A stretch of 57,321 nucleotides of DNA, from IMG/VR virus record IMGVR_UViG_3300044723_001057, positions 1 through 57,321 of that record; one strand, 5' to 3'. Shown here piece after piece: positions 1 through 57,321 of this stretch. This stretch comes from a virus (Duplodnaviria; Caudoviricetes). Both the position numbers and the translations under genes were made by a program. A model generated the notes under the pieces. It was not told where the DNA came from, searched no databases, and was given only the letters and a program-made list of their open reading frames with translations. The stretch's first letter is position 1, and each line of letters opens with the position of its first letter.

Positions 1-254
1 GTTTAACAGCACCACCTGCACCAATAAGATATGAACCTATATCACCAGTAATTTCTGATGCGGCTCCTGCAATACCTTCTCCATGATAAGGGTCAGTAAA
101 AGCAGATGCCATATCTTTAGCACGTTCAGGTGTAACCCCATCAAGGGTGTTTTTAATACTGTCATATGTATCTTTCTCTAAAGACGCACGTGCAGCCGCA
201 TCTCCTAAATTAAGCGCACCCTCTACAAATTGCCCTACTGCACGAGTAGGTGCT
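1..254. repeat. Terminal direct repeat, copy 1 (circular assembly overlap)
   Basis: Identical to 57068-57321 except C127 vs T57194; lies inside a coding sequence. Confidence 0.97.
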
Positions 255-499
255 AAAAAGAATTGGTCAACAAGAGTAGGTTCTGTTGGGTCAATACCTC
301 GCTCAATTAATTTTTTAATATGAGGTTGTTCTTTAAAAGCTTTAAACTTTTTATTCGCCTCTTTAAATTCTTTTGGATTAATACCTTTACTAGTAACAAT
401 TTCTCTGGCTACATCAGGCGTAAGTTTGCCCTGCCTTGAAAGTTCCTCCAAGGTATTTCTTGTTTCTCTAAATTCGTTTGATTTAAAACTAAGAGCCAT
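1..499 (-). CDS. 5' part of a large internal virion/ejection protein that continues across the junction into 53850-57321 (1238 aa total)
   Basis: ATG at 499 (MALSFKSNEFRE...) reads open for 129 codons into MASAFTDPY at position 112 (=57179); starts just after the stop of 505-2184. Confidence 0.85.
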   Translation of the reverse strand, partial: MALSFKSNEFRETRNTLEELSRQGKLTPDVAREIVTSKGINPKEFKEANKKFKAFKEQPHIKKLIERGIDPTEPTLVDQFFLAPTRAVGQFVEGALNLGDAAARASLEKDTYDSIKNTLDGVTPERAKDMASAFTDPYHGEGIAGAASEITGDIGSYLIGAGGAVK

Positions 500-504
500 G
501 CTTA

Positions 505-2184
505 TTACATATTATCCAGAGATTCATCCACTGACATATTACCACTAAAAGACGTGCCTTCAGGAATTTTTGCTGCTTCAGCCGTAGAATCGCTTGTTGT
601 TAATCCTTTGGCTTCATTAATTTTTCTTTCAAGAATTTCAAATGTTAAACTTTTTTGAGACTCTTTGCTTTTATAAGACGAAGGATTATCAGCAATTATT
701 GACATAGCTTCTTCTCTTGCACTTAAAGCTGCATCTGCAATTTTAGCACTATTATTACTTAAATCTGCACCTGCACCAAATAATGCTTTACCATATGTTA
801 ATAGGTCAGTACGATTTGGTAAACTTAAATCTGGAATAGATAAATCATAAAGAGTTTCTGCAACATCTACTCCAAGTTCTGCAAGTTTAAGTTCTGCTTC
901 CGCTTGGCTAATCTTTCCTTCAAGAAGCTGTGTCTGAATTTTATTTATTTCATTTTGCACAGTTTGCTTTTGTTCTTCTGCATAAGTAGCTGCACCTGCT
1001 AGTTGTGCGCCAATCCCTGCTTCAGGGTCAGCAGCAGCATAACCAAGAAGAAGGTCACTGATATAACTTACAGGAGATGAAGCTTCCTCTAAAGTCTTTT
1101 GTCTTTCTTCTGCAAGTCTTTGCTGCTCTTCCATTATTTTAGAAGATGTAGTACCGTATTTTTCTGTTGCTTCTTGATAACCAGCAGCAGCTTTTAAAAC
1201 AGCTTTAAGAGCATTTTCTTCTTCAGCGGCTTGACCTAGAGGAGATTCAGCAGTAACAGTACTATCGCCTACCATTGTACCACCAGCAAGTTCCTTAACT
1301 ACGCCAGATAATCCACCATTAGATTGGTATGCTACACGACCACCAGTATTAAAGAAACCAAAGCTACTACCAATTTTACCAACTGCACCAAGAACACCTG
1401 CAAGGTTTTGTGAAGAAGAAGGTTGAGCCATTGGCTGATACCTTGCTGTAGACTGGTAAGGATAACCATAAAGTGTAGACTGGTACTGACCAAGTGTAGT
1501 ATATGGATACTGTTGTTGCTGTTCAAACTCTTGACGTGCAATATCTAAACCAGCCTGTGTCATGCCACGCTGTGCTTCACCTATACCAGACAAAGCAGTA
1601 AGTTCTGTAAGAGCCTGTTTAGGTGCAGCTTGACCCAAGGCAGCAAGGCCAGAAGCTGCAGCACGTTCACGTTCTTTCTGTGCTTCAAATGCACGAAGAC
1701 CAGTTTCATAAGCAGCCTGAGAACCCTTAGTTTGAATATCACCAAGACGCTGTTGTAAGTTACGGATATTTTCTGCTTCAAGAATAGCTTGACGTGACCC
1801 ACCATAACCGCCAGCACCTGCTGCTTTTGCCCTTACCTGTTGCATAGGAACCTGTGATTGACGTACAGCCTCACGCTTTTCTACATCTACAACGGCTTGC
1901 TGGTATGGTGACATATACTGAGCAGCCATCTGTGGTGTAAACTGTTGTGTCTGTCCTAAAGTTAAAGCAGCAGCCGGAGCAAAGTACTGTTGACCTGTAC
2001 CAACCAAACCTGCAATACCTTGCATAGCAGCCAGTTCGTCAGGACTAAATCCTGCAATCTGTGGACCTGCATAGGTTTGGTAACCCAGTTCCTTCTTTTG
2101 CTCATAGATATTCTTAGCTTCTTTAAGAACATCTTTTAGACCAGATTTATAATCCTCTGGTACATCATATTGTGGGTCTGCCAT
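505..2184 (-). CDS. Internal virion/DNA ejection protein
   Basis: 559 aa, Q/A/G-rich; YMSPYQQAV and AGGYGGSRQA segments typical of podovirus ejection proteins; located after tail genes. Confidence 0.65.
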   Translation of the reverse strand: MADPQYDVPEDYKSGLKDVLKEAKNIYEQKKELGYQTYAGPQIAGFSPDELAAMQGIAGLVGTGQQYFAPAAALTLGQTQQFTPQMAAQYMSPYQQAVVDVEKREAVRQSQVPMQQVRAKAAGAGGYGGSRQAILEAENIRNLQQRLGDIQTKGSQAAYETGLRAFEAQKERERAAASGLAALGQAAPKQALTELTALSGIGEAQRGMTQAGLDIARQEFEQQQQYPYTTLGQYQSTLYGYPYQSTARYQPMAQPSSSQNLAGVLGAVGKIGSSFGFFNTGGRVAYQSNGGLSGVVKELAGGTMVGDSTVTAESPLGQAAEEENALKAVLKAAAGYQEATEKYGTTSSKIMEEQQRLAEERQKTLEEASSPVSYISDLLLGYAAADPEAGIGAQLAGAATYAEEQKQTVQNEINKIQTQLLEGKISQAEAELKLAELGVDVAETLYDLSIPDLSLPNRTDLLTYGKALFGAGADLSNNSAKIADAALSAREEAMSIIADNPSSYKSKESQKSLTFEILERKINEAKGLTTSDSTAEAAKIPEGTSFSGNMSVDESLDNM

Positions 2185-2909
2185 TACTTCAACTCCTCAA
2201 GTTTTTTGTCACCGTCAATTTCTTTAATTTGTTTTTTAGTTCCAGTAGATGACATACGCACATCATCTAAGAACTTATCTAGTTTTTCCGCACCTGCATC
2301 AGATGAACCATTACCTAAGTTAGATACTACATCTGCAGGAATTACATATTCATCCCGGCTAAGAAGGGCATTCTTAATTACAGGGTCACCTTTTACCTTA
2401 AACCCTATGTCATCAGACATCCCATCACCACCATTATTATTTACATCTATCATGCCTTCAAACGGTCTACCACCGCCGCTAACTGCTCCACCCTTTCTTA
2501 ACATAGCAGGAAGACCTTGCATGGCTTCAGTGGGCAGCATAGGCTGTTCTACGGTAGGTTGAGGCTGTGGCATAGACATAGGTGGCTGTTCCATAGCCAT
2601 TTCTTCTTCCATGTCATCAGCATTATAATCAGCAATCTTATTACGACCAAAGTTCATAAGTTCCTGCATGGCTTCTTTACCAGACACATCCTGATTCATA
2701 AGACCTGCAATACCACTAAATGCTTCTTCTAAGTTAAATGCTTCTGGTAAACCAGTACGTGGATTGATAGTTAGTTTACCCATAGAGCGAAGAACATTCA
2801 TTTCTGGCTTAGACATATGGACAAGTTCAGAATCTCCCTGCCTACCTTTTAATGCAAGAAGACTAGATATGCCACTCATAGGGGCTTGTCTGTTAATATA
2901 GTACGCCAT
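2184..2909 (-). CDS. Putative internal virion protein
   Basis: 241 aa; GRQGDSELVH...INPRTGLPEAF and GDGMSDDI...LSRDEYVIPADVVS.LGNGSSDAGA motifs; TAATG coupling with neighbours. Confidence 0.6.
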   Translation of the reverse strand: MAYYINRQAPMSGISSLLALKGRQGDSELVHMSKPEMNVLRSMGKLTINPRTGLPEAFNLEEAFSGIAGLMNQDVSGKEAMQELMNFGRNKIADYNADDMEEEMAMEQPPMSMPQPQPTVEQPMLPTEAMQGLPAMLRKGGAVSGGGRPFEGMIDVNNNGGDGMSDDIGFKVKGDPVIKNALLSRDEYVIPADVVSNLGNGSSDAGAEKLDKFLDDVRMSSTGTKKQIKEIDGDKKLEELK

Positions 2910-3124
2910 TATGTATTTACCTTGTTTGGTGACATATAGTTAGATTGTGCCTTAGTCATATCTGCTTGAAAGTTACTGCTCTTATTATACAACGAACCAA
3001 GGTTTAATGCCATACCCTGAGTTGTTTTTGTTCCAAAATAATCATTAGTTTGTACTACGCCCTTATTAATATTAGTAACATATGTACCATTATTAAGCAT
3101 ATCAAAGTATTCTTGCTTGTTCAT
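2909..3124 (-). CDS. Hypothetical protein
   Basis: 71 aa; stop/start overlap on both sides. Confidence 0.65.
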   Translation of the reverse strand: MNKQEYFDMLNNGTYVTNINKGVVQTNDYFGTKTTQGMALNLGSLYNKSSNFQADMTKAQSNYMSPNKVNT

Positions 3125-3396
3125 TAGTTAAAATCCACCCATCCAGTTCCGCTAACATAGCCTCTAAACTTACCTGCACTTGCAGCAAATACAATATCAC
3201 CATTAGCTGGTCTACCTATAGATGCCACAGTTACCACTGTTAATACTTTAGTTGTAGGTCTACTATCTACCTGATTATCTCTAGTATCTAATTCATAGCT
3301 TAACAGGTCTGCAAACTGTCTAATTTCTCTGTACAGTTCTTCTGGTGTCATGCCCCTTGTCATATTGTATACAGGCAGTCTTGGATAGTTAGCCAT
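3124..3396 (-). CDS. Hypothetical tail-associated protein
   Basis: 90 aa; translationally coupled in tail operon. Confidence 0.65.
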   Translation of the reverse strand: MANYPRLPVYNMTRGMTPEELYREIRQFADLLSYELDTRDNQVDSRPTTKVLTVVTVASIGRPANGDIVFAASAGKFRGYVSGTGWVDFN

Positions 3397-5234
3397 TATC
3401 TCATACCATCAGGTTGAATGTTAGCACGAACTGCACCCCAACGCCAAGAACTATCTGAACTTGCAGATACAATAATCTTAGCCTGTCTACCACGCCCACG
3501 TAAATCAACCTTCTTTGTCGTTTGTTGAATAGTATATGGCCCTTTTGTTATAGCTGTACTATTAGGATACTCTTGGAACTGCAGTGTTAGTTCAACCGTA
3601 CCATTGTTTGTAATAGTGTAGTCAGGAATAATCCTGTCAACAAACATAATTTGTTCGCCATCTTCTATCTCAAACTCACCAGATTCTAAGAATGATGGAA
3701 GAATTTTACCATCACCTTTGTATTCATCTTTAGGCTCATTGTTCCATACATACCTAGCGGCAGTAGCAGACACACGACCTGTAGCTATTGTGTTCTCATA
3801 TACACTATGGTCTACATATGTAGAGTAGAAGCTAGAACCAAATACCCAGTGGTTTTCTTTGTAGTTGTAGATAACATAGCTGTCAGGTTCTGTAGCAAAC
3901 TCTGAACAATACAGCCAGATAATTTCATTAAACTCTGAGTTTGTTCCTGCAAATACTTTATCTTTGTTTACTTCATTAAAGCTTTCGTATAAATATCTAC
4001 GTACAGTACATTCTAAGTTTCTTACACGTCCATCAAAAGCATAGAAGTTATTCTCACCCATCCAGTATGCAATACCATCTACGTCAACTGCAGCGTGTGG
4101 CGCAATTAGGCCACAATTTGTACCTACCTGCTGAAAGTTAAAAATAAAAGGTGGACCAGCAAACTGCTGTGTATACATAGCATTGTCAGTCCAAATATTA
4201 ATTGCATTACGTGAACGAATAGCACCACGGATTTCTGTACCACCTGTAAGGATTACTTCACCTGACGTAGAAGAAATAGATGGTGTCCAGTTGTTAAAGT
4301 TTTCTTGGTCTGACCAGCGAACCAGCATTGGGTTATAGTCACCAGTACCAAACTCATTAGAACCATAAGCAATAAGATGTCTGTCATTAGGAGACACACG
4401 AATATAATTATTTACTGAAGGTGCTGCAGAAACAACTACTGCACGTTCTGGTGTAATGGAAGCATCTACATCCAAGTAGAATATCTTACCACCACGCCGA
4501 CAGGCTACCATGTCTTCACCCCAATTGTCTAATGACCACTGTGAGTTCTTAAATGTAATAGCACCTGTAGCTGCTGGTCTATTCCATGCACGTCCACCAC
4601 TTGTACTTACACCTGCATTATATGTACCTGCGCCATAACCAGTACCTTGTACAGGTACGGTATTTTCTACAGGTAAAATAAATTCTAAGTCTGCTGTGCC
4701 ACCGTCAGTTACTGCAGCTACTGCAGATGTTGTGGCAGAAATAGTAAAGTTGTTAAGACTGCCTACGGCAACTACAGAATATTCGCCAGATAAAAGTATG
4801 CCACTATTACCAATACTAGTTGCAGAAGTAATATAAATACGGTCATTGACAGACACCCCATGGTTTGTTATACTAATACTTACAAGAGGAGAATTTAATT
4901 GTGTATTCATTACACTAGTAAGTGTAGCTGCTGATACAAAAGGAGTACTATCATATAGTTGATTTGAATCTACTACGTACAAAAACTTTTCTGTACCAAA
5001 GGACATAAGCTTCTTAGTGTCATTGTCTGACCAAGTAATAAGGTCACGAGCAATACCAGTAAAGGCAGTATCATTAACTGCCTTAGTGTAACCTCTTAGG
5101 TTCTCAGGTTTGCCTTCCCTGAACCTAACTCTGTTACCATCATACCACTTACCTTCTTCTGCATACTGTGTAGATTCTCTGTGAAATCCCGGTACGAACT
5201 CAAGTTTGGCAAGCTTTCCTGAAGTAGAAGCCAT
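3396..5234 (-). CDS. Tail nozzle/stabilisation protein (P22 gp10/T7 gp12-like position)
   Basis: 612 aa beta-rich; VRWSDQEN and C-terminal RGRGRQ motifs; upstream of ejection genes. Confidence 0.6.
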   Translation of the reverse strand: MASTSGKLAKLEFVPGFHRESTQYAEEGKWYDGNRVRFREGKPENLRGYTKAVNDTAFTGIARDLITWSDNDTKKLMSFGTEKFLYVVDSNQLYDSTPFVSAATLTSVMNTQLNSPLVSISITNHGVSVNDRIYITSATSIGNSGILLSGEYSVVAVGSLNNFTISATTSAVAAVTDGGTADLEFILPVENTVPVQGTGYGAGTYNAGVSTSGGRAWNRPAATGAITFKNSQWSLDNWGEDMVACRRGGKIFYLDVDASITPERAVVVSAAPSVNNYIRVSPNDRHLIAYGSNEFGTGDYNPMLVRWSDQENFNNWTPSISSTSGEVILTGGTEIRGAIRSRNAINIWTDNAMYTQQFAGPPFIFNFQQVGTNCGLIAPHAAVDVDGIAYWMGENNFYAFDGRVRNLECTVRRYLYESFNEVNKDKVFAGTNSEFNEIIWLYCSEFATEPDSYVIYNYKENHWVFGSSFYSTYVDHSVYENTIATGRVSATAARYVWNNEPKDEYKGDGKILPSFLESGEFEIEDGEQIMFVDRIIPDYTITNNGTVELTLQFQEYPNSTAITKGPYTIQQTTKKVDLRGRGRQAKIIVSASSDSSWRWGAVRANIQPDGMR

Positions 5235-5237
5235 GTC

Positions 5238-6302
5238 TTACCTTGTAAAGTTTTGAATTGCTGCTGCGTCAATGAATGCAGTTGTTACCGTTACGGCTGC
5301 TGTTACTGTTGTAGCTACACTACGAACACTATATACCAGCATATCAACTGCAGAAATAGATGTTGTAATTGTTGGAACTGTACCACTTACAAACTTAAAG
5401 TCGTTTGCATATGATAATGTTTTACCACCAGATGTTTGTTCTTGGATAACATAAATAATACCTTGTTGACCAACTTTAATATTATCTGGTTGACGTAGCG
5501 TACTATCTGCGCTAAGATACACAATAAAGTTATTACCTGCAGTCATGTCAACAGCAAAGATACTAGTATCAGAAACAGCAACAGTAACAAGAGGTGAATA
5601 TGTTTGACCAGTAACAATGTTTTCAGCAGCCATAGTATTAGTATAGCCAGCACTTGTATTTACATAACGAATGTCTGTGGTAGACAACGCCATCAGTGCA
5701 GGATTTACTACTGAAGTATTAGAAATAAATGTACTTACGCCAGTTGCAGTAACAGATGTTACAGGGTCAACTGTTGTAGTTTCAATTTCTCCAATGCTTG
5801 TGATTACACTACGTGTTGCTGCACCTGAACTACCACCGGGAATACCAAGACCTGCTGTGTCAATTCCATGAACATTAGTACCGTCAGTAGTAATAAGGAA
5901 TGTGCTAGTCCCTGTTGTTGTAGTTGGAACTACAAAGCCTGTTGCAGTTGCACCAGTATTCATAATACGAACAGTACCAGTAGCAGAGGCTTGTGTTATT
6001 TTATTATGAATTACATATGTTTTGGAAACTGCAGGAAGGACAATGTTGGCGGCTGATGCACTAACTACATATCCTTGTAGTTCAAGAGTTGCCGCACGTG
6101 CTTCGTCTGCCGCACCGTTATTAGTTGTCAGTGAGTTGTCGTTTACAATCTGTGTGCCAGATGTACCAATAGTTACATAAGCACCAACAGCGTCATCAAG
6201 CAAGTCAATGACGTTCTGGTTTAGGATATCACCCCATGAATTGGGATTTTCACCGTCTGCCTGTTTCTCTATTCGGATTCTGGTGGTATAGCTTGAAGGC
6301 AT
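5238..6302 (-). CDS. Tail/fibre-associated structural protein
   Basis: 354 aa, T/S/V-rich; N-terminal GENPNSWGDILNQN; C-terminal fibre-tip-like domain resembling the end of 10883-13300. Confidence 0.6.
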   Translation of the reverse strand: MPSSYTTRIRIEKQADGENPNSWGDILNQNVIDLLDDAVGAYVTIGTSGTQIVNDNSLTTNNGAADEARAATLELQGYVVSASAANIVLPAVSKTYVIHNKITQASATGTVRIMNTGATATGFVVPTTTTGTSTFLITTDGTNVHGIDTAGLGIPGGSSGAATRSVITSIGEIETTTVDPVTSVTATGVSTFISNTSVVNPALMALSTTDIRYVNTSAGYTNTMAAENIVTGQTYSPLVTVAVSDTSIFAVDMTAGNNFIVYLSADSTLRQPDNIKVGQQGIIYVIQEQTSGGKTLSYANDFKFVSGTVPTITTSISAVDMLVYSVRSVATTVTAAVTVTTAFIDAAAIQNFTR

Positions 6303-6334
6303 ATCTTAGTTCCTATTCTTAAACTGTTGCTACT

Positions 6335-6363
6335 ATTATATACTATTTACGGTGGTCAGACAA
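6335..6363 (-). promoter_or_regulatory. Sigma70-like promoter for tail/ejection genes
   Basis: TTGTCT-17 nt-TATAAT on the minus strand, upstream of ATG 6302. Confidence 0.55.
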
Positions 6364-6573
6364 TATACGGTCTAATTTATCTTCTACACGGTGCAAGGCT
6401 TCCATAACCCTATCTATATCTTCTTTTAGTTCATTACGTGTTGCATATTCTTCTCTTGTTCTATTAAGAAGAATCTCAAGACGCTTTACTTCTTTGGTAG
6501 TATTATTAGCCCACCAACCAAAAGCACTAGCAATTACCATTAAAAGAATATCTATAAGGCTATTCATTTCCAT
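6343..6573 (-). CDS. Small membrane-anchored coiled-coil protein
   Basis: 76 aa; N-terminal hydrophobic helix then coiled coil. Confidence 0.65.
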   Translation of the reverse strand: MEMNSLIDILLMVIASAFGWWANNTTKEVKRLEILLNRTREEYATRNELKEDIDRVMEALHRVEDKLDRILSDHRK

Positions 6574-7055
6574 TAGAAGTCCTCTAGTTTGGGCCAGTTA
6601 TTAATTGGTGCAGCTTCTTCACCTTCTGCCACTTCCATTAAAGCTTTTAATTCGTTTATACTAATTGTCTTGTCAATTAAGTTTTCTATTTCATTTGACT
6701 TAGCACGTACTGCTCTGCGATAATTCTTAATATTAGTAGGACAGTTAGTACCTTCTTCTACTTCACGTGTTACATACCAATCAGTAGAACTAAGAAAACT
6801 ACCTGCAGTTTGTTTTGTATTAGCAATCTCACCAGCTTTAAGTTCTGCTAAGTCACGTGGAATAAGATTACCATCCAAGTCTCTACCAAAGTAAAAACGA
6901 TTATCATGAGGTGTAGGTGGTTCTTCCCACACCAAACCTTTAGATGCTTTAGTTTCTGCAGACCAACGCACCCATGAAGAAGGATGCTGGATACCGTAGT
7001 CATCCTGCCATGCTCTTCCTTCTTTAATAATTCTTGCTTTATATTTCCAAGGCAT
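6573..7055 (-). CDS. Tail fibre assembly chaperone-like protein
   Basis: 160 aa; LSSTDWYVTR...YRRAVR...WP pattern; directly after the fibre gene. Confidence 0.6.
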   Translation of the reverse strand: MPWKYKARIIKEGRAWQDDYGIQHPSSWVRWSAETKASKGLVWEEPPTPHDNRFYFGRDLDGNLIPRDLAELKAGEIANTKQTAGSFLSSTDWYVTREVEEGTNCPTNIKNYRRAVRAKSNEIENLIDKTISINELKALMEVAEGEEAAPINNWPKLEDF

Positions 7056-7067
7056 ACTTATATTCTC

Positions 7068-10000
7068 CTATCGTGCATTGGCATATTTAAATGGTTGTTC
7101 GGCAAAGGCGAGGTAGATAAATGTGTCGTTATTCTGGTTCATCTGTGCCTGACTACTGCGTATCTTAAAGCCATTAGAAACAAAATCAACAAATGGCGTT
7201 GCTGCTGACGACCCAGTGACTTCAGCGGCATTTGTATTTGCAACAAGCCCATTACTAACGGGGTTATAGGTGTTTCTAGTGTTGTCAATTATAGTCCACT
7301 GACTACCATTTGTTTTCATCTTGGTAAGCAGAAAAGCTGGCCTGAACCCTGTGTAGACAAACGGTCCATTTGCATTGGCGTTGCCGACATATGAGCCGAC
7401 CTTGCTGTAGCCTTCAACACTATGGAAACAGTAGGCTATCATAGCGTTTCCACTACCATTTGTTTCTACACCGTTATCTACACCAAAAACCTGATTGGTG
7501 TGTGTGCCGAAATTAGCCGGAGCGTTGTTTTCTGCAGCAGTAAGATTTAAATATAAAACTCTTTCACTGGTTAAATCTTTATTCCAAACAGTCCAGTTTT
7601 GTGCGCTATCCCTGTTTTTTACAAAAATGATTTCAGGCGTTTCTAATAAGCCGTGTCCGACAGTTGCACCAGTAGTTAAATTACCTGTATAGGAAACTAT
7701 AGAAAAACCTGCATCCTGATTAGCCGATACGCTTGACGCTATGCTTGGGACACCAGTGCTATATGTGTCAACGGCAATTGTTGATGCTGTGCCACCAGCT
7801 TTCCAGTTCCATGATACATATGAACCGCCAGATAAATTTACTTGTGCTGGTGTGCTAACGGTAAACCCATTATAATCTCTACTATCAACTCTTGGAAATG
7901 CAGTATATTCAGCATCACTTGCATCTGATAATAATGTTCCATTGGGATAACCAACCACAGAATTTACAAGCTGATGGTTGTATGTACTAGTTCTTGATTT
8001 AATCCAAGTAAAATCAGGACTAGTTATACCTTCTACTGGAATGTTATCATCTACCAATGCAAGGAAGCCTGTAGGTGGTGTGTAGTAGAAGCTACCATAG
8101 CCATTACCATCTGCAGCACCTGCACCGCCTGTGGCATTACCAGCAAAGCTATCATCAGCACCAAAGTTATATACTTGTGCGCCACCCTGATACACCAAAC
8201 TGTAAGATGTAAAACCTTCTGTACTACTTAATGACGTAAAAGCAGGGGTGCCACTGTTTTGTACTGTTCCATTTTTATAAAATTTTACTGTTCCAGCATC
8301 TAAATCTAATGCTACGCCAATAATATCTCCTGTTGTCCAAGCATCTCCATAAGATGTGCTAGATGAATTGTTGCGCTTATTGCCATCTGTTTGATATTGA
8401 TAAGAGTCTGCTGAATTATATAAAGCGTAGCTGTCACTCTGTAAATTGTTTGGCTTTTTAGCAATGCCAACGCTGTTAGAACCAGCGTCTGTTCTGATGT
8501 ACACTTCCCAATACCACTTACCAGTATTTACTGCAAAAGTACTAACTACAGCAGGGTTTGTGCCTGTTTGTGTACTACTAAAATCAAGGTTTCCTTCAGC
8601 AAATGTTTGTGTTGTGCTATTTACATAATTTGGGTCTAACGTAGCAAAGTTCTGTGTAGGGCTATCACCCATCTGGTCAGTTGTTGCAATGTTAGTTGCA
8701 CTAAAGTTGTTAGCATTACCTGAACTATCTGTACCTAATGCATTAGCAGTTGAGTTATCAGAGAAGTCAAGATAGAAACCATTATCACCATATGTACCTG
8801 AATAAGCTTTAGGAATCCAATAGCCATTAGAACCATATTGACCAAAAGATGTTGGGTCTAATTCTTGTCCATCTATATAGTAATATTCAGCAAGATAACC
8901 ATCCCAACAATTTGAACTAGAATTACTACTAATGTAAAAATTATAACGACTGTCGTAACTTAATATATCCCAGCTTTTTCCAGAAGCTAGTGAACCAACT
9001 GTTACTGTTTGTGAAGTTTCAACACCGTCAATATAAAACTTAACTGTACCATTTGTACCATTTATTGCTACTACACAATGATGCCACGCTGATGTGTCTG
9101 TAATAGTAGTATCTGATTCAACAATTACCTGTGTGTTACTTGAATCAAAACTATTAAGTGACAGTTTATCACTACGGAATTGAACACCCCCATAACCACT
9201 GGCTTCAAAATAAATATTATCTTGTGAACCACCAAGTTCACCACGTTTTATCCAAAACGAAAATGTACCTATAGCAGTACTTGTACCTGCATCACTATAT
9301 GTTACACTTAAATAAGAAGTATCATCGTCATTTAATCTAAGACTATTACCAACAGTAACAACATCTATAGGATGCTGTGCGCCACCTGAACCAATGTGTT
9401 GTGTTGCACCAGTACCTGTGTATAGGATAGGTTCAAAGTAATCATCAGACTGTTGACCTGAAGCTAGTTGAGGACCAATGGCTGGGTCTGCTATATTAGA
9501 TGCTTTAATTTCTTTATATGAAGCATCACCGTAATCCCAAAGATTTCTGTCAACTCTAATTTTATGACCACCAGTTACGTTGTAACCGTTGCCACTAAAA
9601 ATTGTCCAGTCCGTTCCCGTTAGACCAGAATCATAATAACCAGTTCCTGCACTTGGGTCGGCTGAATTAAACCAAGTGCCGTTTCTGCCAATATAGAACT
9701 TGCCATCTTTAATCAGGTACATCCAAACATCATTAGCCGCACCAGCGACACTTAAATCACCAGTTTGAACACCATCTAAATAATACCAAAAAGTATTGCC
9801 ACCGCCAGCACCTCTTCTATAAACACCCCACCAACCAGACCTGTCACTATCTCCCGGAATACCACCATACTGATTTATTGAATCTGTAAAATTCATCATA
9901 CCATGTGTACAACCAGCACCCGGAGTACCTGTGTGAGTTACTTCGTAATAATATCCATCTGTGTCTGTAGCATCAAAAGTAACAGTTCCTGCATATCCAG

Positions 10001-10871
10001 AACTATTGCCTCTTTCTTCCAACCCACCTTCACGGACATCATCACTTGCTGCATTTGTATATTTGTTTACTGCTGATAATACAGCCATATTATTAGTCGG
10101 GCTATCCGGCACGACATCGCTTGCGGCTAGGTTGGTTGCAGTAAAGTCATTGGTGTTGCCAGATAGGTCATCGCCTATTGCCGCACTATCTGCGAATGAG
10201 AGGTAGAAGCCGTTAGTGCCATAGCTACCGCTGTATGCTTTTGGCACCCAGACACCGTTGTTGGTTTCACCAAATTCTGTAGGTGCTACTACACTGCCAT
10301 CTATGACATGCATCTCTGCGAGGTAGCCATCAAAGTGATAAGTTGATGCATCAGTGTCATCACCAATGTAAGTTGTAACTCCATTTTGCAGTAATCGGCT
10401 GGCTGTATCATCTGGCACAAATGTTCCGCTGGTTGTTCCAGTTATCAATTCTCCATTTACATAGACCTTGTGTATGTTTGCGCCAGTTTGGTCTTGACTA
10501 TCCGCTTGAGCAACAATGTGATACCAAGCTGAAGTATCACGAAATACTTGGTCACTTGTAAAACTAGTGTATCCAGTATTGTATGCGTTAAAGACTAAGT
10601 TATCGCTTGTATTAAAATGCAAAAACGCACTACTACCGCTTTTGGCAAATATAATAGTGCTTCTGATGCCTAGATTAGAACGTTTAACCCATACAGATAT
10701 TGTGAGTATTTTGGTATTAGTTTGTGCTGTAATATAGGCTTTTGTTAAGCTGGGTTCATCATCAGCATTAAAACGCAAAGACTGGTCAATGCTGTAGGGA
10801 TATACAGCACCGCCACCACCTGCAGAGGTAGCACCAGATGAAAACCAAAATGGATTATTAGACAAACTCAT
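7068..10871 (-). CDS. Receptor-binding/tail fibre protein with two LamG-like + SPRY-like modules
   Basis: 1267 aa; duplicated SLRxN...D.SAWxH...GYLAE...YGxNGFYL...DSPT; GKWYWEV and GDIIGVALDLD SPRY motifs. Confidence 0.75.
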   Translation of the reverse strand: MSLSNNPFWFSSGATSAGGGGAVYPYSIDQSLRFNADDEPSLTKAYITAQTNTKILTISVWVKRSNLGIRSTIIFAKSGSSAFLHFNTSDNLVFNAYNTGYTSFTSDQVFRDTSAWYHIVAQADSQDQTGANIHKVYVNGELITGTTSGTFVPDDTASRLLQNGVTTYIGDDTDASTYHFDGYLAEMHVIDGSVVAPTEFGETNNGVWVPKAYSGSYGTNGFYLSFADSAAIGDDLSGNTNDFTATNLAASDVVPDSPTNNMAVLSAVNKYTNAASDDVREGGLEERGNSSGYAGTVTFDATDTDGYYYEVTHTGTPGAGCTHGMMNFTDSINQYGGIPGDSDRSGWWGVYRRGAGGGNTFWYYLDGVQTGDLSVAGAANDVWMYLIKDGKFYIGRNGTWFNSADPSAGTGYYDSGLTGTDWTIFSGNGYNVTGGHKIRVDRNLWDYGDASYKEIKASNIADPAIGPQLASGQQSDDYFEPILYTGTGATQHIGSGGAQHPIDVVTVGNSLRLNDDDTSYLSVTYSDAGTSTAIGTFSFWIKRGELGGSQDNIYFEASGYGGVQFRSDKLSLNSFDSSNTQVIVESDTTITDTSAWHHCVVAINGTNGTVKFYIDGVETSQTVTVGSLASGKSWDILSYDSRYNFYISSNSSSNCWDGYLAEYYYIDGQELDPTSFGQYGSNGYWIPKAYSGTYGDNGFYLDFSDNSTANALGTDSSGNANNFSATNIATTDQMGDSPTQNFATLDPNYVNSTTQTFAEGNLDFSSTQTGTNPAVVSTFAVNTGKWYWEVYIRTDAGSNSVGIAKKPNNLQSDSYALYNSADSYQYQTDGNKRNNSSSTSYGDAWTTGDIIGVALDLDAGTVKFYKNGTVQNSGTPAFTSLSSTEGFTSYSLVYQGGAQVYNFGADDSFAGNATGGAGAADGNGYGSFYYTPPTGFLALVDDNIPVEGITSPDFTWIKSRTSTYNHQLVNSVVGYPNGTLLSDASDAEYTAFPRVDSRDYNGFTVSTPAQVNLSGGSYVSWNWKAGGTASTIAVDTYSTGVPSIASSVSANQDAGFSIVSYTGNLTTGATVGHGLLETPEIIFVKNRDSAQNWTVWNKDLTSERVLYLNLTAAENNAPANFGTHTNQVFGVDNGVETNGSGNAMIAYCFHSVEGYSKVGSYVGNANANGPFVYTGFRPAFLLTKMKTNGSQWTIIDNTRNTYNPVSNGLVANTNAAEVTGSSAATPFVDFVSNGFKIRSSQAQMNQNNDTFIYLAFAEQPFKYANAR

Positions 10872-10882
10872 TTATATAACTC

Positions 10883-13300
10883 CTATGCGAAAGCTTTTGT
10901 AGCTGCGCCTAAATAAATAGTACCTGTAACTTCTACATAATAAGGAACAACATCTACTGCATCTGCTGCAGTTGACAATGTAATACCTGAACCACCTGCT
11001 GTTTTATACTCAGAACCAAGGGAAAGCAACCTAGTTCCAGTTGCATCCTGTTTGAATACAAAGACACCGCCCATGCCACCTACTTCTGTAGTAGGATTAC
11101 CAAGTGTCATGTCACCTACAAGTGTCCATGTAAAGCTGTTATATGAACTAAAGTCAGGTGTTGTTGTAGCATTAACAGATGCCGTATGTACAGCATTTAC
11201 TATATTACCAGTTAATGTGCCGCCAGACAAGGGTAAATGATTACCAATTGAAGTTGCCAGTGCGCTAGATACTGTAGCAATTACACTGTTAATAGAAGTA
11301 ATAGCATTTGTATTCGTAGTAATGTTTGTGTTACTATTGTCTATACTTGTTGCCATAGTAGCTGACAGAGCAGTAATAACACTATTAATAGATGTTGTTA
11401 CATTATTAATAGATGTAATAGCGTTAGTATTAGTAGTAATATTAGTATTGCTGTTGTCAATAGATGTAGCCATTGTAGCTGACAAAGCAGCAATAGTCGC
11501 TGATGAAGGAACACCAGATACTGAGATTACACGGCTTGCATTAATATTAATACCTGAACCTGCAGTATAAACAAGAGCAGAACTAAACTGTACAAAGGTA
11601 ATGTCTGTAGTGCCAAATGTAATTGTGCCTACATTATTACATACATAAGCTTCACCTGCACCAGTGTCACCTTCTTGTACATAGAAGTAAGAACCACCAT
11701 CCAGACCATCTGCAGTTGTTGGCTCATAGCTATCCGCATCTGTTGCACGTGTGAGTACCCAATTAGTAGAACCAGAACCTACATCAGTAACTGTATATAC
11801 ACCATTCTGTGTAGCATCTGCTTGTGTATAAATAAGAACACGGTCACTAGTTGAAAGTGTTACACCGTCAATTGACAATGCTGCTTGAGTATCTGCATTA
11901 GTAAGTGTTGCACCAACACCTGATGTACCATTATCATATGTAACTGTTAGTGCTGAAGGTGATTCAACACGTACAGCATCATGGAAGTGAATAGCTGCGG
12001 CTGTTAAGTTATCTACATATTGTTTAGTAGCGGCTCCTAAATTTGCAGAAGGGTCTGCATTAAGAACAAGGTTGCCTGTCATAGTTCCACCAGCAAGTGG
12101 TAGATGATTACCTATAGATGTTGCTAATGCCGCTGATACTGTTGCCAATTGTGCGCCAGTAACAAAGCCTGTACCATCACCAATCACTGAGTTAATAGAA
12201 GTAATAGCTGCAGTATTGACTGATGTTAATGCACTAACTGCCGCAATAACTGTGTTGCTATTGTCAATAGAAGTTGCCATAGTTGCAGACAATGCAGTAA
12301 TAACACTGTTGATTGACGTAATGGCATTAGTATTTGTTGTGATGTTTGTATTAGAGTTGTCAATGCTAGTAGCCATGGTTGCAGATAGTGTAGCTACAGT
12401 CGCAGACATTGCAACATTGTCACCACCTATAACAAAGGCAGTAGCTGACACAGTATCAAAAGATTGGTTAGCATCTATAACAATTGTACCAGAGCCAGTA
12501 ACACCTGTTACAGTTGTTGAGTTTTCTAATAAGTGAATGCCAGTACCTGCAGTCATTGCAGTCATTGTACCTGCACCTGCAAGACCTGTAATGTTAGAAC
12601 CATCACCATATAAGTAAGTAGCACTAACTACACTTGTTGCAATATTACCTGCAGTAAGTTTACCACTTACTGAAGCATCCCATTCAACAGTAAGGTTACC
12701 AGTACTATGAATATCATTTGATACAGAAAGTTTACCTTGAATATTTGTTACACCAACAACATCAAGTGTACCACTTACTGATACATTGTTTTCTATTGTA
12801 AGAGAAGAACCACTAAATGTACCACCTACAAATGAATTAGCTGATACAGTATTAGCAACTGTTACATCAGTAATACGACCATAGGCATCTACTGTAAACT
12901 GACTTAACCCATAAGTACCTGCAGATACACTTGTCTGTGTCAGAGCAAATGTTGGATTACCTGCTGTACCGTTTGCATTGGTAATGGTAACACCTGCAGA
13001 ACCTGTAAGTGTGCGTCCATACTTACTGTCACCTGATTCAACTACAATACCAGTAACAGATGTTGCACCTGCTGCAGCAGTATTAAGCTGTTCTGCAGTT
13101 GCTACAAGTTGTGTACCATTAATTTGAATTGTACCTGTCAGATTAATCCCTGACTGAGAAAGCTGCAGTGTAGAGTTACGTCCTGCACCATCCTGAACAT
13201 AAACAAACTGACCTGACCCAAAGCCATTGCTATTTATATCAGATGTTTGTAAAAGATTCTTGTATGAATCTGCTATGAGTTTTCCAGTTAAATCTGCCAT
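10883..13300 (-). CDS. Tail fibre protein with coiled-coil repeats
   Basis: 805 aa from ATG 13300 (overlaps upstream stop); LPLAGGTMTG, AATKQYVD and NGVYTV...WVLTRATDAD fibre motifs; LSATMATSIDNSN x4. Confidence 0.75.
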   Translation of the reverse strand: MADLTGKLIADSYKNLLQTSDINSNGFGSGQFVYVQDGAGRNSTLQLSQSGINLTGTIQINGTQLVATAEQLNTAAAGATSVTGIVVESGDSKYGRTLTGSAGVTITNANGTAGNPTFALTQTSVSAGTYGLSQFTVDAYGRITDVTVANTVSANSFVGGTFSGSSLTIENNVSVSGTLDVVGVTNIQGKLSVSNDIHSTGNLTVEWDASVSGKLTAGNIATSVVSATYLYGDGSNITGLAGAGTMTAMTAGTGIHLLENSTTVTGVTGSGTIVIDANQSFDTVSATAFVIGGDNVAMSATVATLSATMATSIDNSNTNITTNTNAITSINSVITALSATMATSIDNSNTVIAAVSALTSVNTAAITSINSVIGDGTGFVTGAQLATVSAALATSIGNHLPLAGGTMTGNLVLNADPSANLGAATKQYVDNLTAAAIHFHDAVRVESPSALTVTYDNGTSGVGATLTNADTQAALSIDGVTLSTSDRVLIYTQADATQNGVYTVTDVGSGSTNWVLTRATDADSYEPTTADGLDGGSYFYVQEGDTGAGEAYVCNNVGTITFGTTDITFVQFSSALVYTAGSGININASRVISVSGVPSSATIAALSATMATSIDNSNTNITTNTNAITSINNVTTSINSVITALSATMATSIDNSNTNITTNTNAITSINSVIATVSSALATSIGNHLPLSGGTLTGNIVNAVHTASVNATTTPDFSSYNSFTWTLVGDMTLGNPTTEVGGMGGVFVFKQDATGTRLLSLGSEYKTAGGSGITLSTAADAVDVVPYYVEVTGTIYLGAATKAFA

Positions 13301-13578
13301 TATATCAAATTCCAATACTTGAGGTTATTATTAAATGTAATGGTTACTGCAGTCCATGCACCATTTCTATCTGCATTAGATTCTGGGCGAATGTCACGAA
13401 TAAAATCTTTTTCGTCTATTCGGGGTGATTTATTCTGTGGGTGGTTTTTTAAATCATAGCTACCATCAAAGTCATTATTACAGACCATAAGCCCATAACT
13501 ATTCTTTTTTAGTTGGTTTAGCTTATATCTAAATCCACATACGTCACATACACCATATACATTCTTAGCAGTAGCCAT
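13300..13578 (-). CDS. Hypothetical protein with CxxC motif
   Basis: 92 aa; CDVCGFRY...LMVC...HPQ. Confidence 0.65.
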   Translation of the reverse strand: MATAKNVYGVCDVCGFRYKLNQLKKNSYGLMVCNNDFDGSYDLKNHPQNKSPRIDEKDFIRDIRPESNADRNGAWTAVTITFNNNLKYWNLI

Positions 13579-14250
13579 CTATAAGGATACCTTTGGTTTA
13601 AAGAAAATACTTACACGTTCTCTATCTTCTTCCATTGCACGTCCAAGACGTTCTTCGTATTCCTGTTTAATAAGTTGAATACGGTTCATGTCTACACCCG
13701 GACGTTTCATAGACATTTGATAAGCAAGTCCTGCAGTAAGACAAGGAAGAAACCTACGAGAAATATCTGCATTCTGAAATGCAGACTTATCTACATCTTC
13801 CATGTAACGTACAATCTCAAGCTTTACTTGGTCAGTATTATTTTCTGGAATAGGCCACAAATGAACTACAGGATTACCACGTTCATGTCGTACTGCATAC
13901 TGTGTTGTACGTCCTGTTTGGCCTTTATTAGGTATCTTCAAGTATTCCTGCATAGAAATACGTTCTAACTGTGTGTCAGTATTATCACGATTAACTACAG
14001 CTTCAAGTACGTCAATGGTTGCAGAAGCAAGAGGAAAGGTAGTAACACTTGTTGTCAATGTAACTGCAGACGTATTGGCAGTCCACAGCATAACGCCACG
14101 GTTCTGCCAGTCTTGTAGGATAAGGTTAATAGAACGCCTTGCAGACTTAGGCTCGTGACCAAGAGTTTCTTCGCCCCCAATCATTTCCATAGCTTCTTGG
14201 ATAACTTCGTCTATATCCATAGAAAAATTAAATGTACCTGAAGTAGCCAT
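13579..14250 (-). CDS. Head-tail connector/adaptor-like protein
   Basis: 223 aa; ARRSINLILQDWQNRG and LWPIP motifs; position before fibre genes. Confidence 0.6.
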   Translation of the reverse strand: MATSGTFNFSMDIDEVIQEAMEMIGGEETLGHEPKSARRSINLILQDWQNRGVMLWTANTSAVTLTTSVTTFPLASATIDVLEAVVNRDNTDTQLERISMQEYLKIPNKGQTGRTTQYAVRHERGNPVVHLWPIPENNTDQVKLEIVRYMEDVDKSAFQNADISRRFLPCLTAGLAYQMSMKRPGVDMNRIQLIKQEYEERLGRAMEEDRERVSIFFKPKVSL

Positions 14251-14383
14251 TAATACAACCTATTCTTTCGTATAGAAACCTTTGATTTGGGCTTCCCATT
14301 CTTTTTTCCAGAAGTCTTTGTCAATTTCTTGGTCAATCCGGGCTTCATAATTTGCTGCCCTACACTTCCACGATTTATAGCCA

Positions 14384-14773
14384 TTAGTAAAGCCTGTTGC
14401 AGCCTGACCCAACTTTGCCACCAGCCTTCTTTCGTTGTAGTGACTTCTTTGACTTTGGTAATTTTTTAGGCATCGGGATATCTGCACTCTTTTCTTTAAG
14501 CACCATATATCCATCTTTAATTTCGTAACGCGGAGCGTTTGGGTCAACTGACATTCCATATTCATTTCTCATTGCTATATTCGGTTTACGTTTAGGAGTA
14601 GCCATTTTACCCCCTGATTTCTTTTTTACCGTAGATACATTCTTACCAGTAAGTAGTTTATAAATAGTAGCATAAGGCATACCACTTTCATCTTTTAGAC
14701 CCTTACGTGCTTTAGCTGCTATTTCTTGATAAGCACCTTTATCTAACATTTTTTGAATATTATCTTTAGCCAT
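14384..14773 (-). CDS. Lys-rich basic protein
   Basis: 129 aa; KKSGGKM and KKAGGKV motifs; ends CNRLY. Confidence 0.65.
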   Translation of the reverse strand: MAKDNIQKMLDKGAYQEIAAKARKGLKDESGMPYATIYKLLTGKNVSTVKKKSGGKMATPKRKPNIAMRNEYGMSVDPNAPRYEIKDGYMVLKEKSADIPMPKKLPKSKKSLQRKKAGGKVGSGCNRLY

Positions 14774-14776
14774 TAC

Positions 14777-15139
14777 TTATTTCCCCTTACCATACTTCTT
14801 ATGTTGCTGAGTTTTTGGTGGACTTTTTTTAGACTTGCCCGGTCCAGCCCATAATACTTTATCGGCCCAATAAGCAGCACTAAGCTTGCCCTTACTAATA
14901 TTTTTTCCATGGCGGCTTTTAAAAGATTTACGAGCCGTTGGTGAATAGTTATGTCCATATCCTTTTGCTCCAAAGTGAATAAGCTTAACTGTTTCTCCCT
15001 CTTTGGCAAGAACCATTCCTTTCTTTTCTGGACGGTCTGACTTACGAGGTTTATTAAATCCTGCAAATTTTTTACCACGATATTCTATGCCTCCTGATGG
15101 CAAACGCTTTACTCCGGGATATTTAGAAGAAGGGGCCAT
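14777..15139 (-). CDS. Basic hypothetical protein (DUF5754-like pattern)
   Basis: 120 aa; IHFGAKGY...SFKSRH...SAAYWA..LW. Confidence 0.55.
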   Translation of the reverse strand: MAPSSKYPGVKRLPSGGIEYRGKKFAGFNKPRKSDRPEKKGMVLAKEGETVKLIHFGAKGYGHNYSPTARKSFKSRHGKNISKGKLSAAYWADKVLWAGPGKSKKSPPKTQQHKKYGKGK

Positions 15140-15140
15140 A

Positions 15141-15404
15141 CTACTTTACTTTCCTATATTTCCTAACTTTCTTTGCGACAGTCTTAGGCTGCTTAACGAA
15201 TTGTTTTCCCTGCTTAGTTCCTGCTCTTTTCGCTGCCGAAGTCTTTTGGTATTCTTTGGCTGATAAAGCCTTGATTGCCTTTGCTGGTAAGTAGCGTTCC
15301 CCGGTAGCCTTTGAACCTTGAGTAGAGGGCTTACCACTCTTGGTTCTCCACTTTTGCTTTGTCCAAGCCTTCAAACTCCTTTGTGGTTTTTTTAAGTTTG
15401 CCAT
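15141..15404 (-). CDS. Basic protein resembling the C-terminal half of DUF5872
   Basis: 87 aa; QRSLKAWTKQKW...ERYLP...GKQFV. Confidence 0.6.
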   Translation of the reverse strand: MANLKKPQRSLKAWTKQKWRTKSGKPSTQGSKATGERYLPAKAIKALSAKEYQKTSAAKRAGTKQGKQFVKQPKTVAKKVRKYRKVK

Positions 15405-15423
15405 TTAACATTTCCTTATTATA

Positions 15424-15876
15424 TCACTGTATTCCTTCGTACACAAACCAAATAAATGGTATTAAGAAAGATAAAAAGAATACAATCAAACCTATAATAG
15501 TAAGGTTGTATATTAACTGCTCACGTTCCTGTGCTATTCTAGCAGCTTCTTCTTTTTGTTTCTTTCTAAGTTCACCTTGAATACGTATAATCTCTTGCCA
15601 CGCATTCATACCATATTGGCCTATAATAAAATTACGTAGTTCATTTTCCATTTGCTCTGCTTTTTTCTTAGCGGCAAATGTTTCTAATGCTTCTTCTTCT
15701 ACACTACCAAATCTTCGTCCCTTGGCAACATTGTGTTCTTTCTTAACATGGTGAATGGCGTTCATCCAACGCCCTAAATCACCTGCCATAGATTCTACTT
15801 CTTTGCCTACTTCAAATCCTTTTTTAATTGCATTGTAGGCAGTTGTTGCTGCAGCTATTGCTGTAATTGGGTCCAT
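15424..15876 (-). CDS. Membrane-anchored coiled-coil protein
   Basis: 150 aa; MDPITAIAAA start; C-terminal transmembrane helix. Confidence 0.7.
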   Translation of the reverse strand: MDPITAIAAATTAYNAIKKGFEVGKEVESMAGDLGRWMNAIHHVKKEHNVAKGRRFGSVEEEALETFAAKKKAEQMENELRNFIIGQYGMNAWQEIIRIQGELRKKQKEEAARIAQEREQLIYNLTIIGLIVFFLSFLIPFIWFVYEGIQ

Positions 15877-15888
15877 AACTAATCCCTT

Positions 15889-16068
15889 CTACTTAGGTAT
15901 AGGTTTACATACTGCAGTAATACTAATTCTTTTTCCATCTCCTATAGGTACTGGCCTTTGCTTAGATAGCTTTTCTGCAAAGTAAAGACACCTGTCCATG
16001 TCTACAAATCTCTGCGTCTGGTCTATAAGTGTTGCACCCATATATACGACAAGCACAAACTCAATCAT
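15889..16068 (-). CDS. Small Cys-containing protein with hydrophobic N-terminus
   Basis: Read manually: MIEFVLVVYMG...FVDMDRC...ITAVCKPIPK, 59 aa; fills the gap between two genes. Confidence 0.65.
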   Translation of the reverse strand: MIEFVLVVYMGATLIDQTQRFVDMDRCLYFAEKLSKQRPVPIGDGKRISITAVCKPIPK

Positions 16069-16069
16069 A

Positions 16070-16405
16070 TTACATAGGGTCTTTATTTAAACGACTATGG
16101 TCTTTCATAATAAACTCTAGTTCTTTTTCTAGTACAGCAATACGGCCTTTAATTCTAATTTGTTCAGTCATAATCATACTGACAGAGTTTTCCATTTCCC
16201 AAAGACCATCAACTTGGTTTTTTAATTCTTCTACATCACGCTTCATATTTACGTTTTCTTCTATAGCCATGCGGCTAGACATTTCACTGACAGTCTTTTC
16301 TAGTGAATTAATAGTAGAGGCTTGTTGGCTTACCCACCAAACACCACCAGAGATTTGCATGACCATTGCAATAACAAGAGCAATAGGTAGTTTCATATTA
16401 TCCAT
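16070..16405 (-). CDS. Membrane-anchored coiled-coil protein
   Basis: 111 aa; N-terminal TM segment followed by heptad-rich helix. Confidence 0.65.
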   Translation of the reverse strand: MDNMKLPIALVIAMVMQISGGVWWVSQQASTINSLEKTVSEMSSRMAIEENVNMKRDVEELKNQVDGLWEMENSVSMIMTEQIRIKGRIAVLEKELEFIMKDHSRLNKDPM

Positions 16406-16564
16406 TTACTTGTCTGCCTCTACACAAAAACATTTATCATTGGGATTGTTAAAACCATGTTGGGTAACTGCAAGATGACAGCTAGAGATTGCATCATGCA
16501 TACTAATTACTTTTGCTTCCATATCCCATCTTGATGGCTCATTTGATAGGATAATACAAAACAT
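16406..16564 (-). CDS. Small Cys-containing protein
   Basis: 52 aa from ATG 16564 (MFCIILS...HDAISSC...CFC); start codon uncertain. Confidence 0.55.
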   Translation of the reverse strand: MFCIILSNEPSRWDMEAKVISMHDAISSCHLAVTQHGFNNPNDKCFCVEADK

Positions 16565-16571
16565 TAATACT

Positions 16572-16901
16572 TTATGACTTATAGCCGCCACCTGCTTTTT
16601 TATATTCAGTTGCTAGTAGTTGAGCCTTACGAGCAGACCACTGACCGGGTGCGCCACCTTTACCACCAGCTTTAATCTTTTCAAATAAACGCTTACGCAT
16701 AGTAGGCTTGGTATAGTTACCTGCCTTATTGACAGTAGATTTCTTAGCAACAGAACGTCCAGCAGCTAGTTTCTTGGGTTTAGATTTACCAGCTTTAGAT
16801 AGAGCAATAGCCACAGCTTGCTTCTGTGGCTTGCCCTCTTTTTTAAGAGTACGAATGTTTTTGCTAACTGTTTTAGCTGAACGTCCTTTTGCTAAAGGCA
16901 T
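16572..16901 (-). CDS. Basic protein resembling the N-terminal half of DUF5872
   Basis: 109 aa from ATG 16901; [12 protein letters not shown] then NYTKP...[29 protein letters not shown]. Confidence 0.65.
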
Positions 16902-16905
16902 TACA

Positions 16906-17883
16906 CTACCGCTTTCTTGCCTTGCCCCAACCACGCATTTGACGAGCAACTACGCTGTTGTTATTAGACTTAGTTCCTACCTTACCACCTTTTTTACGGT
17001 CACCAGTAGAAGATGCAGCTTTAAGACGTTTGATACGAGCAGCTTCATAGTCTGCTTTACCTGCAGCAAGATTACCTTGCTTGCCTGCAATAGCAGCTTT
17101 AGCAGCAGCAGAACCAGTGCCACCATACATCTTCATAAGGGCTGCACGTTCTTCAGCATTGCCCGGAAACTGATTACCTTTAGGACCAAAACCTGTATTA
17201 GGACCTGCACTAATAGGTTTAGTTGCTCCACGTTTTGCTGAACCACGTGTTGAAGGTCCTGAAGGTTGAGCAGCTTTTTTAGATGGTGCTTGACGACCCG
17301 GACCACCTTCTTTAGTTTTATACTTAGGTGTTGTTGGACCAGCTTTAGCAGACTTCTTATCATCACCTAATCCCATGTATGTACCAGTACCTACAGCAGC
17401 CAAACCTGCAGCAAGAGCAGCTTTACCTTTATTAGACAATCCTACAATTTTATCTGGCCCTGCTCCTTTAGGAGTAGTTACTGCAGTTGAACGACCAGTT
17501 CGTGATTGTCGCCTAGCTACGGCAGTTGAAGGGCGTTTAGCTACTGCAGTTCCCGGTTGTTTAGTTACTGCAGAAGGTTTGGTTGTAGTAACAGCAGTAC
17601 TTGCTGGTTTTTTACGACCAGTTGTACGGCTAACCTTTGGTTTAGCTTTCAAAGTAGGACGTGTAGCTTTAACACTAGGAGTTTGTGCTTGCACTTTACC
17701 ACGACCTGCACCTGCAGTTGGTTTAGAAAGAACAGGGCCTGTATCTTTTTTACGTCCAGTTCTACGACTAACTTTAGGTTTGGCTTTTAAAGCAGGACGT
17801 GTAGCTTTTACAGAAGGTCTAGCTGCTTTAACACCAATCCCCAAACGTTTTAAAATTTCACTTAGTGCTTTTGTTTTAGCCAT
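16906..17883 (-). CDS. Histone H1-like K/R/A/P-rich protein
   Basis: 325 aa from ATG 17883; internal 24-aa duplication; KKGGKV and RGWGKARKR end. Confidence 0.65.
17608..17817 (-). repeat. 72-bp imperfect intragenic duplication
   Basis: [24 protein letters not shown] (17746-17817) and [24 protein letters not shown] (17608-17679). Confidence 0.85.
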
Positions 17884-17887
17884 TGTC

Positions 17888-18409
17888 TTACTTCTTTCCC
17901 ATAGCCATACGCTGTTGTTGCGTAATTGCACCTACAGATTTACCAGATGCCATTTTCTTAGTAGCTTTAGCAGGTTTCTTATAAGGCATTTTTTTAGCAG
18001 CAGGACCAGAAGATGACATTGAACCGCCCTTCTTGCGGCGAACACCAGTCTTAGGGTCTACCTTAGTAAGACCAAGCATATCTGCAATCTCAGCCTTTGT
18101 CAAGCCAAGGTCTTTTACCATTTTTTCAAAATCTGATTTACCGCCTTTTACAGTTTTACCAGATGCCATTTTTTTAGTACCCATAATATTTGATTTACTT
18201 TTTTTAGGGTTATCTTTTTTTGTATACATTGTACTTTTCCCTTTCGTACTCTTAGGACTACCGCCCTTTTTCATAGTTAGCTTAATTGCCATATCAGCAA
18301 GGTCCATCATATCTATCACGTTAGCAGGTGATGCTGCGTACAATGTACCTAAAGTTTTTAAACCCCTTTTAATCCGACCGGGTTTCTTAGTCGTTTTATT
18401 TCCAGCCAT
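17888..18409 (-). CDS. Lys-rich basic protein
   Basis: 173 aa; KKGGS x2, KKMASGKxV x2. Confidence 0.65.
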   Translation of the reverse strand: MAGNKTTKKPGRIKRGLKTLGTLYAASPANVIDMMDLADMAIKLTMKKGGSPKSTKGKSTMYTKKDNPKKSKSNIMGTKKMASGKTVKGGKSDFEKMVKDLGLTKAEIADMLGLTKVDPKTGVRRKKGGSMSSSGPAAKKMPYKKPAKATKKMASGKSVGAITQQQRMAMGKK

Positions 18410-18803
18410 TATTTCATAGCCTTTCCATATCCACGTAAAGCTTTACCACATCCACGAGGTGAACTTACTTTACCACCTTTTTTAAATTGTTTATTTTTAA
18501 CAGTTTCATTTTGCTTAAACAGTTCATTTAATTTTTTAACAGAAGGACTAGAGGAAAACTTTTCTTTAAAAGCTTTTACACTCATTCCTTGTTTTTTAGC
18601 TTCTTCCTTAACTTTGTTTTGTTGACGAGTTAATGCTTTAACTGTTGCTGCATGGTGATGCCTAGCTTTAGCTGCTCTTTCTGTAATTGTTTCAGGTTTC
18701 TTTTTTAAAAGTTGACGACCAACAGTTATACCTTTTTTAATAAGTGAAGCAGCCATTACTTCATAGCCTTTCCATATCCACGAAGAGCCGCACCACATCC
18801 ACG
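18403..18803. repeat. 54-bp imperfect direct repeat at two successive gene junctions
   Basis: 18403-18456 vs 18750-18803; each encodes RGCGxALRGYGKAMK-stop plus ATGGCTG of the next gene. Confidence 0.85.
18409..18756 (-). CDS. Lys-rich basic protein
   Basis: 115 aa from ATG 18756; ends FKKGGKV...RGCGKALRGYGKAMK. Confidence 0.65.
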   Translation of the reverse strand: MAASLIKKGITVGRQLLKKKPETITERAAKARHHHAATVKALTRQQNKVKEEAKKQGMSVKAFKEKFSSSPSVKKLNELFKQNETVKNKQFKKGGKVSSPRGCGKALRGYGKAMK

Positions 18804-19613
18804 TACACGACCACCTTTTTTATACTTACGTCCACCACTTGGTTTTGTCATACCGGGTCTTGCTTTTAAGTTTTTACGAAGTTCAGTAAGTGAACCCGGA
18901 TACCCTTGACGCTTTAGCTTACGTACAGTTGAAGCAATGTTCTGCTGCTTTGGAAGTTTAGGAACACCTTCGCCCTGACCAAGTATATCAGAAATTTGTT
19001 TGCTTGTCATCTTAGGTGTAATATTCTTTTGGATAAAATCCATTCTTTCACCCTTAGACATTTCTTTAAATGCTTCACGCATTTCTTTACGTGATGCAAA
19101 CTCAGATGTAGCATCCTTAGAAACTAATTGTGCATCTGCACCTTCGTACATATACTTCTTAGGGTTTTTAACTATTGTTTCAATATCGCCTTTTTGTACA
19201 AGTTTCAAACCTTCTTTGGTAAGAGTTTGTTTGCGTGTTCCTGTAGGTGCTTTCTTGCCCTTACCTTCTGCACGTGCTTCCCGGATTACACGAGCAATAA
19301 GACTACGGCGTTCTTTACTTTCCTCTTTTGAAAGTCCCGAAGTATCTACCTTACCTTTTTCACGCTTTAGCTTTTGACCAAGAGTAAGCTTTGGCTTTGC
19401 GTTTTCCTTTTTAAGAAGCTTCTGACCACGATGTTGTGGACCACGATTAGCAGCCAACTTAGCACGAGAAGCTTTCGCTGCCTCATTCTTAGCCTTACGT
19501 GCTGCTGCAGACTTACGTCCACGCTTACGACCTTTGTAGGTTTTGGCTTTAGGTGCTGATTTAGTTGCGCCTTCTATAAGTTCAGCCACACCTTTAATGA
19601 TTTGTTTCTTCAT
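18756..19613 (-). CDS. Lys/Arg-rich basic protein
   Basis: 285 aa; ends YKKGGRVRGCGAALRGYGKAMK. Confidence 0.7.
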   Translation of the reverse strand: MKKQIIKGVAELIEGATKSAPKAKTYKGRKRGRKSAAARKAKNEAAKASRAKLAANRGPQHRGQKLLKKENAKPKLTLGQKLKREKGKVDTSGLSKEESKERRSLIARVIREARAEGKGKKAPTGTRKQTLTKEGLKLVQKGDIETIVKNPKKYMYEGADAQLVSKDATSEFASRKEMREAFKEMSKGERMDFIQKNITPKMTSKQISDILGQGEGVPKLPKQQNIASTVRKLKRQGYPGSLTELRKNLKARPGMTKPSGGRKYKKGGRVRGCGAALRGYGKAMK

Positions 19614-20287
19614 TAGTTTGCTCCCGGAATAATTGGATTATCAGCACCACCGGGACTTGTGGCAGCTTCCATATCATCCCTTCTGGTACGTCTTGCTTGA
19701 TTACGTAATGATTCAACTGCTTGCTGATAACGCCCCTCAAACAGTTGGCTAGTTTGGTAGTCTTTCATAAATACCATTGCTTCTACCATGGATGCATTAA
19801 ACAAAGCATCATAGCAATAGTCACTAAAATAATTATTAGGTGTAGCTGATGTAAGTGGTGTAGGCTGACTTGTATAAGCAATTTCACCATTCAGTGTAGA
19901 TACAGGAGTAGGTGCAATAATAACTGTAGTATTATCACGCTTACCATAATACACTGGTGTACCTGTGCTTGCACTTACAGGCCAGTAGTCACGAATATAT
20001 TCATCAGTACGTTGCAACAGTTGTATTTTTGTTGGGTCAGTAGTACTAGTAGCAGAAGTAGTAATATTAAAACTTTTTACTATACGTGTACCAGATACAA
20101 GTGTTACAATATTAGTATCAGCAGAAACAGCGACTGACGTATAGGTAACAAGACCATAGTCGTCAAGCACCCTTGTCAGACGTTCCTCTGCTCTATTCAC
20201 AATTTTGGGGACATAAGCTAAGAACTCTGCGCCATCATTCTCAGTGGCAGCAATCAAGTCCTCAACCAAATAAGTGTAATTAGCCAT
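19613..20287 (-). CDS. Head-tail adaptor-like protein
   Basis: 224 aa; AEERL, GTPVYY, IAPTP, YDALFNASMVEA..FMK pattern; follows capsid genes. Confidence 0.6.
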   Translation of the reverse strand: MANYTYLVEDLIAATENDGAEFLAYVPKIVNRAEERLTRVLDDYGLVTYTSVAVSADTNIVTLVSGTRIVKSFNITTSATSTTDPTKIQLLQRTDEYIRDYWPVSASTGTPVYYGKRDNTTVIIAPTPVSTLNGEIAYTSQPTPLTSATPNNYFSDYCYDALFNASMVEAMVFMKDYQTSQLFEGRYQQAVESLRNQARRTRRDDMEAATSPGGADNPIIPGAN

Positions 20288-20585
20288 AGTAAACTGCTAC
20301 AGTAGCTGCTGATGTAGGAGCCGAAACTTTAACAGGACCATACATCTTAACTCCAAAGTCTGGAATCATAATGTCACCTGCGTCATTTGCAGTAGTTCCT
20401 ACAAACTTAATGTTTGCACCTTTTACATTATTGTACTCATCAGTCTGCGAACCAGTAATAGTAAATGTACCTACGCCTGAGTAAGTTACACCTTTAATAC
20501 GTGTGTCTGCAACAGTAGTACTTGTTAAACTGTCCAGCAATGCGCCAGACCCTGTAACAAAAGCGTTACGGATATTAGTAGCCAT
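20280..20585 (-). CDS. Small virion protein
   Basis: 101 aa beta-rich; IPDFGVK...VYYG; directly after capsid gene. Confidence 0.6.
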   Translation of the reverse strand: MATNIRNAFVTGSGALLDSLTSTTVADTRIKGVTYSGVGTFTITGSQTDEYNNVKGANIKFVGTTANDAGDIMIPDFGVKMYGPVKVSAPTSAATVAVYYG

Positions 20586-20640
20586 AGAATTTCTCCGGTT
20601 GTTAATTAGTTAGTTATTATTCTATTTTTATATTATACAC

Positions 20641-20671
20641 AAAAAAAGAGGAATACAAAATAGTATCCCTC
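20641..20671 (-). terminator. Rho-independent terminator after major capsid gene (possibly bidirectional)
   Basis: GAGGGATAC-TATTTT-GTATTCCTC then T7 on the minus strand; T-run also follows on the plus strand. Confidence 0.75.
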
Positions 20672-20703
20672 TTCTTTTTTTAAGTTTTTATTGACTGTGC
20701 TAA

Positions 20704-21636
20704 TTAAGCACCGTCTGCTCCAAAGAAGCCACGCCAGTCTGACCAACCGAATGAGTAACGCTCACGTGCTTTAAAGCGGAGGTTACCTGTGTCAAAGTCT
20801 GGTTCCATCTTCGTTTGAAGAGGCGCACGTACAAACATCTTCGCACCGTTTGGACAATCAGTTTTGATAAACCAAGCATCAGTGTCTGTGAAGCGGCGGT
20901 TCACGTAGAAGCCACCCGGTACAAGACCCTGATTACGGATTGAGTTAATGCTGTTTTGGTTGCTGATGCCATCAGTACCAAGAGTAGCATTAGTTGTTGT
21001 AAGTGTGCTGTTCAGAATCTGGTCAGCAGTGAATGCGAGGTCTGAAGGAACGTGCAAAGACTTAGCTTGCAGACCAATCAGAATACCACGGTCATCTTTT
21101 GCCTTAGAGATTGAAATCAGTGCTGATTCCAAAGATGCTTCTGACAGGTCAGTTGCACCAATGTAGTTAGACTGATTACCTGCACCAGCAGTTGGGTGCG
21201 AGGCAGAGAACAGTGCTACACCATCACCACCAACGTAAGCTGCGCTGAAGCCGTTGTTAAATACGTCAGCAGCTTTAACTTGCTTGGTGTTCGCCATAGC
21301 ACGAGCAAGACCACGTGCGCGAAGCTTTGCGAATGTGTCATAGAGGTTATCTTCCATAGCCTCTTCTGTCACTGCAAATGCCAGTGCAATAGTCTCGTGT
21401 GTATAACGAGCAGTGTAACTTTCTTGAGCATCGTCATAAGCTACGGCTGCGCCTTCACCTTTAGTAGGTGCAGACCCAAAGCCTGTGAACAATACTTCTT
21501 CTTCAAACGCACGGTCTGAGTTTTCTGTCTCAAACAGTGGTGCGTGTTCGTCCGAAACTTCCCCATACTCCATACCGAATACGGCATTAAGACCGGGGAG
21601 AAGTTCTTTTGCAATACTTGCTCTATTAATCGCCAT
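20704..21636 (-). CDS. Major capsid protein
   Basis: 310 aa; MAINRASIAKELLPGLNAVFG, ITEEAMEDNLY-like VTEEAMEDNLY and KARERYSFGWSDWRG signatures; followed by a terminator. Confidence 0.88.
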   Translation of the reverse strand: MAINRASIAKELLPGLNAVFGMEYGEVSDEHAPLFETENSDRAFEEEVLFTGFGSAPTKGEGAAVAYDDAQESYTARYTHETIALAFAVTEEAMEDNLYDTFAKLRARGLARAMANTKQVKAADVFNNGFSAAYVGGDGVALFSASHPTAGAGNQSNYIGATDLSEASLESALISISKAKDDRGILIGLQAKSLHVPSDLAFTADQILNSTLTTTNATLGTDGISNQNSINSIRNQGLVPGGFYVNRRFTDTDAWFIKTDCPNGAKMFVRAPLQTKMEPDFDTGNLRFKARERYSFGWSDWRGFFGADGA

Positions 21637-21649
21637 TATTTAATCTCCC

Positions 21650-22264
21650 TTAACCTAACAGGTACGCAGTAATGGTTGCAGGTGCAGTTACGGCAGCAGT
21701 CAAGAAGTTATCTGTGTGCTGAATAAGTTGTACATTCAGTTTCAGGTAAGCATTCTCAGCAGCTACAGCTACATCATTCCCCGGCTCATCTACTGAATCC
21801 AGAGTACGGCACATAGCAATACCAGTTGTACGAGTTGCTGCTTCAACACCGTGACCAGACATACCTGTGAAGGTTGAGCCTGAACCCAATGTTACAGCAA
21901 AGTTTTGTGAACCGTGAAGGTCACCAGCAGTCACAGAAGCGTCTGCTTGTACTTCAAACACGGTACGTGAATCATCAGCCACAAGAGCCACAGCATTAGT
22001 TGCTGAAGTACCTGAAGGCCAATACTTGCTAAATTTCTGTTCACCGTTAGCAACGTAACGACAGCCCATGAATACACCTTGGACTACTTCAGTTACAGTG
22101 GTGATAACTTCCAAATTCCCTGCATTAATACGGACCAAATCGCCTGTAAAAATGTTAGCAGCGTAACCTGAAGCAATAGGGTATTCACTTTGGCCCTGAT
22201 TGTTCGGGTTGTTACCACGTTTACGAGAAGGACGGAAGCCAGATAACGCTTTAGTTGCAGTCAT
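21650..22264 (-). CDS. Capsid decoration/minor head protein
   Basis: 204 aa; IASGYAANIFTGDLV and GVFMGCRY; immediately upstream of MCP. Confidence 0.6.
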   Translation of the reverse strand: MTATKALSGFRPSRKRGNNPNNQGQSEYPIASGYAANIFTGDLVRINAGNLEVITTVTEVVQGVFMGCRYVANGEQKFSKYWPSGTSATNAVALVADDSRTVFEVQADASVTAGDLHGSQNFAVTLGSGSTFTGMSGHGVEAATRTTGIAMCRTLDSVDEPGNDVAVAAENAYLKLNVQLIQHTDNFLTAAVTAPATITAYLLG

Positions 22265-22303
22265 TTGATTTCTCCCTATTTAAAATTGCACTTACTAAAA
22301 GAC

Positions 22304-22798
22304 CTAAGATTGAAACTTAGCGTTGCGTCCCTTAGTAACACTTGATTTACTTGTATTCCGAATTGGCATACGAGAATCATTTGAGTTCATAAGCTGTTGA
22401 TTAACCGCATCAACCATTTCTGAACTTTTATTCTCATAGTACCGTTGACGACTTTGTGCTTTTGCCAGAGGCATTTTAGCTAGAGCCAAGTCTCCACGAC
22501 AGACTGTACCCTCATATCGCCCTCCCTCTCTCACGAAAGAGGTGTGCTGCATCTCAGGAACCTCATCTACCGTTACAAATTGCCAGCCTTCTTGAACTTT
22601 CTTGCCAACATTTTTGTAGTCGTCTTGCCCACGAAGATTAATACGAATCCAACGTAGGGTCATGCCCTCGTTTGCAAAACGGTTTTGGGTTTCCTCTGGA
22701 ATATCAAGCATATTAGGTTCTTGATATTCTTCGTATTGTTCCCTTGTATTGAGTTCACGAGACTCTGCACTACGTGACATTGTTGTATTACGTGCCAT
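22304..22798 (-). CDS. Conserved head-module protein
   Basis: ATG 22798 with GGAGG RBS; LRWIR...EGWQFV...GDLALAKMP. Confidence 0.65.
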   Translation of the reverse strand: MARNTTMSRSAESRELNTREQYEEYQEPNMLDIPEETQNRFANEGMTLRWIRINLRGQDDYKNVGKKVQEGWQFVTVDEVPEMQHTSFVREGGRYEGTVCRGDLALAKMPLAKAQSRQRYYENKSSEMVDAVNQQLMNSNDSRMPIRNTSKSSVTKGRNAKFQS

Positions 22799-22818
22799 TT
22801 TAATTTCCTCCACGCTAT

Positions 22819-23808
22819 TTAAAATTGTACTGAAGTGTATTCGCCTTCGGCCTTTTCAACCTTTAGCTTTTCTGCTGCGTACTGTTCCAATGGTATACCC
22901 CACTTTTCAGCAAGTCGGATGTCTTCTTTTGTAAGACGTACCTTCTTACCAGACTGTGAGGCCGTTGAAGTGCGTGATGCTCCACCGACCACTTGGGCAG
23001 GATTTGACGCTTCCTGCTGACGTTCCTGAGATGGTTCCTGTCCTGTGCTAAACCGTTGTGGGAATTTAGCTTTCAAACGAGAATCTATCTCTTCGTAAAA
23101 ATCTCCATCAGATGGGTCATACCCTTCCGCTTTCAACTCCGCATCTACCTCTAGGGCAAGTGTGGTCATTACATTGTCCTGACCAAACCACGGATTTCGT
23201 CCTGCCCACTCAACTGCTAGTCTATCATATTGTGCAGACTGCTGCTGCTGTTGTGGTTGTTGGACTTGCTGCTGTGCAACCTGTTCTTCTTTAGGCTGCT
23301 CATACCGTCTTGCAATTTTAAGAGTTGATGCATCAGTCTGTGCATTACTCAAAGCTTCCTGCGCCATAACAATGCGGTCAGTATCTCCTGATTCCAACGC
23401 TTGTCTGTATGCATCTTTAGCCATTGCAATACGGCTATTAATTTGTTCTTCAGCAGATTCAAAACTTTTTTCTAATGAAGTTTTTAATTCCTGCTGTTGA
23501 GATTTCAATCGCTCTTCAAGTTCTTGTTGACGTTGCATCAACTGTTGAATCTGTTCTTCTCGTTCTTTCTTTTGCTTTACGAGTTGACGGATTCGCTTTT
23601 GTGCGCCTGATTGAGGTTCATCTCCCTTTGAAGATTCCTCTTGAACTTCAGCCTTTGTTTCAACTTCTTCAGGCTCATCGCCCTCTTTTGAAACTTGAAT
23701 AGGCTCATTTACTTGCGCCTCTTCTTCTTGACCTTCAATTTCAAACTCAACTTTGTCTTCCTCTTTTTCGGCTTTGGAAGTATTTACCGTTGTCCAATCT
23801 TCAGACAT
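22819..23808 (-). CDS. Scaffolding protein
   Basis: 329 aa; acidic N-terminus, QKRIRQL coiled coil, WAGRNPWFG, C-terminal GIPLEQYA; between portal and capsid. Confidence 0.7.
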   Translation of the reverse strand: MSEDWTTVNTSKAEKEEDKVEFEIEGQEEEAQVNEPIQVSKEGDEPEEVETKAEVQEESSKGDEPQSGAQKRIRQLVKQKKEREEQIQQLMQRQQELEERLKSQQQELKTSLEKSFESAEEQINSRIAMAKDAYRQALESGDTDRIVMAQEALSNAQTDASTLKIARRYEQPKEEQVAQQQVQQPQQQQQSAQYDRLAVEWAGRNPWFGQDNVMTTLALEVDAELKAEGYDPSDGDFYEEIDSRLKAKFPQRFSTGQEPSQERQQEASNPAQVVGGASRTSTASQSGKKVRLTKEDIRLAEKWGIPLEQYAAEKLKVEKAEGEYTSVQF

Positions 23809-23863
23809 TCATTTCTCCTTTTACGTCAGTAGCGACACTATGACGAATTACGCAATAATTAAT

Positions 23864-23892
23864 ATAATACTATATTGTGTTTAGGTTCACAA
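23864..23892 (-). promoter_or_regulatory. Sigma70-like promoter for scaffold/capsid genes
   Basis: TTGTGA-17 nt-TATTAT on the minus strand in an intergenic gap. Confidence 0.5.
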
Positions 23893-23909
23893 TAGCTTAT
23901 ACCAAATTT

Positions 23910-24326
23910 TTAATGGGAAAGGTTATAAGTAGGGTCTAATTCTTTCGGGTCTTGTACAACCATAGTAATTTGGTCATCCAAAAGAAGAATAAGTCTTACA
24001 CCTTTATACATGAACTTTTGACCAGAATGTTTACCATAACATACATAATCACCTTCTTCACACCAAGCACCGTTAGGATAACGGATTGTATCTTGGTATG
24101 CATCCTTACCTACACGTAGTACTTTACCTACGGTAGTAAGATATGAAATATCTTGTTTGGTTGAATCTGGTAAAAGAATACCGCCCTTAGTGGCTGACTT
24201 AACAGACACAGGACGTACTAAGATATGATAACCCGGTACAATAGGAAGTACTTCTGGGTCAGGTACTTCCTCTTGTGTGTTCCACGCATCATTAAGAATA
24301 GACTTTTCCATAGCAACTGCTTGCAT
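23910..24326 (-). CDS. groES: GroES-like co-chaperonin
   Basis: ILVRP...TKGGILLPD...GKVLRVG...GDYV.YGKHSG...LLLDDQI matches the Cpn10 pattern. Confidence 0.85.
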   Translation of the reverse strand: MQAVAMEKSILNDAWNTQEEVPDPEVLPIVPGYHILVRPVSVKSATKGGILLPDSTKQDISYLTTVGKVLRVGKDAYQDTIRYPNGAWCEEGDYVCYGKHSGQKFMYKGVRLILLLDDQITMVVQDPKELDPTYNLSH

Positions 24327-24328
24327 TT

Positions 24329-24520
24329 TTACTCCTCTTCATCTTCGTATATCATTTTGTTTACTATGTCTTTAATTTCTGCCCTAGCATATTCCAATCC
24401 CGAAATACGCCCAACAGAGTTCATATACGAAGCATAGTCCGAAGCGGCTCCAGATGCAAGCGAATTTTTTAATAAGTCTATTTCTTTTTGTAAATGCCTA
24501 TCTATTTCTTCCCAAAGCAT
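24329..24520 (-). CDS. Hypothetical protein
   Basis: 63 aa; GAASDYASY...GRISGL; coupled to portal stop. Confidence 0.7.
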   Translation of the reverse strand: MLWEEIDRHLQKEIDLLKNSLASGAASDYASYMNSVGRISGLEYARAEIKDIVNKMIYEDEEE

Positions 24521-27018
24521 TATTTACTCTTCTTAGCATCAGACAAAAGCTTAGTAATCATGTCTGCCGCTTTAAGCGTTTCGGCGTTTTCTTTATTTTT
24601 GTCTTGCTTGATGAGGTCTGCAAGGACCTCAACAGCCTTGATTGCCGTTTTTGTATTTCTATCTTTCTCTTTTTCATCCGCTTTCAGAGTATTCTCTGCT
24701 CCCACTTTATAAGCATCCAGTGCAAGCTTTTGTTCTTTCAAATCAAGGTCACGTTGTTTAAGCGCACCCTCAACAGATTCTTTAGCCAATTGAGCCTGAA
24801 CCTTTTGCTTTTCTATTTCAAGACGTTGTGCTTCCACTTGAACCATAGCTTGTTCAGGAGATGGTCCTTGCTGCATAGCAGCTTGGTTAGCTTGCATGAC
24901 TTGTTGGGCTGCAGCTACCATTACCTGTTCTATAACAAGAGGGTTCTGTGCATTAGGGTCACCCGGAGGTGCTTCTGCCATCATTTGACGTGTTAGACCA
25001 TTGACTTGCTCCTCATATTTCATTACTACGTGTTCTTGGATATTCGCCTGTAGAACAGGGGCAATACGTTGCATAATAGGATTGCCACCATTTGCAGGGT
25101 CTTGTAAAAACATTTGTTTAATTTGAATATGAGCATCGTGGTTTTGACCAGCAAATGCTTTAATAGGCAGACCCTTAGTTGCAGCTTCTATGTCTGTAAC
25201 TGGGTCAAGAGGTTGTGCCTGTGGCTTATCAGGAAGAATCTTATCCAAGTTAGGAATGTTAGCCGCATTCAATAGAGTACGGTTTAATTCTTCCATGTTG
25301 AACATTCCCGGAGGTGCAGTTTGTGCCAACTGCATTGCCATCTGCGTCATCATAAGACGATGTGCAGATGACGGAATGTTCGGGTCACTTACAGGAATTA
25401 CATCCACACGTCCATCAAAGTCCTGACGCATGATAGTTTCTGACACACCGGGGACATCGTAGGGGTACTCGCTTGGTAAGCTTTCGTAGTTAATACGTGC
25501 CAGAATCTTAAACTCATCGCGTTGCGACTTGTGTAGACGTTTGTGGATTGCACTAAAGAACTTACTAGAAGCTTCAAGCAGTGCCATAGTTGTTCCAACT
25601 GGGCCATAGTTAGAACCCTCAGAGATAACCTGTTCTGTGGTGTCTGCAAACTTCTGACCTGCTGCTGCAGTAAACTGCATCATTTGGAATAGTGTAGCTG
25701 ATGGTTCTTTGTATGGCAAAGGAACAATGGACTTAGAAATATCCATACCTGTTGCTTCTACTTCCTTAAACTCACCCGGTGCAATTGGGTCATTATCACC
25801 TACTACACGTACACCCTTTGCCTTGAAACCACCCGGCAAGTTAGCAAACTGACCTGCGTCAATAAGGCTACGCATTGCTGCAGTGGCAGACATAGTAAGG
25901 TTACCAAGGAAGTGAATAAGACCAAGACCATAGAACCCGAAGCCCGGTACAAAACGGTAATGGGTAAAGAACATTTTCTTTTCTTTGGTTGGGTCATCTT
26001 CTTTCCAGTTACGGCGAATAGACAATACCTTACGTGTACTTTCCTCAATTGTTACAATATAAGGACAAGCAGTTTCATAATCTTCTATTTCAAGATAACA
26101 GTGCTGTTCTAGTAGTACGTACTGTGGGTCAAGGTCTGAAGAAGGAGACAACCCAAGGACTGTATCCATCTTTTCTGTAAGAGCCGACTGCTCTGGATGG
26201 TAAGCATCTGGAAGGTCTATCTCTTCATACATACCTGCGGCAATTTGCTTTGCCAGTTCCATAGGACTACGGTACAGTACATGAGTATATCTGTCTGCAC
26301 GTCTTAGGTCAGTAGCATAATAAGACACATAGAATTGGTCAATAGGTACAAACTCACTTACTGGACGCTGTGACGCTGAATCATAATAAATCTTTTTAAA
26401 CGAAGAGCCAATCAACGGAAGGTGAAACAGCATACGTTCAAACTCATCAAAGTATTCTGGCATCTGCTCAGTAAGTTGATAGTTCATAAAGTTTTGTACA
26501 CGGTTACCTTGCCGTTGACGCTCCACGGTTGCATCGCCAAGAACTTGGGTTTTGACTGGACCACTGGAAGGAAAGAGTTCTTGGGATGCACGTGACTGGA
26601 ATTTAACTGCTGATTCAATAAGCAGTGGGTGTACAGCAGTTGCCGCACCCTCAAATGGTTCTGTTGTTTCTTCCAGTTTTAGGCCAAGCAAATCAAACCC
26701 ACGCTCAAACATGGATTCCCATTCTGAACGTGAGGACTTGTCTGCCTCAAACTTTTCGTAAACATCATTACCTATTTCTATAAGTAGTTCTTCGTCAAGT
26801 TGTTCTACTAGGTTGTCATAGAAGCCGCCTTCGTCATACGAAACTTCTACTTCCATACCAAACATTTCCCCTTCAGGAGCGAATGATACTTCTATCTCTC
26901 CTGTCTCAGGGTCAACTTCAAAGCCTACGTTTTCATCTGATTCTTGATTTATATTTAATTGAATAACATTATCCATACCTTCAGGCATAATGTCATTGGG
27001 ATTTTTTTCTATAGCCAT
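24520..27018 (-). CDS. Portal protein
   Basis: 832 aa after terL; HPLLIESAVKFQ, GSSFKKIYYD, PGFGFYGLGLIH; long helical C-terminus. Confidence 0.85.
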   Translation of the reverse strand: MAIEKNPNDIMPEGMDNVIQLNINQESDENVGFEVDPETGEIEVSFAPEGEMFGMEVEVSYDEGGFYDNLVEQLDEELLIEIGNDVYEKFEADKSSRSEWESMFERGFDLLGLKLEETTEPFEGAATAVHPLLIESAVKFQSRASQELFPSSGPVKTQVLGDATVERQRQGNRVQNFMNYQLTEQMPEYFDEFERMLFHLPLIGSSFKKIYYDSASQRPVSEFVPIDQFYVSYYATDLRRADRYTHVLYRSPMELAKQIAAGMYEEIDLPDAYHPEQSALTEKMDTVLGLSPSSDLDPQYVLLEQHCYLEIEDYETACPYIVTIEESTRKVLSIRRNWKEDDPTKEKKMFFTHYRFVPGFGFYGLGLIHFLGNLTMSATAAMRSLIDAGQFANLPGGFKAKGVRVVGDNDPIAPGEFKEVEATGMDISKSIVPLPYKEPSATLFQMMQFTAAAGQKFADTTEQVISEGSNYGPVGTTMALLEASSKFFSAIHKRLHKSQRDEFKILARINYESLPSEYPYDVPGVSETIMRQDFDGRVDVIPVSDPNIPSSAHRLMMTQMAMQLAQTAPPGMFNMEELNRTLLNAANIPNLDKILPDKPQAQPLDPVTDIEAATKGLPIKAFAGQNHDAHIQIKQMFLQDPANGGNPIMQRIAPVLQANIQEHVVMKYEEQVNGLTRQMMAEAPPGDPNAQNPLVIEQVMVAAAQQVMQANQAAMQQGPSPEQAMVQVEAQRLEIEKQKVQAQLAKESVEGALKQRDLDLKEQKLALDAYKVGAENTLKADEKEKDRNTKTAIKAVEVLADLIKQDKNKENAETLKAADMITKLLSDAKKSK

Positions 27019-27051
27019 TTTCTTTCCTACCAGTTAAACTACGATTTTTAT

Positions 27052-27080
27052 ATTATAACTTTAAGTTCTCCAATACGCAA
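27052..27080 (-). promoter_or_regulatory. Sigma70-like promoter for portal operon
   Basis: TTGCGT-17 nt-TATAAT on the minus strand, upstream of the portal ATG. Confidence 0.6.
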
Positions 27081-28608
27081 CCCTCTTTCTCATTCTTGGT
27101 TCATCTTCCCAGCTAGGGTCTTCTGGGTGAATAAGGTTCCAGCTATCCTTCATGTAATGAATAGCCATAGTCATACAGTCCACTTGGTCATCATGCGAAC
27201 CGTGTGGGAAAGACATACACTCTGAAAACAGGTCATCTGACCATACACGGTCTGATGGTAACCACACACGCCCTGCCTCCATCATTGGGGTGGCTGCATA
27301 TACACGTGACACTTTGTCACGGTCAGGAAGATAGTCTAAGACAGGAAGACCTGCCCTACGCATATCCTGCAGTAAAGACTGACCAGAGGCCTTTTTCTCT
27401 ATTATACAAACATCTGGTCTAAACTCTGCATAAAGTTCCTGTGCCTTACGTCTTAGTTCTGGATATTCAAATCTACCTCTAGTATTACCTAATAATATAA
27501 TATTACTTTGTGATTGTTCTACTCCATATTCATTATCTTCAAATGTATAGAATATACCCCACGTTTGTATTACACTATAGTCAGCAGTCCTAGACGTACT
27601 AAAGGCTGTATCATATGTCTGTAATATAAAGTCACATGGGGGTGGTTCGTCATAATCCCAAGTTTGTATCCACTTCTTCTTAATAATACCACCGTCATCA
27701 GGACTTGGGTCTTGCATATACAGAGCATTCCAATATCTACTACCATTGGATGCCCTAATCTCCTGCTCGTCAATCTTTAACAACTCATCAGGCTTCCACT
27801 CAGGAAAGTAAGACGTACCTACTGGTAATCCTAATAACTCTGCTGCTTCTTCATTCAGCCATGCAGGAATACTGATTACATCCCATGGGTACATATTTTC
27901 TTCTACTGCTGCTTCCTGTTTAAGAAGCCAACCACAAAGGTCATCATAGTGGTATCTAGTATTAATAATAATAATTGCACCATTAGGCATGATACGAGTT
28001 CTAAGACCTGCAGGATACCATTCTTTAATATATCTTCTACCTGCTTCTGAGATGGCATCTTCTTCAGACATAACGTCATCCAATAAAGCTACGTGTGCGC
28101 CGCGACCTGCAACCTGACTTCTCACACCTGCTGCATAGTAAGAACCATTCTTGTTTGTCTTCCACTTACCTGCTGCCTTAACATCACTCCTTAGACTAAT
28201 ACCTTTGAATATCTTCTGGAACCGTTCTGTATTCACAATGTCCCTGACCGTCCGACCAAAGTCACTGGCAAGCTGGTCACTGTGTGACACTGACATAATC
28301 TCATGGTTAGAAAAGTTACCCATATACCAAGCAGGAAACAACTTACTACAAATAACTGACTTGGATGAACGAGGTGGCAAGAAGACCATAAGCCTCTTTA
28401 CATCCCCATCCACTACCCCCTGTAGCTTTGCACAGAGGAGTTCTATATGCCTACCCATCTTAAAATCAGACACAAGAGTAGGGGCAAAGACCTTAACAAA
28501 GGTTTCAAAGTCTGTCTTTGCCCTTATATTTGTATATTCTTTTAACTTATCTTTTAATGTTATGTATGGAGCATTTGGATTATTATCTTCTAAACTAGAA
28601 TCCAACAT
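27061..28608 (-). CDS. terL: Terminase large subunit
   Basis: Walker A-like PPRSSKS, Walker B ALLDD, nuclease YDTAF, IEKKASG and HDDQVD. Confidence 0.92.
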   Translation of the reverse strand: MLDSSLEDNNPNAPYITLKDKLKEYTNIRAKTDFETFVKVFAPTLVSDFKMGRHIELLCAKLQGVVDGDVKRLMVFLPPRSSKSVICSKLFPAWYMGNFSNHEIMSVSHSDQLASDFGRTVRDIVNTERFQKIFKGISLRSDVKAAGKWKTNKNGSYYAAGVRSQVAGRGAHVALLDDVMSEEDAISEAGRRYIKEWYPAGLRTRIMPNGAIIIINTRYHYDDLCGWLLKQEAAVEENMYPWDVISIPAWLNEEAAELLGLPVGTSYFPEWKPDELLKIDEQEIRASNGSRYWNALYMQDPSPDDGGIIKKKWIQTWDYDEPPPCDFILQTYDTAFSTSRTADYSVIQTWGIFYTFEDNEYGVEQSQSNIILLGNTRGRFEYPELRRKAQELYAEFRPDVCIIEKKASGQSLLQDMRRAGLPVLDYLPDRDKVSRVYAATPMMEAGRVWLPSDRVWSDDLFSECMSFPHGSHDDQVDCMTMAIHYMKDSWNLIHPEDPSWEDEPRMRKRVAYWRT

Positions 28609-28805
28609 TAAATACCTACACCTTTTTTATTACATTTAACCTTTAAACCTATAGTAGGAGGTGTTTGGTCTGCCGACACAAAGTCTTCCATCATTTCTGA
28701 TGCCCTCGCCTTACACTCTAACTCAGTTTTATATGGCCCTTTACTATCATGTAATTCTACACAATCATTATTTAATAAGCAAACTAAAATTACCACTTCA
28801 AACAT
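28608..28805 (-). CDS. Small Cys-containing protein with hydrophobic N-terminus
   Basis: 65 aa; stop overlaps terL ATG; GPYKTELEC...VKC. Confidence 0.6.
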   Translation of the reverse strand: MFEVVILVCLLNNDCVELHDSKGPYKTELECKARASEMMEDFVSADQTPPTIGLKVKCNKKGVGI

Positions 28806-28826
28806 TTTATTTGCTTTCTATAAAAG

Positions 28827-29398
28827 TGTTGCATAATTGCAACAGTCATTATGACAATCGTATTATAGCATATTGCGTCTTTGTAAGAAATATGTTATTT
28901 TCTATTTAGTCCCAAAGGGGTAAATATATACCCCCCCCATATACCCGACACACCTCCACGTAAAGATAACACAAGACAACACAAGCTAGCCATAACTATG
29001 AATCCCCCCGGACTAATACTAATATTTTTATAATATGAATGACCCTTGTTTTTTTGTAAATATATGTCAGGGGTATATTATATATATAAATGTCAAGCAG
29101 TTTTTTTGGTAGGGGTTATCTAAAGATACTTCCCAATCTGTCAAGATTTTGACCAAAGAATCCTTTTCCCAACACAAAGTGTTGCATAAATGTCACAGTC
29201 AAGTAAAATCTTTATAGATTTTATCAAGTTAAGTGTTGCATAAATGTCACACTTCATGTGTATGCATAGCCCCTGTCAATTCCTTGACACCCATACCCGC
29301 CCCTATGTCATTTAATTGACACTCTTAGTGTCAAAACTTTGACAGTTCTATGAAGATTCTTTAGAATCTTTCCAAGAGGATGTGTATTATGTCACACA
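28827..29398. promoter_or_regulatory. Four TGT-N12-ACA palindromic sites
   Basis: TGTTGCATAATTGCAACA 28827-28844; TGTTGCATAAATGTCACA 29180-29197 and 29234-29251; TGTGTATTATGTCACACA 29381-29398. Confidence 0.55.
28873..28901 (+). promoter_or_regulatory. Candidate rightward sigma70 promoter
   Basis: TTGCGT-17 nt-TATTTT with TGn extension. Confidence 0.35.
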
Positions 29399-29530
29399 TC
29401 ACCACATCACCCAGACCTACACAATCCAATCATGTACACGTAAAGTATTGATATATCTTATTATTATCTTATGATAATAAGATATATCAAGATACCAAGT
29501 TGGCAATCAGTCATCGTCAAATTTTTGACA
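29139..29530. promoter_or_regulatory. Five TGTCA-N6-TGACA palindromic sites (a sixth at 30680-30695)
   Basis: 29139-29154, 29274-29289, 29306-29321, 29329-29344, 29515-29530; at most one mismatch to consensus. Confidence 0.6.
29448..29490. repeat. Hairpin element A
   Basis: TTGATATATCTTATTAT-tatcttatg-ATAATAAGATATATCAA; perfect 17-bp arms. Confidence 0.8.
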
Positions 29531-29622
29531 GTTTGATGAGGCTTTCACAAGCACTCACAGGCCGCATGATGAGGCATATGACGAGGCTAAATTCCAATTG
29601 GAATTACCAGATTTGGTAGGGT

Positions 29623-29664
29623 TTAATATATATCTCTCTCTCTTATGAGAGAGATATATGTTAA
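29623..29664. repeat. Hairpin element B
   Basis: TTAATATATATCTCTCTC-tcttat-GAGAGAGATATATGTTAA. Confidence 0.9.
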
Positions 29665-29685
29665 GATAACGGTTTTGGAGGCCGA

Positions 29686-29811
29686 ATGACAACACAAACC
29701 TAGCTTCATGCTAGACATACAGAGCCAGCTTTAGCTGGTGACTGCGTACTGCCTAAGAGTGCTTGGCATGGCATCAAGTTGCACTATAAACTGCCAATTA
29801 CGAGGATTTAA
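29686..29811 (+). pseudogene. Amber-interrupted small ORF between hairpins B and C
   Basis: GGAGG RBS, ATG 29686, TAG at codon 6, then open frame to TAA 29809-29811 inside the TTAA of hairpin C. Confidence 0.4.
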
Positions 29812-29849
29812 TATATATCTCTCTCTCTTATGAGAGAGATATATTTTAA
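29808..29849. repeat. Hairpin element C
   Basis: TTAATATATATCTCTCTC-tcttat-GAGAGAGATATATTTTAA. Confidence 0.9.
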
Positions 29850-29863
29850 GATGGGGATTTGTA

Positions 29864-30085
29864 ATGATACCAATGAAAGACTTTCCAGAATACTTTGAAG
29901 GCTATAAAGCCGCCAAAGAATTTGTAAAACAAGAGTGTCAACTTTTTGACACTTCTGATGCTTATGAAAAAGCTATGGAAGGTTCAGATAATGAACCTCA
30001 TAGGTATGAAGAAATACATGACCCTTGGCAACAAGGGTGGCGTGGTTTCTTTCAGGACTTTGCTCTTGGCAGAGTTAAACTTTAG
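29864..30085 (+). CDS. Early hypothetical protein
   Basis: 73 aa between hairpins C and D; GGGG RBS. Confidence 0.7.
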   Translation: MIPMKDFPEYFEGYKAAKEFVKQECQLFDTSDAYEKAMEGSDNEPHRYEEIHDPWQQGWRGFFQDFALGRVKL

Positions 30086-30088
30086 GTT

Positions 30089-30130
30089 TTAATATACTTA
30101 TCTCTCTCTTATGAGAGATAAGTTTATTAA
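30089..30130. repeat. Hairpin element D
   Basis: TTAATATACTTATCTCTC-tcttat-GAGAGATAAGTTTATTAA. Confidence 0.9.
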
Positions 30131-30155
30131 GTAAACGGTTTAGGAGTCCGGAAAA

Positions 30156-30323
30156 ATGAACATTAAAATCCAAGCCACTTCATGGGAAGTGAATCAAGAA
30201 ACTTTGTTTGAAGTTTCTACTACAGATGGGGAAGTCTTAGCCATTGTAGATGGCTCTGAAGTCTCTGATATTGTCTCATTTGGTTTTGTCCATGAAGGAC
30301 AAATCTTAGCATTGGAGAATTAA
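30156..30323 (+). CDS. Early hypothetical protein
   Basis: Read manually: MNIKIQATSWEV...ILALEN, 55 aa; AGGAG RBS. Confidence 0.65.
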   Translation: MNIKIQATSWEVNQETLFEVSTTDGEVLAIVDGSEVSDIVSFGFVHEGQILALEN

Positions 30324-30326
30324 GAC

Positions 30327-30530
30327 ATGGAAAACTTCTACTCTGTTGAAGTTTATGATGCGAAAAGCAATCAGTGGGGTATATATTCCAGAAACAAATA
30401 TCTTGAATCTGCTATGAAGATAGCAGATTATGCACATAATGATGTGGGAACCGCCTTTGGCGGTGGTAAGAAAGTGGTTCGCATTTCACTGAATGGTGAA
30501 ATAATTTATGATACTTTGTCGGAGGTTTAA
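30327..30530 (+). CDS. Early hypothetical protein
   Basis: 67 aa; GGAG RBS. Confidence 0.7.
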   Translation: MENFYSVEVYDAKSNQWGIYSRNKYLESAMKIADYAHNDVGTAFGGGKKVVRISLNGEIIYDTLSEV

Positions 30531-30534
30531 GACA

Positions 30535-30693
30535 ATGTTTGATTATCTTATGGGTTTATATTTCATAGTCACTGCAATGATAGTGGGGACTATGGCATAC
30601 ATGGATGGGCTAGGGTTCTTTGTCCTAGCCTCAGTGGTAGTAGCAGTCTCTGGACTGGTACTGATTATTGACAGCCAGATGTCAAAAAATTGA
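30535..30693 (+). CDS. Small two-TM membrane protein
   Basis: 52 aa from ATG 30535; GGAGG RBS; two hydrophobic stretches. Confidence 0.65.
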   Translation: MFDYLMGLYFIVTAMIVGTMAYMDGLGFFVLASVVVAVSGLVLIIDSQMSKN

Positions 30694-30701
30694 CACAGGT
30701 T

Positions 30702-30744
30702 TTAATATACATATCTCTCTCTTTATGAGAGATATGTTTATTAA
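30702..30744. repeat. Hairpin element E
   Basis: TTAATATACATATCTCTC-tctttat-GAGAGATATGTTTATTAA; compensatory change relative to D. Confidence 0.9.
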
Positions 30745-30810
30745 GTATAGCAGATTCCGGCTTGGCAATGGTGCTGGTCGGATTAACAGCCAACAAGAGG
30801 AGATTCTTAC

Positions 30811-31065
30811 ATGGCTTTCAAAAACTCTTTTCACCGTTCATCTGCAACGCTTGCGGCTCTGGTCTTATCCAGAGCGAGGCATGAAGATGCTTTGAAGCAA
30901 GACGAACATGACTTATTCAGTCATTTGTTTGTCAAGTCGGTTGACCAGATGGCAACTGACATTGTTGGTGAAAAGGTTTGGAACATTCTTGTTAAGAAAG
31001 AATGTTTTGAGCCTCATTCGGTAAGGCTTACTATTCGGCATCTAAATGCCGGATTTGAGGACTAG
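30811..31065 (+). CDS. Early hypothetical protein
   Basis: 84 aa; GAGGAG RBS. Confidence 0.7.
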   Translation: MAFKNSFHRSSATLAALVLSRARHEDALKQDEHDLFSHLFVKSVDQMATDIVGEKVWNILVKKECFEPHSVRLTIRHLNAGFED

Positions 31066-31073
31066 GCCGGACA

Positions 31074-31117
31074 TTAAATAAATACTACCTACTACTTATG
31101 TAGGTAGTATTTTTTAA
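31074..31117. repeat. Hairpin element F
   Basis: TTAAATAAATACTACCTAC-tacttat-GTAGGTAGTATTTTTTAA. Confidence 0.9.
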
Positions 31118-31131
31118 GAAGGAATTTTGAA

Positions 31132-31368
31132 ATGCTGAAATTGACAAAAACAAAATCATCACAATGGATGGGCAACGGCTTCGGCAATGATAATGCCGAA
31201 TGGGTTGTTGTCGGTCATGAAAATGTAGCAGTCAAAAAACTTGGCTTCTACTGGTATGCTGTAGACTTGAATGAATACACCATGTTCAACAATAGACAAG
31301 TCAATAAAAAGATAGCACGTTCTGAAACTAAGAAAGGCTTGCTTGAAATTTTGGCTGATAAGATTTAA
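31132..31368 (+). CDS. Early hypothetical protein
   Basis: 78 aa; AAGGA RBS; stop lies within hairpin G. Confidence 0.7.
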   Translation: MLKLTKTKSSQWMGNGFGNDNAEWVVVGHENVAVKKLGFYWYAVDLNEYTMFNNRQVNKKIARSETKKGLLEILADKI

Positions 31369-31408
31369 ATAAATACTCTCTACTACTTATGTAGAGAGTA
31401 TTTTTTAA
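31365..31408. repeat. Hairpin element G
   Basis: TTAAATAAATACTCTCTAC-tacttat-GTAGAGAGTATTTTTTAA; compensatory AC/GT to CT/AG change relative to F. Confidence 0.9.
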
Positions 31409-31423
31409 GATGGAGATTTTGGG

Positions 31424-31600
31424 ATGACCTATGACGAATATGTAAAAACTTATGAAGCTATGCTTACTGAATACCTCAACAACTATAAGCCAACAAACAT
31501 ACCATCTGAAGTTAAACAGATGGTAGCAGCGGCAGATAAGCTTGTTGACTTTGAAGAAACCTACCCAGCTTATGCTGAAAAGTATGAAGCACAATTCTAG
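31424..31600 (+). CDS. Early hypothetical protein
   Basis: Read manually: MTYDEYVKTYEAML...EKYEAQF, 58 aa; GGAG RBS; bounded by hairpins G and H. Confidence 0.7.
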   Translation: MTYDEYVKTYEAMLTEYLNNYKPTNIPSEVKQMVAAADKLVDFEETYPAYAEKYEAQF

Positions 31601-31603
31601 TAA

Positions 31604-31648
31604 TTAAATAAATAGTGTATATACTTTAGTGTATACACTATTTTTTAA
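31604..31648. repeat. Hairpin element H
   Basis: TTAAATAAATAGTGTATA-tactttagtg-TATACACTATTTTTTAA. Confidence 0.85.
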
Positions 31649-31663
31649 GATGGAGATTTGAGA

Positions 31664-31816
31664 ATGGTTGAGACAAAATATGACAATGATGTATACTATA
31701 GGCTATGTGATGAAGCCTATGAAGAATTGAGGCTTTACTATCAGGACGACTATGCTTTAGCATCTGCCGCCATAGACTTGGCAATGAAACGGTATGACGA
31801 AATGGAGAATGTATAA
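31664..31816 (+). CDS. Small acidic early protein
   Basis: Read manually: MVETKYDNDVYYRLC...EMENV, 50 aa; GGAG RBS; stop overlaps the next ATG. Confidence 0.65.
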   Translation: MVETKYDNDVYYRLCDEAYEELRLYYQDDYALASAAIDLAMKRYDEMENV

Positions 31817-32439
31817 TGTTTGCGAAGCACCAAGTAAAAATTATGAAATGGGCAATGAAAAATGCTGATAACATTTTTCTTTTAATCTTGATGGTGTCGT
31901 TGTCTATTCGGCAACCATGGGCAGTAATTGGTAAACAATTACAAGATGTCCAAGCTAATGGTTCTAATTCCAAATACCTATTTGGAAGTAAGAAAGATTT
32001 GTATTTCCATGTAATGGAAAACAAACAAGCTATCTTTCAACTATTGAAAGACACCAAAGCTGGTAAAGTTTCACAAGCTGAATGCTTGTATAACCTTACA
32101 AACATCCCCGGCCTTGGCCTTGCCAAAGCTGGCTTTGTAATGCAATTGGCAATCGGCATGGCTGGCTGTATAGATAGTCACAATGTGACTATGTTTGGTG
32201 TCAATCCTAATGCTTTGAAGATGGGTAAAGTCAAGGCTGAGAAAGCCTTGGAGAAAGCCAAGATGTATCTTGACCTATGCGAAAAGCTAGGTGGTACAGA
32301 ATTTCTATGGGATAACTGGTGCAACTTTGTTGCAGTCCGGCATCCTAAACATTTCCAAGATGGCAATGATGTCTCTGCGAGACATTGTTCTTACCTTGGA
32401 ATTAAACCTCAGTCTTTTGTAGAAAGACTGTTTAGCTAG
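31816..32439 (+). CDS. HhH-GPD superfamily DNA glycosylase-like protein
   Basis: HhH motif LTNIPGLGLAKAGF followed by CIDSHN (VDTHV-equivalent catalytic Asp). Confidence 0.6.
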   Translation: MFAKHQVKIMKWAMKNADNIFLLILMVSLSIRQPWAVIGKQLQDVQANGSNSKYLFGSKKDLYFHVMENKQAIFQLLKDTKAGKVSQAECLYNLTNIPGLGLAKAGFVMQLAIGMAGCIDSHNVTMFGVNPNALKMGKVKAEKALEKAKMYLDLCEKLGGTEFLWDNWCNFVAVRHPKHFQDGNDVSARHCSYLGIKPQSFVERLFS

Positions 32440-32450
32440 GAGATAGTGTT

Positions 32451-32723
32451 ATGAAATGGCGTAACATGATGCGTGATTCTGAAATACAATGGCTTACCTT
32501 GACAGGTAAGACAAGGCATGGTAAGAACCGCATAAATCAACATGGCATCCATTGGCTAGTATTAGCCGATGGAATGTTTGATGGTAGAGAGGCATGGCTT
32601 TTACGTTCTATAAATAGAACAGATAAAGGTGGCTTTGATGGAAGATGGGTACATAAAAATGGTGACAATAACTTTATTGTCAAAGGCTTAGATAAAGAAA
32701 CAGGAGCGATGGTATGTCTGTAA
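32451..32723 (+). CDS. Early hypothetical protein
   Basis: 90 aa; AGGAG RBS; GKTRHGKNRINQHG. Confidence 0.7.
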   Translation: MKWRNMMRDSEIQWLTLTGKTRHGKNRINQHGIHWLVLADGMFDGREAWLLRSINRTDKGGFDGRWVHKNGDNNFIVKGLDKETGAMVCL

Positions 32724-33046
32724 GATATGATGTAGATAGAATGACTTTTGATATTGTCAAAGATGGATTGCTGGAATCATTGCAAGAAAGCAAAGATGAA
32801 ATCTTTAACAACCAATATCCAGAGGATATGTTGCATGAAATTGTGGACAGTAATGTCCCAATTTATCACAGTGATTTGGCAGACATTCTGTCTGGCGATA
32901 CAAGCTTTGCATATGTAGATGATTCTGGCTTAATGCCAGAACATCCAGATGTGTGGCAAATCATTAGCATTTCAATATATGAAAGGCTAAGTGATATTGC
33001 ATACCTATGGTTTGAAGAAAACAGATTGGAGTTTGACCATGACTAG
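32714..33046 (+). CDS. ocr: Ocr-like DNA-mimic anti-restriction protein (T7 gp0.3 family)
   Basis: LHEIVDSNVPIYHSD...DDSGLMPEHPDV...IYERL aligns by eye with T7 Ocr IHMAADNAVPHYYAD...EDSGLMPDTKDV...IYEQL; acidic; 110 aa. Confidence 0.8.
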   Translation: MSVRYDVDRMTFDIVKDGLLESLQESKDEIFNNQYPEDMLHEIVDSNVPIYHSDLADILSGDTSFAYVDDSGLMPEHPDVWQIISISIYERLSDIAYLWFEENRLEFDHD

Positions 33047-33200
33047 GCAAGAATTTTGGGAGTGGATGGCAACCTGTCCTGCAAAAGAGGATTCAGACTT
33101 TTCTACTATTAAAAAGTCTGGATGGTTTGTTGCAGATGATGGCGGCACTGACGCTAGAATATTCTTTTACTTTGAAGAGGAGCATGACGAAGATGCATAG
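33039..33200 (+). CDS. Early hypothetical protein
   Basis: 53 aa from ATG 33039 (MTRQEFWEW); GGAG RBS. Confidence 0.6.
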   Translation: MTRQEFWEWMATCPAKEDSDFSTIKKSGWFVADDGGTDARIFFYFEEEHDEDA

Positions 33201-33423
33201 AAACTGTATCCACTTACTTGGTTCTGACCAAGTATTCTCTGGAGTTATCTGGCGCGAAGAGGATAACTCTGCCGAAGATACCGCTTGGAAAATCCAATCA
33301 TTATTGGATGCCGCTTACCAATTATGTGAGGGGCAGACAGGCGGTGACCATAGAGCCGCCGAAGTTATGGTTGATAACTATCTCAACCAATGGCAGAGAA
33401 CGGGCATGGTTGACTTGCCCTAA
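33193..33423 (+). CDS. Early hypothetical protein
   Basis: 76 aa from ATG 33193; GAGGAG RBS; stop abuts hairpin I. Confidence 0.6.
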   Translation: MHRNCIHLLGSDQVFSGVIWREEDNSAEDTAWKIQSLLDAAYQLCEGQTGGDHRAAEVMVDNYLNQWQRTGMVDLP

Positions 33424-33466
33424 TTAAATATATATAACCCTCTCTTATGAGGGTTATATATTTTAA
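33424..33466. repeat. Hairpin element I
   Basis: TTAAATATATATAACCCTC-tcttat-GAGGGTTATATATTTTAA. Confidence 0.9.
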
Positions 33467-33489
33467 GACATCCAAATGGAGATTGGAAA

Positions 33490-33714
33490 ATGAACGAATT
33501 GTTTTTGGTAAATGTCAACTATGATGTGACTGGTAACTACCCATCTTGGGTATGCCAGAAAGCTACACATAGTTTATCAGAGGCTTCAGCTTGGGCTGAA
33601 GAAATACGTCTGGATAATTGGGAAGTCAAAGTCCAGTCAATCTTAATCAACGACAAGGGTTATGTAGAGGATACACCTTGGCGGTGGGAACCAAAGCAAA
33701 AGGAGAATGCGTAA
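33490..33714 (+). CDS. Early hypothetical protein
   Basis: 74 aa; GGAG RBS. Confidence 0.7.
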   Translation: MNELFLVNVNYDVTGNYPSWVCQKATHSLSEASAWAEEIRLDNWEVKVQSILINDKGYVEDTPWRWEPKQKENA

Positions 33715-33935
33715 TGTCTGGTGCAGATTATGTATACAATAGAAAAGATGGTGGTCAAACATACTGCTATGGCAGTATAGAGTGGGACAGTAATTTCTCT
33801 GTTGTCTGCGACAATGAATACAATGATGGTATTTGGTGTGGCGATGAGGGGTTTACCCCTAAGACATGGCTTCAAGTATGTGAATACTTGGAGAAGTATT
33901 ACGACAGTAAAATAGAACAATTGGAGACTTGCTAA
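33714..33935 (+). CDS. Early hypothetical protein
   Basis: 73 aa from ATG 33714; AAGGAG RBS; TAATG coupling. Confidence 0.7.
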   Translation: MSGADYVYNRKDGGQTYCYGSIEWDSNFSVVCDNEYNDGIWCGDEGFTPKTWLQVCEYLEKYYDSKIEQLETC

Positions 33936-34186
33936 TGTCTGAATGGCGCAATATAAAAATCCCATTGTCATGGGATTCACAAAACCAATTCTACCTATCT
34001 ATATTTCAGACTGATATGGACACACTTGAATGTGTCCCTGTCAGGAGATATAAGGATGGGGAGACAATCTTGATTGGGGAACCAATCAGGTTTAGTAACT
34101 CTGGGGAACTGGAAGTTTTACTTTCGGATGCACACAGAGGTATCTTTGACACATGGCTAACTGAAATGGAGAAAAATTGTGGCTAA
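33935..34186 (+). CDS. Early hypothetical protein
   Basis: 83 aa from ATG 33935; GGAG RBS. Confidence 0.65.
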   Translation: MSEWRNIKIPLSWDSQNQFYLSIFQTDMDTLECVPVRRYKDGETILIGEPIRFSNSGELEVLLSDAHRGIFDTWLTEMEKNCG

Positions 34187-34301
34187 AAAGAAACTGATTT
34201 GGAAAGACAAAAGCTGGAAGCTTGAACGTAAAATTAAACGCCAAGTCAAGTATGACTTGGTGTGGAAAAATTTACTAACCCCAGAACAGAAAGGAGCATA
34301 G
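34179..34301 (+). CDS. Small basic protein
   Basis: Read manually: GTG start, MAKKKLIWKDKSWK..., 40 aa; GGAG RBS. Confidence 0.45.
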   Translation: MAKKKLIWKDKSWKLERKIKRQVKYDLVWKNLLTPEQKGA

Positions 34302-34303
34302 AT

Positions 34304-34483
34304 ATGCAAGTCAAGATTGTTGTAAAGAATAAGAACGTGGTGCGTAATCCAATTGGAAATAAGAACCTACGGTTTGTGACTAAAGATGGTCGCATTTCAA
34401 ACAATCAGGGTTACCTTTGTGTGTCTCGCTGTCTAAAGACAGGTCAGTTTACTGAGAGAAACACATTTGAACTTGACATCTAA
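34304..34483 (+). CDS. Small basic protein
   Basis: 59 aa from ATG 34304; AAGGAG RBS. Confidence 0.65.
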   Translation: MQVKIVVKNKNVVRNPIGNKNLRFVTKDGRISNNQGYLCVSRCLKTGQFTERNTFELDI

Positions 34484-34489
34484 CCACTT

Positions 34490-34532
34490 TTATAATACTA
34501 CCTACTATAGAAATGTAGTAGGTAGTATATAA
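34490..34532. repeat. Hairpin element J (divergent)
   Basis: ATACTACCTACTA-tagaaatg-TAGTAGGTAGTAT core; shares its stem with F; TTGACA at 34473. Confidence 0.75.
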
Positions 34533-34555
34533 TCAACTTGAAAATAGGAACTGAG

Positions 34556-34726
34556 ATGCAAAACATCATAACATATGTAGCAGAAAAGAAAGACGTACAG
34601 GCCGTGAAGGACTGGTACTTTGGACAGTATCCATATCTTGGATATGATACTAGGGTAGCAAAAGAATATGTGAATGACGAAGGAAAGGTAGAGATTACCT
34701 TTGAACGTCTGGCATCTTGTGATTAG
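34556..34726 (+). CDS. Early hypothetical protein
   Basis: 56 aa from ATG 34556; YPYLGYDT...RLASCD. Confidence 0.65.
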   Translation: MQNIITYVAEKKDVQAVKDWYFGQYPYLGYDTRVAKEYVNDEGKVEITFERLASCD

Positions 34727-34740
34727 AAAGGAGAATAACC

Positions 34741-35025
34741 GTGGCTAAAAATCCATTTGCAAAAACAGTAGACGTAGATAATGCCTATGCAACTTACCGT
34801 GTGGAGAATCCATCAAACGGTATGTACTTTGAATGGAAAGTTTTGAAGGCATGGCAAGGCCGTGATAAGGAAGATACCAAGCCTTATTCAAGATGGTTCT
34901 GTGCAGTTAAGTCACCTATGACTTATGATAGCTGGGAGATGGGTGACGTTTATGTCTCTGAAATCAAACAGTTAGCAGACCTAATTCATGCAACACCTGA
35001 ATGGAAATCTTATGAAAAAGTATGA
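34741..35025 (+). CDS. Early hypothetical protein
   Basis: 94 aa; GTG start with AAGGAG RBS; WFCAVKSPMTYDSWEMGDVY. Confidence 0.7.
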   Translation: MAKNPFAKTVDVDNAYATYRVENPSNGMYFEWKVLKAWQGRDKEDTKPYSRWFCAVKSPMTYDSWEMGDVYVSEIKQLADLIHATPEWKSYEKV

Positions 35026-35185
35026 GATACGAGCAATAGATGCAGTCCAAAAGACATACGTCTTAGAAGCTGAGACTGCCGAAGAAGCAATTGAAATGGT
35101 GATTGAGCAGGACGCAAGTCCTGTTCATGAAGAAATTATTCTTAGCGAAATAGAGGAAGCGAAGGAGATTAAATATGTCAACTAA
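35012..35185 (+). CDS. Small acidic hypothetical protein
   Basis: MKKYEIRA...EAETAEEAIE; start uncertain. Confidence 0.55.
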   Translation: MKKYEIRAIDAVQKTYVLEAETAEEAIEMVIEQDASPVHEEIILSEIEEAKEIKYVN

Positions 35186-35363
35186 GAAAATGATGTTACC
35201 ATGTGAAGATGTGAGTACAATGATTATAAATATGTGGGACAGTTACCATTCTCTTAAACAGAATGGTTATCTGAACTCTGCAGAAAAGGTATTGGAAATC
35301 ATACTAAAGTATGATAATAAACTTAGGAAGAATGGCTATTGGAAGGACGAAAGCAATGACTGA
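35175..35363 (+). CDS. Hypothetical protein
   Basis: 62 aa; AAGGAG RBS. Confidence 0.6.
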   Translation: MSTKKMMLPCEDVSTMIINMWDSYHSLKQNGYLNSAEKVLEIILKYDNKLRKNGYWKDESND

Positions 35364-35646
35364 CAACTATGACAGTGGCTTTGACCTTGTGTTATCAGAA
35401 GATGAACGCAAGGCTTTGATTAAACATTACAAAGAAGAATGTTTGCCTCACTATCAGTCTGATAGCGAAGAAGATTTGTGGTATAGCCTACATATAGGTG
35501 ATAGGGAGTTTGACATTAACATCTGGACTGACGACATGACTGAACAACAGGTGTGTGCAGTCTATGAATGTGATTGGATAAACGACAACTGGCAAGCTAA
35601 CTGCCGACACAGATGGACACTTACAGAGGAGATTGAAAATGTTTGA
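35356..35646 (+). CDS. Acidic hypothetical protein
   Basis: 96 aa from ATG 35356; AAGGA RBS. Confidence 0.65.
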   Translation: MTDNYDSGFDLVLSEDERKALIKHYKEECLPHYQSDSEEDLWYSLHIGDREFDINIWTDDMTEQQVCAVYECDWINDNWQANCRHRWTLTEEIENV

Positions 35647-35836
35647 CCCAAATAAAACCTACGGCATTACAGTTTGGAATATGCCTGTAGCCGTAATTGA
35701 TTACGAAGCTGACGATTATGTTCGTAATGAGGATGGCAGTATCAAGCTATTCCATATACCAAACTGTGACTACTCATACATCTGTGATGGTATAGATTTA
35801 GATGACCTATGGGAGATTGAAGATGCTGTTGCATGA
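35639..35836 (+). CDS. Acidic hypothetical protein
   Basis: 65 aa from ATG 35639; GAGGAG RBS. Confidence 0.65.
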   Translation: MFDPNKTYGITVWNMPVAVIDYEADDYVRNEDGSIKLFHIPNCDYSYICDGIDLDDLWEIEDAVA

Positions 35837-36029
35837 GTTTTACAGTGATGAAGATTGCAGTCGTGGGCTTGGTGCATACCGAAAAGCGACTGTCTTTCTT
35901 GAGCCTGACGGTAGCTATACTGTATACATGATTCAGGATGGCGAGGTCAAAGAAGAACGTAACATAACAGGACACAGTGAGGTGTATGCCGAAAACTGTG
36001 CAGAGAACTGGGTATTAGGAGTGATATAA
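35823..36029 (+). CDS. Hypothetical protein
   Basis: 68 aa from ATG 35823; ends HSEVYAENCAENWVLGVI. Confidence 0.65.
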   Translation: MLLHEFYSDEDCSRGLGAYRKATVFLEPDGSYTVYMIQDGEVKEERNITGHSEVYAENCAENWVLGVI

Positions 36030-36280
36030 TGAGCAACACAATTAAACTTGAACTGACTAGCTTTCATACGAAGGAAAAGATTTACCTTGTAGGTAGTGAC
36101 TGGTATGTCTCAACCTTAGTGCAGGACAAAAAGGAACGTACCATTGTCCAGAATGGTATGTCTAACAATGGTGGATTTCATGTCACAGAATCATATGAAG
36201 AAATAAAAGATATGATTCTTAGACAAACAGAATATAAACCATTGACAAGAGGCAAAGGATATTATATTAACAATGCTTAG
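36029..36280 (+). CDS. Hypothetical protein
   Basis: 83 aa; NNGGFHVTESYEEI; AGGAG RBS. Confidence 0.7.
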   Translation: MSNTIKLELTSFHTKEKIYLVGSDWYVSTLVQDKKERTIVQNGMSNNGGFHVTESYEEIKDMILRQTEYKPLTRGKGYYINNA

Positions 36281-36566
36281 ACATGAAGCCTATATGAAAC
36301 AGAAAGAAAAGGAGTTGAACATGACGAAGGGGATTCCAACAGAGCAACGTAAGAAACTGCTTGATGCTCACAACAAACTGAAAAGAATTGTTAGCATGAT
36401 ACAGGAAACGTCAGACCTTTACTTGTCTGACGTAAGAGAACTTGAAAATATTCAACATATGTTGTGTAAAGAATTTAAGTTTACTGTACCACAAGATGAA
36501 GAAGGTAATCGTATGTACTATGCTGATTGGGTATTTGAGGAGGACGTAAATGACAAAGACATTTAA
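36273..36566 (+). CDS. Hypothetical protein
   Basis: 97 aa; alternative internal start after AAGGAG. Confidence 0.6.
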   Translation: MLRHEAYMKQKEKELNMTKGIPTEQRKKLLDAHNKLKRIVSMIQETSDLYLSDVRELENIQHMLCKEFKFTVPQDEEGNRMYYADWVFEEDVNDKDI

Positions 36567-36774
36567 TTACACTGACCATTCGGAGGTTCCAGATGTTGAG
36601 TTACAGCTTGTTGAAGATTGTGCTGATTGTTCTGCTGATATGCTGGATATACAGGAAATAAATGAGTTCCTGACTGAGTATCACAACCACTTCCATGACG
36701 AAGGACAACCCTCTTGGGAACAAGAGTGGGAAGACTTTGGCGAAGTGTATGATGACGAACCTGCCTACATATAG
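36550..36774 (+). CDS. Highly acidic small protein
   Basis: 74 aa; GQPSWEQEWEDFGEVYDDE; GAGGAGG RBS. Confidence 0.7.
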   Translation: MTKTFNYTDHSEVPDVELQLVEDCADCSADMLDIQEINEFLTEYHNHFHDEGQPSWEQEWEDFGEVYDDEPAYI

Positions 36775-36788
36775 AAAGGAGTTTAGGT

Positions 36789-36974
36789 ATGCAAAACTTG
36801 TGGGAAAAAGATAAGAAGCGTCTGTTCAGAGAACTATACCAGCAGTATCTGGATGAGGGCTATGATTCTAAAGAGGCTAAGAAACTAGCCTCTGAGGAAG
36901 CAGACGAAATCTATTCTGATAGTGAAGGCTTTGCCTTTAACCTAGCAAGTATGGAAGATAGAGATGACACCTGA
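36789..36974 (+). CDS. Small acidic protein
   Basis: 61 aa; YLDEGYDSKEAKKLA; AAGGAG RBS. Confidence 0.7.
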   Translation: MQNLWEKDKKRLFRELYQQYLDEGYDSKEAKKLASEEADEIYSDSEGFAFNLASMEDRDDT

Positions 36975-37185
36975 GATTGTAGAAGAATACTCAGGTACTG
37001 AGGGTAGGGAAGCTACCATATCTATTATAAGTGAGAAGCTTAGTATGTGGAGATACACATATGAAATCTTACTAGCTAAAGATGGTAAGATTGTAGGCAA
37101 ACACGTCACTGAATTTATGGACTATGCCCGACTAATTGCAAACCGTTGGATAACAAAAGGAGAACTTACAGATGGAACTAAATGA
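36964..37185 (+). CDS. Hypothetical protein
   Basis: 73 aa overlapping its neighbours. Confidence 0.6.
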   Translation: MTPEIVEEYSGTEGREATISIISEKLSMWRYTYEILLAKDGKIVGKHVTEFMDYARLIANRWITKGELTDGTK

Positions 37186-37501
37186 TTACCAAAACCTAGC
37201 TATGAAAACTGCCATCTTTCCAGAGCGTGATGGGTATGCATACACAGCCCTTGGCCTTGCAGGTGAGGCAGGTGAGATTGCAAACAAGGTTAAGAAGTTT
37301 ATCCGCGATGGGTATTCACAAGAAGAATTACCTGAGAAAATCAACGACTTACGAGATGAACTTGGTGATGTCTTGTGGTATGTCGCAGCAATGGCACAAG
37401 TGTTGGATATAACACTAGAACAGGTTGCAAGAAATAATATTCACAAGCTTGCTGAACGTCAGGTCAAGGGAACCTTGGGTGGTTCTGGTGATAAGAGATG
37501 A
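37172..37501 (+). CDS. mazG: MazG-like nucleotide pyrophosphohydrolase
   Basis: LGLAGEAGEIANKVKK...DELGDVLWY...N..KL..R...GSGDKR. Confidence 0.9.
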   Translation: MELNDYQNLAMKTAIFPERDGYAYTALGLAGEAGEIANKVKKFIRDGYSQEELPEKINDLRDELGDVLWYVAAMAQVLDITLEQVARNNIHKLAERQVKGTLGGSGDKR

Positions 37502-37686
37502 AACAGATAAAGCTTGAAATATCAGGCAAGCATCCTTATAACTTTGAAACAACTGATGATGCATCTGAATGGATACAGGACAGGGCTAGACTTGCCAGAG
37601 CCATTGGCTTTGAGACAAAGCAGACTGACCGTATGCTGTATGTCCTTGACAAAGGAGAGGTGCTTGCCTTATACTATTACCGTTAA
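37498..37686 (+). CDS. Hypothetical protein
   Basis: 62 aa; ATGA overlap with mazG. Confidence 0.6.
   Translation: MKQIKLEISGKHPYNFETTDDASEWIQDRARLARAIGFETKQTDRMLYVLDKGEVLALYYYR
37646..37675 (+). promoter_or_regulatory. Sigma70-like promoter for primase/polymerase
   Basis: TTGACA-18 nt-TATACT. Confidence 0.5.
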
Positions 37687-37701
37687 TCAGAAGGAGATGT
37701 C

Positions 37702-39378
37702 ATGCAAATGGATTACCAGCAATCAAAAGAGATAGGCCGTGGAGAGTGTACTTCCTGCGGCTCATCTGATGCCAACATACTTTATGACGATGGTCATAAG
37801 TATTGTTTCTCATGTAATACATACACAAAGAAAGGGGATGACCATATGCAAAATGCAGAACCAATTAGACCAGCACCTATTCAAGGTGTAGTACAAACTC
37901 ACTTCTCTACTGGTGAGTTGACCGCCCTGACTGACCGTTCAATCAGTCAGGAAACCTGTAGGTTCTTTGGTGTACAATCACAGCGTGATGCTAGTGGTAA
38001 TATTACTAAACACATCTACCCCTATCACGATGCCTCTGGCTCACACGTTGCTAACAAGGTTCGCCATGTAGCAACCAAGGGCTTCAATGCAGAGGGTCAA
38101 CTAGCATCAGGTACTCTGTTTGGTCAGAAGAACTTCCAGCAAGCTGGTAAGTTTATCACCTTGTGTGAGGGTGAACTGGATGCAATGGCGGCATACGAAC
38201 TGATGGGTTCTAAGTGGCCTTCAGTTTCCATCAAGAATGGTGCGGCCTCTGCACTCAAAGATGTCAAGGCAAACTATGATTATCTCAATCAGTTTGAAAC
38301 AATTGTTATTTGTTTTGACAATGACGAACATGGTAAGAAAGCCGCCAACGCAGTTGCTCAACTCTTTGAACCTAACCGTTGTAAGATTATGGACATGGAG
38401 TACAAGGATGCCAATGAGTATCTAAAGTTCAACAAGCGTGAAGAGTTCAATCGTGCATGGTGGAATGCTAGACAGTATACACCTGCAGGTATCTTCAACC
38501 TTGCTGACATCACTGAGCGTATGTATGCTGAGAACAATAAGGAAACAGTATTGTATCCTTATGTTGGCCTCAATGAGAAGCTGTTCGGTATGCGTACTGG
38601 TGAGTTAGTTACACTAACTGCAGGTACTGGTGCAGGTAAGTCAAGCCTGATGCGTGAACTTATGCATCACTTGCTTACACAGACACAACACAATGTCGGT
38701 GTCTTTTCCCTTGAGGAAAACATTACACAGACTGCATTCCATCTAATGTCTGTTGAAGCTAATGACCGTATCTACATTGACGAGATTCGTCAGAACTACA
38801 CAATGGAACAACTCAAAGCTATTGAGGACAAGACCATTGGTACACGTAGGTTCTTTGCTTTTGACCACTTTGGGTCAATGACTACTGACGAAATACTTAG
38901 CCGTGTACGTTACATGGTCAAGGCACTTGACTGTAAGTTCATTCTGATTGACCACCTATCCATCCTTGTCTCTGGCTTGGACGGTGCAGATGAACGCCGC
39001 AACATTGACCAGCTTATGACTAAGCTTCGCAGTCTTGTTGAGGAAACACAGTGCGCTATGTTACTTGTGTCTCACTTGCGTAGGGCATCAGGTGACAAGG
39101 GACAGGAAGAAGGTAAAGAGATTTCTCTTAACCATCTACGTGGCTCACATAGCATTGCACAGATTTCAGATGCAGTCATTGCACTTGAACGTGACCAGCA
39201 AGCAAAGGATGTTACACAAGCCAACACCACCACAGTACGTGTTCTAAAGAATCGCTATGCTGGTGAGACAGGTGTCGCAACCTACTTGCTTTATGATAAG
39301 AAAACTGGTAGGATGTCTGAAATTGACAACCCATTTGAAACAGTTGATGACGAAACAGATATGGAGGATTTCCTTTGA
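37702..39378 (+). CDS. T7 gp4-like DNA primase-helicase
   Basis: Zn finger CTSC...CFSC; TOPRIM CEGELDA and FDND; Walker A AGTGAGKS; IDHL, LRGS and KNRY motifs. Confidence 0.93.
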   Translation: MQMDYQQSKEIGRGECTSCGSSDANILYDDGHKYCFSCNTYTKKGDDHMQNAEPIRPAPIQGVVQTHFSTGELTALTDRSISQETCRFFGVQSQRDASGNITKHIYPYHDASGSHVANKVRHVATKGFNAEGQLASGTLFGQKNFQQAGKFITLCEGELDAMAAYELMGSKWPSVSIKNGAASALKDVKANYDYLNQFETIVICFDNDEHGKKAANAVAQLFEPNRCKIMDMEYKDANEYLKFNKREEFNRAWWNARQYTPAGIFNLADITERMYAENNKETVLYPYVGLNEKLFGMRTGELVTLTAGTGAGKSSLMRELMHHLLTQTQHNVGVFSLEENITQTAFHLMSVEANDRIYIDEIRQNYTMEQLKAIEDKTIGTRRFFAFDHFGSMTTDEILSRVRYMVKALDCKFILIDHLSILVSGLDGADERRNIDQLMTKLRSLVEETQCAMLLVSHLRRASGDKGQEEGKEISLNHLRGSHSIAQISDAVIALERDQQAKDVTQANTTTVRVLKNRYAGETGVATYLLYDKKTGRMSEIDNPFETVDDETDMEDFL

Positions 39379-41021
39379 GAGTAGCACTAGACATTGAGAC
39401 AGATGACATTGACGCTACGGTAATACATTGTATTGTCGCAGAGGATTTGGACACTGGCAATGTCAAGAAGTGGTATGGGGAAAGCATCAAAGATTTTGCA
39501 CCTTGGTCTGAACAAGTAGAAATATTTGTCATGCACAATGGCATATCTTTTGATGCCCCTGTACTCAACAGGTTGACAGGAAGCAACATACCTTTACGAA
39601 AGGTGAGGGACACGCTTATCCTGTCTCAGCTTCTTGACCCATCCTTAGAAGGTGGACACTCACTAGCCGCATGGGGTGAGCGTTTAGGCTTTCCTAAGAT
39701 GGACTACAAAGACTTCTCTTCTTTTAATGAAGAGATGCTAACTTATTGTGTCAATGATGTTAAGCTTACAGTTAAACTGTATAAACATCTTGTACCTAAT
39801 CTAAAGAAATATTCTAAGAAGAGTATAGAATTAGAACATCAGGTACGAGCAATTGTTGACAGACAGGAACGTAATGGTTTCAAGCTTAATATACCTGAAG
39901 CATCTTGCCTAGTTGCAAGGCTCACAGAACAGGCTGTAACCATTGAACAGGAGATGCAGAGTATCTTCCCACCTATTGTTACTGAACGCTACTCAGAGAA
40001 GACTGGTAAGCGATTAAAGGACAATGTAGAAGTATTCAACCCTGCATCTAGGCAACAGATAGGCAAGCGTCTCATGGAGAAAGGCTGGAAGCCTACTAAC
40101 TTTACACCTACTGGTCATCCTATTGTGGATGAAGGTACGTTGAAGGATGTAGACATTCCAGAGGCTCAGAAGATTGCACACTATCTGCTGTTGCAGAAAA
40201 GAGTTTCACAAGTCCAATCTTGGTTGGACGTAGTGAAGGATGATGGTAAGGTTCATGGTAGAGTTATTACCTTGAAAGCCATCAGCGGAAGAATGGCACA
40301 CAATTCACCTAACATGGCGCAAGTACCTGCCGTGTATTCTCCCTTCGGTAAGGAGTGTCGTGCAGTGTGGATACCTAGTGACAGCCGTTACAAGTTACTA
40401 GGATGTGATGCTAGTTCTTTGGAACTAAGATGTCTTGCTCACTACATGGGCGATAACAACTTCACTAATGAGGTTGTTAGTGGTGACATCCATACAGCTA
40501 ACCAAAAGGCCGCAGGTCTACCTACTAGAGATGACGCAAAGACGTTCATCTACGCACTCATTTATGGTGCAGGTCCTGCTAAGATTGGTAGCATTGTAGG
40601 TGGTGGTTCCAAAGAAGGTAAGGCCATCATGGACAAGTTTATGGCTAACCTACCTGCCTTGAAATCTTTGCGTGATAAGATTGACAGGGCAGCTAGTAAT
40701 GGTTATATACGTGGCCTAGATGGTAGGCTCCTAAAGGTTAGGCAACAACACGCCGCCGCAAACTTACTATTGCAAGGAGCAGGTGCAATCATATGTAAAG
40801 AATGGTTACGCCAGATAACGCTTATGACGCAACGAGATTACAACTACAATCTTGTTGCGTCTATACATGACGAATATCAGTTTGAGGTACAGGCTGACCA
40901 AGCAGAAAGCTTTGGCAAGCTAACTCAGGCCGCTATGAAGCGTGTAGAAAAAGAACTAAGTGTTCAGTGTCCACTTGACAGTGAATACAAGATAGGTCAT
41001 AACTGGTCTGAAACTCACTAG
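39375..41021 (+). CDS. polA: Family A DNA polymerase (T7-like, Tyr at the 762-equivalent site)
   Basis: Exo I DIETD and HNGISFD; motif A DASSLELR; motif B RDDAKTFIYALIYG; motif C IHDE; TTG start with GGAGG RBS. Confidence 0.93.
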   Translation: MRVALDIETDDIDATVIHCIVAEDLDTGNVKKWYGESIKDFAPWSEQVEIFVMHNGISFDAPVLNRLTGSNIPLRKVRDTLILSQLLDPSLEGGHSLAAWGERLGFPKMDYKDFSSFNEEMLTYCVNDVKLTVKLYKHLVPNLKKYSKKSIELEHQVRAIVDRQERNGFKLNIPEASCLVARLTEQAVTIEQEMQSIFPPIVTERYSEKTGKRLKDNVEVFNPASRQQIGKRLMEKGWKPTNFTPTGHPIVDEGTLKDVDIPEAQKIAHYLLLQKRVSQVQSWLDVVKDDGKVHGRVITLKAISGRMAHNSPNMAQVPAVYSPFGKECRAVWIPSDSRYKLLGCDASSLELRCLAHYMGDNNFTNEVVSGDIHTANQKAAGLPTRDDAKTFIYALIYGAGPAKIGSIVGGGSKEGKAIMDKFMANLPALKSLRDKIDRAASNGYIRGLDGRLLKVRQQHAAANLLLQGAGAIICKEWLRQITLMTQRDYNYNLVASIHDEYQFEVQADQAESFGKLTQAAMKRVEKELSVQCPLDSEYKIGHNWSETH

Positions 41022-41034
41022 AAAGGAGACAACA

Positions 41035-41463
41035 ATGCAAAACTTAGAACCTTCTAAAGATAACCGTAAGAAGTTTGATTTAGATTTAGAATATGGTAAG
41101 GTGCGAGAGCAAGCCGTTGCAGATATGCTTCAAGACAAAAAGATTGAAGTTAAATCTGAACGTGATGTCTGGCAACACACTGGTAACATTGCGATTGAAT
41201 ACGAATCATATGGTAAACCAAGTGGCATTGCGGCGACTGAATCAGATTACTGGTTCCATAACCTATGCATAGGTGACGACATCTTTGCTACTCTTGTCTT
41301 CCATACAGACAGTCTTAAACGTATCATAGATAATCTTGATTACAAACGGTCTGTCTCAGGTGGTGACCACAATGCATCTAAGATGTACTTGTTAAACCTA
41401 CAAAAACTTTTTTCATCAGATGTGATAAAAGCTTACAAAAAAGTTGTTGACACTGCCGCTTAG
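41035..41463 (+). CDS. PD-(D/E)XK-like hypothetical protein
   Basis: IEVKSE...TGNIAIEY...PSGIAATESDYW. Confidence 0.55.
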   Translation: MQNLEPSKDNRKKFDLDLEYGKVREQAVADMLQDKKIEVKSERDVWQHTGNIAIEYESYGKPSGIAATESDYWFHNLCIGDDIFATLVFHTDSLKRIIDNLDYKRSVSGGDHNASKMYLLNLQKLFSSDVIKAYKKVVDTAA

Positions 41464-41475
41464 TGGTGTCATAAT
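41447..41475 (+). promoter_or_regulatory. Sigma70-like promoter for ssb
   Basis: TTGACA-17 nt-CATAAT. Confidence 0.6.
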
Positions 41476-41530
41476 ACACTCATTCATTAACGAAAGCGGC
41501 AAAGACCGCACAGAAGAAAGGAGCATTATT

Positions 41531-42007
41531 ATGCCAGTATTATCAGGAAAGTCCCATTGGGCAACTATCTCAGCACCTAACACAACTTATGAGCCAGTGT
41601 ACTCTATTGACTTAGCTATCAATGGTGCAGAGTTGGACAAGGCTAAGAACCTTGGTTTGATTATCAAGAATAAAGGCGATGACCGTGGTGACTTTGTTAC
41701 CATCAAGCGTAAGCAATATCGCCGTGATGGTTCTGAGAATACCAAACCTGCATTGAAAGATGCACAGAAGCGTGACATGGGTAACACACTCATTGGCAAT
41801 GGTTCGGATGTGAACGTACTGTTCAAGACTTATGAGTGGGAATACGCTGGTAAGTCAGGTGTAGGTACAGACCTGCAAGCAGTACAGGTTGTGAACCTTG
41901 TGCCTTACGGTGACGCTGAAGACTTTGATGTTGTACCAAGTGGGTATACTGCCTCAGAAGATGCTTTCTCTGATGACATCCCCTTCGGCACTTCTGTAGC
42001 TTCATAG
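41531..42007 (+). CDS. ssb: Single-stranded DNA-binding protein (T7 gp2.5-like)
   Basis: 158 aa from ATG 41531 (AAGGAG RBS); IGNGSDVNV, LQAVQVVNLVPY; acidic DDIPF tail. Confidence 0.75.
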   Translation: MPVLSGKSHWATISAPNTTYEPVYSIDLAINGAELDKAKNLGLIIKNKGDDRGDFVTIKRKQYRRDGSENTKPALKDAQKRDMGNTLIGNGSDVNVLFKTYEWEYAGKSGVGTDLQAVQVVNLVPYGDAEDFDVVPSGYTASEDAFSDDIPFGTSVAS

Positions 42008-42115
42008 AGGTATAACATCAACAAGGGTGCGACATATAGTGTGATATGGTCGTGGGCTGACTAGCGTAGGGTTGGGTACGTCAGCATCTTTTAAACAAAC
42101 AGAAAGGGGTATGTT

Positions 42116-42337
42116 ATGTCAGACGATATGGTAGACCATCCCCCTCACTACAACCAGTCAGGCATTGAATGTATTGACGCAATCAAAGCCGCACTAGGTG
42201 ACGAGGGATTTGAATACTATTTACAAGGTAACATAATGAAATACCTTTGGAGATACAGATACAAGAATGGCATAGAAGATTTGAAGAAAGCCAACTGGTA
42301 TTTAGATAAACTACAACAAGAAACATTTAATCCATAG
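42116..42337 (+). CDS. DUF3310 protein (T7 gp1.7-like nucleotide kinase family)
   Basis: DMVDHPPHY...IECID...GNIMKYLWRY..KNGIEDLKKA.WYL. Confidence 0.85.
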   Translation: MSDDMVDHPPHYNQSGIECIDAIKAALGDEGFEYYLQGNIMKYLWRYRYKNGIEDLKKANWYLDKLQQETFNP

Positions 42338-42348
42338 AAAGGAGTTAC

Positions 42349-43218
42349 ATGATGGCTGATATTAAAACACTAATACCTGACATCTATCAGATGCTGGAAG
42401 ACGGTGTTGACGTAAGCACAATGCGTAACCGTGAGGCTATGGAAAAGTTTTCCAAGAACATCTGGCAGAGCCTTGCACGTCAGTTAAAAGAAGGAACCAA
42501 ACGCCGTGAGGCAGGTGGTGGTCTTCGTATGTCACAGATTGGCAAGCCTGACAGACAACTGTGGTATGACTACCGTGGTGTAACAGAGCCGCGTCCAATA
42601 GATGGACAGACTAAACTAAAGTTTATGTTTGGAGATATCCTAGAGGCTCTACTTATTCTGGTTACTGAGTTGTCTGGACATGAAGTGTCTGACGAACAGG
42701 GCGAGGTAGAAATCAACGGCGTTAAAGGACATCAGGATTGTCGTATTGACGGTGTACTTACTGACATCAAGTCAGCATCACCTTATGCTTTCAAGAAGTT
42801 TAAGGAAGGTACACTACATAGTGATGACCCATTCGGTTACATTGCACAAATCTCTGGCTATGCAGAAGCAGGTAAGGATAAGGCGGCGGCATTCTTTGCC
42901 ATAGACAAATCCTCTGCTGAGTTAGCTTTGATGGATGTGGAATCTGTACACATGATTAGTGCATCAGACCGCATCAACAAAGTTAAATCATTCCTGCAAT
43001 CAGAGACACCACCTGAACGCTGTTACCCAGATGAACCTGATGGTAAGTCAGGTAATAGGAAGCTGGCTGTAGGCTGTATCTTCTGTCCATTCAATGAGGA
43101 ATGCTGGAAGGATGCCAATGGTGGAGCAGGTCTAAGAAAGTTCCAGTACTCTAATGGAGTACGCTATCTAACACAGGTGGCTAAAGCACCTGACGTACCA
43201 GAGGTAACCAATGCCTAG
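42349..43218 (+). CDS. PD-(D/E)XK (Cas4/RecB-like) exonuclease
   Basis: LRMSQIGK, GHQD...DIKS, YIAQ..GY, C-terminal CIFC....C. Confidence 0.75.
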   Translation: MMADIKTLIPDIYQMLEDGVDVSTMRNREAMEKFSKNIWQSLARQLKEGTKRREAGGGLRMSQIGKPDRQLWYDYRGVTEPRPIDGQTKLKFMFGDILEALLILVTELSGHEVSDEQGEVEINGVKGHQDCRIDGVLTDIKSASPYAFKKFKEGTLHSDDPFGYIAQISGYAEAGKDKAAAFFAIDKSSAELALMDVESVHMISASDRINKVKSFLQSETPPERCYPDEPDGKSGNRKLAVGCIFCPFNEECWKDANGGAGLRKFQYSNGVRYLTQVAKAPDVPEVTNA

Positions 43219-43639
43219 AGCAAAGAAACCAAGAGTACCAAAGCAGCATCAGTACAGGTCTAACTCTGAACTGAACACTGCTTTCGTACTGACTAAATAT
43301 AATATTGAATTTAAGTATGAACCTTACCCAATACCATACGAGTGGAGGGAGGACAAGAAATACATACCTGACTTTATACTTCCTAATGGAATAGTGCTAG
43401 AGGTAAAGGGAAGGTTCATGCTTGAAGACAGAAAGAAACATTTGTTTCTGCGTGACCAACATCCTGATGTGGATATTCGGTTTGTCTTTGATAACCCTTA
43501 TAGGAAACTGTACAAGGGTGGCAAGATGACATATGCAGATTGGTGTGATAAGTACAACTTTAAATACTGCAAAGGTGGAGAAGGTATCCCACAGGAATGG
43601 TTTAAGAAGAATGCAAAAAGAAGACATAGTTCTAATTGA
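43211..43639 (+). CDS. T7 gp3-like endonuclease I (Holliday junction resolvase)
   Basis: YRSNSE...YIPDF...EVKGRF...DIRFVF...TYADWC. Confidence 0.88.
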   Translation: MPRAKKPRVPKQHQYRSNSELNTAFVLTKYNIEFKYEPYPIPYEWREDKKYIPDFILPNGIVLEVKGRFMLEDRKKHLFLRDQHPDVDIRFVFDNPYRKLYKGGKMTYADWCDKYNFKYCKGGEGIPQEWFKKNAKRRHSSN

Positions 43640-43940
43640 TATAGAATTAAATGTCCCTAAGACACCTGAGAAGGCTTTGTTTATGACAGTAATCCTACAA
43701 GCTTTACTGGACGCGACAAAGCCTTCTTATGAAGGGGAACCTGATACGGCTGTACTTGAAAGAGACAGGGCTGTAGCATGGTTCTTTGCGTCTGTAGGGG
43801 TGACTGCTGATGACTTCAATACTGTCTGCGACTACGCAGGTATTGACCCTCAATACATGAGAGACTTTGCATTCAAGGTTCTTAAATCAGGAGAGGTGGA
43901 CTATGTTCGTAAAAGAATTAATGCAGTTTTAGGCCATTAG
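43611..43940 (+). CDS. Hypothetical protein
   Basis: PEKALFMTVILQALLDA...A.AWF...DF..VCDYAGIDP; start uncertain. Confidence 0.65.
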   Translation: MQKEDIVLIDIELNVPKTPEKALFMTVILQALLDATKPSYEGEPDTAVLERDRAVAWFFASVGVTADDFNTVCDYAGIDPQYMRDFAFKVLKSGEVDYVRKRINAVLGH

Positions 43941-43944
43941 ATTA

Positions 43945-43973
43945 TTGTACTTGTACCCTATTTGTGGTACACT
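43945..43973 (+). promoter_or_regulatory. Sigma70-like promoter for nrdJ
   Basis: TTGTAC-17 nt-TACACT with TG extension. Confidence 0.55.
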
Positions 43974-44010
43974 TGATTCTTATTCACTGTTAAAAATGGA
44001 AGGGGATTTT

Positions 44011-45936
44011 ATGCAAAATACATTACCTACTGATTACCAAAACTTTATTGCTCTATCACGTTACGCACGTTGGAAAGAGGATGAACAACGCAGGGAGACA
44101 TGGAGTGAAACTGTATCCAGATATTTTGATTATATGTCTAAACATCTTTCTGATAAACACAATTATAAGCTTTCTGATTCACTGAGGTCAGAACTAGAAG
44201 AAGCCGTACTCAATCAGTCTATCATGCCCAGCATGAGAGCCTTGATGACTAGTGGCCCTGCCCTTGACCGTTGTCATGTAGGTGGGTACAACTGTTCATA
44301 TGTACCAGTAGATAGCCCACGTGCCTTTGACGAAACCATGTACATCCTCATGTGTGGTACAGGCGTTGGCTTCTCTGTAGAACGTCACAACATTGAGAAG
44401 CTACCTATTGTGAACGAAGAGTTCCATGATACAGACACAGTAATCAAGGTAGGTGATAGTCGCCCCGGTTGGGCTAAGTCGCTAAAGGAACTGATTGCTA
44501 TGTTGTACACTGGTCAGGTTCCTAAGTTTGATGTGTCAGAAGTACGCCCTGCAGGTGCAAGGCTAAAGACATTTGGTGGACGTGCATCAGGACCACAACC
44601 ACTGATTGAATTGTTTGAGTTCTGTATCCAGAAATTCAAGGGTGCAAAAGGCCGTAGACTATATCCTATTGAATGTCACGACATCATGTGTAAGATTGGT
44701 GAAGTTGTAGTTGTAGGTGGTGTACGCCGTTCAGCCTTGATTAGTTTGTCCAACCTCAATGATGACCAGATGGCACACGCTAAGTCAGGTCAATGGTGGG
44801 AGAATGAAGGACAACGTGCCTTGGCTAATAACTCTGTAGCGTACAAGCAGAAGCCTGAGATGGGTACGTTCATGCGTGAATGGTTATCACTTTACGACAG
44901 TAAGTCAGGTGAACGTGGCATCTTCAATCGTGAATCGTCTAAGAAACAGGCGGCTAAGAATGGCAGACGTGAAACTGACCATGACTTTGGTTGTAATCCC
45001 TGTTCTGAAATCATCCTACGTCCCTATCAGTTCTGTAACTTGTCAGAGGTTGTTGCACGTGAGACTGATACTCTTGTCTCTCTGAAAGAGAAGGTACGAC
45101 TAGCTACAATACTTGGCACATTCCAAGCCACACTGACAGACTTTAAATATCTGCGTAAGATTTGGAAGCAGAACACAGAACAGGAACGTCTGTTGGGTGT
45201 ATCACTTACAGGCATCATGGACTGCGCCGCATTACATAAAGGCAAGGAAGTAGCAGACACACTTGAGATGCTACGTGTTACCGCCATTGAAGCTAACGCA
45301 TCACTAGCAAAACAGATTGGCATAGAACAATCTGCCGCTATCACTTGTGTTAAGCCTAGTGGTACTGTCTCTCAGTTGGTAGACAGTGCGTCAGGTATTC
45401 ATGCACGTCACAATCCATACTACATTCGTACTGTACGAGGTGATAACAAAGACCCACTGACACAGTTCCTTATCTCTCAGGGTATCCCTAGTGAGCCAGA
45501 TGTAATGAAGCCTGATAGCACTACAGTATTCAGCTTTCCCATGAAGTCACCTAAGAATGCAGTGACACGTACAGGTATGACTGCTATTGAACAGCTTGAA
45601 CTGTGGCTGACATATCAGCGTCACTGGTGCGAACACAAGCCATCAGTTACCATCTCAGTCAAAGAGAATGAGTGGATGGACGTAGGTGCTTGGGTATACA
45701 AACACTTTGACGAGGTGTCAGGTATCAGCTTCCTACCATTCAGTGAGCATACATATCAGCAAGCACCTTATCAGGACATTGACGCTGACACATACAAAGA
45801 ACTGGCATCTAAGATGCCTAAGAATGTTGACTGGTCTTTGCTTCGTGAGTTTGAAAAGGAAGACACTACATCAGGTGGACGTGAGTTGGCCTGTACCGCA
45901 GGTGTCTGTGAGATAGTTGACCTCAACGCCGCCTAA
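44011..45936 (+). CDS. nrdJ: Class II (adenosylcobalamin-dependent) ribonucleotide reductase
   Basis: 641 aa from ATG 44011; YNC, GGVRRSA, NPCSEI, TCVKPSGT, C-terminal CTAGVC; no beta-subunit gene recognised. Confidence 0.88.
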   Translation: MQNTLPTDYQNFIALSRYARWKEDEQRRETWSETVSRYFDYMSKHLSDKHNYKLSDSLRSELEEAVLNQSIMPSMRALMTSGPALDRCHVGGYNCSYVPVDSPRAFDETMYILMCGTGVGFSVERHNIEKLPIVNEEFHDTDTVIKVGDSRPGWAKSLKELIAMLYTGQVPKFDVSEVRPAGARLKTFGGRASGPQPLIELFEFCIQKFKGAKGRRLYPIECHDIMCKIGEVVVVGGVRRSALISLSNLNDDQMAHAKSGQWWENEGQRALANNSVAYKQKPEMGTFMREWLSLYDSKSGERGIFNRESSKKQAAKNGRRETDHDFGCNPCSEIILRPYQFCNLSEVVARETDTLVSLKEKVRLATILGTFQATLTDFKYLRKIWKQNTEQERLLGVSLTGIMDCAALHKGKEVADTLEMLRVTAIEANASLAKQIGIEQSAAITCVKPSGTVSQLVDSASGIHARHNPYYIRTVRGDNKDPLTQFLISQGIPSEPDVMKPDSTTVFSFPMKSPKNAVTRTGMTAIEQLELWLTYQRHWCEHKPSVTISVKENEWMDVGAWVYKHFDEVSGISFLPFSEHTYQQAPYQDIDADTYKELASKMPKNVDWSLLREFEKEDTTSGGRELACTAGVCEIVDLNAA

Positions 45937-46054
45937 GACAGTATGGAAAAAAGGTGAGGGGTGGGTGCAACACAACCCACCTCAACACCATCCAAGCAGA
46001 GAAGAGTGGTTGAAACAGAAAGAAAAGGATAAACAATATGACACCAAAGATTGA
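45917..46054 (+). CDS. Possible small protein
   Basis: Read manually: TTG start, ...WKKGEGWVQHNPPQHHPSREEWLKQ..., 45 aa. Confidence 0.35.
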   Translation: MTSTPPKTVWKKGEGWVQHNPPQHHPSREEWLKQKEKDKQYDTKD

Positions 46055-46217
46055 GATTAAAGAGTATACTGAACATGACGATGGTTCAGCTACCATTGCT
46101 TTTGAAGTGGACTATGTTGCAAGAGAGGTTTTAATTTCTGAAGGATTGATATCATTAATTGAAAAAGCAGTAAGCGACCATAATCATGAGTATAATTGGA
46201 AAATAGAAGGAAAATAA
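46038..46217 (+). CDS. Hypothetical protein
   Basis: Read manually: MTPKIEIKEYTEHDDGSATI..., 59 aa; AAGGA RBS. Confidence 0.65.
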   Translation: MTPKIEIKEYTEHDDGSATIAFEVDYVAREVLISEGLISLIEKAVSDHNHEYNWKIEGK

Positions 46218-46218
46218 A

Positions 46219-46323
46219 ATGGATAATGCAACACTATTACTATTAGCAATCTGGGCATTAACAGCCCTTACATACTTTGATTTACGTTCACTTCGTAAGA
46301 AGATAGAAAGCTATGAAAAGTAA
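46219..46323 (+). CDS. Small membrane peptide
   Basis: MDNATLLLLAIWALTALTYF..., 34 aa; AAGGA RBS. Confidence 0.5.
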   Translation: MDNATLLLLAIWALTALTYFDLRSLRKKIESYEK

Positions 46324-46756
46324 TCAGCTAGAACTTTTCCCTGTCTACTACATAGAACCAGAAGGTGGTATTGTTTGTATTAAATGTAACATAAGACAGG
46401 ATGAAAATAATTTCCAAAAGATTTATTATAGGGATTCAGATAAGGAACCAGAAATTAAAAGAACCTGTAGAACCTGTATATCTAAAAGTAAAAAAGTTGT
46501 TAGGTCTTTAAGGTTAGAAAATCCCTATCCATCAGAAGATTACCTATGTCCTATTTGTGAAAGAGGTATACAAGACTTTAAAAAAACTGGACAACCTAAA
46601 CTACAGAATTGGGTACTTGACCACTGCCATATTACTGAAACATTTAGAGGATGGATATGCCATCATTGCAATACAGGTATTGGCGCACTATCTGATAATG
46701 TAAACAGGGTTGAGAAAGCTTTACAGTATTTAAAAAAACATTTGACATCTGAATAA
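46313..46756 (+). CDS. Endonuclease VII-like (His-Me finger) nuclease
   Basis: CPIC...LDHCH...FRGWICHHCNTGIG; additional N-terminal CxxC pairs. Confidence 0.82.
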   Translation: MKSNQLELFPVYYIEPEGGIVCIKCNIRQDENNFQKIYYRDSDKEPEIKRTCRTCISKSKKVVRSLRLENPYPSEDYLCPICERGIQDFKKTGQPKLQNWVLDHCHITETFRGWICHHCNTGIGALSDNVNRVEKALQYLKKHLTSE

Positions 46757-46770
46757 AAATAAATTACAAT
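46742..46770 (+). promoter_or_regulatory. Strong sigma70-like promoter for the glycosyltransferase-terS operon
   Basis: TTGACA-17 nt-TACAAT. Confidence 0.7.
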
Positions 46771-46806
46771 ACAGGTTCAATTAATAGAAAGGAGTTAATT
46801 GCATTA

Positions 46807-47583
46807 ATGAATAGCGAGAAAAATCCTGTAATCTATGTTGGATATGATTCACGTGAGAACTTTGCTTATGAGGTCTTGCGTGAATCCATTCTGCGTTACA
46901 CGAACAAATATGATATTATTCCCCTTGTGCAGAATCCTCTTAGACGTGCAGGGCTGTACCGCCGTAGCCTATTAATTGACATAGAGACTAACAGCGCAGG
47001 AAGGGTTGATGAGTTTGACTGTCGCCCCTTCAGTACAGACTTTACATTTACACGGTTCCTTATCCCTGCCCTTAACCAGTATAGTGGTTGGGCTTTGTTT
47101 ATGGATTCTGATATGTTCCTTCGTACTAGCTTAGAAGATTTCTTTGACACGTATACAAAGAATGAACAGTATGCAGTACAATGTGTACATCATAACTACA
47201 ATCCTAAATCAAAGATTAAAATGGATGGACAAGTACAACAAAACTACAACCGTAAGAACTGGTCAAGCTTTGTACTGTGGAACTGTTCACATCCATCTAA
47301 CTTGAATCTTACAGTAGATGATGCCAATCTTAAATCAGGTAGCTGGCTACATGGCTTTAGCTGGTTACAGGATGACGAGATAGGTTCTATCCATGAAGAA
47401 TGGAACTGGCTAGATGGTTGGTCACCAGAGGCTGTTGATGCTAAGAACGTACACTTCACTACAGGTGGTCCTTGGTTTAATGAATGGGAACCACAGAGAG
47501 ATATAGATGCACAGTACGCCAGCCAATGGAAGAAACTAAAAACAGAAATCTTATTAGACAGAGTAATAGAAGGGACAATATAA
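46807..47583 (+). CDS. GT-A fold glycosyltransferase (GT8/CDI-like)
   Basis: IYVGYDSRE, STDFTFTRFLIP, DxD in FMDSDM, RKNWSS, HFTTGGPWF. Confidence 0.85.
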   Translation: MNSEKNPVIYVGYDSRENFAYEVLRESILRYTNKYDIIPLVQNPLRRAGLYRRSLLIDIETNSAGRVDEFDCRPFSTDFTFTRFLIPALNQYSGWALFMDSDMFLRTSLEDFFDTYTKNEQYAVQCVHHNYNPKSKIKMDGQVQQNYNRKNWSSFVLWNCSHPSNLNLTVDDANLKSGSWLHGFSWLQDDEIGSIHEEWNWLDGWSPEAVDAKNVHFTTGGPWFNEWEPQRDIDAQYASQWKKLKTEILLDRVIEGTI

Positions 47584-49901
47584 TGTATACCTTTGTAACA
47601 TCATTTAGCAAGGAAGGATATGAAACTTATGCGAAACATATGCTTGAAAGTGTTAAAGAAAAGTGGAATCCAGAACACTTTAAACTCATTGCTTACTACC
47701 ATGACTTCAATATTGGAGATGTATGTCCTCCTACTTGTGATACTATTAGCTACCGTAATCTAAATGAAGTAGAAGATATGCTTGAGTACCGTGAACGCAT
47801 GAAGCTTCACGATGGTACTGAAGGTGGTAATATGCCATACAACTGGCGACTTGATGCAATCAAGTGGTGTCATAAAGTATATGCACTTACTGACCTTGCA
47901 TTTGAGATGATGGATGTAGACGACAAACTTATTACTTCTGGCATCCAACCACCAGAAAACAACTGGATGATTTGGATTGACGCTGATACAGTAGCTACCA
48001 AACGTCTTGACGTTGAGCAGGTAGCACGTTGGTTACCTGATGCGGCAGATTTAGTACACTTAGGAAGGAAGGATATTGACTACAGTGAAACAAGTTTTAT
48101 GGGCTTCAATCTGGGCTGTCACAATACTTGCAGCCTCTTGGCTGACCTTAGAGGTGCTTACACCATTGGTGAGGTGGTAGCATATCGTGAGTGGCATGAC
48201 GGATTTATCTTTGAACGTCTGCTAAATATTTACAAGGCACACGGTATGGAAGTACATAATCTTTCACCTAATATTAAAGGTCTTGCAGCATTTGCTCAGT
48301 CCCCTTTGTCTGAATACTTTGACCATTTCAAAGGTAACTTAAAGAAGAAACTAAGTGATACTCAGGTAGCACCTGATGTCAATGGGCCTAAGAGATACAA
48401 GCAATTGCTTGATATGATTGGGTTTTACAGACCAAGTACTATTGTAGAGACAGGCACTTGGAATGGTGGACGTGCTATTCAAATGGCAATGGCGGCATTC
48501 CAGTACACAGACAGTGTACATTATGTAGGCTTTGATTTGTTTGAAGAAGCTACACCTGAACTTGACCATATAGAATTAAACTCTAAGCCACACAATACAC
48601 TTGCCGCCGTTACTAAACGACTGGAAGAGTTTGGTGGTAAGATGTTTGAAAAAGGTAAGGAGTTTACATTTGAACTATATAAGGGTGACACAAAAGAAAC
48701 TCTTAAAGATTGTGAATCAGTTAAGGATGCAGACTTTGCATACATTGACGGTGGACATTCTTATGAAACAGTTAAGGCTGACTTTAAAAACCTAAAGCAT
48801 ATCCCTGTGCTTGTCTTTGATGATTACTTTTCTAAGGATAAGAATGGACTGATGCCTGAAAATGATGGCGTGAATGAGTTAATGAAAGAGGTTGAGGCTT
48901 ATGCTAAAGTAGTTCTACCTAGTAGCGACATGGTAAAGGATGGTGGTATTACACACCTATGCTTTGTTGCTATGAAAGAAGGACTACCTAAACTACCTGA
49001 TGAATTAACACGTGTACCTATTGTTGTTACACCTAAAGATTCACGGCCTAAAGAAGAGATTATTAATAACGTCTTAGAAAACAAAAAGCTTATTAAAGAC
49101 TTTGATTGGATTAAGACAAGTAAAATTAATAATGAAACTGCCATCATTATCTCTGGTGGTGACAGCGTTGACTGGAAACAATTTAAGAAGACAATCAAGA
49201 AAACCAAAGGTAAAGTATTCTGTGTTAAGCATAGCTATCCTAAGTTGCTTGAAAAAGGTATCCAACCATTTGCTTGTGTCATTTTAGACCCACGTCCTAT
49301 TAACGGTGTAAGTACACATGGTGTAGTACGTAAGGATTTGTTTAAGACAGTAGACGACAAGACTATTATGCTTGTTGCTTCTATGACTGACCCATCTGTT
49401 ACCAAGTACCTGCTTGAGCAAGGTGCTAATGTAAAAGGTTGGCAAGCTTATTCAGATGCACTACGTGACATGAATGTAAAGGATAAGATTGTAGTAGACA
49501 AGTCTACAGGAATAGAGGAAGGCTCTACACTTATCACTGGTGGTACTTGTGCGGCTATGCGTACAATTGCCATTGCACATACACTAGGGTTTAGAAACTT
49601 TGAACTGTTTGGTTTTGATTGTTCTGTTCCTACTATGACAGAGGAAATGAAAAAAGAAAAGACTGATACAGAACAAACCAAGCCTAAGTATATGCAGGTA
49701 GAAACAGGTGGTCATAAGTTCTGGACCACAGGTGAACTACTTGCTATGGCACAGGATTGCGAGAAGCTGTTTGATAATGACCAGATGGATATGGGTATTA
49801 ACTTCCATGGTAAAGGTACTCTAGCCGCTGCAGTTTGGAAGCAGTCTAAACGTGGTCAAGAGAAATACTACACAGAGTTGTTGAATGACATCGCAGCTTA
49901 A
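47583..49901 (+). CDS. Three-domain fusion: GT-A-like + class I SAM methyltransferase + Maf/DUF115-like domain
   Basis: 772 aa from ATG 47583; WIDAD and EWHDGFIF; IVETGTWNG, GFDLFE, IDGGHS, VFDDY; IISGGDS, ILDP, LGFRNFELFGFDCS. Confidence 0.75.
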   Translation: MYTFVTSFSKEGYETYAKHMLESVKEKWNPEHFKLIAYYHDFNIGDVCPPTCDTISYRNLNEVEDMLEYRERMKLHDGTEGGNMPYNWRLDAIKWCHKVYALTDLAFEMMDVDDKLITSGIQPPENNWMIWIDADTVATKRLDVEQVARWLPDAADLVHLGRKDIDYSETSFMGFNLGCHNTCSLLADLRGAYTIGEVVAYREWHDGFIFERLLNIYKAHGMEVHNLSPNIKGLAAFAQSPLSEYFDHFKGNLKKKLSDTQVAPDVNGPKRYKQLLDMIGFYRPSTIVETGTWNGGRAIQMAMAAFQYTDSVHYVGFDLFEEATPELDHIELNSKPHNTLAAVTKRLEEFGGKMFEKGKEFTFELYKGDTKETLKDCESVKDADFAYIDGGHSYETVKADFKNLKHIPVLVFDDYFSKDKNGLMPENDGVNELMKEVEAYAKVVLPSSDMVKDGGITHLCFVAMKEGLPKLPDELTRVPIVVTPKDSRPKEEIINNVLENKKLIKDFDWIKTSKINNETAIIISGGDSVDWKQFKKTIKKTKGKVFCVKHSYPKLLEKGIQPFACVILDPRPINGVSTHGVVRKDLFKTVDDKTIMLVASMTDPSVTKYLLEQGANVKGWQAYSDALRDMNVKDKIVVDKSTGIEEGSTLITGGTCAAMRTIAIAHTLGFRNFELFGFDCSVPTMTEEMKKEKTDTEQTKPKYMQVETGGHKFWTTGELLAMAQDCEKLFDNDQMDMGINFHGKGTLAAAVWKQSKRGQEKYYTELLNDIAA

Positions 49902-50397
49902 AGAAAAACAAGAGAAGTTCTGCCAAGCTTATATCCTGCACCGTAATGCTACAAGAGCAGCAATTGCGGCAGGGTATAGCGAGGCATCTGCACACAATCA
50001 AGGGTACAGACTTCTTCAAGATGATAAGATTCAGGAACGCATAGAAGAACTGACTAATGAAATTAGTACAGACGTAGATGTTATTGCTGAAATTGAGAAG
50101 CAATACGAACAAGCAAGGAACGCTGGGCATGGTGCGGTTGCACTAAAAGCCCTTGAACTTTTGTCTCGTGTACGTGGTAATAATGTAGATGAAGAGGACG
50201 TAACACCTGAATCCCTTGAAGCAGAGATTATAGGTACGCTTCAGATAATAGGATTTGAGAAATCCTTTGAACTTCTTGCTAATGCTTTTCCTGAACAGTT
50301 TGAGGAAGACGAAGAGGAAGAAGACGGGCCGTTACTTCTTTCCGAAGAACTTACTAGCACTACGGACACCGAAACTAGCAGCGACAATGACACCTAA
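49885..50397 (+). CDS. terS: Terminase small subunit-like HTH protein
   Basis: KQEKFCQAY...NATRAAIAAGYS...GYRLL...ALKALELL. Confidence 0.75.
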   Translation: MTSQLKEKQEKFCQAYILHRNATRAAIAAGYSEASAHNQGYRLLQDDKIQERIEELTNEISTDVDVIAEIEKQYEQARNAGHGAVALKALELLSRVRGNNVDEEDVTPESLEAEIIGTLQIIGFEKSFELLANAFPEQFEEDEEEEDGPLLLSEELTSTTDTETSSDNDT

Positions 50398-50718
50398 AGT
50401 ATACTGATACCATTCAGGCATACCCATAAGAGCAGCAAATCCATCATCTACAATACCCCTTCCCCATTCTCCACAGAATGAAAGAACCAGTGGTACAGAA
50501 AAAATAATAGTAAGCCACTCGTCTTTCCAGCTAGATGCCGAAGCATCAGCCATTTTTAAATCCCAATCTATTTCACCAGTAGCTTGCTTCTGCATGACTA
50601 CTGCTTCAGCTTTAGCTTTAGCTACGCTGGCTTCTGTCTTTGCCTTTGACTTTTCTACAGAACCTTTCAGCCAAGTACCTGCTAAGTCTGCAATTGGGCC
50701 TATCAGAAGGTTTAACAT
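50332..50718 (-). CDS. Holin (3TM, GTA-holin-like)
   Basis: SWKDEW, PEWYQY, VAASFGVR; hydrophobic segments; near endolysin. Confidence 0.7.
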   Translation of the reverse strand: MLNLLIGPIADLAGTWLKGSVEKSKAKTEASVAKAKAEAVVMQKQATGEIDWDLKMADASASSWKDEWLTIIFSVPLVLSFCGEWGRGIVDDGFAALMGMPEWYQYTLGVIVAASFGVRSASKFFGKK

Positions 50719-50754
50719 AAGCTTCTCCTGTTACTTGTAATACTTGTCCAAACA

Positions 50755-51495
50755 TTATGGTATTTCATTTTCAATATAAATAATTTCAAAGGTTGCTGAT
50801 ACTTGTAACAAAGCATTAGAACTGCTGGCTATAGCACGAAACTCTATATCTGTTTTTTCTGGAATAGGTAATGGATAAGTATAAGAACGAACAATATCTA
50901 TATTATTAGCTGAGAAATTATCCTGTGTTCTAAATACTCCACCGGGTTCTCTTGTAATAATTCTCATTTTCCCAAACTTATTATTAGCCTCTGTCATTAC
51001 TGTTACATCTGTCTGTACAAGGTAAGCAGTGTACCCTGCTGGAACTGTCCATAGTGCCATTAGAGTTTGATTGTCACCATTAATATAGGCATATGTAGTA
51101 CCACCATTAGCAATAGTAATAGTACCTACAGGGGCTGTAGAACCTGATACAAAGGCACGGAAGACACGTATAAATGTTTCTGTTGTGGTTGCTGTACCAG
51201 AACCAGCAAGAGTTACCTCTACACTTTGTTCATTATAGTTTGCATCCAATCCCTGTACAGTAATCTTTACACCGTTATCTGTTGCACCGGATGCACTTGT
51301 TACAGTCATAGCTAAAGCAGAAGAAGGATAAGAATAAATACCACCACCTTCCCATATGGTTTCTTCTGTATCATTGATTAAAGGATTATAACCAAACTTT
51401 AATAGACGTTTATGAAAAGCAATCTGACCCCTAGAAATTTGCAGTTCCCAAGGCTCATGCTTACCTGTACGTGTCATTGAACTAGGCGTACCCAT
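50755..51495 (-). CDS. Hypothetical, probably structural, protein
   Basis: 246 aa; KFGYN, ETIW, GLDANY, WTVPAGYT, EKTDIE. Confidence 0.6.
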   Translation of the reverse strand: MGTPSSMTRTGKHEPWELQISRGQIAFHKRLLKFGYNPLINDTEETIWEGGGIYSYPSSALAMTVTSASGATDNGVKITVQGLDANYNEQSVEVTLAGSGTATTTETFIRVFRAFVSGSTAPVGTITIANGGTTYAYINGDNQTLMALWTVPAGYTAYLVQTDVTVMTEANNKFGKMRIITREPGGVFRTQDNFSANNIDIVRSYTYPLPIPEKTDIEFRAIASSSNALLQVSATFEIIYIENEIP

Positions 51496-51531
51496 TTAAC
51501 CACCTTTCTTCTTCGTCATTATAAGGCCGCA

Positions 51532-51720
51532 TTAGTATAGCCTATTATGGCTACATTTAATGCGACCACCTTTTTTAAATCCAATCTGTGAGGCTATGCT
51601 TTCACCCTTCTTTGTTTGTTTAGGTGCGGCAGGTCCTAGATATTCTCTAGTACCATTAGTATATACCTTATATACTTTACCTTTAATATTTTTTAAAGTG
51701 TATCCCTTATCATTAGACAT
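51532..51720 (-). CDS. Small basic protein
   Basis: 62 aa; ends FKKGGRIKCSHNRLY. Confidence 0.6.
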   Translation of the reverse strand: MSNDKGYTLKNIKGKVYKVYTNGTREYLGPAAPKQTKKGESIASQIGFKKGGRIKCSHNRLY

Positions 51721-52205
51721 TAAAATTCCCCTGTTTTCATAGCGTCAGAAAGCTTCTTAGCCCTTCCACCCACCTGCCTAGCCCATCTAGAATCCATCAT
51801 CTCTAAGCTTGCAGCTTCAAAGTTCTCTTCATGTACTGCATTCCACATCTTCTTAAACTTACAAAGACGAGGGACACCCATGTTAAATGCCATGTCCATT
51901 AGTACTAGTTGACGTACACTGTCCATTTCTTCCACACAAGGATGTACACGACACAGTTCATTTTCCACAATTGCAATGTCGTTGAGGGCTAGATACCTTG
52001 CATCCGCTTCAGATATTCCATGTTCATAGACCACCTCCATATTAGGTATGTCAAGGTAATCTAACTCCTCACGACTGATACCACGGTCTTTCAAGTTCCT
52101 TCCTATCCCAATGGTATCTATTCCCAAACTGTCCTTGTAGACAGTGAGTACAAGACCTTCATGCTCAATTAGTTTATCTAAAAAATGTGAACGGTTGTAC
52201 TTCAT
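51720..52205 (-). CDS. Endolysin (GH24/T4-lysozyme-like)
   Basis: 161 aa from ATG 52205; HEG...YKDSLGIDTIGIGRN with E-x8-D-x5-T triad; MAFNMG; DSRWARQV. Confidence 0.88.
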   Translation of the reverse strand: MKYNRSHFLDKLIEHEGLVLTVYKDSLGIDTIGIGRNLKDRGISREELDYLDIPNMEVVYEHGISEADARYLALNDIAIVENELCRVHPCVEEMDSVRQLVLMDMAFNMGVPRLCKFKKMWNAVHEENFEAASLEMMDSRWARQVGGRAKKLSDAMKTGEF

Positions 52206-52227
52206 TTTGTGGTCCTTGATTTTATTA

Positions 52228-52422
52228 TCATGTTTCTGTTGCACCTACAATACCACATTTATACTTAACAGTTTTCCAATCACCATCTGATGGTATGTCT
52301 TCATGTAGAATTTTAAATTCTATACATTGTTCCTTCTTGTCAAACCACTGTATAGTTTGATTATAACATATACCATTATCAGCACAAGCCGTTAAAACTA
52401 AAGACCAAATAATAGGTGTCAT
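52228..52422 (-). CDS. Small Cys-containing exported protein
   Basis: 64 aa; LVLTAC, FDKKEQC, KYKC. Confidence 0.6.
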   Translation of the reverse strand: MTPIIWSLVLTACADNGICYNQTIQWFDKKEQCIEFKILHEDIPSDGDWKTVKYKCGIVGATET

Positions 52423-52658
52423 TTTCTTTCCTCACTTATTCTGTGATTAGACTGATGTGGGTGTTTGCCTTCGTGGTTCATCCACACTGCAAAGGCTCCT
52501 GTCATTGCCCCAGTTACCACAGATACTAAACCAGCCTGTGCTGCAGTTGGCTCTGGCAAGGTCATAAACCATTCTACTACACGCCAACTCATAAGCGTCA
52601 TTACGAACATCATAAATCTTGGTAATATCTTCCATTCCAACACCGCTGCGGCTGACAT
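52419..52658 (-). CDS. Small two-TM membrane protein (holin-like)
   Basis: 79 aa; WKILPR...WFMTLPEPT..QAGLVSVVTGA. Confidence 0.6.
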   Translation of the reverse strand: MSAAAVLEWKILPRFMMFVMTLMSWRVVEWFMTLPEPTAAQAGLVSVVTGAMTGAFAVWMNHEGKHPHQSNHRISEERK

Positions 52659-52659
52659 A

Positions 52660-53850
52660 TTATGAACTCACTGGTTTAAAAATATCTAAACCACGTAGAC
52701 GTGTACGTTTTTTCTTAGAACTACCCGGCATAGTATATGACCTAGTTGCTGCATCATATGTAGCACCTATTGGGCTAGGTGTCTGACCATACAACTGAGC
52801 AAGATATGCGTCAATCTGTGTTGGGTCATACAAATTAATAGTAGCAGAACCTACACCTTTACCGTAGTAATCATCTGGAGATACAGACACACCAGTTATT
52901 GCATCAGTCGCAGACACTGTTGATGTAATCCCAAATTTTTTAGGTTGTTCAGCACCCTCCCCACCTTTATTAGGGTCTTGCCATCCAGTTTCTTCATACC
53001 CTGCAATAGGATTACCACTATACACCATACCCAAACCAAAAGGCCCCGGACTATATACACCTTGTATTCTTCCTTGGTCATCAAAGGCAGGTATTGAATT
53101 AGGGTCTTCTAACTGTTCTGCAATATTTTCAAGATTTGCCATTCCCAATGCACCCATAGCTGCTCCAACAATTCCGGGAATACCATAATTATCTTCTGCA
53201 AAACCTTTTCTTCTGGCGATTTCTGCGTCAATAATACCTTTTACCGCACCCCTTGCTTTTGTTGTACCTGCGGAACCAATATCTGTAAACCAAGTAGTAT
53301 TTGTTTTACCAGTTGCCCCACCCTTTAATACATTATTTGCTAAAATCTGTGCAGCAAATTGTTCTTTTGTTAAATTTTTACCACCTGTGCCACCATAATA
53401 ATCAGCTAAACCAGCACCCGGAGTACCCATTTGTTCTCCACCGGGTTCATCAGGCCCACGATATCCAACTTCTCTACTACCTGCTCCTGCAGTATCTGGG
53501 TCATCTGTTTCCGCATCTATTCCAGTATCGGCATCATAGCTTCCACCTCCACCAGAGCCACCACCGTCAGAACTAGGTGCTGAACCTATACCTGCATCCG
53601 GGTCCCCGGCACCACCTGTTGCATCATCCGCATCACCAGAGCCATAACCACCAGCACCTTCACCCACATCAAAATAAGCAGGAATACCCATAGGTCCAAG
53701 TATGCCAGCACCACCTAATGCCTTTAGAGTTCCACCTTCTTTAGGTGTAATCCAAGCAAGCATATGCTTCTGACCTTTGATGTCAAGTTCACGAGGTACG
53801 TTCTTTACAATACCTGATAGTCCCTTTGTGTCTGATTTTTTCTTAGCCAT
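52660..53850 (-). CDS. Gly/Asp-rich putative internal virion protein
   Basis: 396 aa; HMLAWITPKE...LGGAG...GIPAYF N-terminal module then low-complexity G/D stretch. Confidence 0.6.
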   Translation of the reverse strand: MAKKKSDTKGLSGIVKNVPRELDIKGQKHMLAWITPKEGGTLKALGGAGILGPMGIPAYFDVGEGAGGYGSGDADDATGGAGDPDAGIGSAPSSDGGGSGGGGSYDADTGIDAETDDPDTAGAGSREVGYRGPDEPGGEQMGTPGAGLADYYGGTGGKNLTKEQFAAQILANNVLKGGATGKTNTTWFTDIGSAGTTKARGAVKGIIDAEIARRKGFAEDNYGIPGIVGAAMGALGMANLENIAEQLEDPNSIPAFDDQGRIQGVYSPGPFGLGMVYSGNPIAGYEETGWQDPNKGGEGAEQPKKFGITSTVSATDAITGVSVSPDDYYGKGVGSATINLYDPTQIDAYLAQLYGQTPSPIGATYDAATRSYTMPGSSKKKRTRLRGLDIFKPVSS

Positions 53851-56800
53851 TAGTCTAACCTTTTTCCTTCTAACATTGAGTATCCTCTGAGCATTCTATC
53901 CCAAGGTATCTGCGCTTGATTTAAATAAGTAGCATTAGTTTCTTTAGGCATATAAGGTATAAAATAATTATTACTTGCGCCTTCCAGTATTTCTATTTTG
54001 TTTTGATTAACAGGAAAGCGTTCATCTAAAGACACACCCATTACCATGTCTTCTAAATTAAATCCTAATTTTCTATATAATTCTACCATATCTTTTACGT
54101 TTCTAAAACCCTTTAGACGAACTCTTTGTGCATCTTTAAATTCATCCATATATTTTTCAGGGTCTGTAACATTAGGAGTACCTAATACATCTTGCATTTG
54201 TTTTTGACCAGAAAATACCTGATTAAATTCAGGGTTAAAGTTAAAACGCATACCTGCAGTTAAGTCTGCACGTTGAGATTTAAGACCTACAATAGCAGGC
54301 CAGTCTACAGAACTAGCAGGAATAGTAGAATAATAATCAGTCATTCCACTAGCTTCATATTGCTTACGTCTTTCTAAAAACTTACCTATGAATGGGTCAA
54401 AAGTATCTAATACAATATCCATTGTATTTGCTAACTTACCTTCTAATGTAGGCTCACTCCTAATATCACCTTTACCTAAACCAAAAACATCTAAAGCTGC
54501 TTCTGTAAGCATAGAAGGCCCAAGGAAAGGTGCTACTGTTTGGTCCATTAGTGCCAGTGCAGTTTTATTTAATTCATAACTTGTAGCATCTTTATCTATT
54601 CCTGTACCCATCATGATAATATCATGAGTATTTTTAGCAAAAGATTTAACATAATTAAATGGGTCCCATGCACCTATGTTTACATAGTCAACCCCCCAAT
54701 GTCCATTTTTATCTTTATTAATACCTGATAAATAAATTTTATCTGAGTTGACTTCATAACGTGGACCAAGCATTGCCATAGCATCATGCTGTTCATCGTC
54801 AATATCATAAAGAAGTTTAGAACCTTCCATAGCTAAAGCAGGAACACTTCCCACAAGTGTCATACCACCTAATCTTTTTGTACCTGCGCGGAAAAGTTCT
54901 TCATTGCCTGAACCTAAATCTTGTAAGGTATACTTAGCTAAATTTTTACTAATACGTGTCATCTCTGCAGGGAAAGACACAAAGTCACCAACAGGCAGTA
55001 CACGTAAAGATTTAACTGCGGTTGGAACAAGATTATAGTTTGGCATTAAATCTCTTGTTCTTTGTGCAGCCATCTGCAAAAGTTCTTCACTTTCTAAATT
55101 AGGATAAGCCTTTTTTAAATAGTCTAAAGTTTTTTCAAAGTGTACAATTTTAAAAAAGTCATCTTCTGCTTGATAAATTCCTGTAACTTTTTCGTCAAAC
55201 TTTTTACCCTTGCCTATTATTCTTTTACCAGTTGTAGTCTTTTCAAGAAAGTCATCCGCATCTTTGGCAACGGCCTTCATGTTAGCACGTATTTCTCCAA
55301 GACCTAAGTTTGAATTTGTAATACCTAGTCTATTATATAACGCAAGCTTTTTACTTAACTCTCTATTACTTTTACCTGAAATATTTCCAAGAACAGATTC
55401 CATAGCTTTACCCACAGATTCACCTGCAGGTAGCATACCATTTGCACCAAGCATTGTTACGTTACCTGCTATGTTTTTTGCATGAGTTGCAGGATTGTAA
55501 ACTGTTTTAGATTTTTGAGACAAGCCCTTTGCAGCTACAGCGTAGTTTAATAATTTACCACCAAGGCTATCATTATTAAATGTAGGATTTAAACCATCAC
55601 GCATTATTTTTGCATACTCTTCATCAGCATACACGTTTTGCAATGGATTCTTAATTGCTCCTTTTGATAAAGGTCTACGTCCGACAATTGCACTAAGTGC
55701 ATCTGAACCAATATCAGAAACATTTACCATACTTTCTTTGGCACGTATTTCTGCCTGAACTTTTGTAAGATTAGGGTCAGCCTTCATAATATCAGCTACT
55801 CTGTTTTGAAACTTTGTTTCTAAAGACACAGCCATTTCTTGTAGGAATTTATTTTCTGCATTAATAGTTGCAAGCTTTTCATAAGTCTTTGCAAAGTTTT
55901 TAGTAGGGTCTTTAACCTCTCCAAATAAATCTCTTATTTCTAAAGGCACATCCTTTCTTTTAAACAAAGGTTTACCAGTGTTTTTTAAAACTTCTTTATT
56001 TGCTATGTCTTCTATAAAACCAAGAAAAGCATTTTTATCTTGTGCGCCTACACCCACAAGTTTTTCCAATGTTTCTTGAACATAAGAATCATCCATTGCA
56101 ACGCCAGCTTTATTAGCAATATATTCAGCGGCCCTGTCTACTACTTCATCGCCTATCTTACCATCAACATCAAGACCGCCCATACGTTTTTGTACACGCT
56201 GTTGTATGTCTTTCTTATATGCAGGGTTATCAAATATATTATATGAACGTGTCATATATGTGCCAAGACTATTGTCAATAGTTGTAGATAGTTTAGAACT
56301 AATACCAGTAGTACCACTTAATTCTTTTTGCAATCCTTGTACAGCATTATTCATTTCAGACACAATGCTTGCAGTTTGTGGAGAATCATAACGCAGTCTT
56401 GTCATGGCTGCATCATCTCCTTTTAAAGCTTGGTCTACAATTTCTTCTACATAATTTGGATTAGCTTGTATTTGTTTTTTAAGATTTGATTCTATAGATT
56501 GTTTTAAATCATCAGCATAACCTTGTGCAAGTTTTATTGCAGTATTAACAGAGGCTTCTCTTTCTATAACTTTGGCAAGCGTAGCATCGTCAGTACCTCT
56601 ACGAGATGTAAGATATTGTTTTGCTTTTCTTCCAACTTTACTTTTTCCAATAGGTTCTGTTATCTTATCAAGACGTGTGGATACAGACTTTAATTTACTA
56701 TTAAGTCCAGTAACGTGCTTAGAAGCAACAGCCTTCATAAGAGGTCCTGCTCCTAAAAACCCTATAGATAAAGGAGTTTCTAATGCAATGTTTTTTAATA

Positions 56801-57321
56801 ATGCATTAAAATAATCTGACAGTTCAGGGTCAGTAGGATTTCTTGCATAATCTTCTAATTTTTTAAGCGCATCTGGGTCTTTAGATAAAGTAGCATAAAT
56901 ATAATCCACTGAGTTTTCTTTTGGATTTTCTACTATAGTAGTACCAATTGCACCAGCTAATCCCAATGCACCACCCTTTGTAGCAAGCTTTGCTTTACGC
57001 CCCATTTTATTTGTAAGACGTGCAACTTGTGGTGCTACACGATTAGATTGTAATGCTAGATTTCCAAGTTTAACAGCACCACCTGCACCAATAAGATATG
57101 AACCTATATCACCAGTAATTTCTGATGCGGCTCCTGCAATACCTTCTCCATGATAAGGGTCAGTAAAAGCAGATGCCATATCTTTAGCACGTTTAGGTGT
57201 AACCCCATCAAGGGTGTTTTTAATACTGTCATATGTATCTTTCTCTAAAGACGCACGTGCAGCCGCATCTCCTAAATTAAGCGCACCCTCTACAAATTGC
57301 CCTACTGCACGAGTAGGTGCT
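53850..57321 (-). CDS. 3' part of the large internal virion/ejection protein (starts at 499 across the junction)
   Basis: Frame is open from the window end to the stop at 53850; helical; YQAEDDFFKI and GDFVSFPAE motifs. Confidence 0.85.
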   Translation of the reverse strand, partial: APTRAVGQFVEGALNLGDAAARASLEKDTYDSIKNTLDGVTPKRAKDMASAFTDPYHGEGIAGAASEITGDIGSYLIGAGGAVKLGNLALQSNRVAPQVARLTNKMGRKAKLATKGGALGLAGAIGTTIVENPKENSVDYIYATLSKDPDALKKLEDYARNPTDPELSDYFNALLKNIALETPLSIGFLGAGPLMKAVASKHVTGLNSKLKSVSTRLDKITEPIGKSKVGRKAKQYLTSRRGTDDATLAKVIEREASVNTAIKLAQGYADDLKQSIESNLKKQIQANPNYVEEIVDQALKGDDAAMTRLRYDSPQTASIVSEMNNAVQGLQKELSGTTGISSKLSTTIDNSLGTYMTRSYNIFDNPAYKKDIQQRVQKRMGGLDVDGKIGDEVVDRAAEYIANKAGVAMDDSYVQETLEKLVGVGAQDKNAFLGFIEDIANKEVLKNTGKPLFKRKDVPLEIRDLFGEVKDPTKNFAKTYEKLATINAENKFLQEMAVSLETKFQNRVADIMKADPNLTKVQAEIRAKESMVNVSDIGSDALSAIVGRRPLSKGAIKNPLQNVYADEEYAKIMRDGLNPTFNNDSLGGKLLNYAVAAKGLSQKSKTVYNPATHAKNIAGNVTMLGANGMLPAGESVGKAMESVLGNISGKSNRELSKKLALYNRLGITNSNLGLGEIRANMKAVAKDADDFLEKTTTGKRIIGKGKKFDEKVTGIYQAEDDFFKIVHFEKTLDYLKKAYPNLESEELLQMAAQRTRDLMPNYNLVPTAVKSLRVLPVGDFVSFPAEMTRISKNLAKYTLQDLGSGNEELFRAGTKRLGGMTLVGSVPALAMEGSKLLYDIDDEQHDAMAMLGPRYEVNSDKIYLSGINKDKNGHWGVDYVNIGAWDPFNYVKSFAKNTHDIIMMGTGIDKDATSYELNKTALALMDQTVAPFLGPSMLTEAALDVFGLGKGDIRSEPTLEGKLANTMDIVLDTFDPFIGKFLERRKQYEASGMTDYYSTIPASSVDWPAIVGLKSQRADLTAGMRFNFNPEFNQVFSGQKQMQDVLGTPNVTDPEKYMDEFKDAQRVRLKGFRNVKDMVELYRKLGFNLEDMVMGVSLDERFPVNQNKIEILEGASNNYFIPYMPKETNATYLNQAQIPWDRMLRGYSMLEGKRLD
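57068..57321. repeat. Terminal direct repeat, copy 2
   Basis: Matches 1-254 with one mismatch. Confidence 0.97.

Follow-up and report, generated by a model that had tools for sequence, protein, structure and literature searches.

The window analysed here is a stretch of 57,321 nt from a phage that carries a T7-type primase/helicase, a family A DNA polymerase and an ocr gene, and is not a T4-type myovirus. The phage is uncultured and of estuarine origin. Part of the window is a T7-like anti-host early region, marked as such by an Ocr homologue that lies downstream of one strong sigma-70-type promoter, within a six-gene block between hairpins H and I. The initial annotation had taken the genes separated by the hairpins for early anti-host genes, and the assignment of ORF 32714-33046 to the Ocr DNA mimics (PF08684) agrees with this. 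The features of the region are given below, with bit scores of the hairpins from the covariance model R1.

29339..29367, + strand: strongest sigma-70-like promoter of the region (TTGACA-17-TAGAAT, 11/12 matches)
29448..29490, + strand: element A, hairpin of 19 pairs, loop containing TTAT, T-run absent (-19.5 kcal/mol; 49 bits)
29622..29665, + strand: element B, stem class CTCTCTC/GAGAGAG with one U-G wobble (-24.5 kcal/mol; 74.6 bits)
29666..29806, + strand: B-C cassette, about 143 nt without a long ORF, with a 5-codon mini-ORF and small hairpins
29807..29850, + strand: element C, a near-copy of B (74.7 bits)
30088..30131, + strand: element D, stem CTTATCTCTC/GAGAGATAAG with one U-U mismatch, tail TTTATTAAG (68.1 bits)
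30701..30745, + strand: element E, stem CATATCTCTC/GAGAGATATG, with the longest spacer to an ATG, 66 nt (65.9 bits)
31074..31118, + strand: element F, stem CTACCTAC/GTAGGTAG with a bulged T, then T6 (71.2 bits)
31365..31409, + strand: element G, stem CTCTCTAC/GTAGAGAG, T6 (78.9 bits)
31604..31649, + strand: element H, stem GTGTATA/TATACAC with one U-G wobble, T6 (62.5 bits)
32714..33046, + strand: Ocr-like DNA-mimic gene, anti-restriction (PF08684, E 6.3e-10, 39.9 bits, cut-off 25)
33424..33468, + strand: element I, stem AACCCTC/GAGGGTT (64.9 bits)
34491..34533, + strand: element J, a lengthened class-F stem with TATAAT on both sides and no T-run (14-18 bits)

Hairpins were found by inspection at all ten positions named in the initial annotation (A-J). 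When all of the window was scanned for hairpins with 11 or more Watson-Crick pairs, no more than one mismatch and a loop of 3-9 nt, 13 long ones were returned, ten of which are A-J, with 14-19 pairs; first-order Markov shuffles (n = 10) contained 0-2 each. The covariance model R1 was trained on copies B-I together with 21 copies found in relatives and then applied to the window without filters. The eight window copies used in training scored 62-79 bits and copy A, absent from the training set, 49 bits, while J reached only 14-18 bits (E 0.8-4.7). These scores place nine of the ten copies in one family; J is a hairpin with a class F stem whose flanks differ from those of the family. Beyond A-J the model gave no match above 13.4 bits in the 57 kb, in line with the earlier remark that the element was not seen outside the early region.

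The elements are 42-46 nt long, confined to 5 kb of early region, strictly intergenic and never inside ORFs. Across eight contigs, all 46 copies stand in sense orientation and have AT-rich stems (17-31% G+C). The terminases of four of the carriers were compared and are 83-90% identical to that of the window.

Alignment of the copies showed fixed flanks (TTnAATAnA ... TnTTAAG) and a fixed loop (TTATG) around variable stems. Loop and flanks are kept across at least 11 stem classes, and conservation ends abruptly at TTAA ... TTAAG. Most of the anatomy described previously was confirmed: B-I are bounded on each side by TTAA, with a G following the right-hand one; the loop ends in TTAT before a G except in H (TTTA before G) and J (different); and a 2-3 nt repeat of the last stem bases precedes the loop. 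Likewise, D-J begin 0-8 nt after the upstream stop codon, with the left arm of G holding the TAA stop of its upstream ORF, and the elements end 14-27 nt before the next ATG, E excepted. C, G and H share the tail TTAAGATGGRGATTT. In element C the tail reads TTAAGATGGGGATTT and is followed by a 73-aa ORF; that of B carries a GGAGG Shine-Dalgarno sequence and the 5-codon mini-ORF.

In B-I the left flank is A-rich and the right flank T-rich, the T-tract being T6 in F, G and H, TTTATT in D and E, and TTTT in C and I; it is poor in B (GTTAAG) and absent in A and J. In order, the parts are a stop-codon-rich A-tract, the hairpin, a U-rich tract and a tail with a Shine-Dalgarno sequence. Folding energies of the early hairpins range from -17.9 to -24.5 kcal/mol. 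A single, regularly placed imperfection in the stem lies 5-7 pairs from the base (T bulge, T-T mismatch or T-G wobble), and the T at alignment column 12 is invariant.

Covariation was assessed over the window and four related contigs, which together supply 28 distinct copies. Paired cells made up 91.2% of the alignment, compared with 70.9% in shuffles, and 111 cells were changed on both sides, compared with 32.9; neither value was reached in 500 shuffles. Both-sided change affected 11 of the 19 stem pairs, a weaker measure, attained in 32 of 500 shuffles. When the partner was shifted by 1-3 columns, pairing fell to 37-68%. The compensatory stem changes noted in the initial annotation thus represent real covariation. 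The cells that are not Watson-Crick pairs are U-G, U-U, A-A or A-G, with A-C and C-A absent, and RNA of the + strand is more stable than that of the - strand in 10/10 window copies (sign test 0.001, for copies that are not independent of one another).

Comparison with relatives showed that gene gain, loss and reordering fall largely at element edges, as had been anticipated. Blastn blocks end at 30088, 30697, 31119, 31365, 31422, 33424 and 34490, all of them edges of elements. Hairpins occupy matching positions in relatives, and their tops are swapped as units between otherwise well conserved neighbours, with four compensated pairs differing. The B-C cassette, for example, is conserved in two relatives (85-88% over a wider stretch, blastn) though the tops of its flanking hairpins differ. 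One tail was found with up to six stem classes, and one upstream gene with different stems and different downstream genes.

In contigs assembled from four DNA runs, 11 of 20 joint ends fall within elements, which make up 11% of the stretch; a hand-made junction table reached a Fisher p no better than 0.08. Gene d was lost together with F (30753>31124) and gene f together with H (31421>31662). The joint 29621>29807, where 38 letters are shared on both sides, may be an assembly artefact. Five joint ends lie at gene boundaries without a hairpin. No TTAA footprint was seen at the hairpin-less junctions inspected, and inserted gene g instead has GGAGA..ATG microhomology at its borders. Of the excised circles and reordered cassettes that the initial annotation suggested looking for, the latter were found in these population contigs, whereas none of the contigs contained a circular joint. 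The sequence was found in no RNA run.

Several genes are preceded by a hairpin in one genome and not in another. Gene e comes after F in the window and directly after gene a in contig L014; gene m lies behind a hairpin both in L010 and in the window, whereas L014 has none before it; and gene h comes directly after H in L014, after gene g in the window and after x-c in L010 and L098. Thus, the hairpins are not needed for expression of the downstream gene.

The promoter at 29339..29367 is located in non-coding DNA that can be aligned to close relatives as far as 29585, and it is likely the early promoter feeding the hairpin-punctuated block. Element A, also present in L010, L011 and L014, contains TTGATA-16-TATGAT (10/12 sigma-70 matches), and TTGAAC-18-TATAAT ends at the left edge of J. 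J, with similar copies in L010 and L014, is the last hairpin; about 14 closely packed ORFs follow with no hairpins between them, and J may be a restart promoter with a 5' hairpin. In the sigma-70 scan only A and J among the ten elements reach 10/12 matches. The scan gave 47 promoter-like matches against 41.3 expected, and comparison of 40 copies revealed no conserved -35 at a fixed upstream distance, both of which we count in favour of a promoterless attenuator.

We consider the chances about even that the elements form a family, specific to this clade, of hairpins that act on the sense strand as attenuators or as 3' protectors. They would be portable intergenic punctuation modules acting in sense-strand RNA and joining four parts: an AT-rich left flank providing stop codons; a stable hairpin whose lower stem pairs the A-tract with the U-tract; a U-rich run; and, 10-25 nt on, a Shine-Dalgarno sequence and the next start codon. 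Such an A-tract/U-tract build could serve as an intrinsic, partly leaky terminator or attenuator and as a hairpin protecting the 3' end. Host RNA polymerase would start at the promoter at 29339 and transcribe through A-I, a fraction stopping at every hairpin, which would grade the expression of the anti-host genes, ocr included, and keep early transcription from the later block, for which J may provide a restart. As repeats of 45-60 nt with fixed ends, the modules could recombine and undergo gene conversion with one another, so that single genes or small blocks are gained, lost, reordered and re-paired.

The flanks, which the initial annotation had left unweighed, point to terminator-type hairpins, as does the phage's own terminator-like hairpin on the - strand just after a 310-aa late ORF (A7, stem, T7; -21.2 kcal/mol). 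More distant relatives (e.g., L051, L064, L079, L083 and L087) carry classical hairpins with an A-tract, a stem and T7-10 on the early-region sense strand. Precedents come from phiKZ, for which 61 intrinsic terminators with one conserved motif are described in PMC10914365, and from the PeSL stem-loops, which PMC2839356 presents as both terminators and recombination points. Against a terminator stand the AT-rich stems, the consumption of part of the U-tract by the lower stem, and the poor U-tract of B and its absence from A and J. B and C also precede the first long ORF, an odd place for efficient terminators, and the near-invariant loop, the column-12 T and the regular stem imperfection are left unexplained. 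With a single strong promoter and some nine terminators in a row, little transcription would get to the distal genes if the terminators were not leaky. A crude terminator scan of 29300-37700 does not tell the strands apart, with six sense and eight antisense matches.

A less probable alternative, to which we give perhaps one chance in several, is that the hairpins are sites at which RNase III, or another structure-specific RNase, cuts one long early transcript as in the T7 early region, leaving mRNAs that end in protective hairpins. The T7-like gene complement, the single strong upstream promoter and the intercistronic position of the hairpins fit this, and the regular single imperfection resembles the internal loops that limit T7 sites to one cut. 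It would also explain the presence of B and C ahead of the first gene without blocking expression. Counting the A-U lower stem and the wobble, full stems reach 18-20 pairs, close to the duplex of about 22 bp given for RNase III in PMC6212723, although they fall short of two helical turns. This alternative gives the A-tract/U-tract flanks no role, and the best score that R1 reached in T7's early region, 9.8 bits (E 4.5), does not amount to a match. Folding of the T7 early intergenic regions gave upper stems that are rich in G+C and 9-13 pairs long; in four of the five regions these stems are bordered by short lower stems and unpaired stretches, and T-runs are missing throughout. Which of the regions are RNase III sites is our assumption, as the T7 record carries no such annotation.

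That the hairpins lack a function of their own seems quite unlikely. They would then be palindromic repeats, selfish or neutral, whose pairing is maintained through templated quasi-palindrome correction and which gene conversion spreads within a tolerant region. Such correction at replication could yield compensated changes without RNA selection, and the four compensated differences between well conserved neighbours are more readily explained by conversion than by stepwise mutation. Identical copies are common within a single genome (the CTACTAC stem class, missing from the window, is present four times in L014, three times in L010 and twice in L098), and the family is narrow. However, the strict placement between stop and start codons, always in sense, the constancy of loop and flanks across stem classes and the matching positions in relatives all speak against this explanation, and terminator-like flanks would be hard to obtain without selection.

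We see very little likelihood in a promoter within each hairpin that expresses each cassette alone, whether a PeSL-type composite or an N4-like hairpin promoter for an unrecognised polymerase. Such a promoter would account for the conserved loop, and the invariant TTnAAT (-35), with TTATG and then A or T 16-17 nt on (loop TATGAN as -10), has sigma-70 geometry, approached best in A and J; PeSL stem-loops, according to PMC2839356, often lie between or over the -35 and -10 boxes. Yet by eye the B-I hexamers match at only 3/6 (TTTAAT or TTAAAT) and 4/6 (TATGAG or TATGTA) positions, and fail the sigma-70 scan since they lack the T at the last -10 position. One copy reads TTGTG, losing the A at the second -10 position, and the L032 copies read TTAGG. 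The -35-like hexamers reported at G, I and J exist in the sequence but are not a shared feature, and the occurrence of genes without an element in front likewise speaks against a promoter in each copy. No RNA polymerase family was matched among the 20 large ORFs scanned, and the DxDGD motif is absent in every frame.

It is equally unlikely that the elements act as folded DNA, i.e., as attC- or REP-like structure-specific recombination sites or small mobile palindromes whose cassettes are moved by a dedicated, unrecognised enzyme. The layout is cassette-like (behind a gene comes an imperfect palindrome whose outer repeats are fixed, whose middle varies and in which one base is extrahelical or mismatched), and the sharp conservation limit, the exchange of hairpin tops as units and the reordered cassettes suit such a mechanism. 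Against it stand the orientation of every copy with transcription, wobbles that favour sense RNA, the microhomology and missing footprint at hairpin-less junctions, and contigs free of circular joints. Moreover, no integrase, HUH transposase or other recombinase was matched among 40 proteins scanned (about a dozen small ORFs fell outside the scan). No RNA polymerase or recombinase was recognised among these 40 proteins as the dedicated reader of the initial annotation, and none is necessary if host RNA polymerase and ordinary recombination act on the elements. Overall, the annotation's interpretation is partly supported.

Among known systems, the N4 early hairpin promoters share only their place in the early region, for they have 5-7-bp stems and 3-nt loops and require a virion RNA polymerase, none of which applies to these stems of 13-19 pairs. 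REP elements, which can protect upstream mRNA, are likewise short repeated extragenic palindromes after stop codons inside operons; here no RAYT transposase or GTAG head was found, and the elements are phage-borne, with U-tracts and a fused Shine-Dalgarno tail. Integron attC sites are also imperfect palindromes 3' of promoterless cassettes, with structure conserved above sequence, fixed outer repeats and one unpaired base. They are bounded by GTTRRRY/RYYYAAC boxes, which are absent from the present 42-46 nt elements, whose strand bias fits RNA; no integron integrase was found. The T7 RNase III sites resemble the family in lying between early cistrons, behind host-type promoters and in a region beginning with an ocr-type gene, while the folds themselves share only the short word UUAUGA, in a different part of the structure.

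The phiKZ terminators, as PMC10914365 describes them, are also many copies of one hairpin and T-rich motif on the sense strand after the genes of one phage. Their stem is GC-rich, of fixed sequence and found genome-wide, in contrast to the compensated variable stem, fixed loop and flanks and 5-kb range seen here, and they were mapped by RNA 3' ends. Lastly, the promoter-early stem-loops (PeSLs) of T4-type phages, described by Arbiol et al. (2010, PMC2839356) and Comeau et al. (2014, PMC4122927), are defined by a consensus sigma-70 promoter, unlike B-I, which have no acceptable one, and their stems are often G/C tracts rather than AT-rich stems with A/U-tract flanks and a conserved loop; the phage described here is, moreover, not of T4 type. 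Nevertheless, both are repeated intergenic modules that open with the upstream stop codon within AT-rich sequence, continue with a stable stem-loop and close with a Shine-Dalgarno sequence and start codon, both are concentrated in a hyperplastic early region of small ORFs without known relatives, and both lie at the boundaries of indels, replacements and reorderings between close relatives.

When the window was scanned for hairpins (11 or more Watson-Crick pairs, no more than one mismatch), 13 were found, compared with 0–2 in each of ten Markov shuffles. Ten of the 13, labelled A to J, are those that the initial annotation had described between the plus-strand early ORFs, and they lie at the positions it reported. 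Their stems contain 14–19 Watson-Crick pairs and their loops 3–7 nt, and the folding energy of the plus-strand RNA ranges from −17.9 to −24.5 kcal/mol, against averages of −2.3 to −3.6 kcal/mol for shuffled copies. The finer details of that description were also borne out by the sequence, namely the TTAA ends, the G after the right TTAA, the 2–3-nt repeat before the loop, the tail common to C, G and H, and how far the elements lie from neighbouring stops and starts. The hairpin feature is real and clearly non-random. An inverted-repeat finder overlooked most copies, and a sliding-window MFE scan was too noisy to use.

A covariance model of the family was trained on an alignment of B–I and 21 copies from relatives, and the whole window was searched with filters off. 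The model recovered the eight training copies at 62–79 bits and scored element A, which lay outside the training set, at 49 bits. Element J reached just 14–18 bits; it is a lengthened class-F stem, but carries TATAAT flanks in place of the family ends. Apart from A–J, nothing in the whole window scored above 13.4 bits, so the restriction to the early region first noted by eye holds, with all copies confined to 29448–34533.

Alignment of the copies revealed constancy in three places: the left end (TTnAATAnA), the loop (TTATG, except in H, which reads TTTAG-TG) and the right end (TnTTAAG). Between these the top of the stem varies in at least 11 classes. RNAalifold gave 13 pairs, with compensated changes in 10. 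In the 19-pair structure, 91.2% of cells are paired as against 70.9% in shuffles, and both-sided changes occupy 111 cells as against 32.9; none of 500 shuffles was as high on either measure, which upholds the compensatory stem changes proposed initially. The number of pairs with a both-sided change (11) is a weaker measure, matched by 32 of 500 shuffles. Shifting the partner column by 1–3 lowered pairing to 37–68%. The lower stem is formed by an A-rich left flank and a T-rich right flank, paired in one of two registers, and nearly all copies have a single imperfection 5–7 pairs above the stem base, in the form of a bulged T, a T-T mismatch or a T-G wobble; alignment column 12 is an invariant T.

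The elements sit in a regular intergenic layout, in which AT-rich DNA with the upstream stop is followed by the hairpin, a Shine-Dalgarno sequence and the downstream start. Stop codons come from the left flank (G holds the upstream TAA within its arm), and a GGAG-type Shine-Dalgarno sequence lies 10–12 nt past the right flank, ahead of the next ATG. All 46 copies found, on eight contigs, are in the sense orientation, and in all ten window copies the plus-strand RNA is stabler than the minus-strand RNA. Among non-canonical cells, U-G, U-U, A-A and A-G occur, but never A-C or C-A. Orientation, strand stability and wobble types fit an RNA read in the sense strand, though in a weak test on related copies. 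The conserved loop and regular stem imperfection could be a sign of a specific factor that binds RNA or DNA.

With 57,321 bp and an estimated completeness of 97%, the window is an entire viral contig. The same piece of about 83 aa from one large virion protein (phrog_22602, about 1240 aa in all) occurs at both ends (1–250 and 57070–57321) with one residue different, and the ‘linear’ contig is therefore taken to be a closed or terminally redundant assembly. Structural genes, including those for tail, ejection and virion proteins, occupy the minus strand from 1 to about 29,200, among them:

24520–27018, minus strand: portal (family match)
27061–28608, minus strand: large terminase (family match)

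The plus strand from 29,860 to 50,400 carries small early ORFs and then genes for a T7-type primase/helicase, a family A DNA polymerase, a Cas4-like exonuclease and a ribonucleotide reductase. Also on this strand are a MazG-type pyrophosphohydrolase (37172–37501, 51 bits) and an 805-aa protein (47484–49901) in which a methyltransferase domain is linked with an MptE-like domain. The closest isolates are distant: the terminase is 39% identical to that of Pelagibacter phage HTVC023P and the primase/helicase 47% identical to that of HTVC115P, the nearest isolate for that protein. The DNA runs containing the stretch are mostly estuary metagenomes; among the runs listed for 29300–34700 none is of RNA. 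The region had no nucleotide match among 50,697 phage records, no tRNA genes were found in the window, and no Rfam family reached its gathering score anywhere in it, with four chance-level matches (E 0.1–0.5) within 28600–35000.

About 850 nt between the terminase gene and the early promoter (28610–29450) are non-coding. C runs occur in this stretch, as do two copies of the word GTGTTGCATAAATGTCACA with a further, palindromic variant, and small palindromes overlie the promoter. In many relatives the contig stops 130–1100 nt upstream of the terminase gene, and divergence among strain contigs is seen at 28844–29117. The stretch may hold the genome end or be an assembly break.

One strong sigma-70-type promoter (TTGACA-17-TAGAAT, at 29339) precedes A by about 100 nt. 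Its −35 region recurs in degenerate form at 29521–29590 (plus strand), and behind this second copy the word GATGAGGC (or GACGAGGC) occurs three times in 60 nt. Grouped by the hairpins, the 18 small ORFs form seven blocks with 1, 3, 1, 1, 1, 6 and 5 genes, and among the 17 small ORFs scanned only one Pfam family was above cut-off:

32714–33046, plus strand: Ocr DNA mimic, 110 aa (PF08684, 39.9 bits, E 6.3e-10), in the six-gene block

The presence of this DNA mimic identifies the region as a T7-like anti-restriction early region. The ocr gene sits here in a phage without a T7-type RNA polymerase. Past J, about 14 close-packed ORFs without hairpins extend up to 37646, where a second strong promoter-like site lies ahead of the primase/helicase. 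The B–C cassette (29666–29806, plus strand, about 143 nt) has no long ORF. It does contain two or three small hairpins and, behind GGAGG, a conserved five-codon mini-ORF, and may be a small RNA or leader. It aligns at 85–88% with two related loci, L098 (7975–8120) and L014 (reverse strand).

Among 80 loci around related terminases, the model matched only L010, L011, L014 and L032, whose terminases are 83–90% identical to that of the window. An exact degenerate pattern was found in 52 stretches of viral contigs and at least 119 of metagenome contigs; among the pattern matches listed, the model confirmed only L010, L098 (the L011 contig), L014, L154, L197 (part of a 58.6-kb contig, with the copies counted covering the L197 stretch only) and L207, and all single-match loci were chance by the same model. 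In relatives with an 81–85% identical terminase the hairpin-bearing 5 kb has almost no counterpart, the sole match being 143 nt in one locus (L036), while the hairpin-free 34.7–37.5 kb behind it does match; the hairpins thus mark the hyperplastic part of the genome. Farther relatives have different hairpins in the same region, some of them classical A-tract/stem/T7–10 terminators on the sense strand. Repeated AT-only hairpins also occur in farther relatives at the place matching A, in L018 (650–1090) and in L070, L073, L078, L080 and L082 (about 650–1030 nt upstream of the terminase gene), several with a TTTATG loop; the same habit may have an older layer here.

Comparison of gene maps between the window and L010, L014 and L098 showed that the same genes stand in a different order and adjoin different hairpin classes. 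Some pairs travel together, gene e with G and gene f with H (hairpin 3′) and E with gene d (hairpin 5′). One tail is found with up to six stem classes, and one upstream gene end adjoins different stems and different next genes. The hairpin tops flanking the B–C cassette differ by four compensated pairs from those of L098 and L014 despite the similarity of the cassette itself, which indicates that tops are swapped or converted as units.

The suggestion that breakpoints of gene content fall on the elements was upheld for the most part. Blastn blocks end at element edges (30088, 30697, 31119, 31365, 31422, 33424 and 34490), and 11 of the 20 ends of ten joints, taken from contigs of four DNA runs, lie in elements, which make up 11% of the stretch; five more lie at hairpin-less gene boundaries. 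In four joints both ends coincide with element edges; two of these are the loss of d with F and of f with H, and another, at B–C, shares 38 letters and may be an assembly artefact. Three joints have one end at an element edge and three have none, and a hand-made junction table was weak (Fisher p = 0.08). One joint that goes back (31815>31424) suits a reordered strain rather than a circle, in these assembled contigs. The hairpin-less junctions read carry no TTAA footprint and the insertion of gene g is flanked by GGAGA..ATG microhomology, so the elements are not transposon-like, and transposon-like insertion with TTAA duplication was ruled out.

The reading we favour, with about an even chance of being right, is that the hairpins would act as leaky terminators or attenuators and 3′-end protectors, with a stop-codon flank and a ribosome-binding tail, and would double as recombination joints. 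It is preferred because of their build, a likeness to a predicted late terminator, precedents in other phages and the genes that lack a hairpin. Intrinsic terminators have the same A-tract/hairpin/U-tract build. The U-tract is good in D and E (TTTATT) and in F, G and H (T6); C and I have a moderate one (TTTT), B a poor one, and A and J have none. A terminator-like hairpin after a 310-aa late ORF (20640–20700, minus strand; A7, a stem of about 11 pairs, T7; −21.2 kcal/mol) shares this build with the early hairpins and has a similar energy. This predicted late terminator is followed by TATAAT. A crude terminator scan did not separate the strands. Genes occur both with and without a hairpin in front, and hairpins are therefore not needed to start expression. 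As regards precedents, phiKZ shows that a single phage can have many terminators with one conserved motif (PMC10914365), and PeSLs, the promoter-early stem-loops of T4-type phages, both end transcription and act as recombination points (PMC2839356; PMC4122927). The leaky-terminator reading does not account for the near-invariant loop, the column-12 T, the stem imperfection, the U-tract of B, or the position of B and C, which precede the first long ORF.

It is rather unlikely that the hairpins are RNase III processing sites like those of the T7 early region. The setting is T7-like, and stems near 20 pairs (18–20 with wobble and one bulge or mismatch) approach the RNase III duplex of about 22 bp, or two helical turns, given in PMC6212723. 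However, the T7 early intergenic folds differ from the elements, and the model matched nothing in T7 400–8000 (best 9.8 bits). In the T7 record (850–6475), CCUUUAUGAU lies directly past the upper stem in three of five folded early intergenic regions; UUAUGA, which those three share with the loop edge of the hairpin family, is probably a chance match.

Neutral palindromic repeats without function, which would leave the strict placement and orientation unexplained, are a slender prospect. There is a similarly small chance that the hairpins are folded nucleic acid read by an unrecognised factor, as integron-like exchange sites or as hairpin-form promoters or processing signals by which every anti-host gene becomes a separate expression unit. 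The TTATG loop, the TTnAATA and TnTTAAG ends and the regular unpaired T would serve such a factor. Gene h (31816–32439, plus strand, 207 aa), 84–96% conserved in three relatives, has a helix-hairpin-helix-like stretch and a weak Atlas lead to Ogg-HhH proteins; examined as a possible reader of the hairpins, it matched no Pfam or PHROG family and no solved relative.

A promoter inside each hairpin, for which the initial annotation had noted hexamers in some copies, is very unlikely. The invariant words TTnAAT and TATG are spaced as would suit one, and A and J each have 10 of 12 sigma-70 matches, by a consensus that may not be that of the host. Only these two pass the scan, however; the hexamers of B–I are poor, variant copies break them, and external −35 boxes were ruled out, none being conserved upstream in 40 copies. 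A folded-DNA role of the attC or REP kind is highly improbable, with no enzyme matched in the scanned ORFs and no footprint at hairpin-less junctions.

If the leaky-terminator reading is true, PeSL-style modular shuffling would not be peculiar to T4-type myoviruses, and a portable joint could be a promoterless module of terminator and ribosome site. Lytic phages would have a simple, general route for trading anti-defence genes, here around ocr, in which every newcomer gene is kept correctly stopped and translated. The integron-like reading, if true, would imply a cassette exchange system in a lytic phage without a known integrase. The family is also a compact natural series of hairpins, with at least 11 variants in which loop and flanks stay fixed, useful for gauging how stem sequence tunes read-through.

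Several known systems invite comparison. Integron attC sites have R″/L″-L′/R′ boxes with GTTRRRY at the crossover point, whereas the right end of this family is TnTTAAG, with GTTAAG only in B-type copies; recombinase families, including the integron-type tyrosine recombinase, were unmatched in 40 scanned proteins, a set that leaves out about a dozen small ORFs beyond 34.7 kb. N4 hairpin promoters are served by a giant virion RNA polymerase and have a 5–7-bp stem and a 3-nt loop. The stems here are longer and the loops measure 3–7 nt, the DxDGD motif is absent from every frame of the window, and no RNA polymerase family was matched among the 20 large ORFs scanned; the sole family match of the largest ORF (about 1240 aa) is to a virion structural protein. 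REP elements pair a RAYT (HUH tyrosine transposase) with a conserved GTAG head, but no RAYT family was matched in the scanned ORFs and the element head is TTnAATA.

The elements resemble PeSLs. Our literature searches, by full text and on the topic of morons and cassettes, brought up, at the level of abstracts, no published description of such elements outside T4-type phages. The definition of a PeSL (PMC2839356) includes a consensus sigma-70 −35/−10 promoter within the motif, a feature absent here except in A and J. Present are a stable stem-loop, with predicted terminator activity; a stop codon in AT-rich DNA, a Shine-Dalgarno sequence and a start; concentration in a hyperplastic region whose small ORFs lack known relatives; and, with the junction table weak, indels and replacements between close relatives bounded by the motifs. 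Judged from sequence, the elements most probably represent a variation on PeSLs that lacks promoters and has terminator-type hairpins as its basis.
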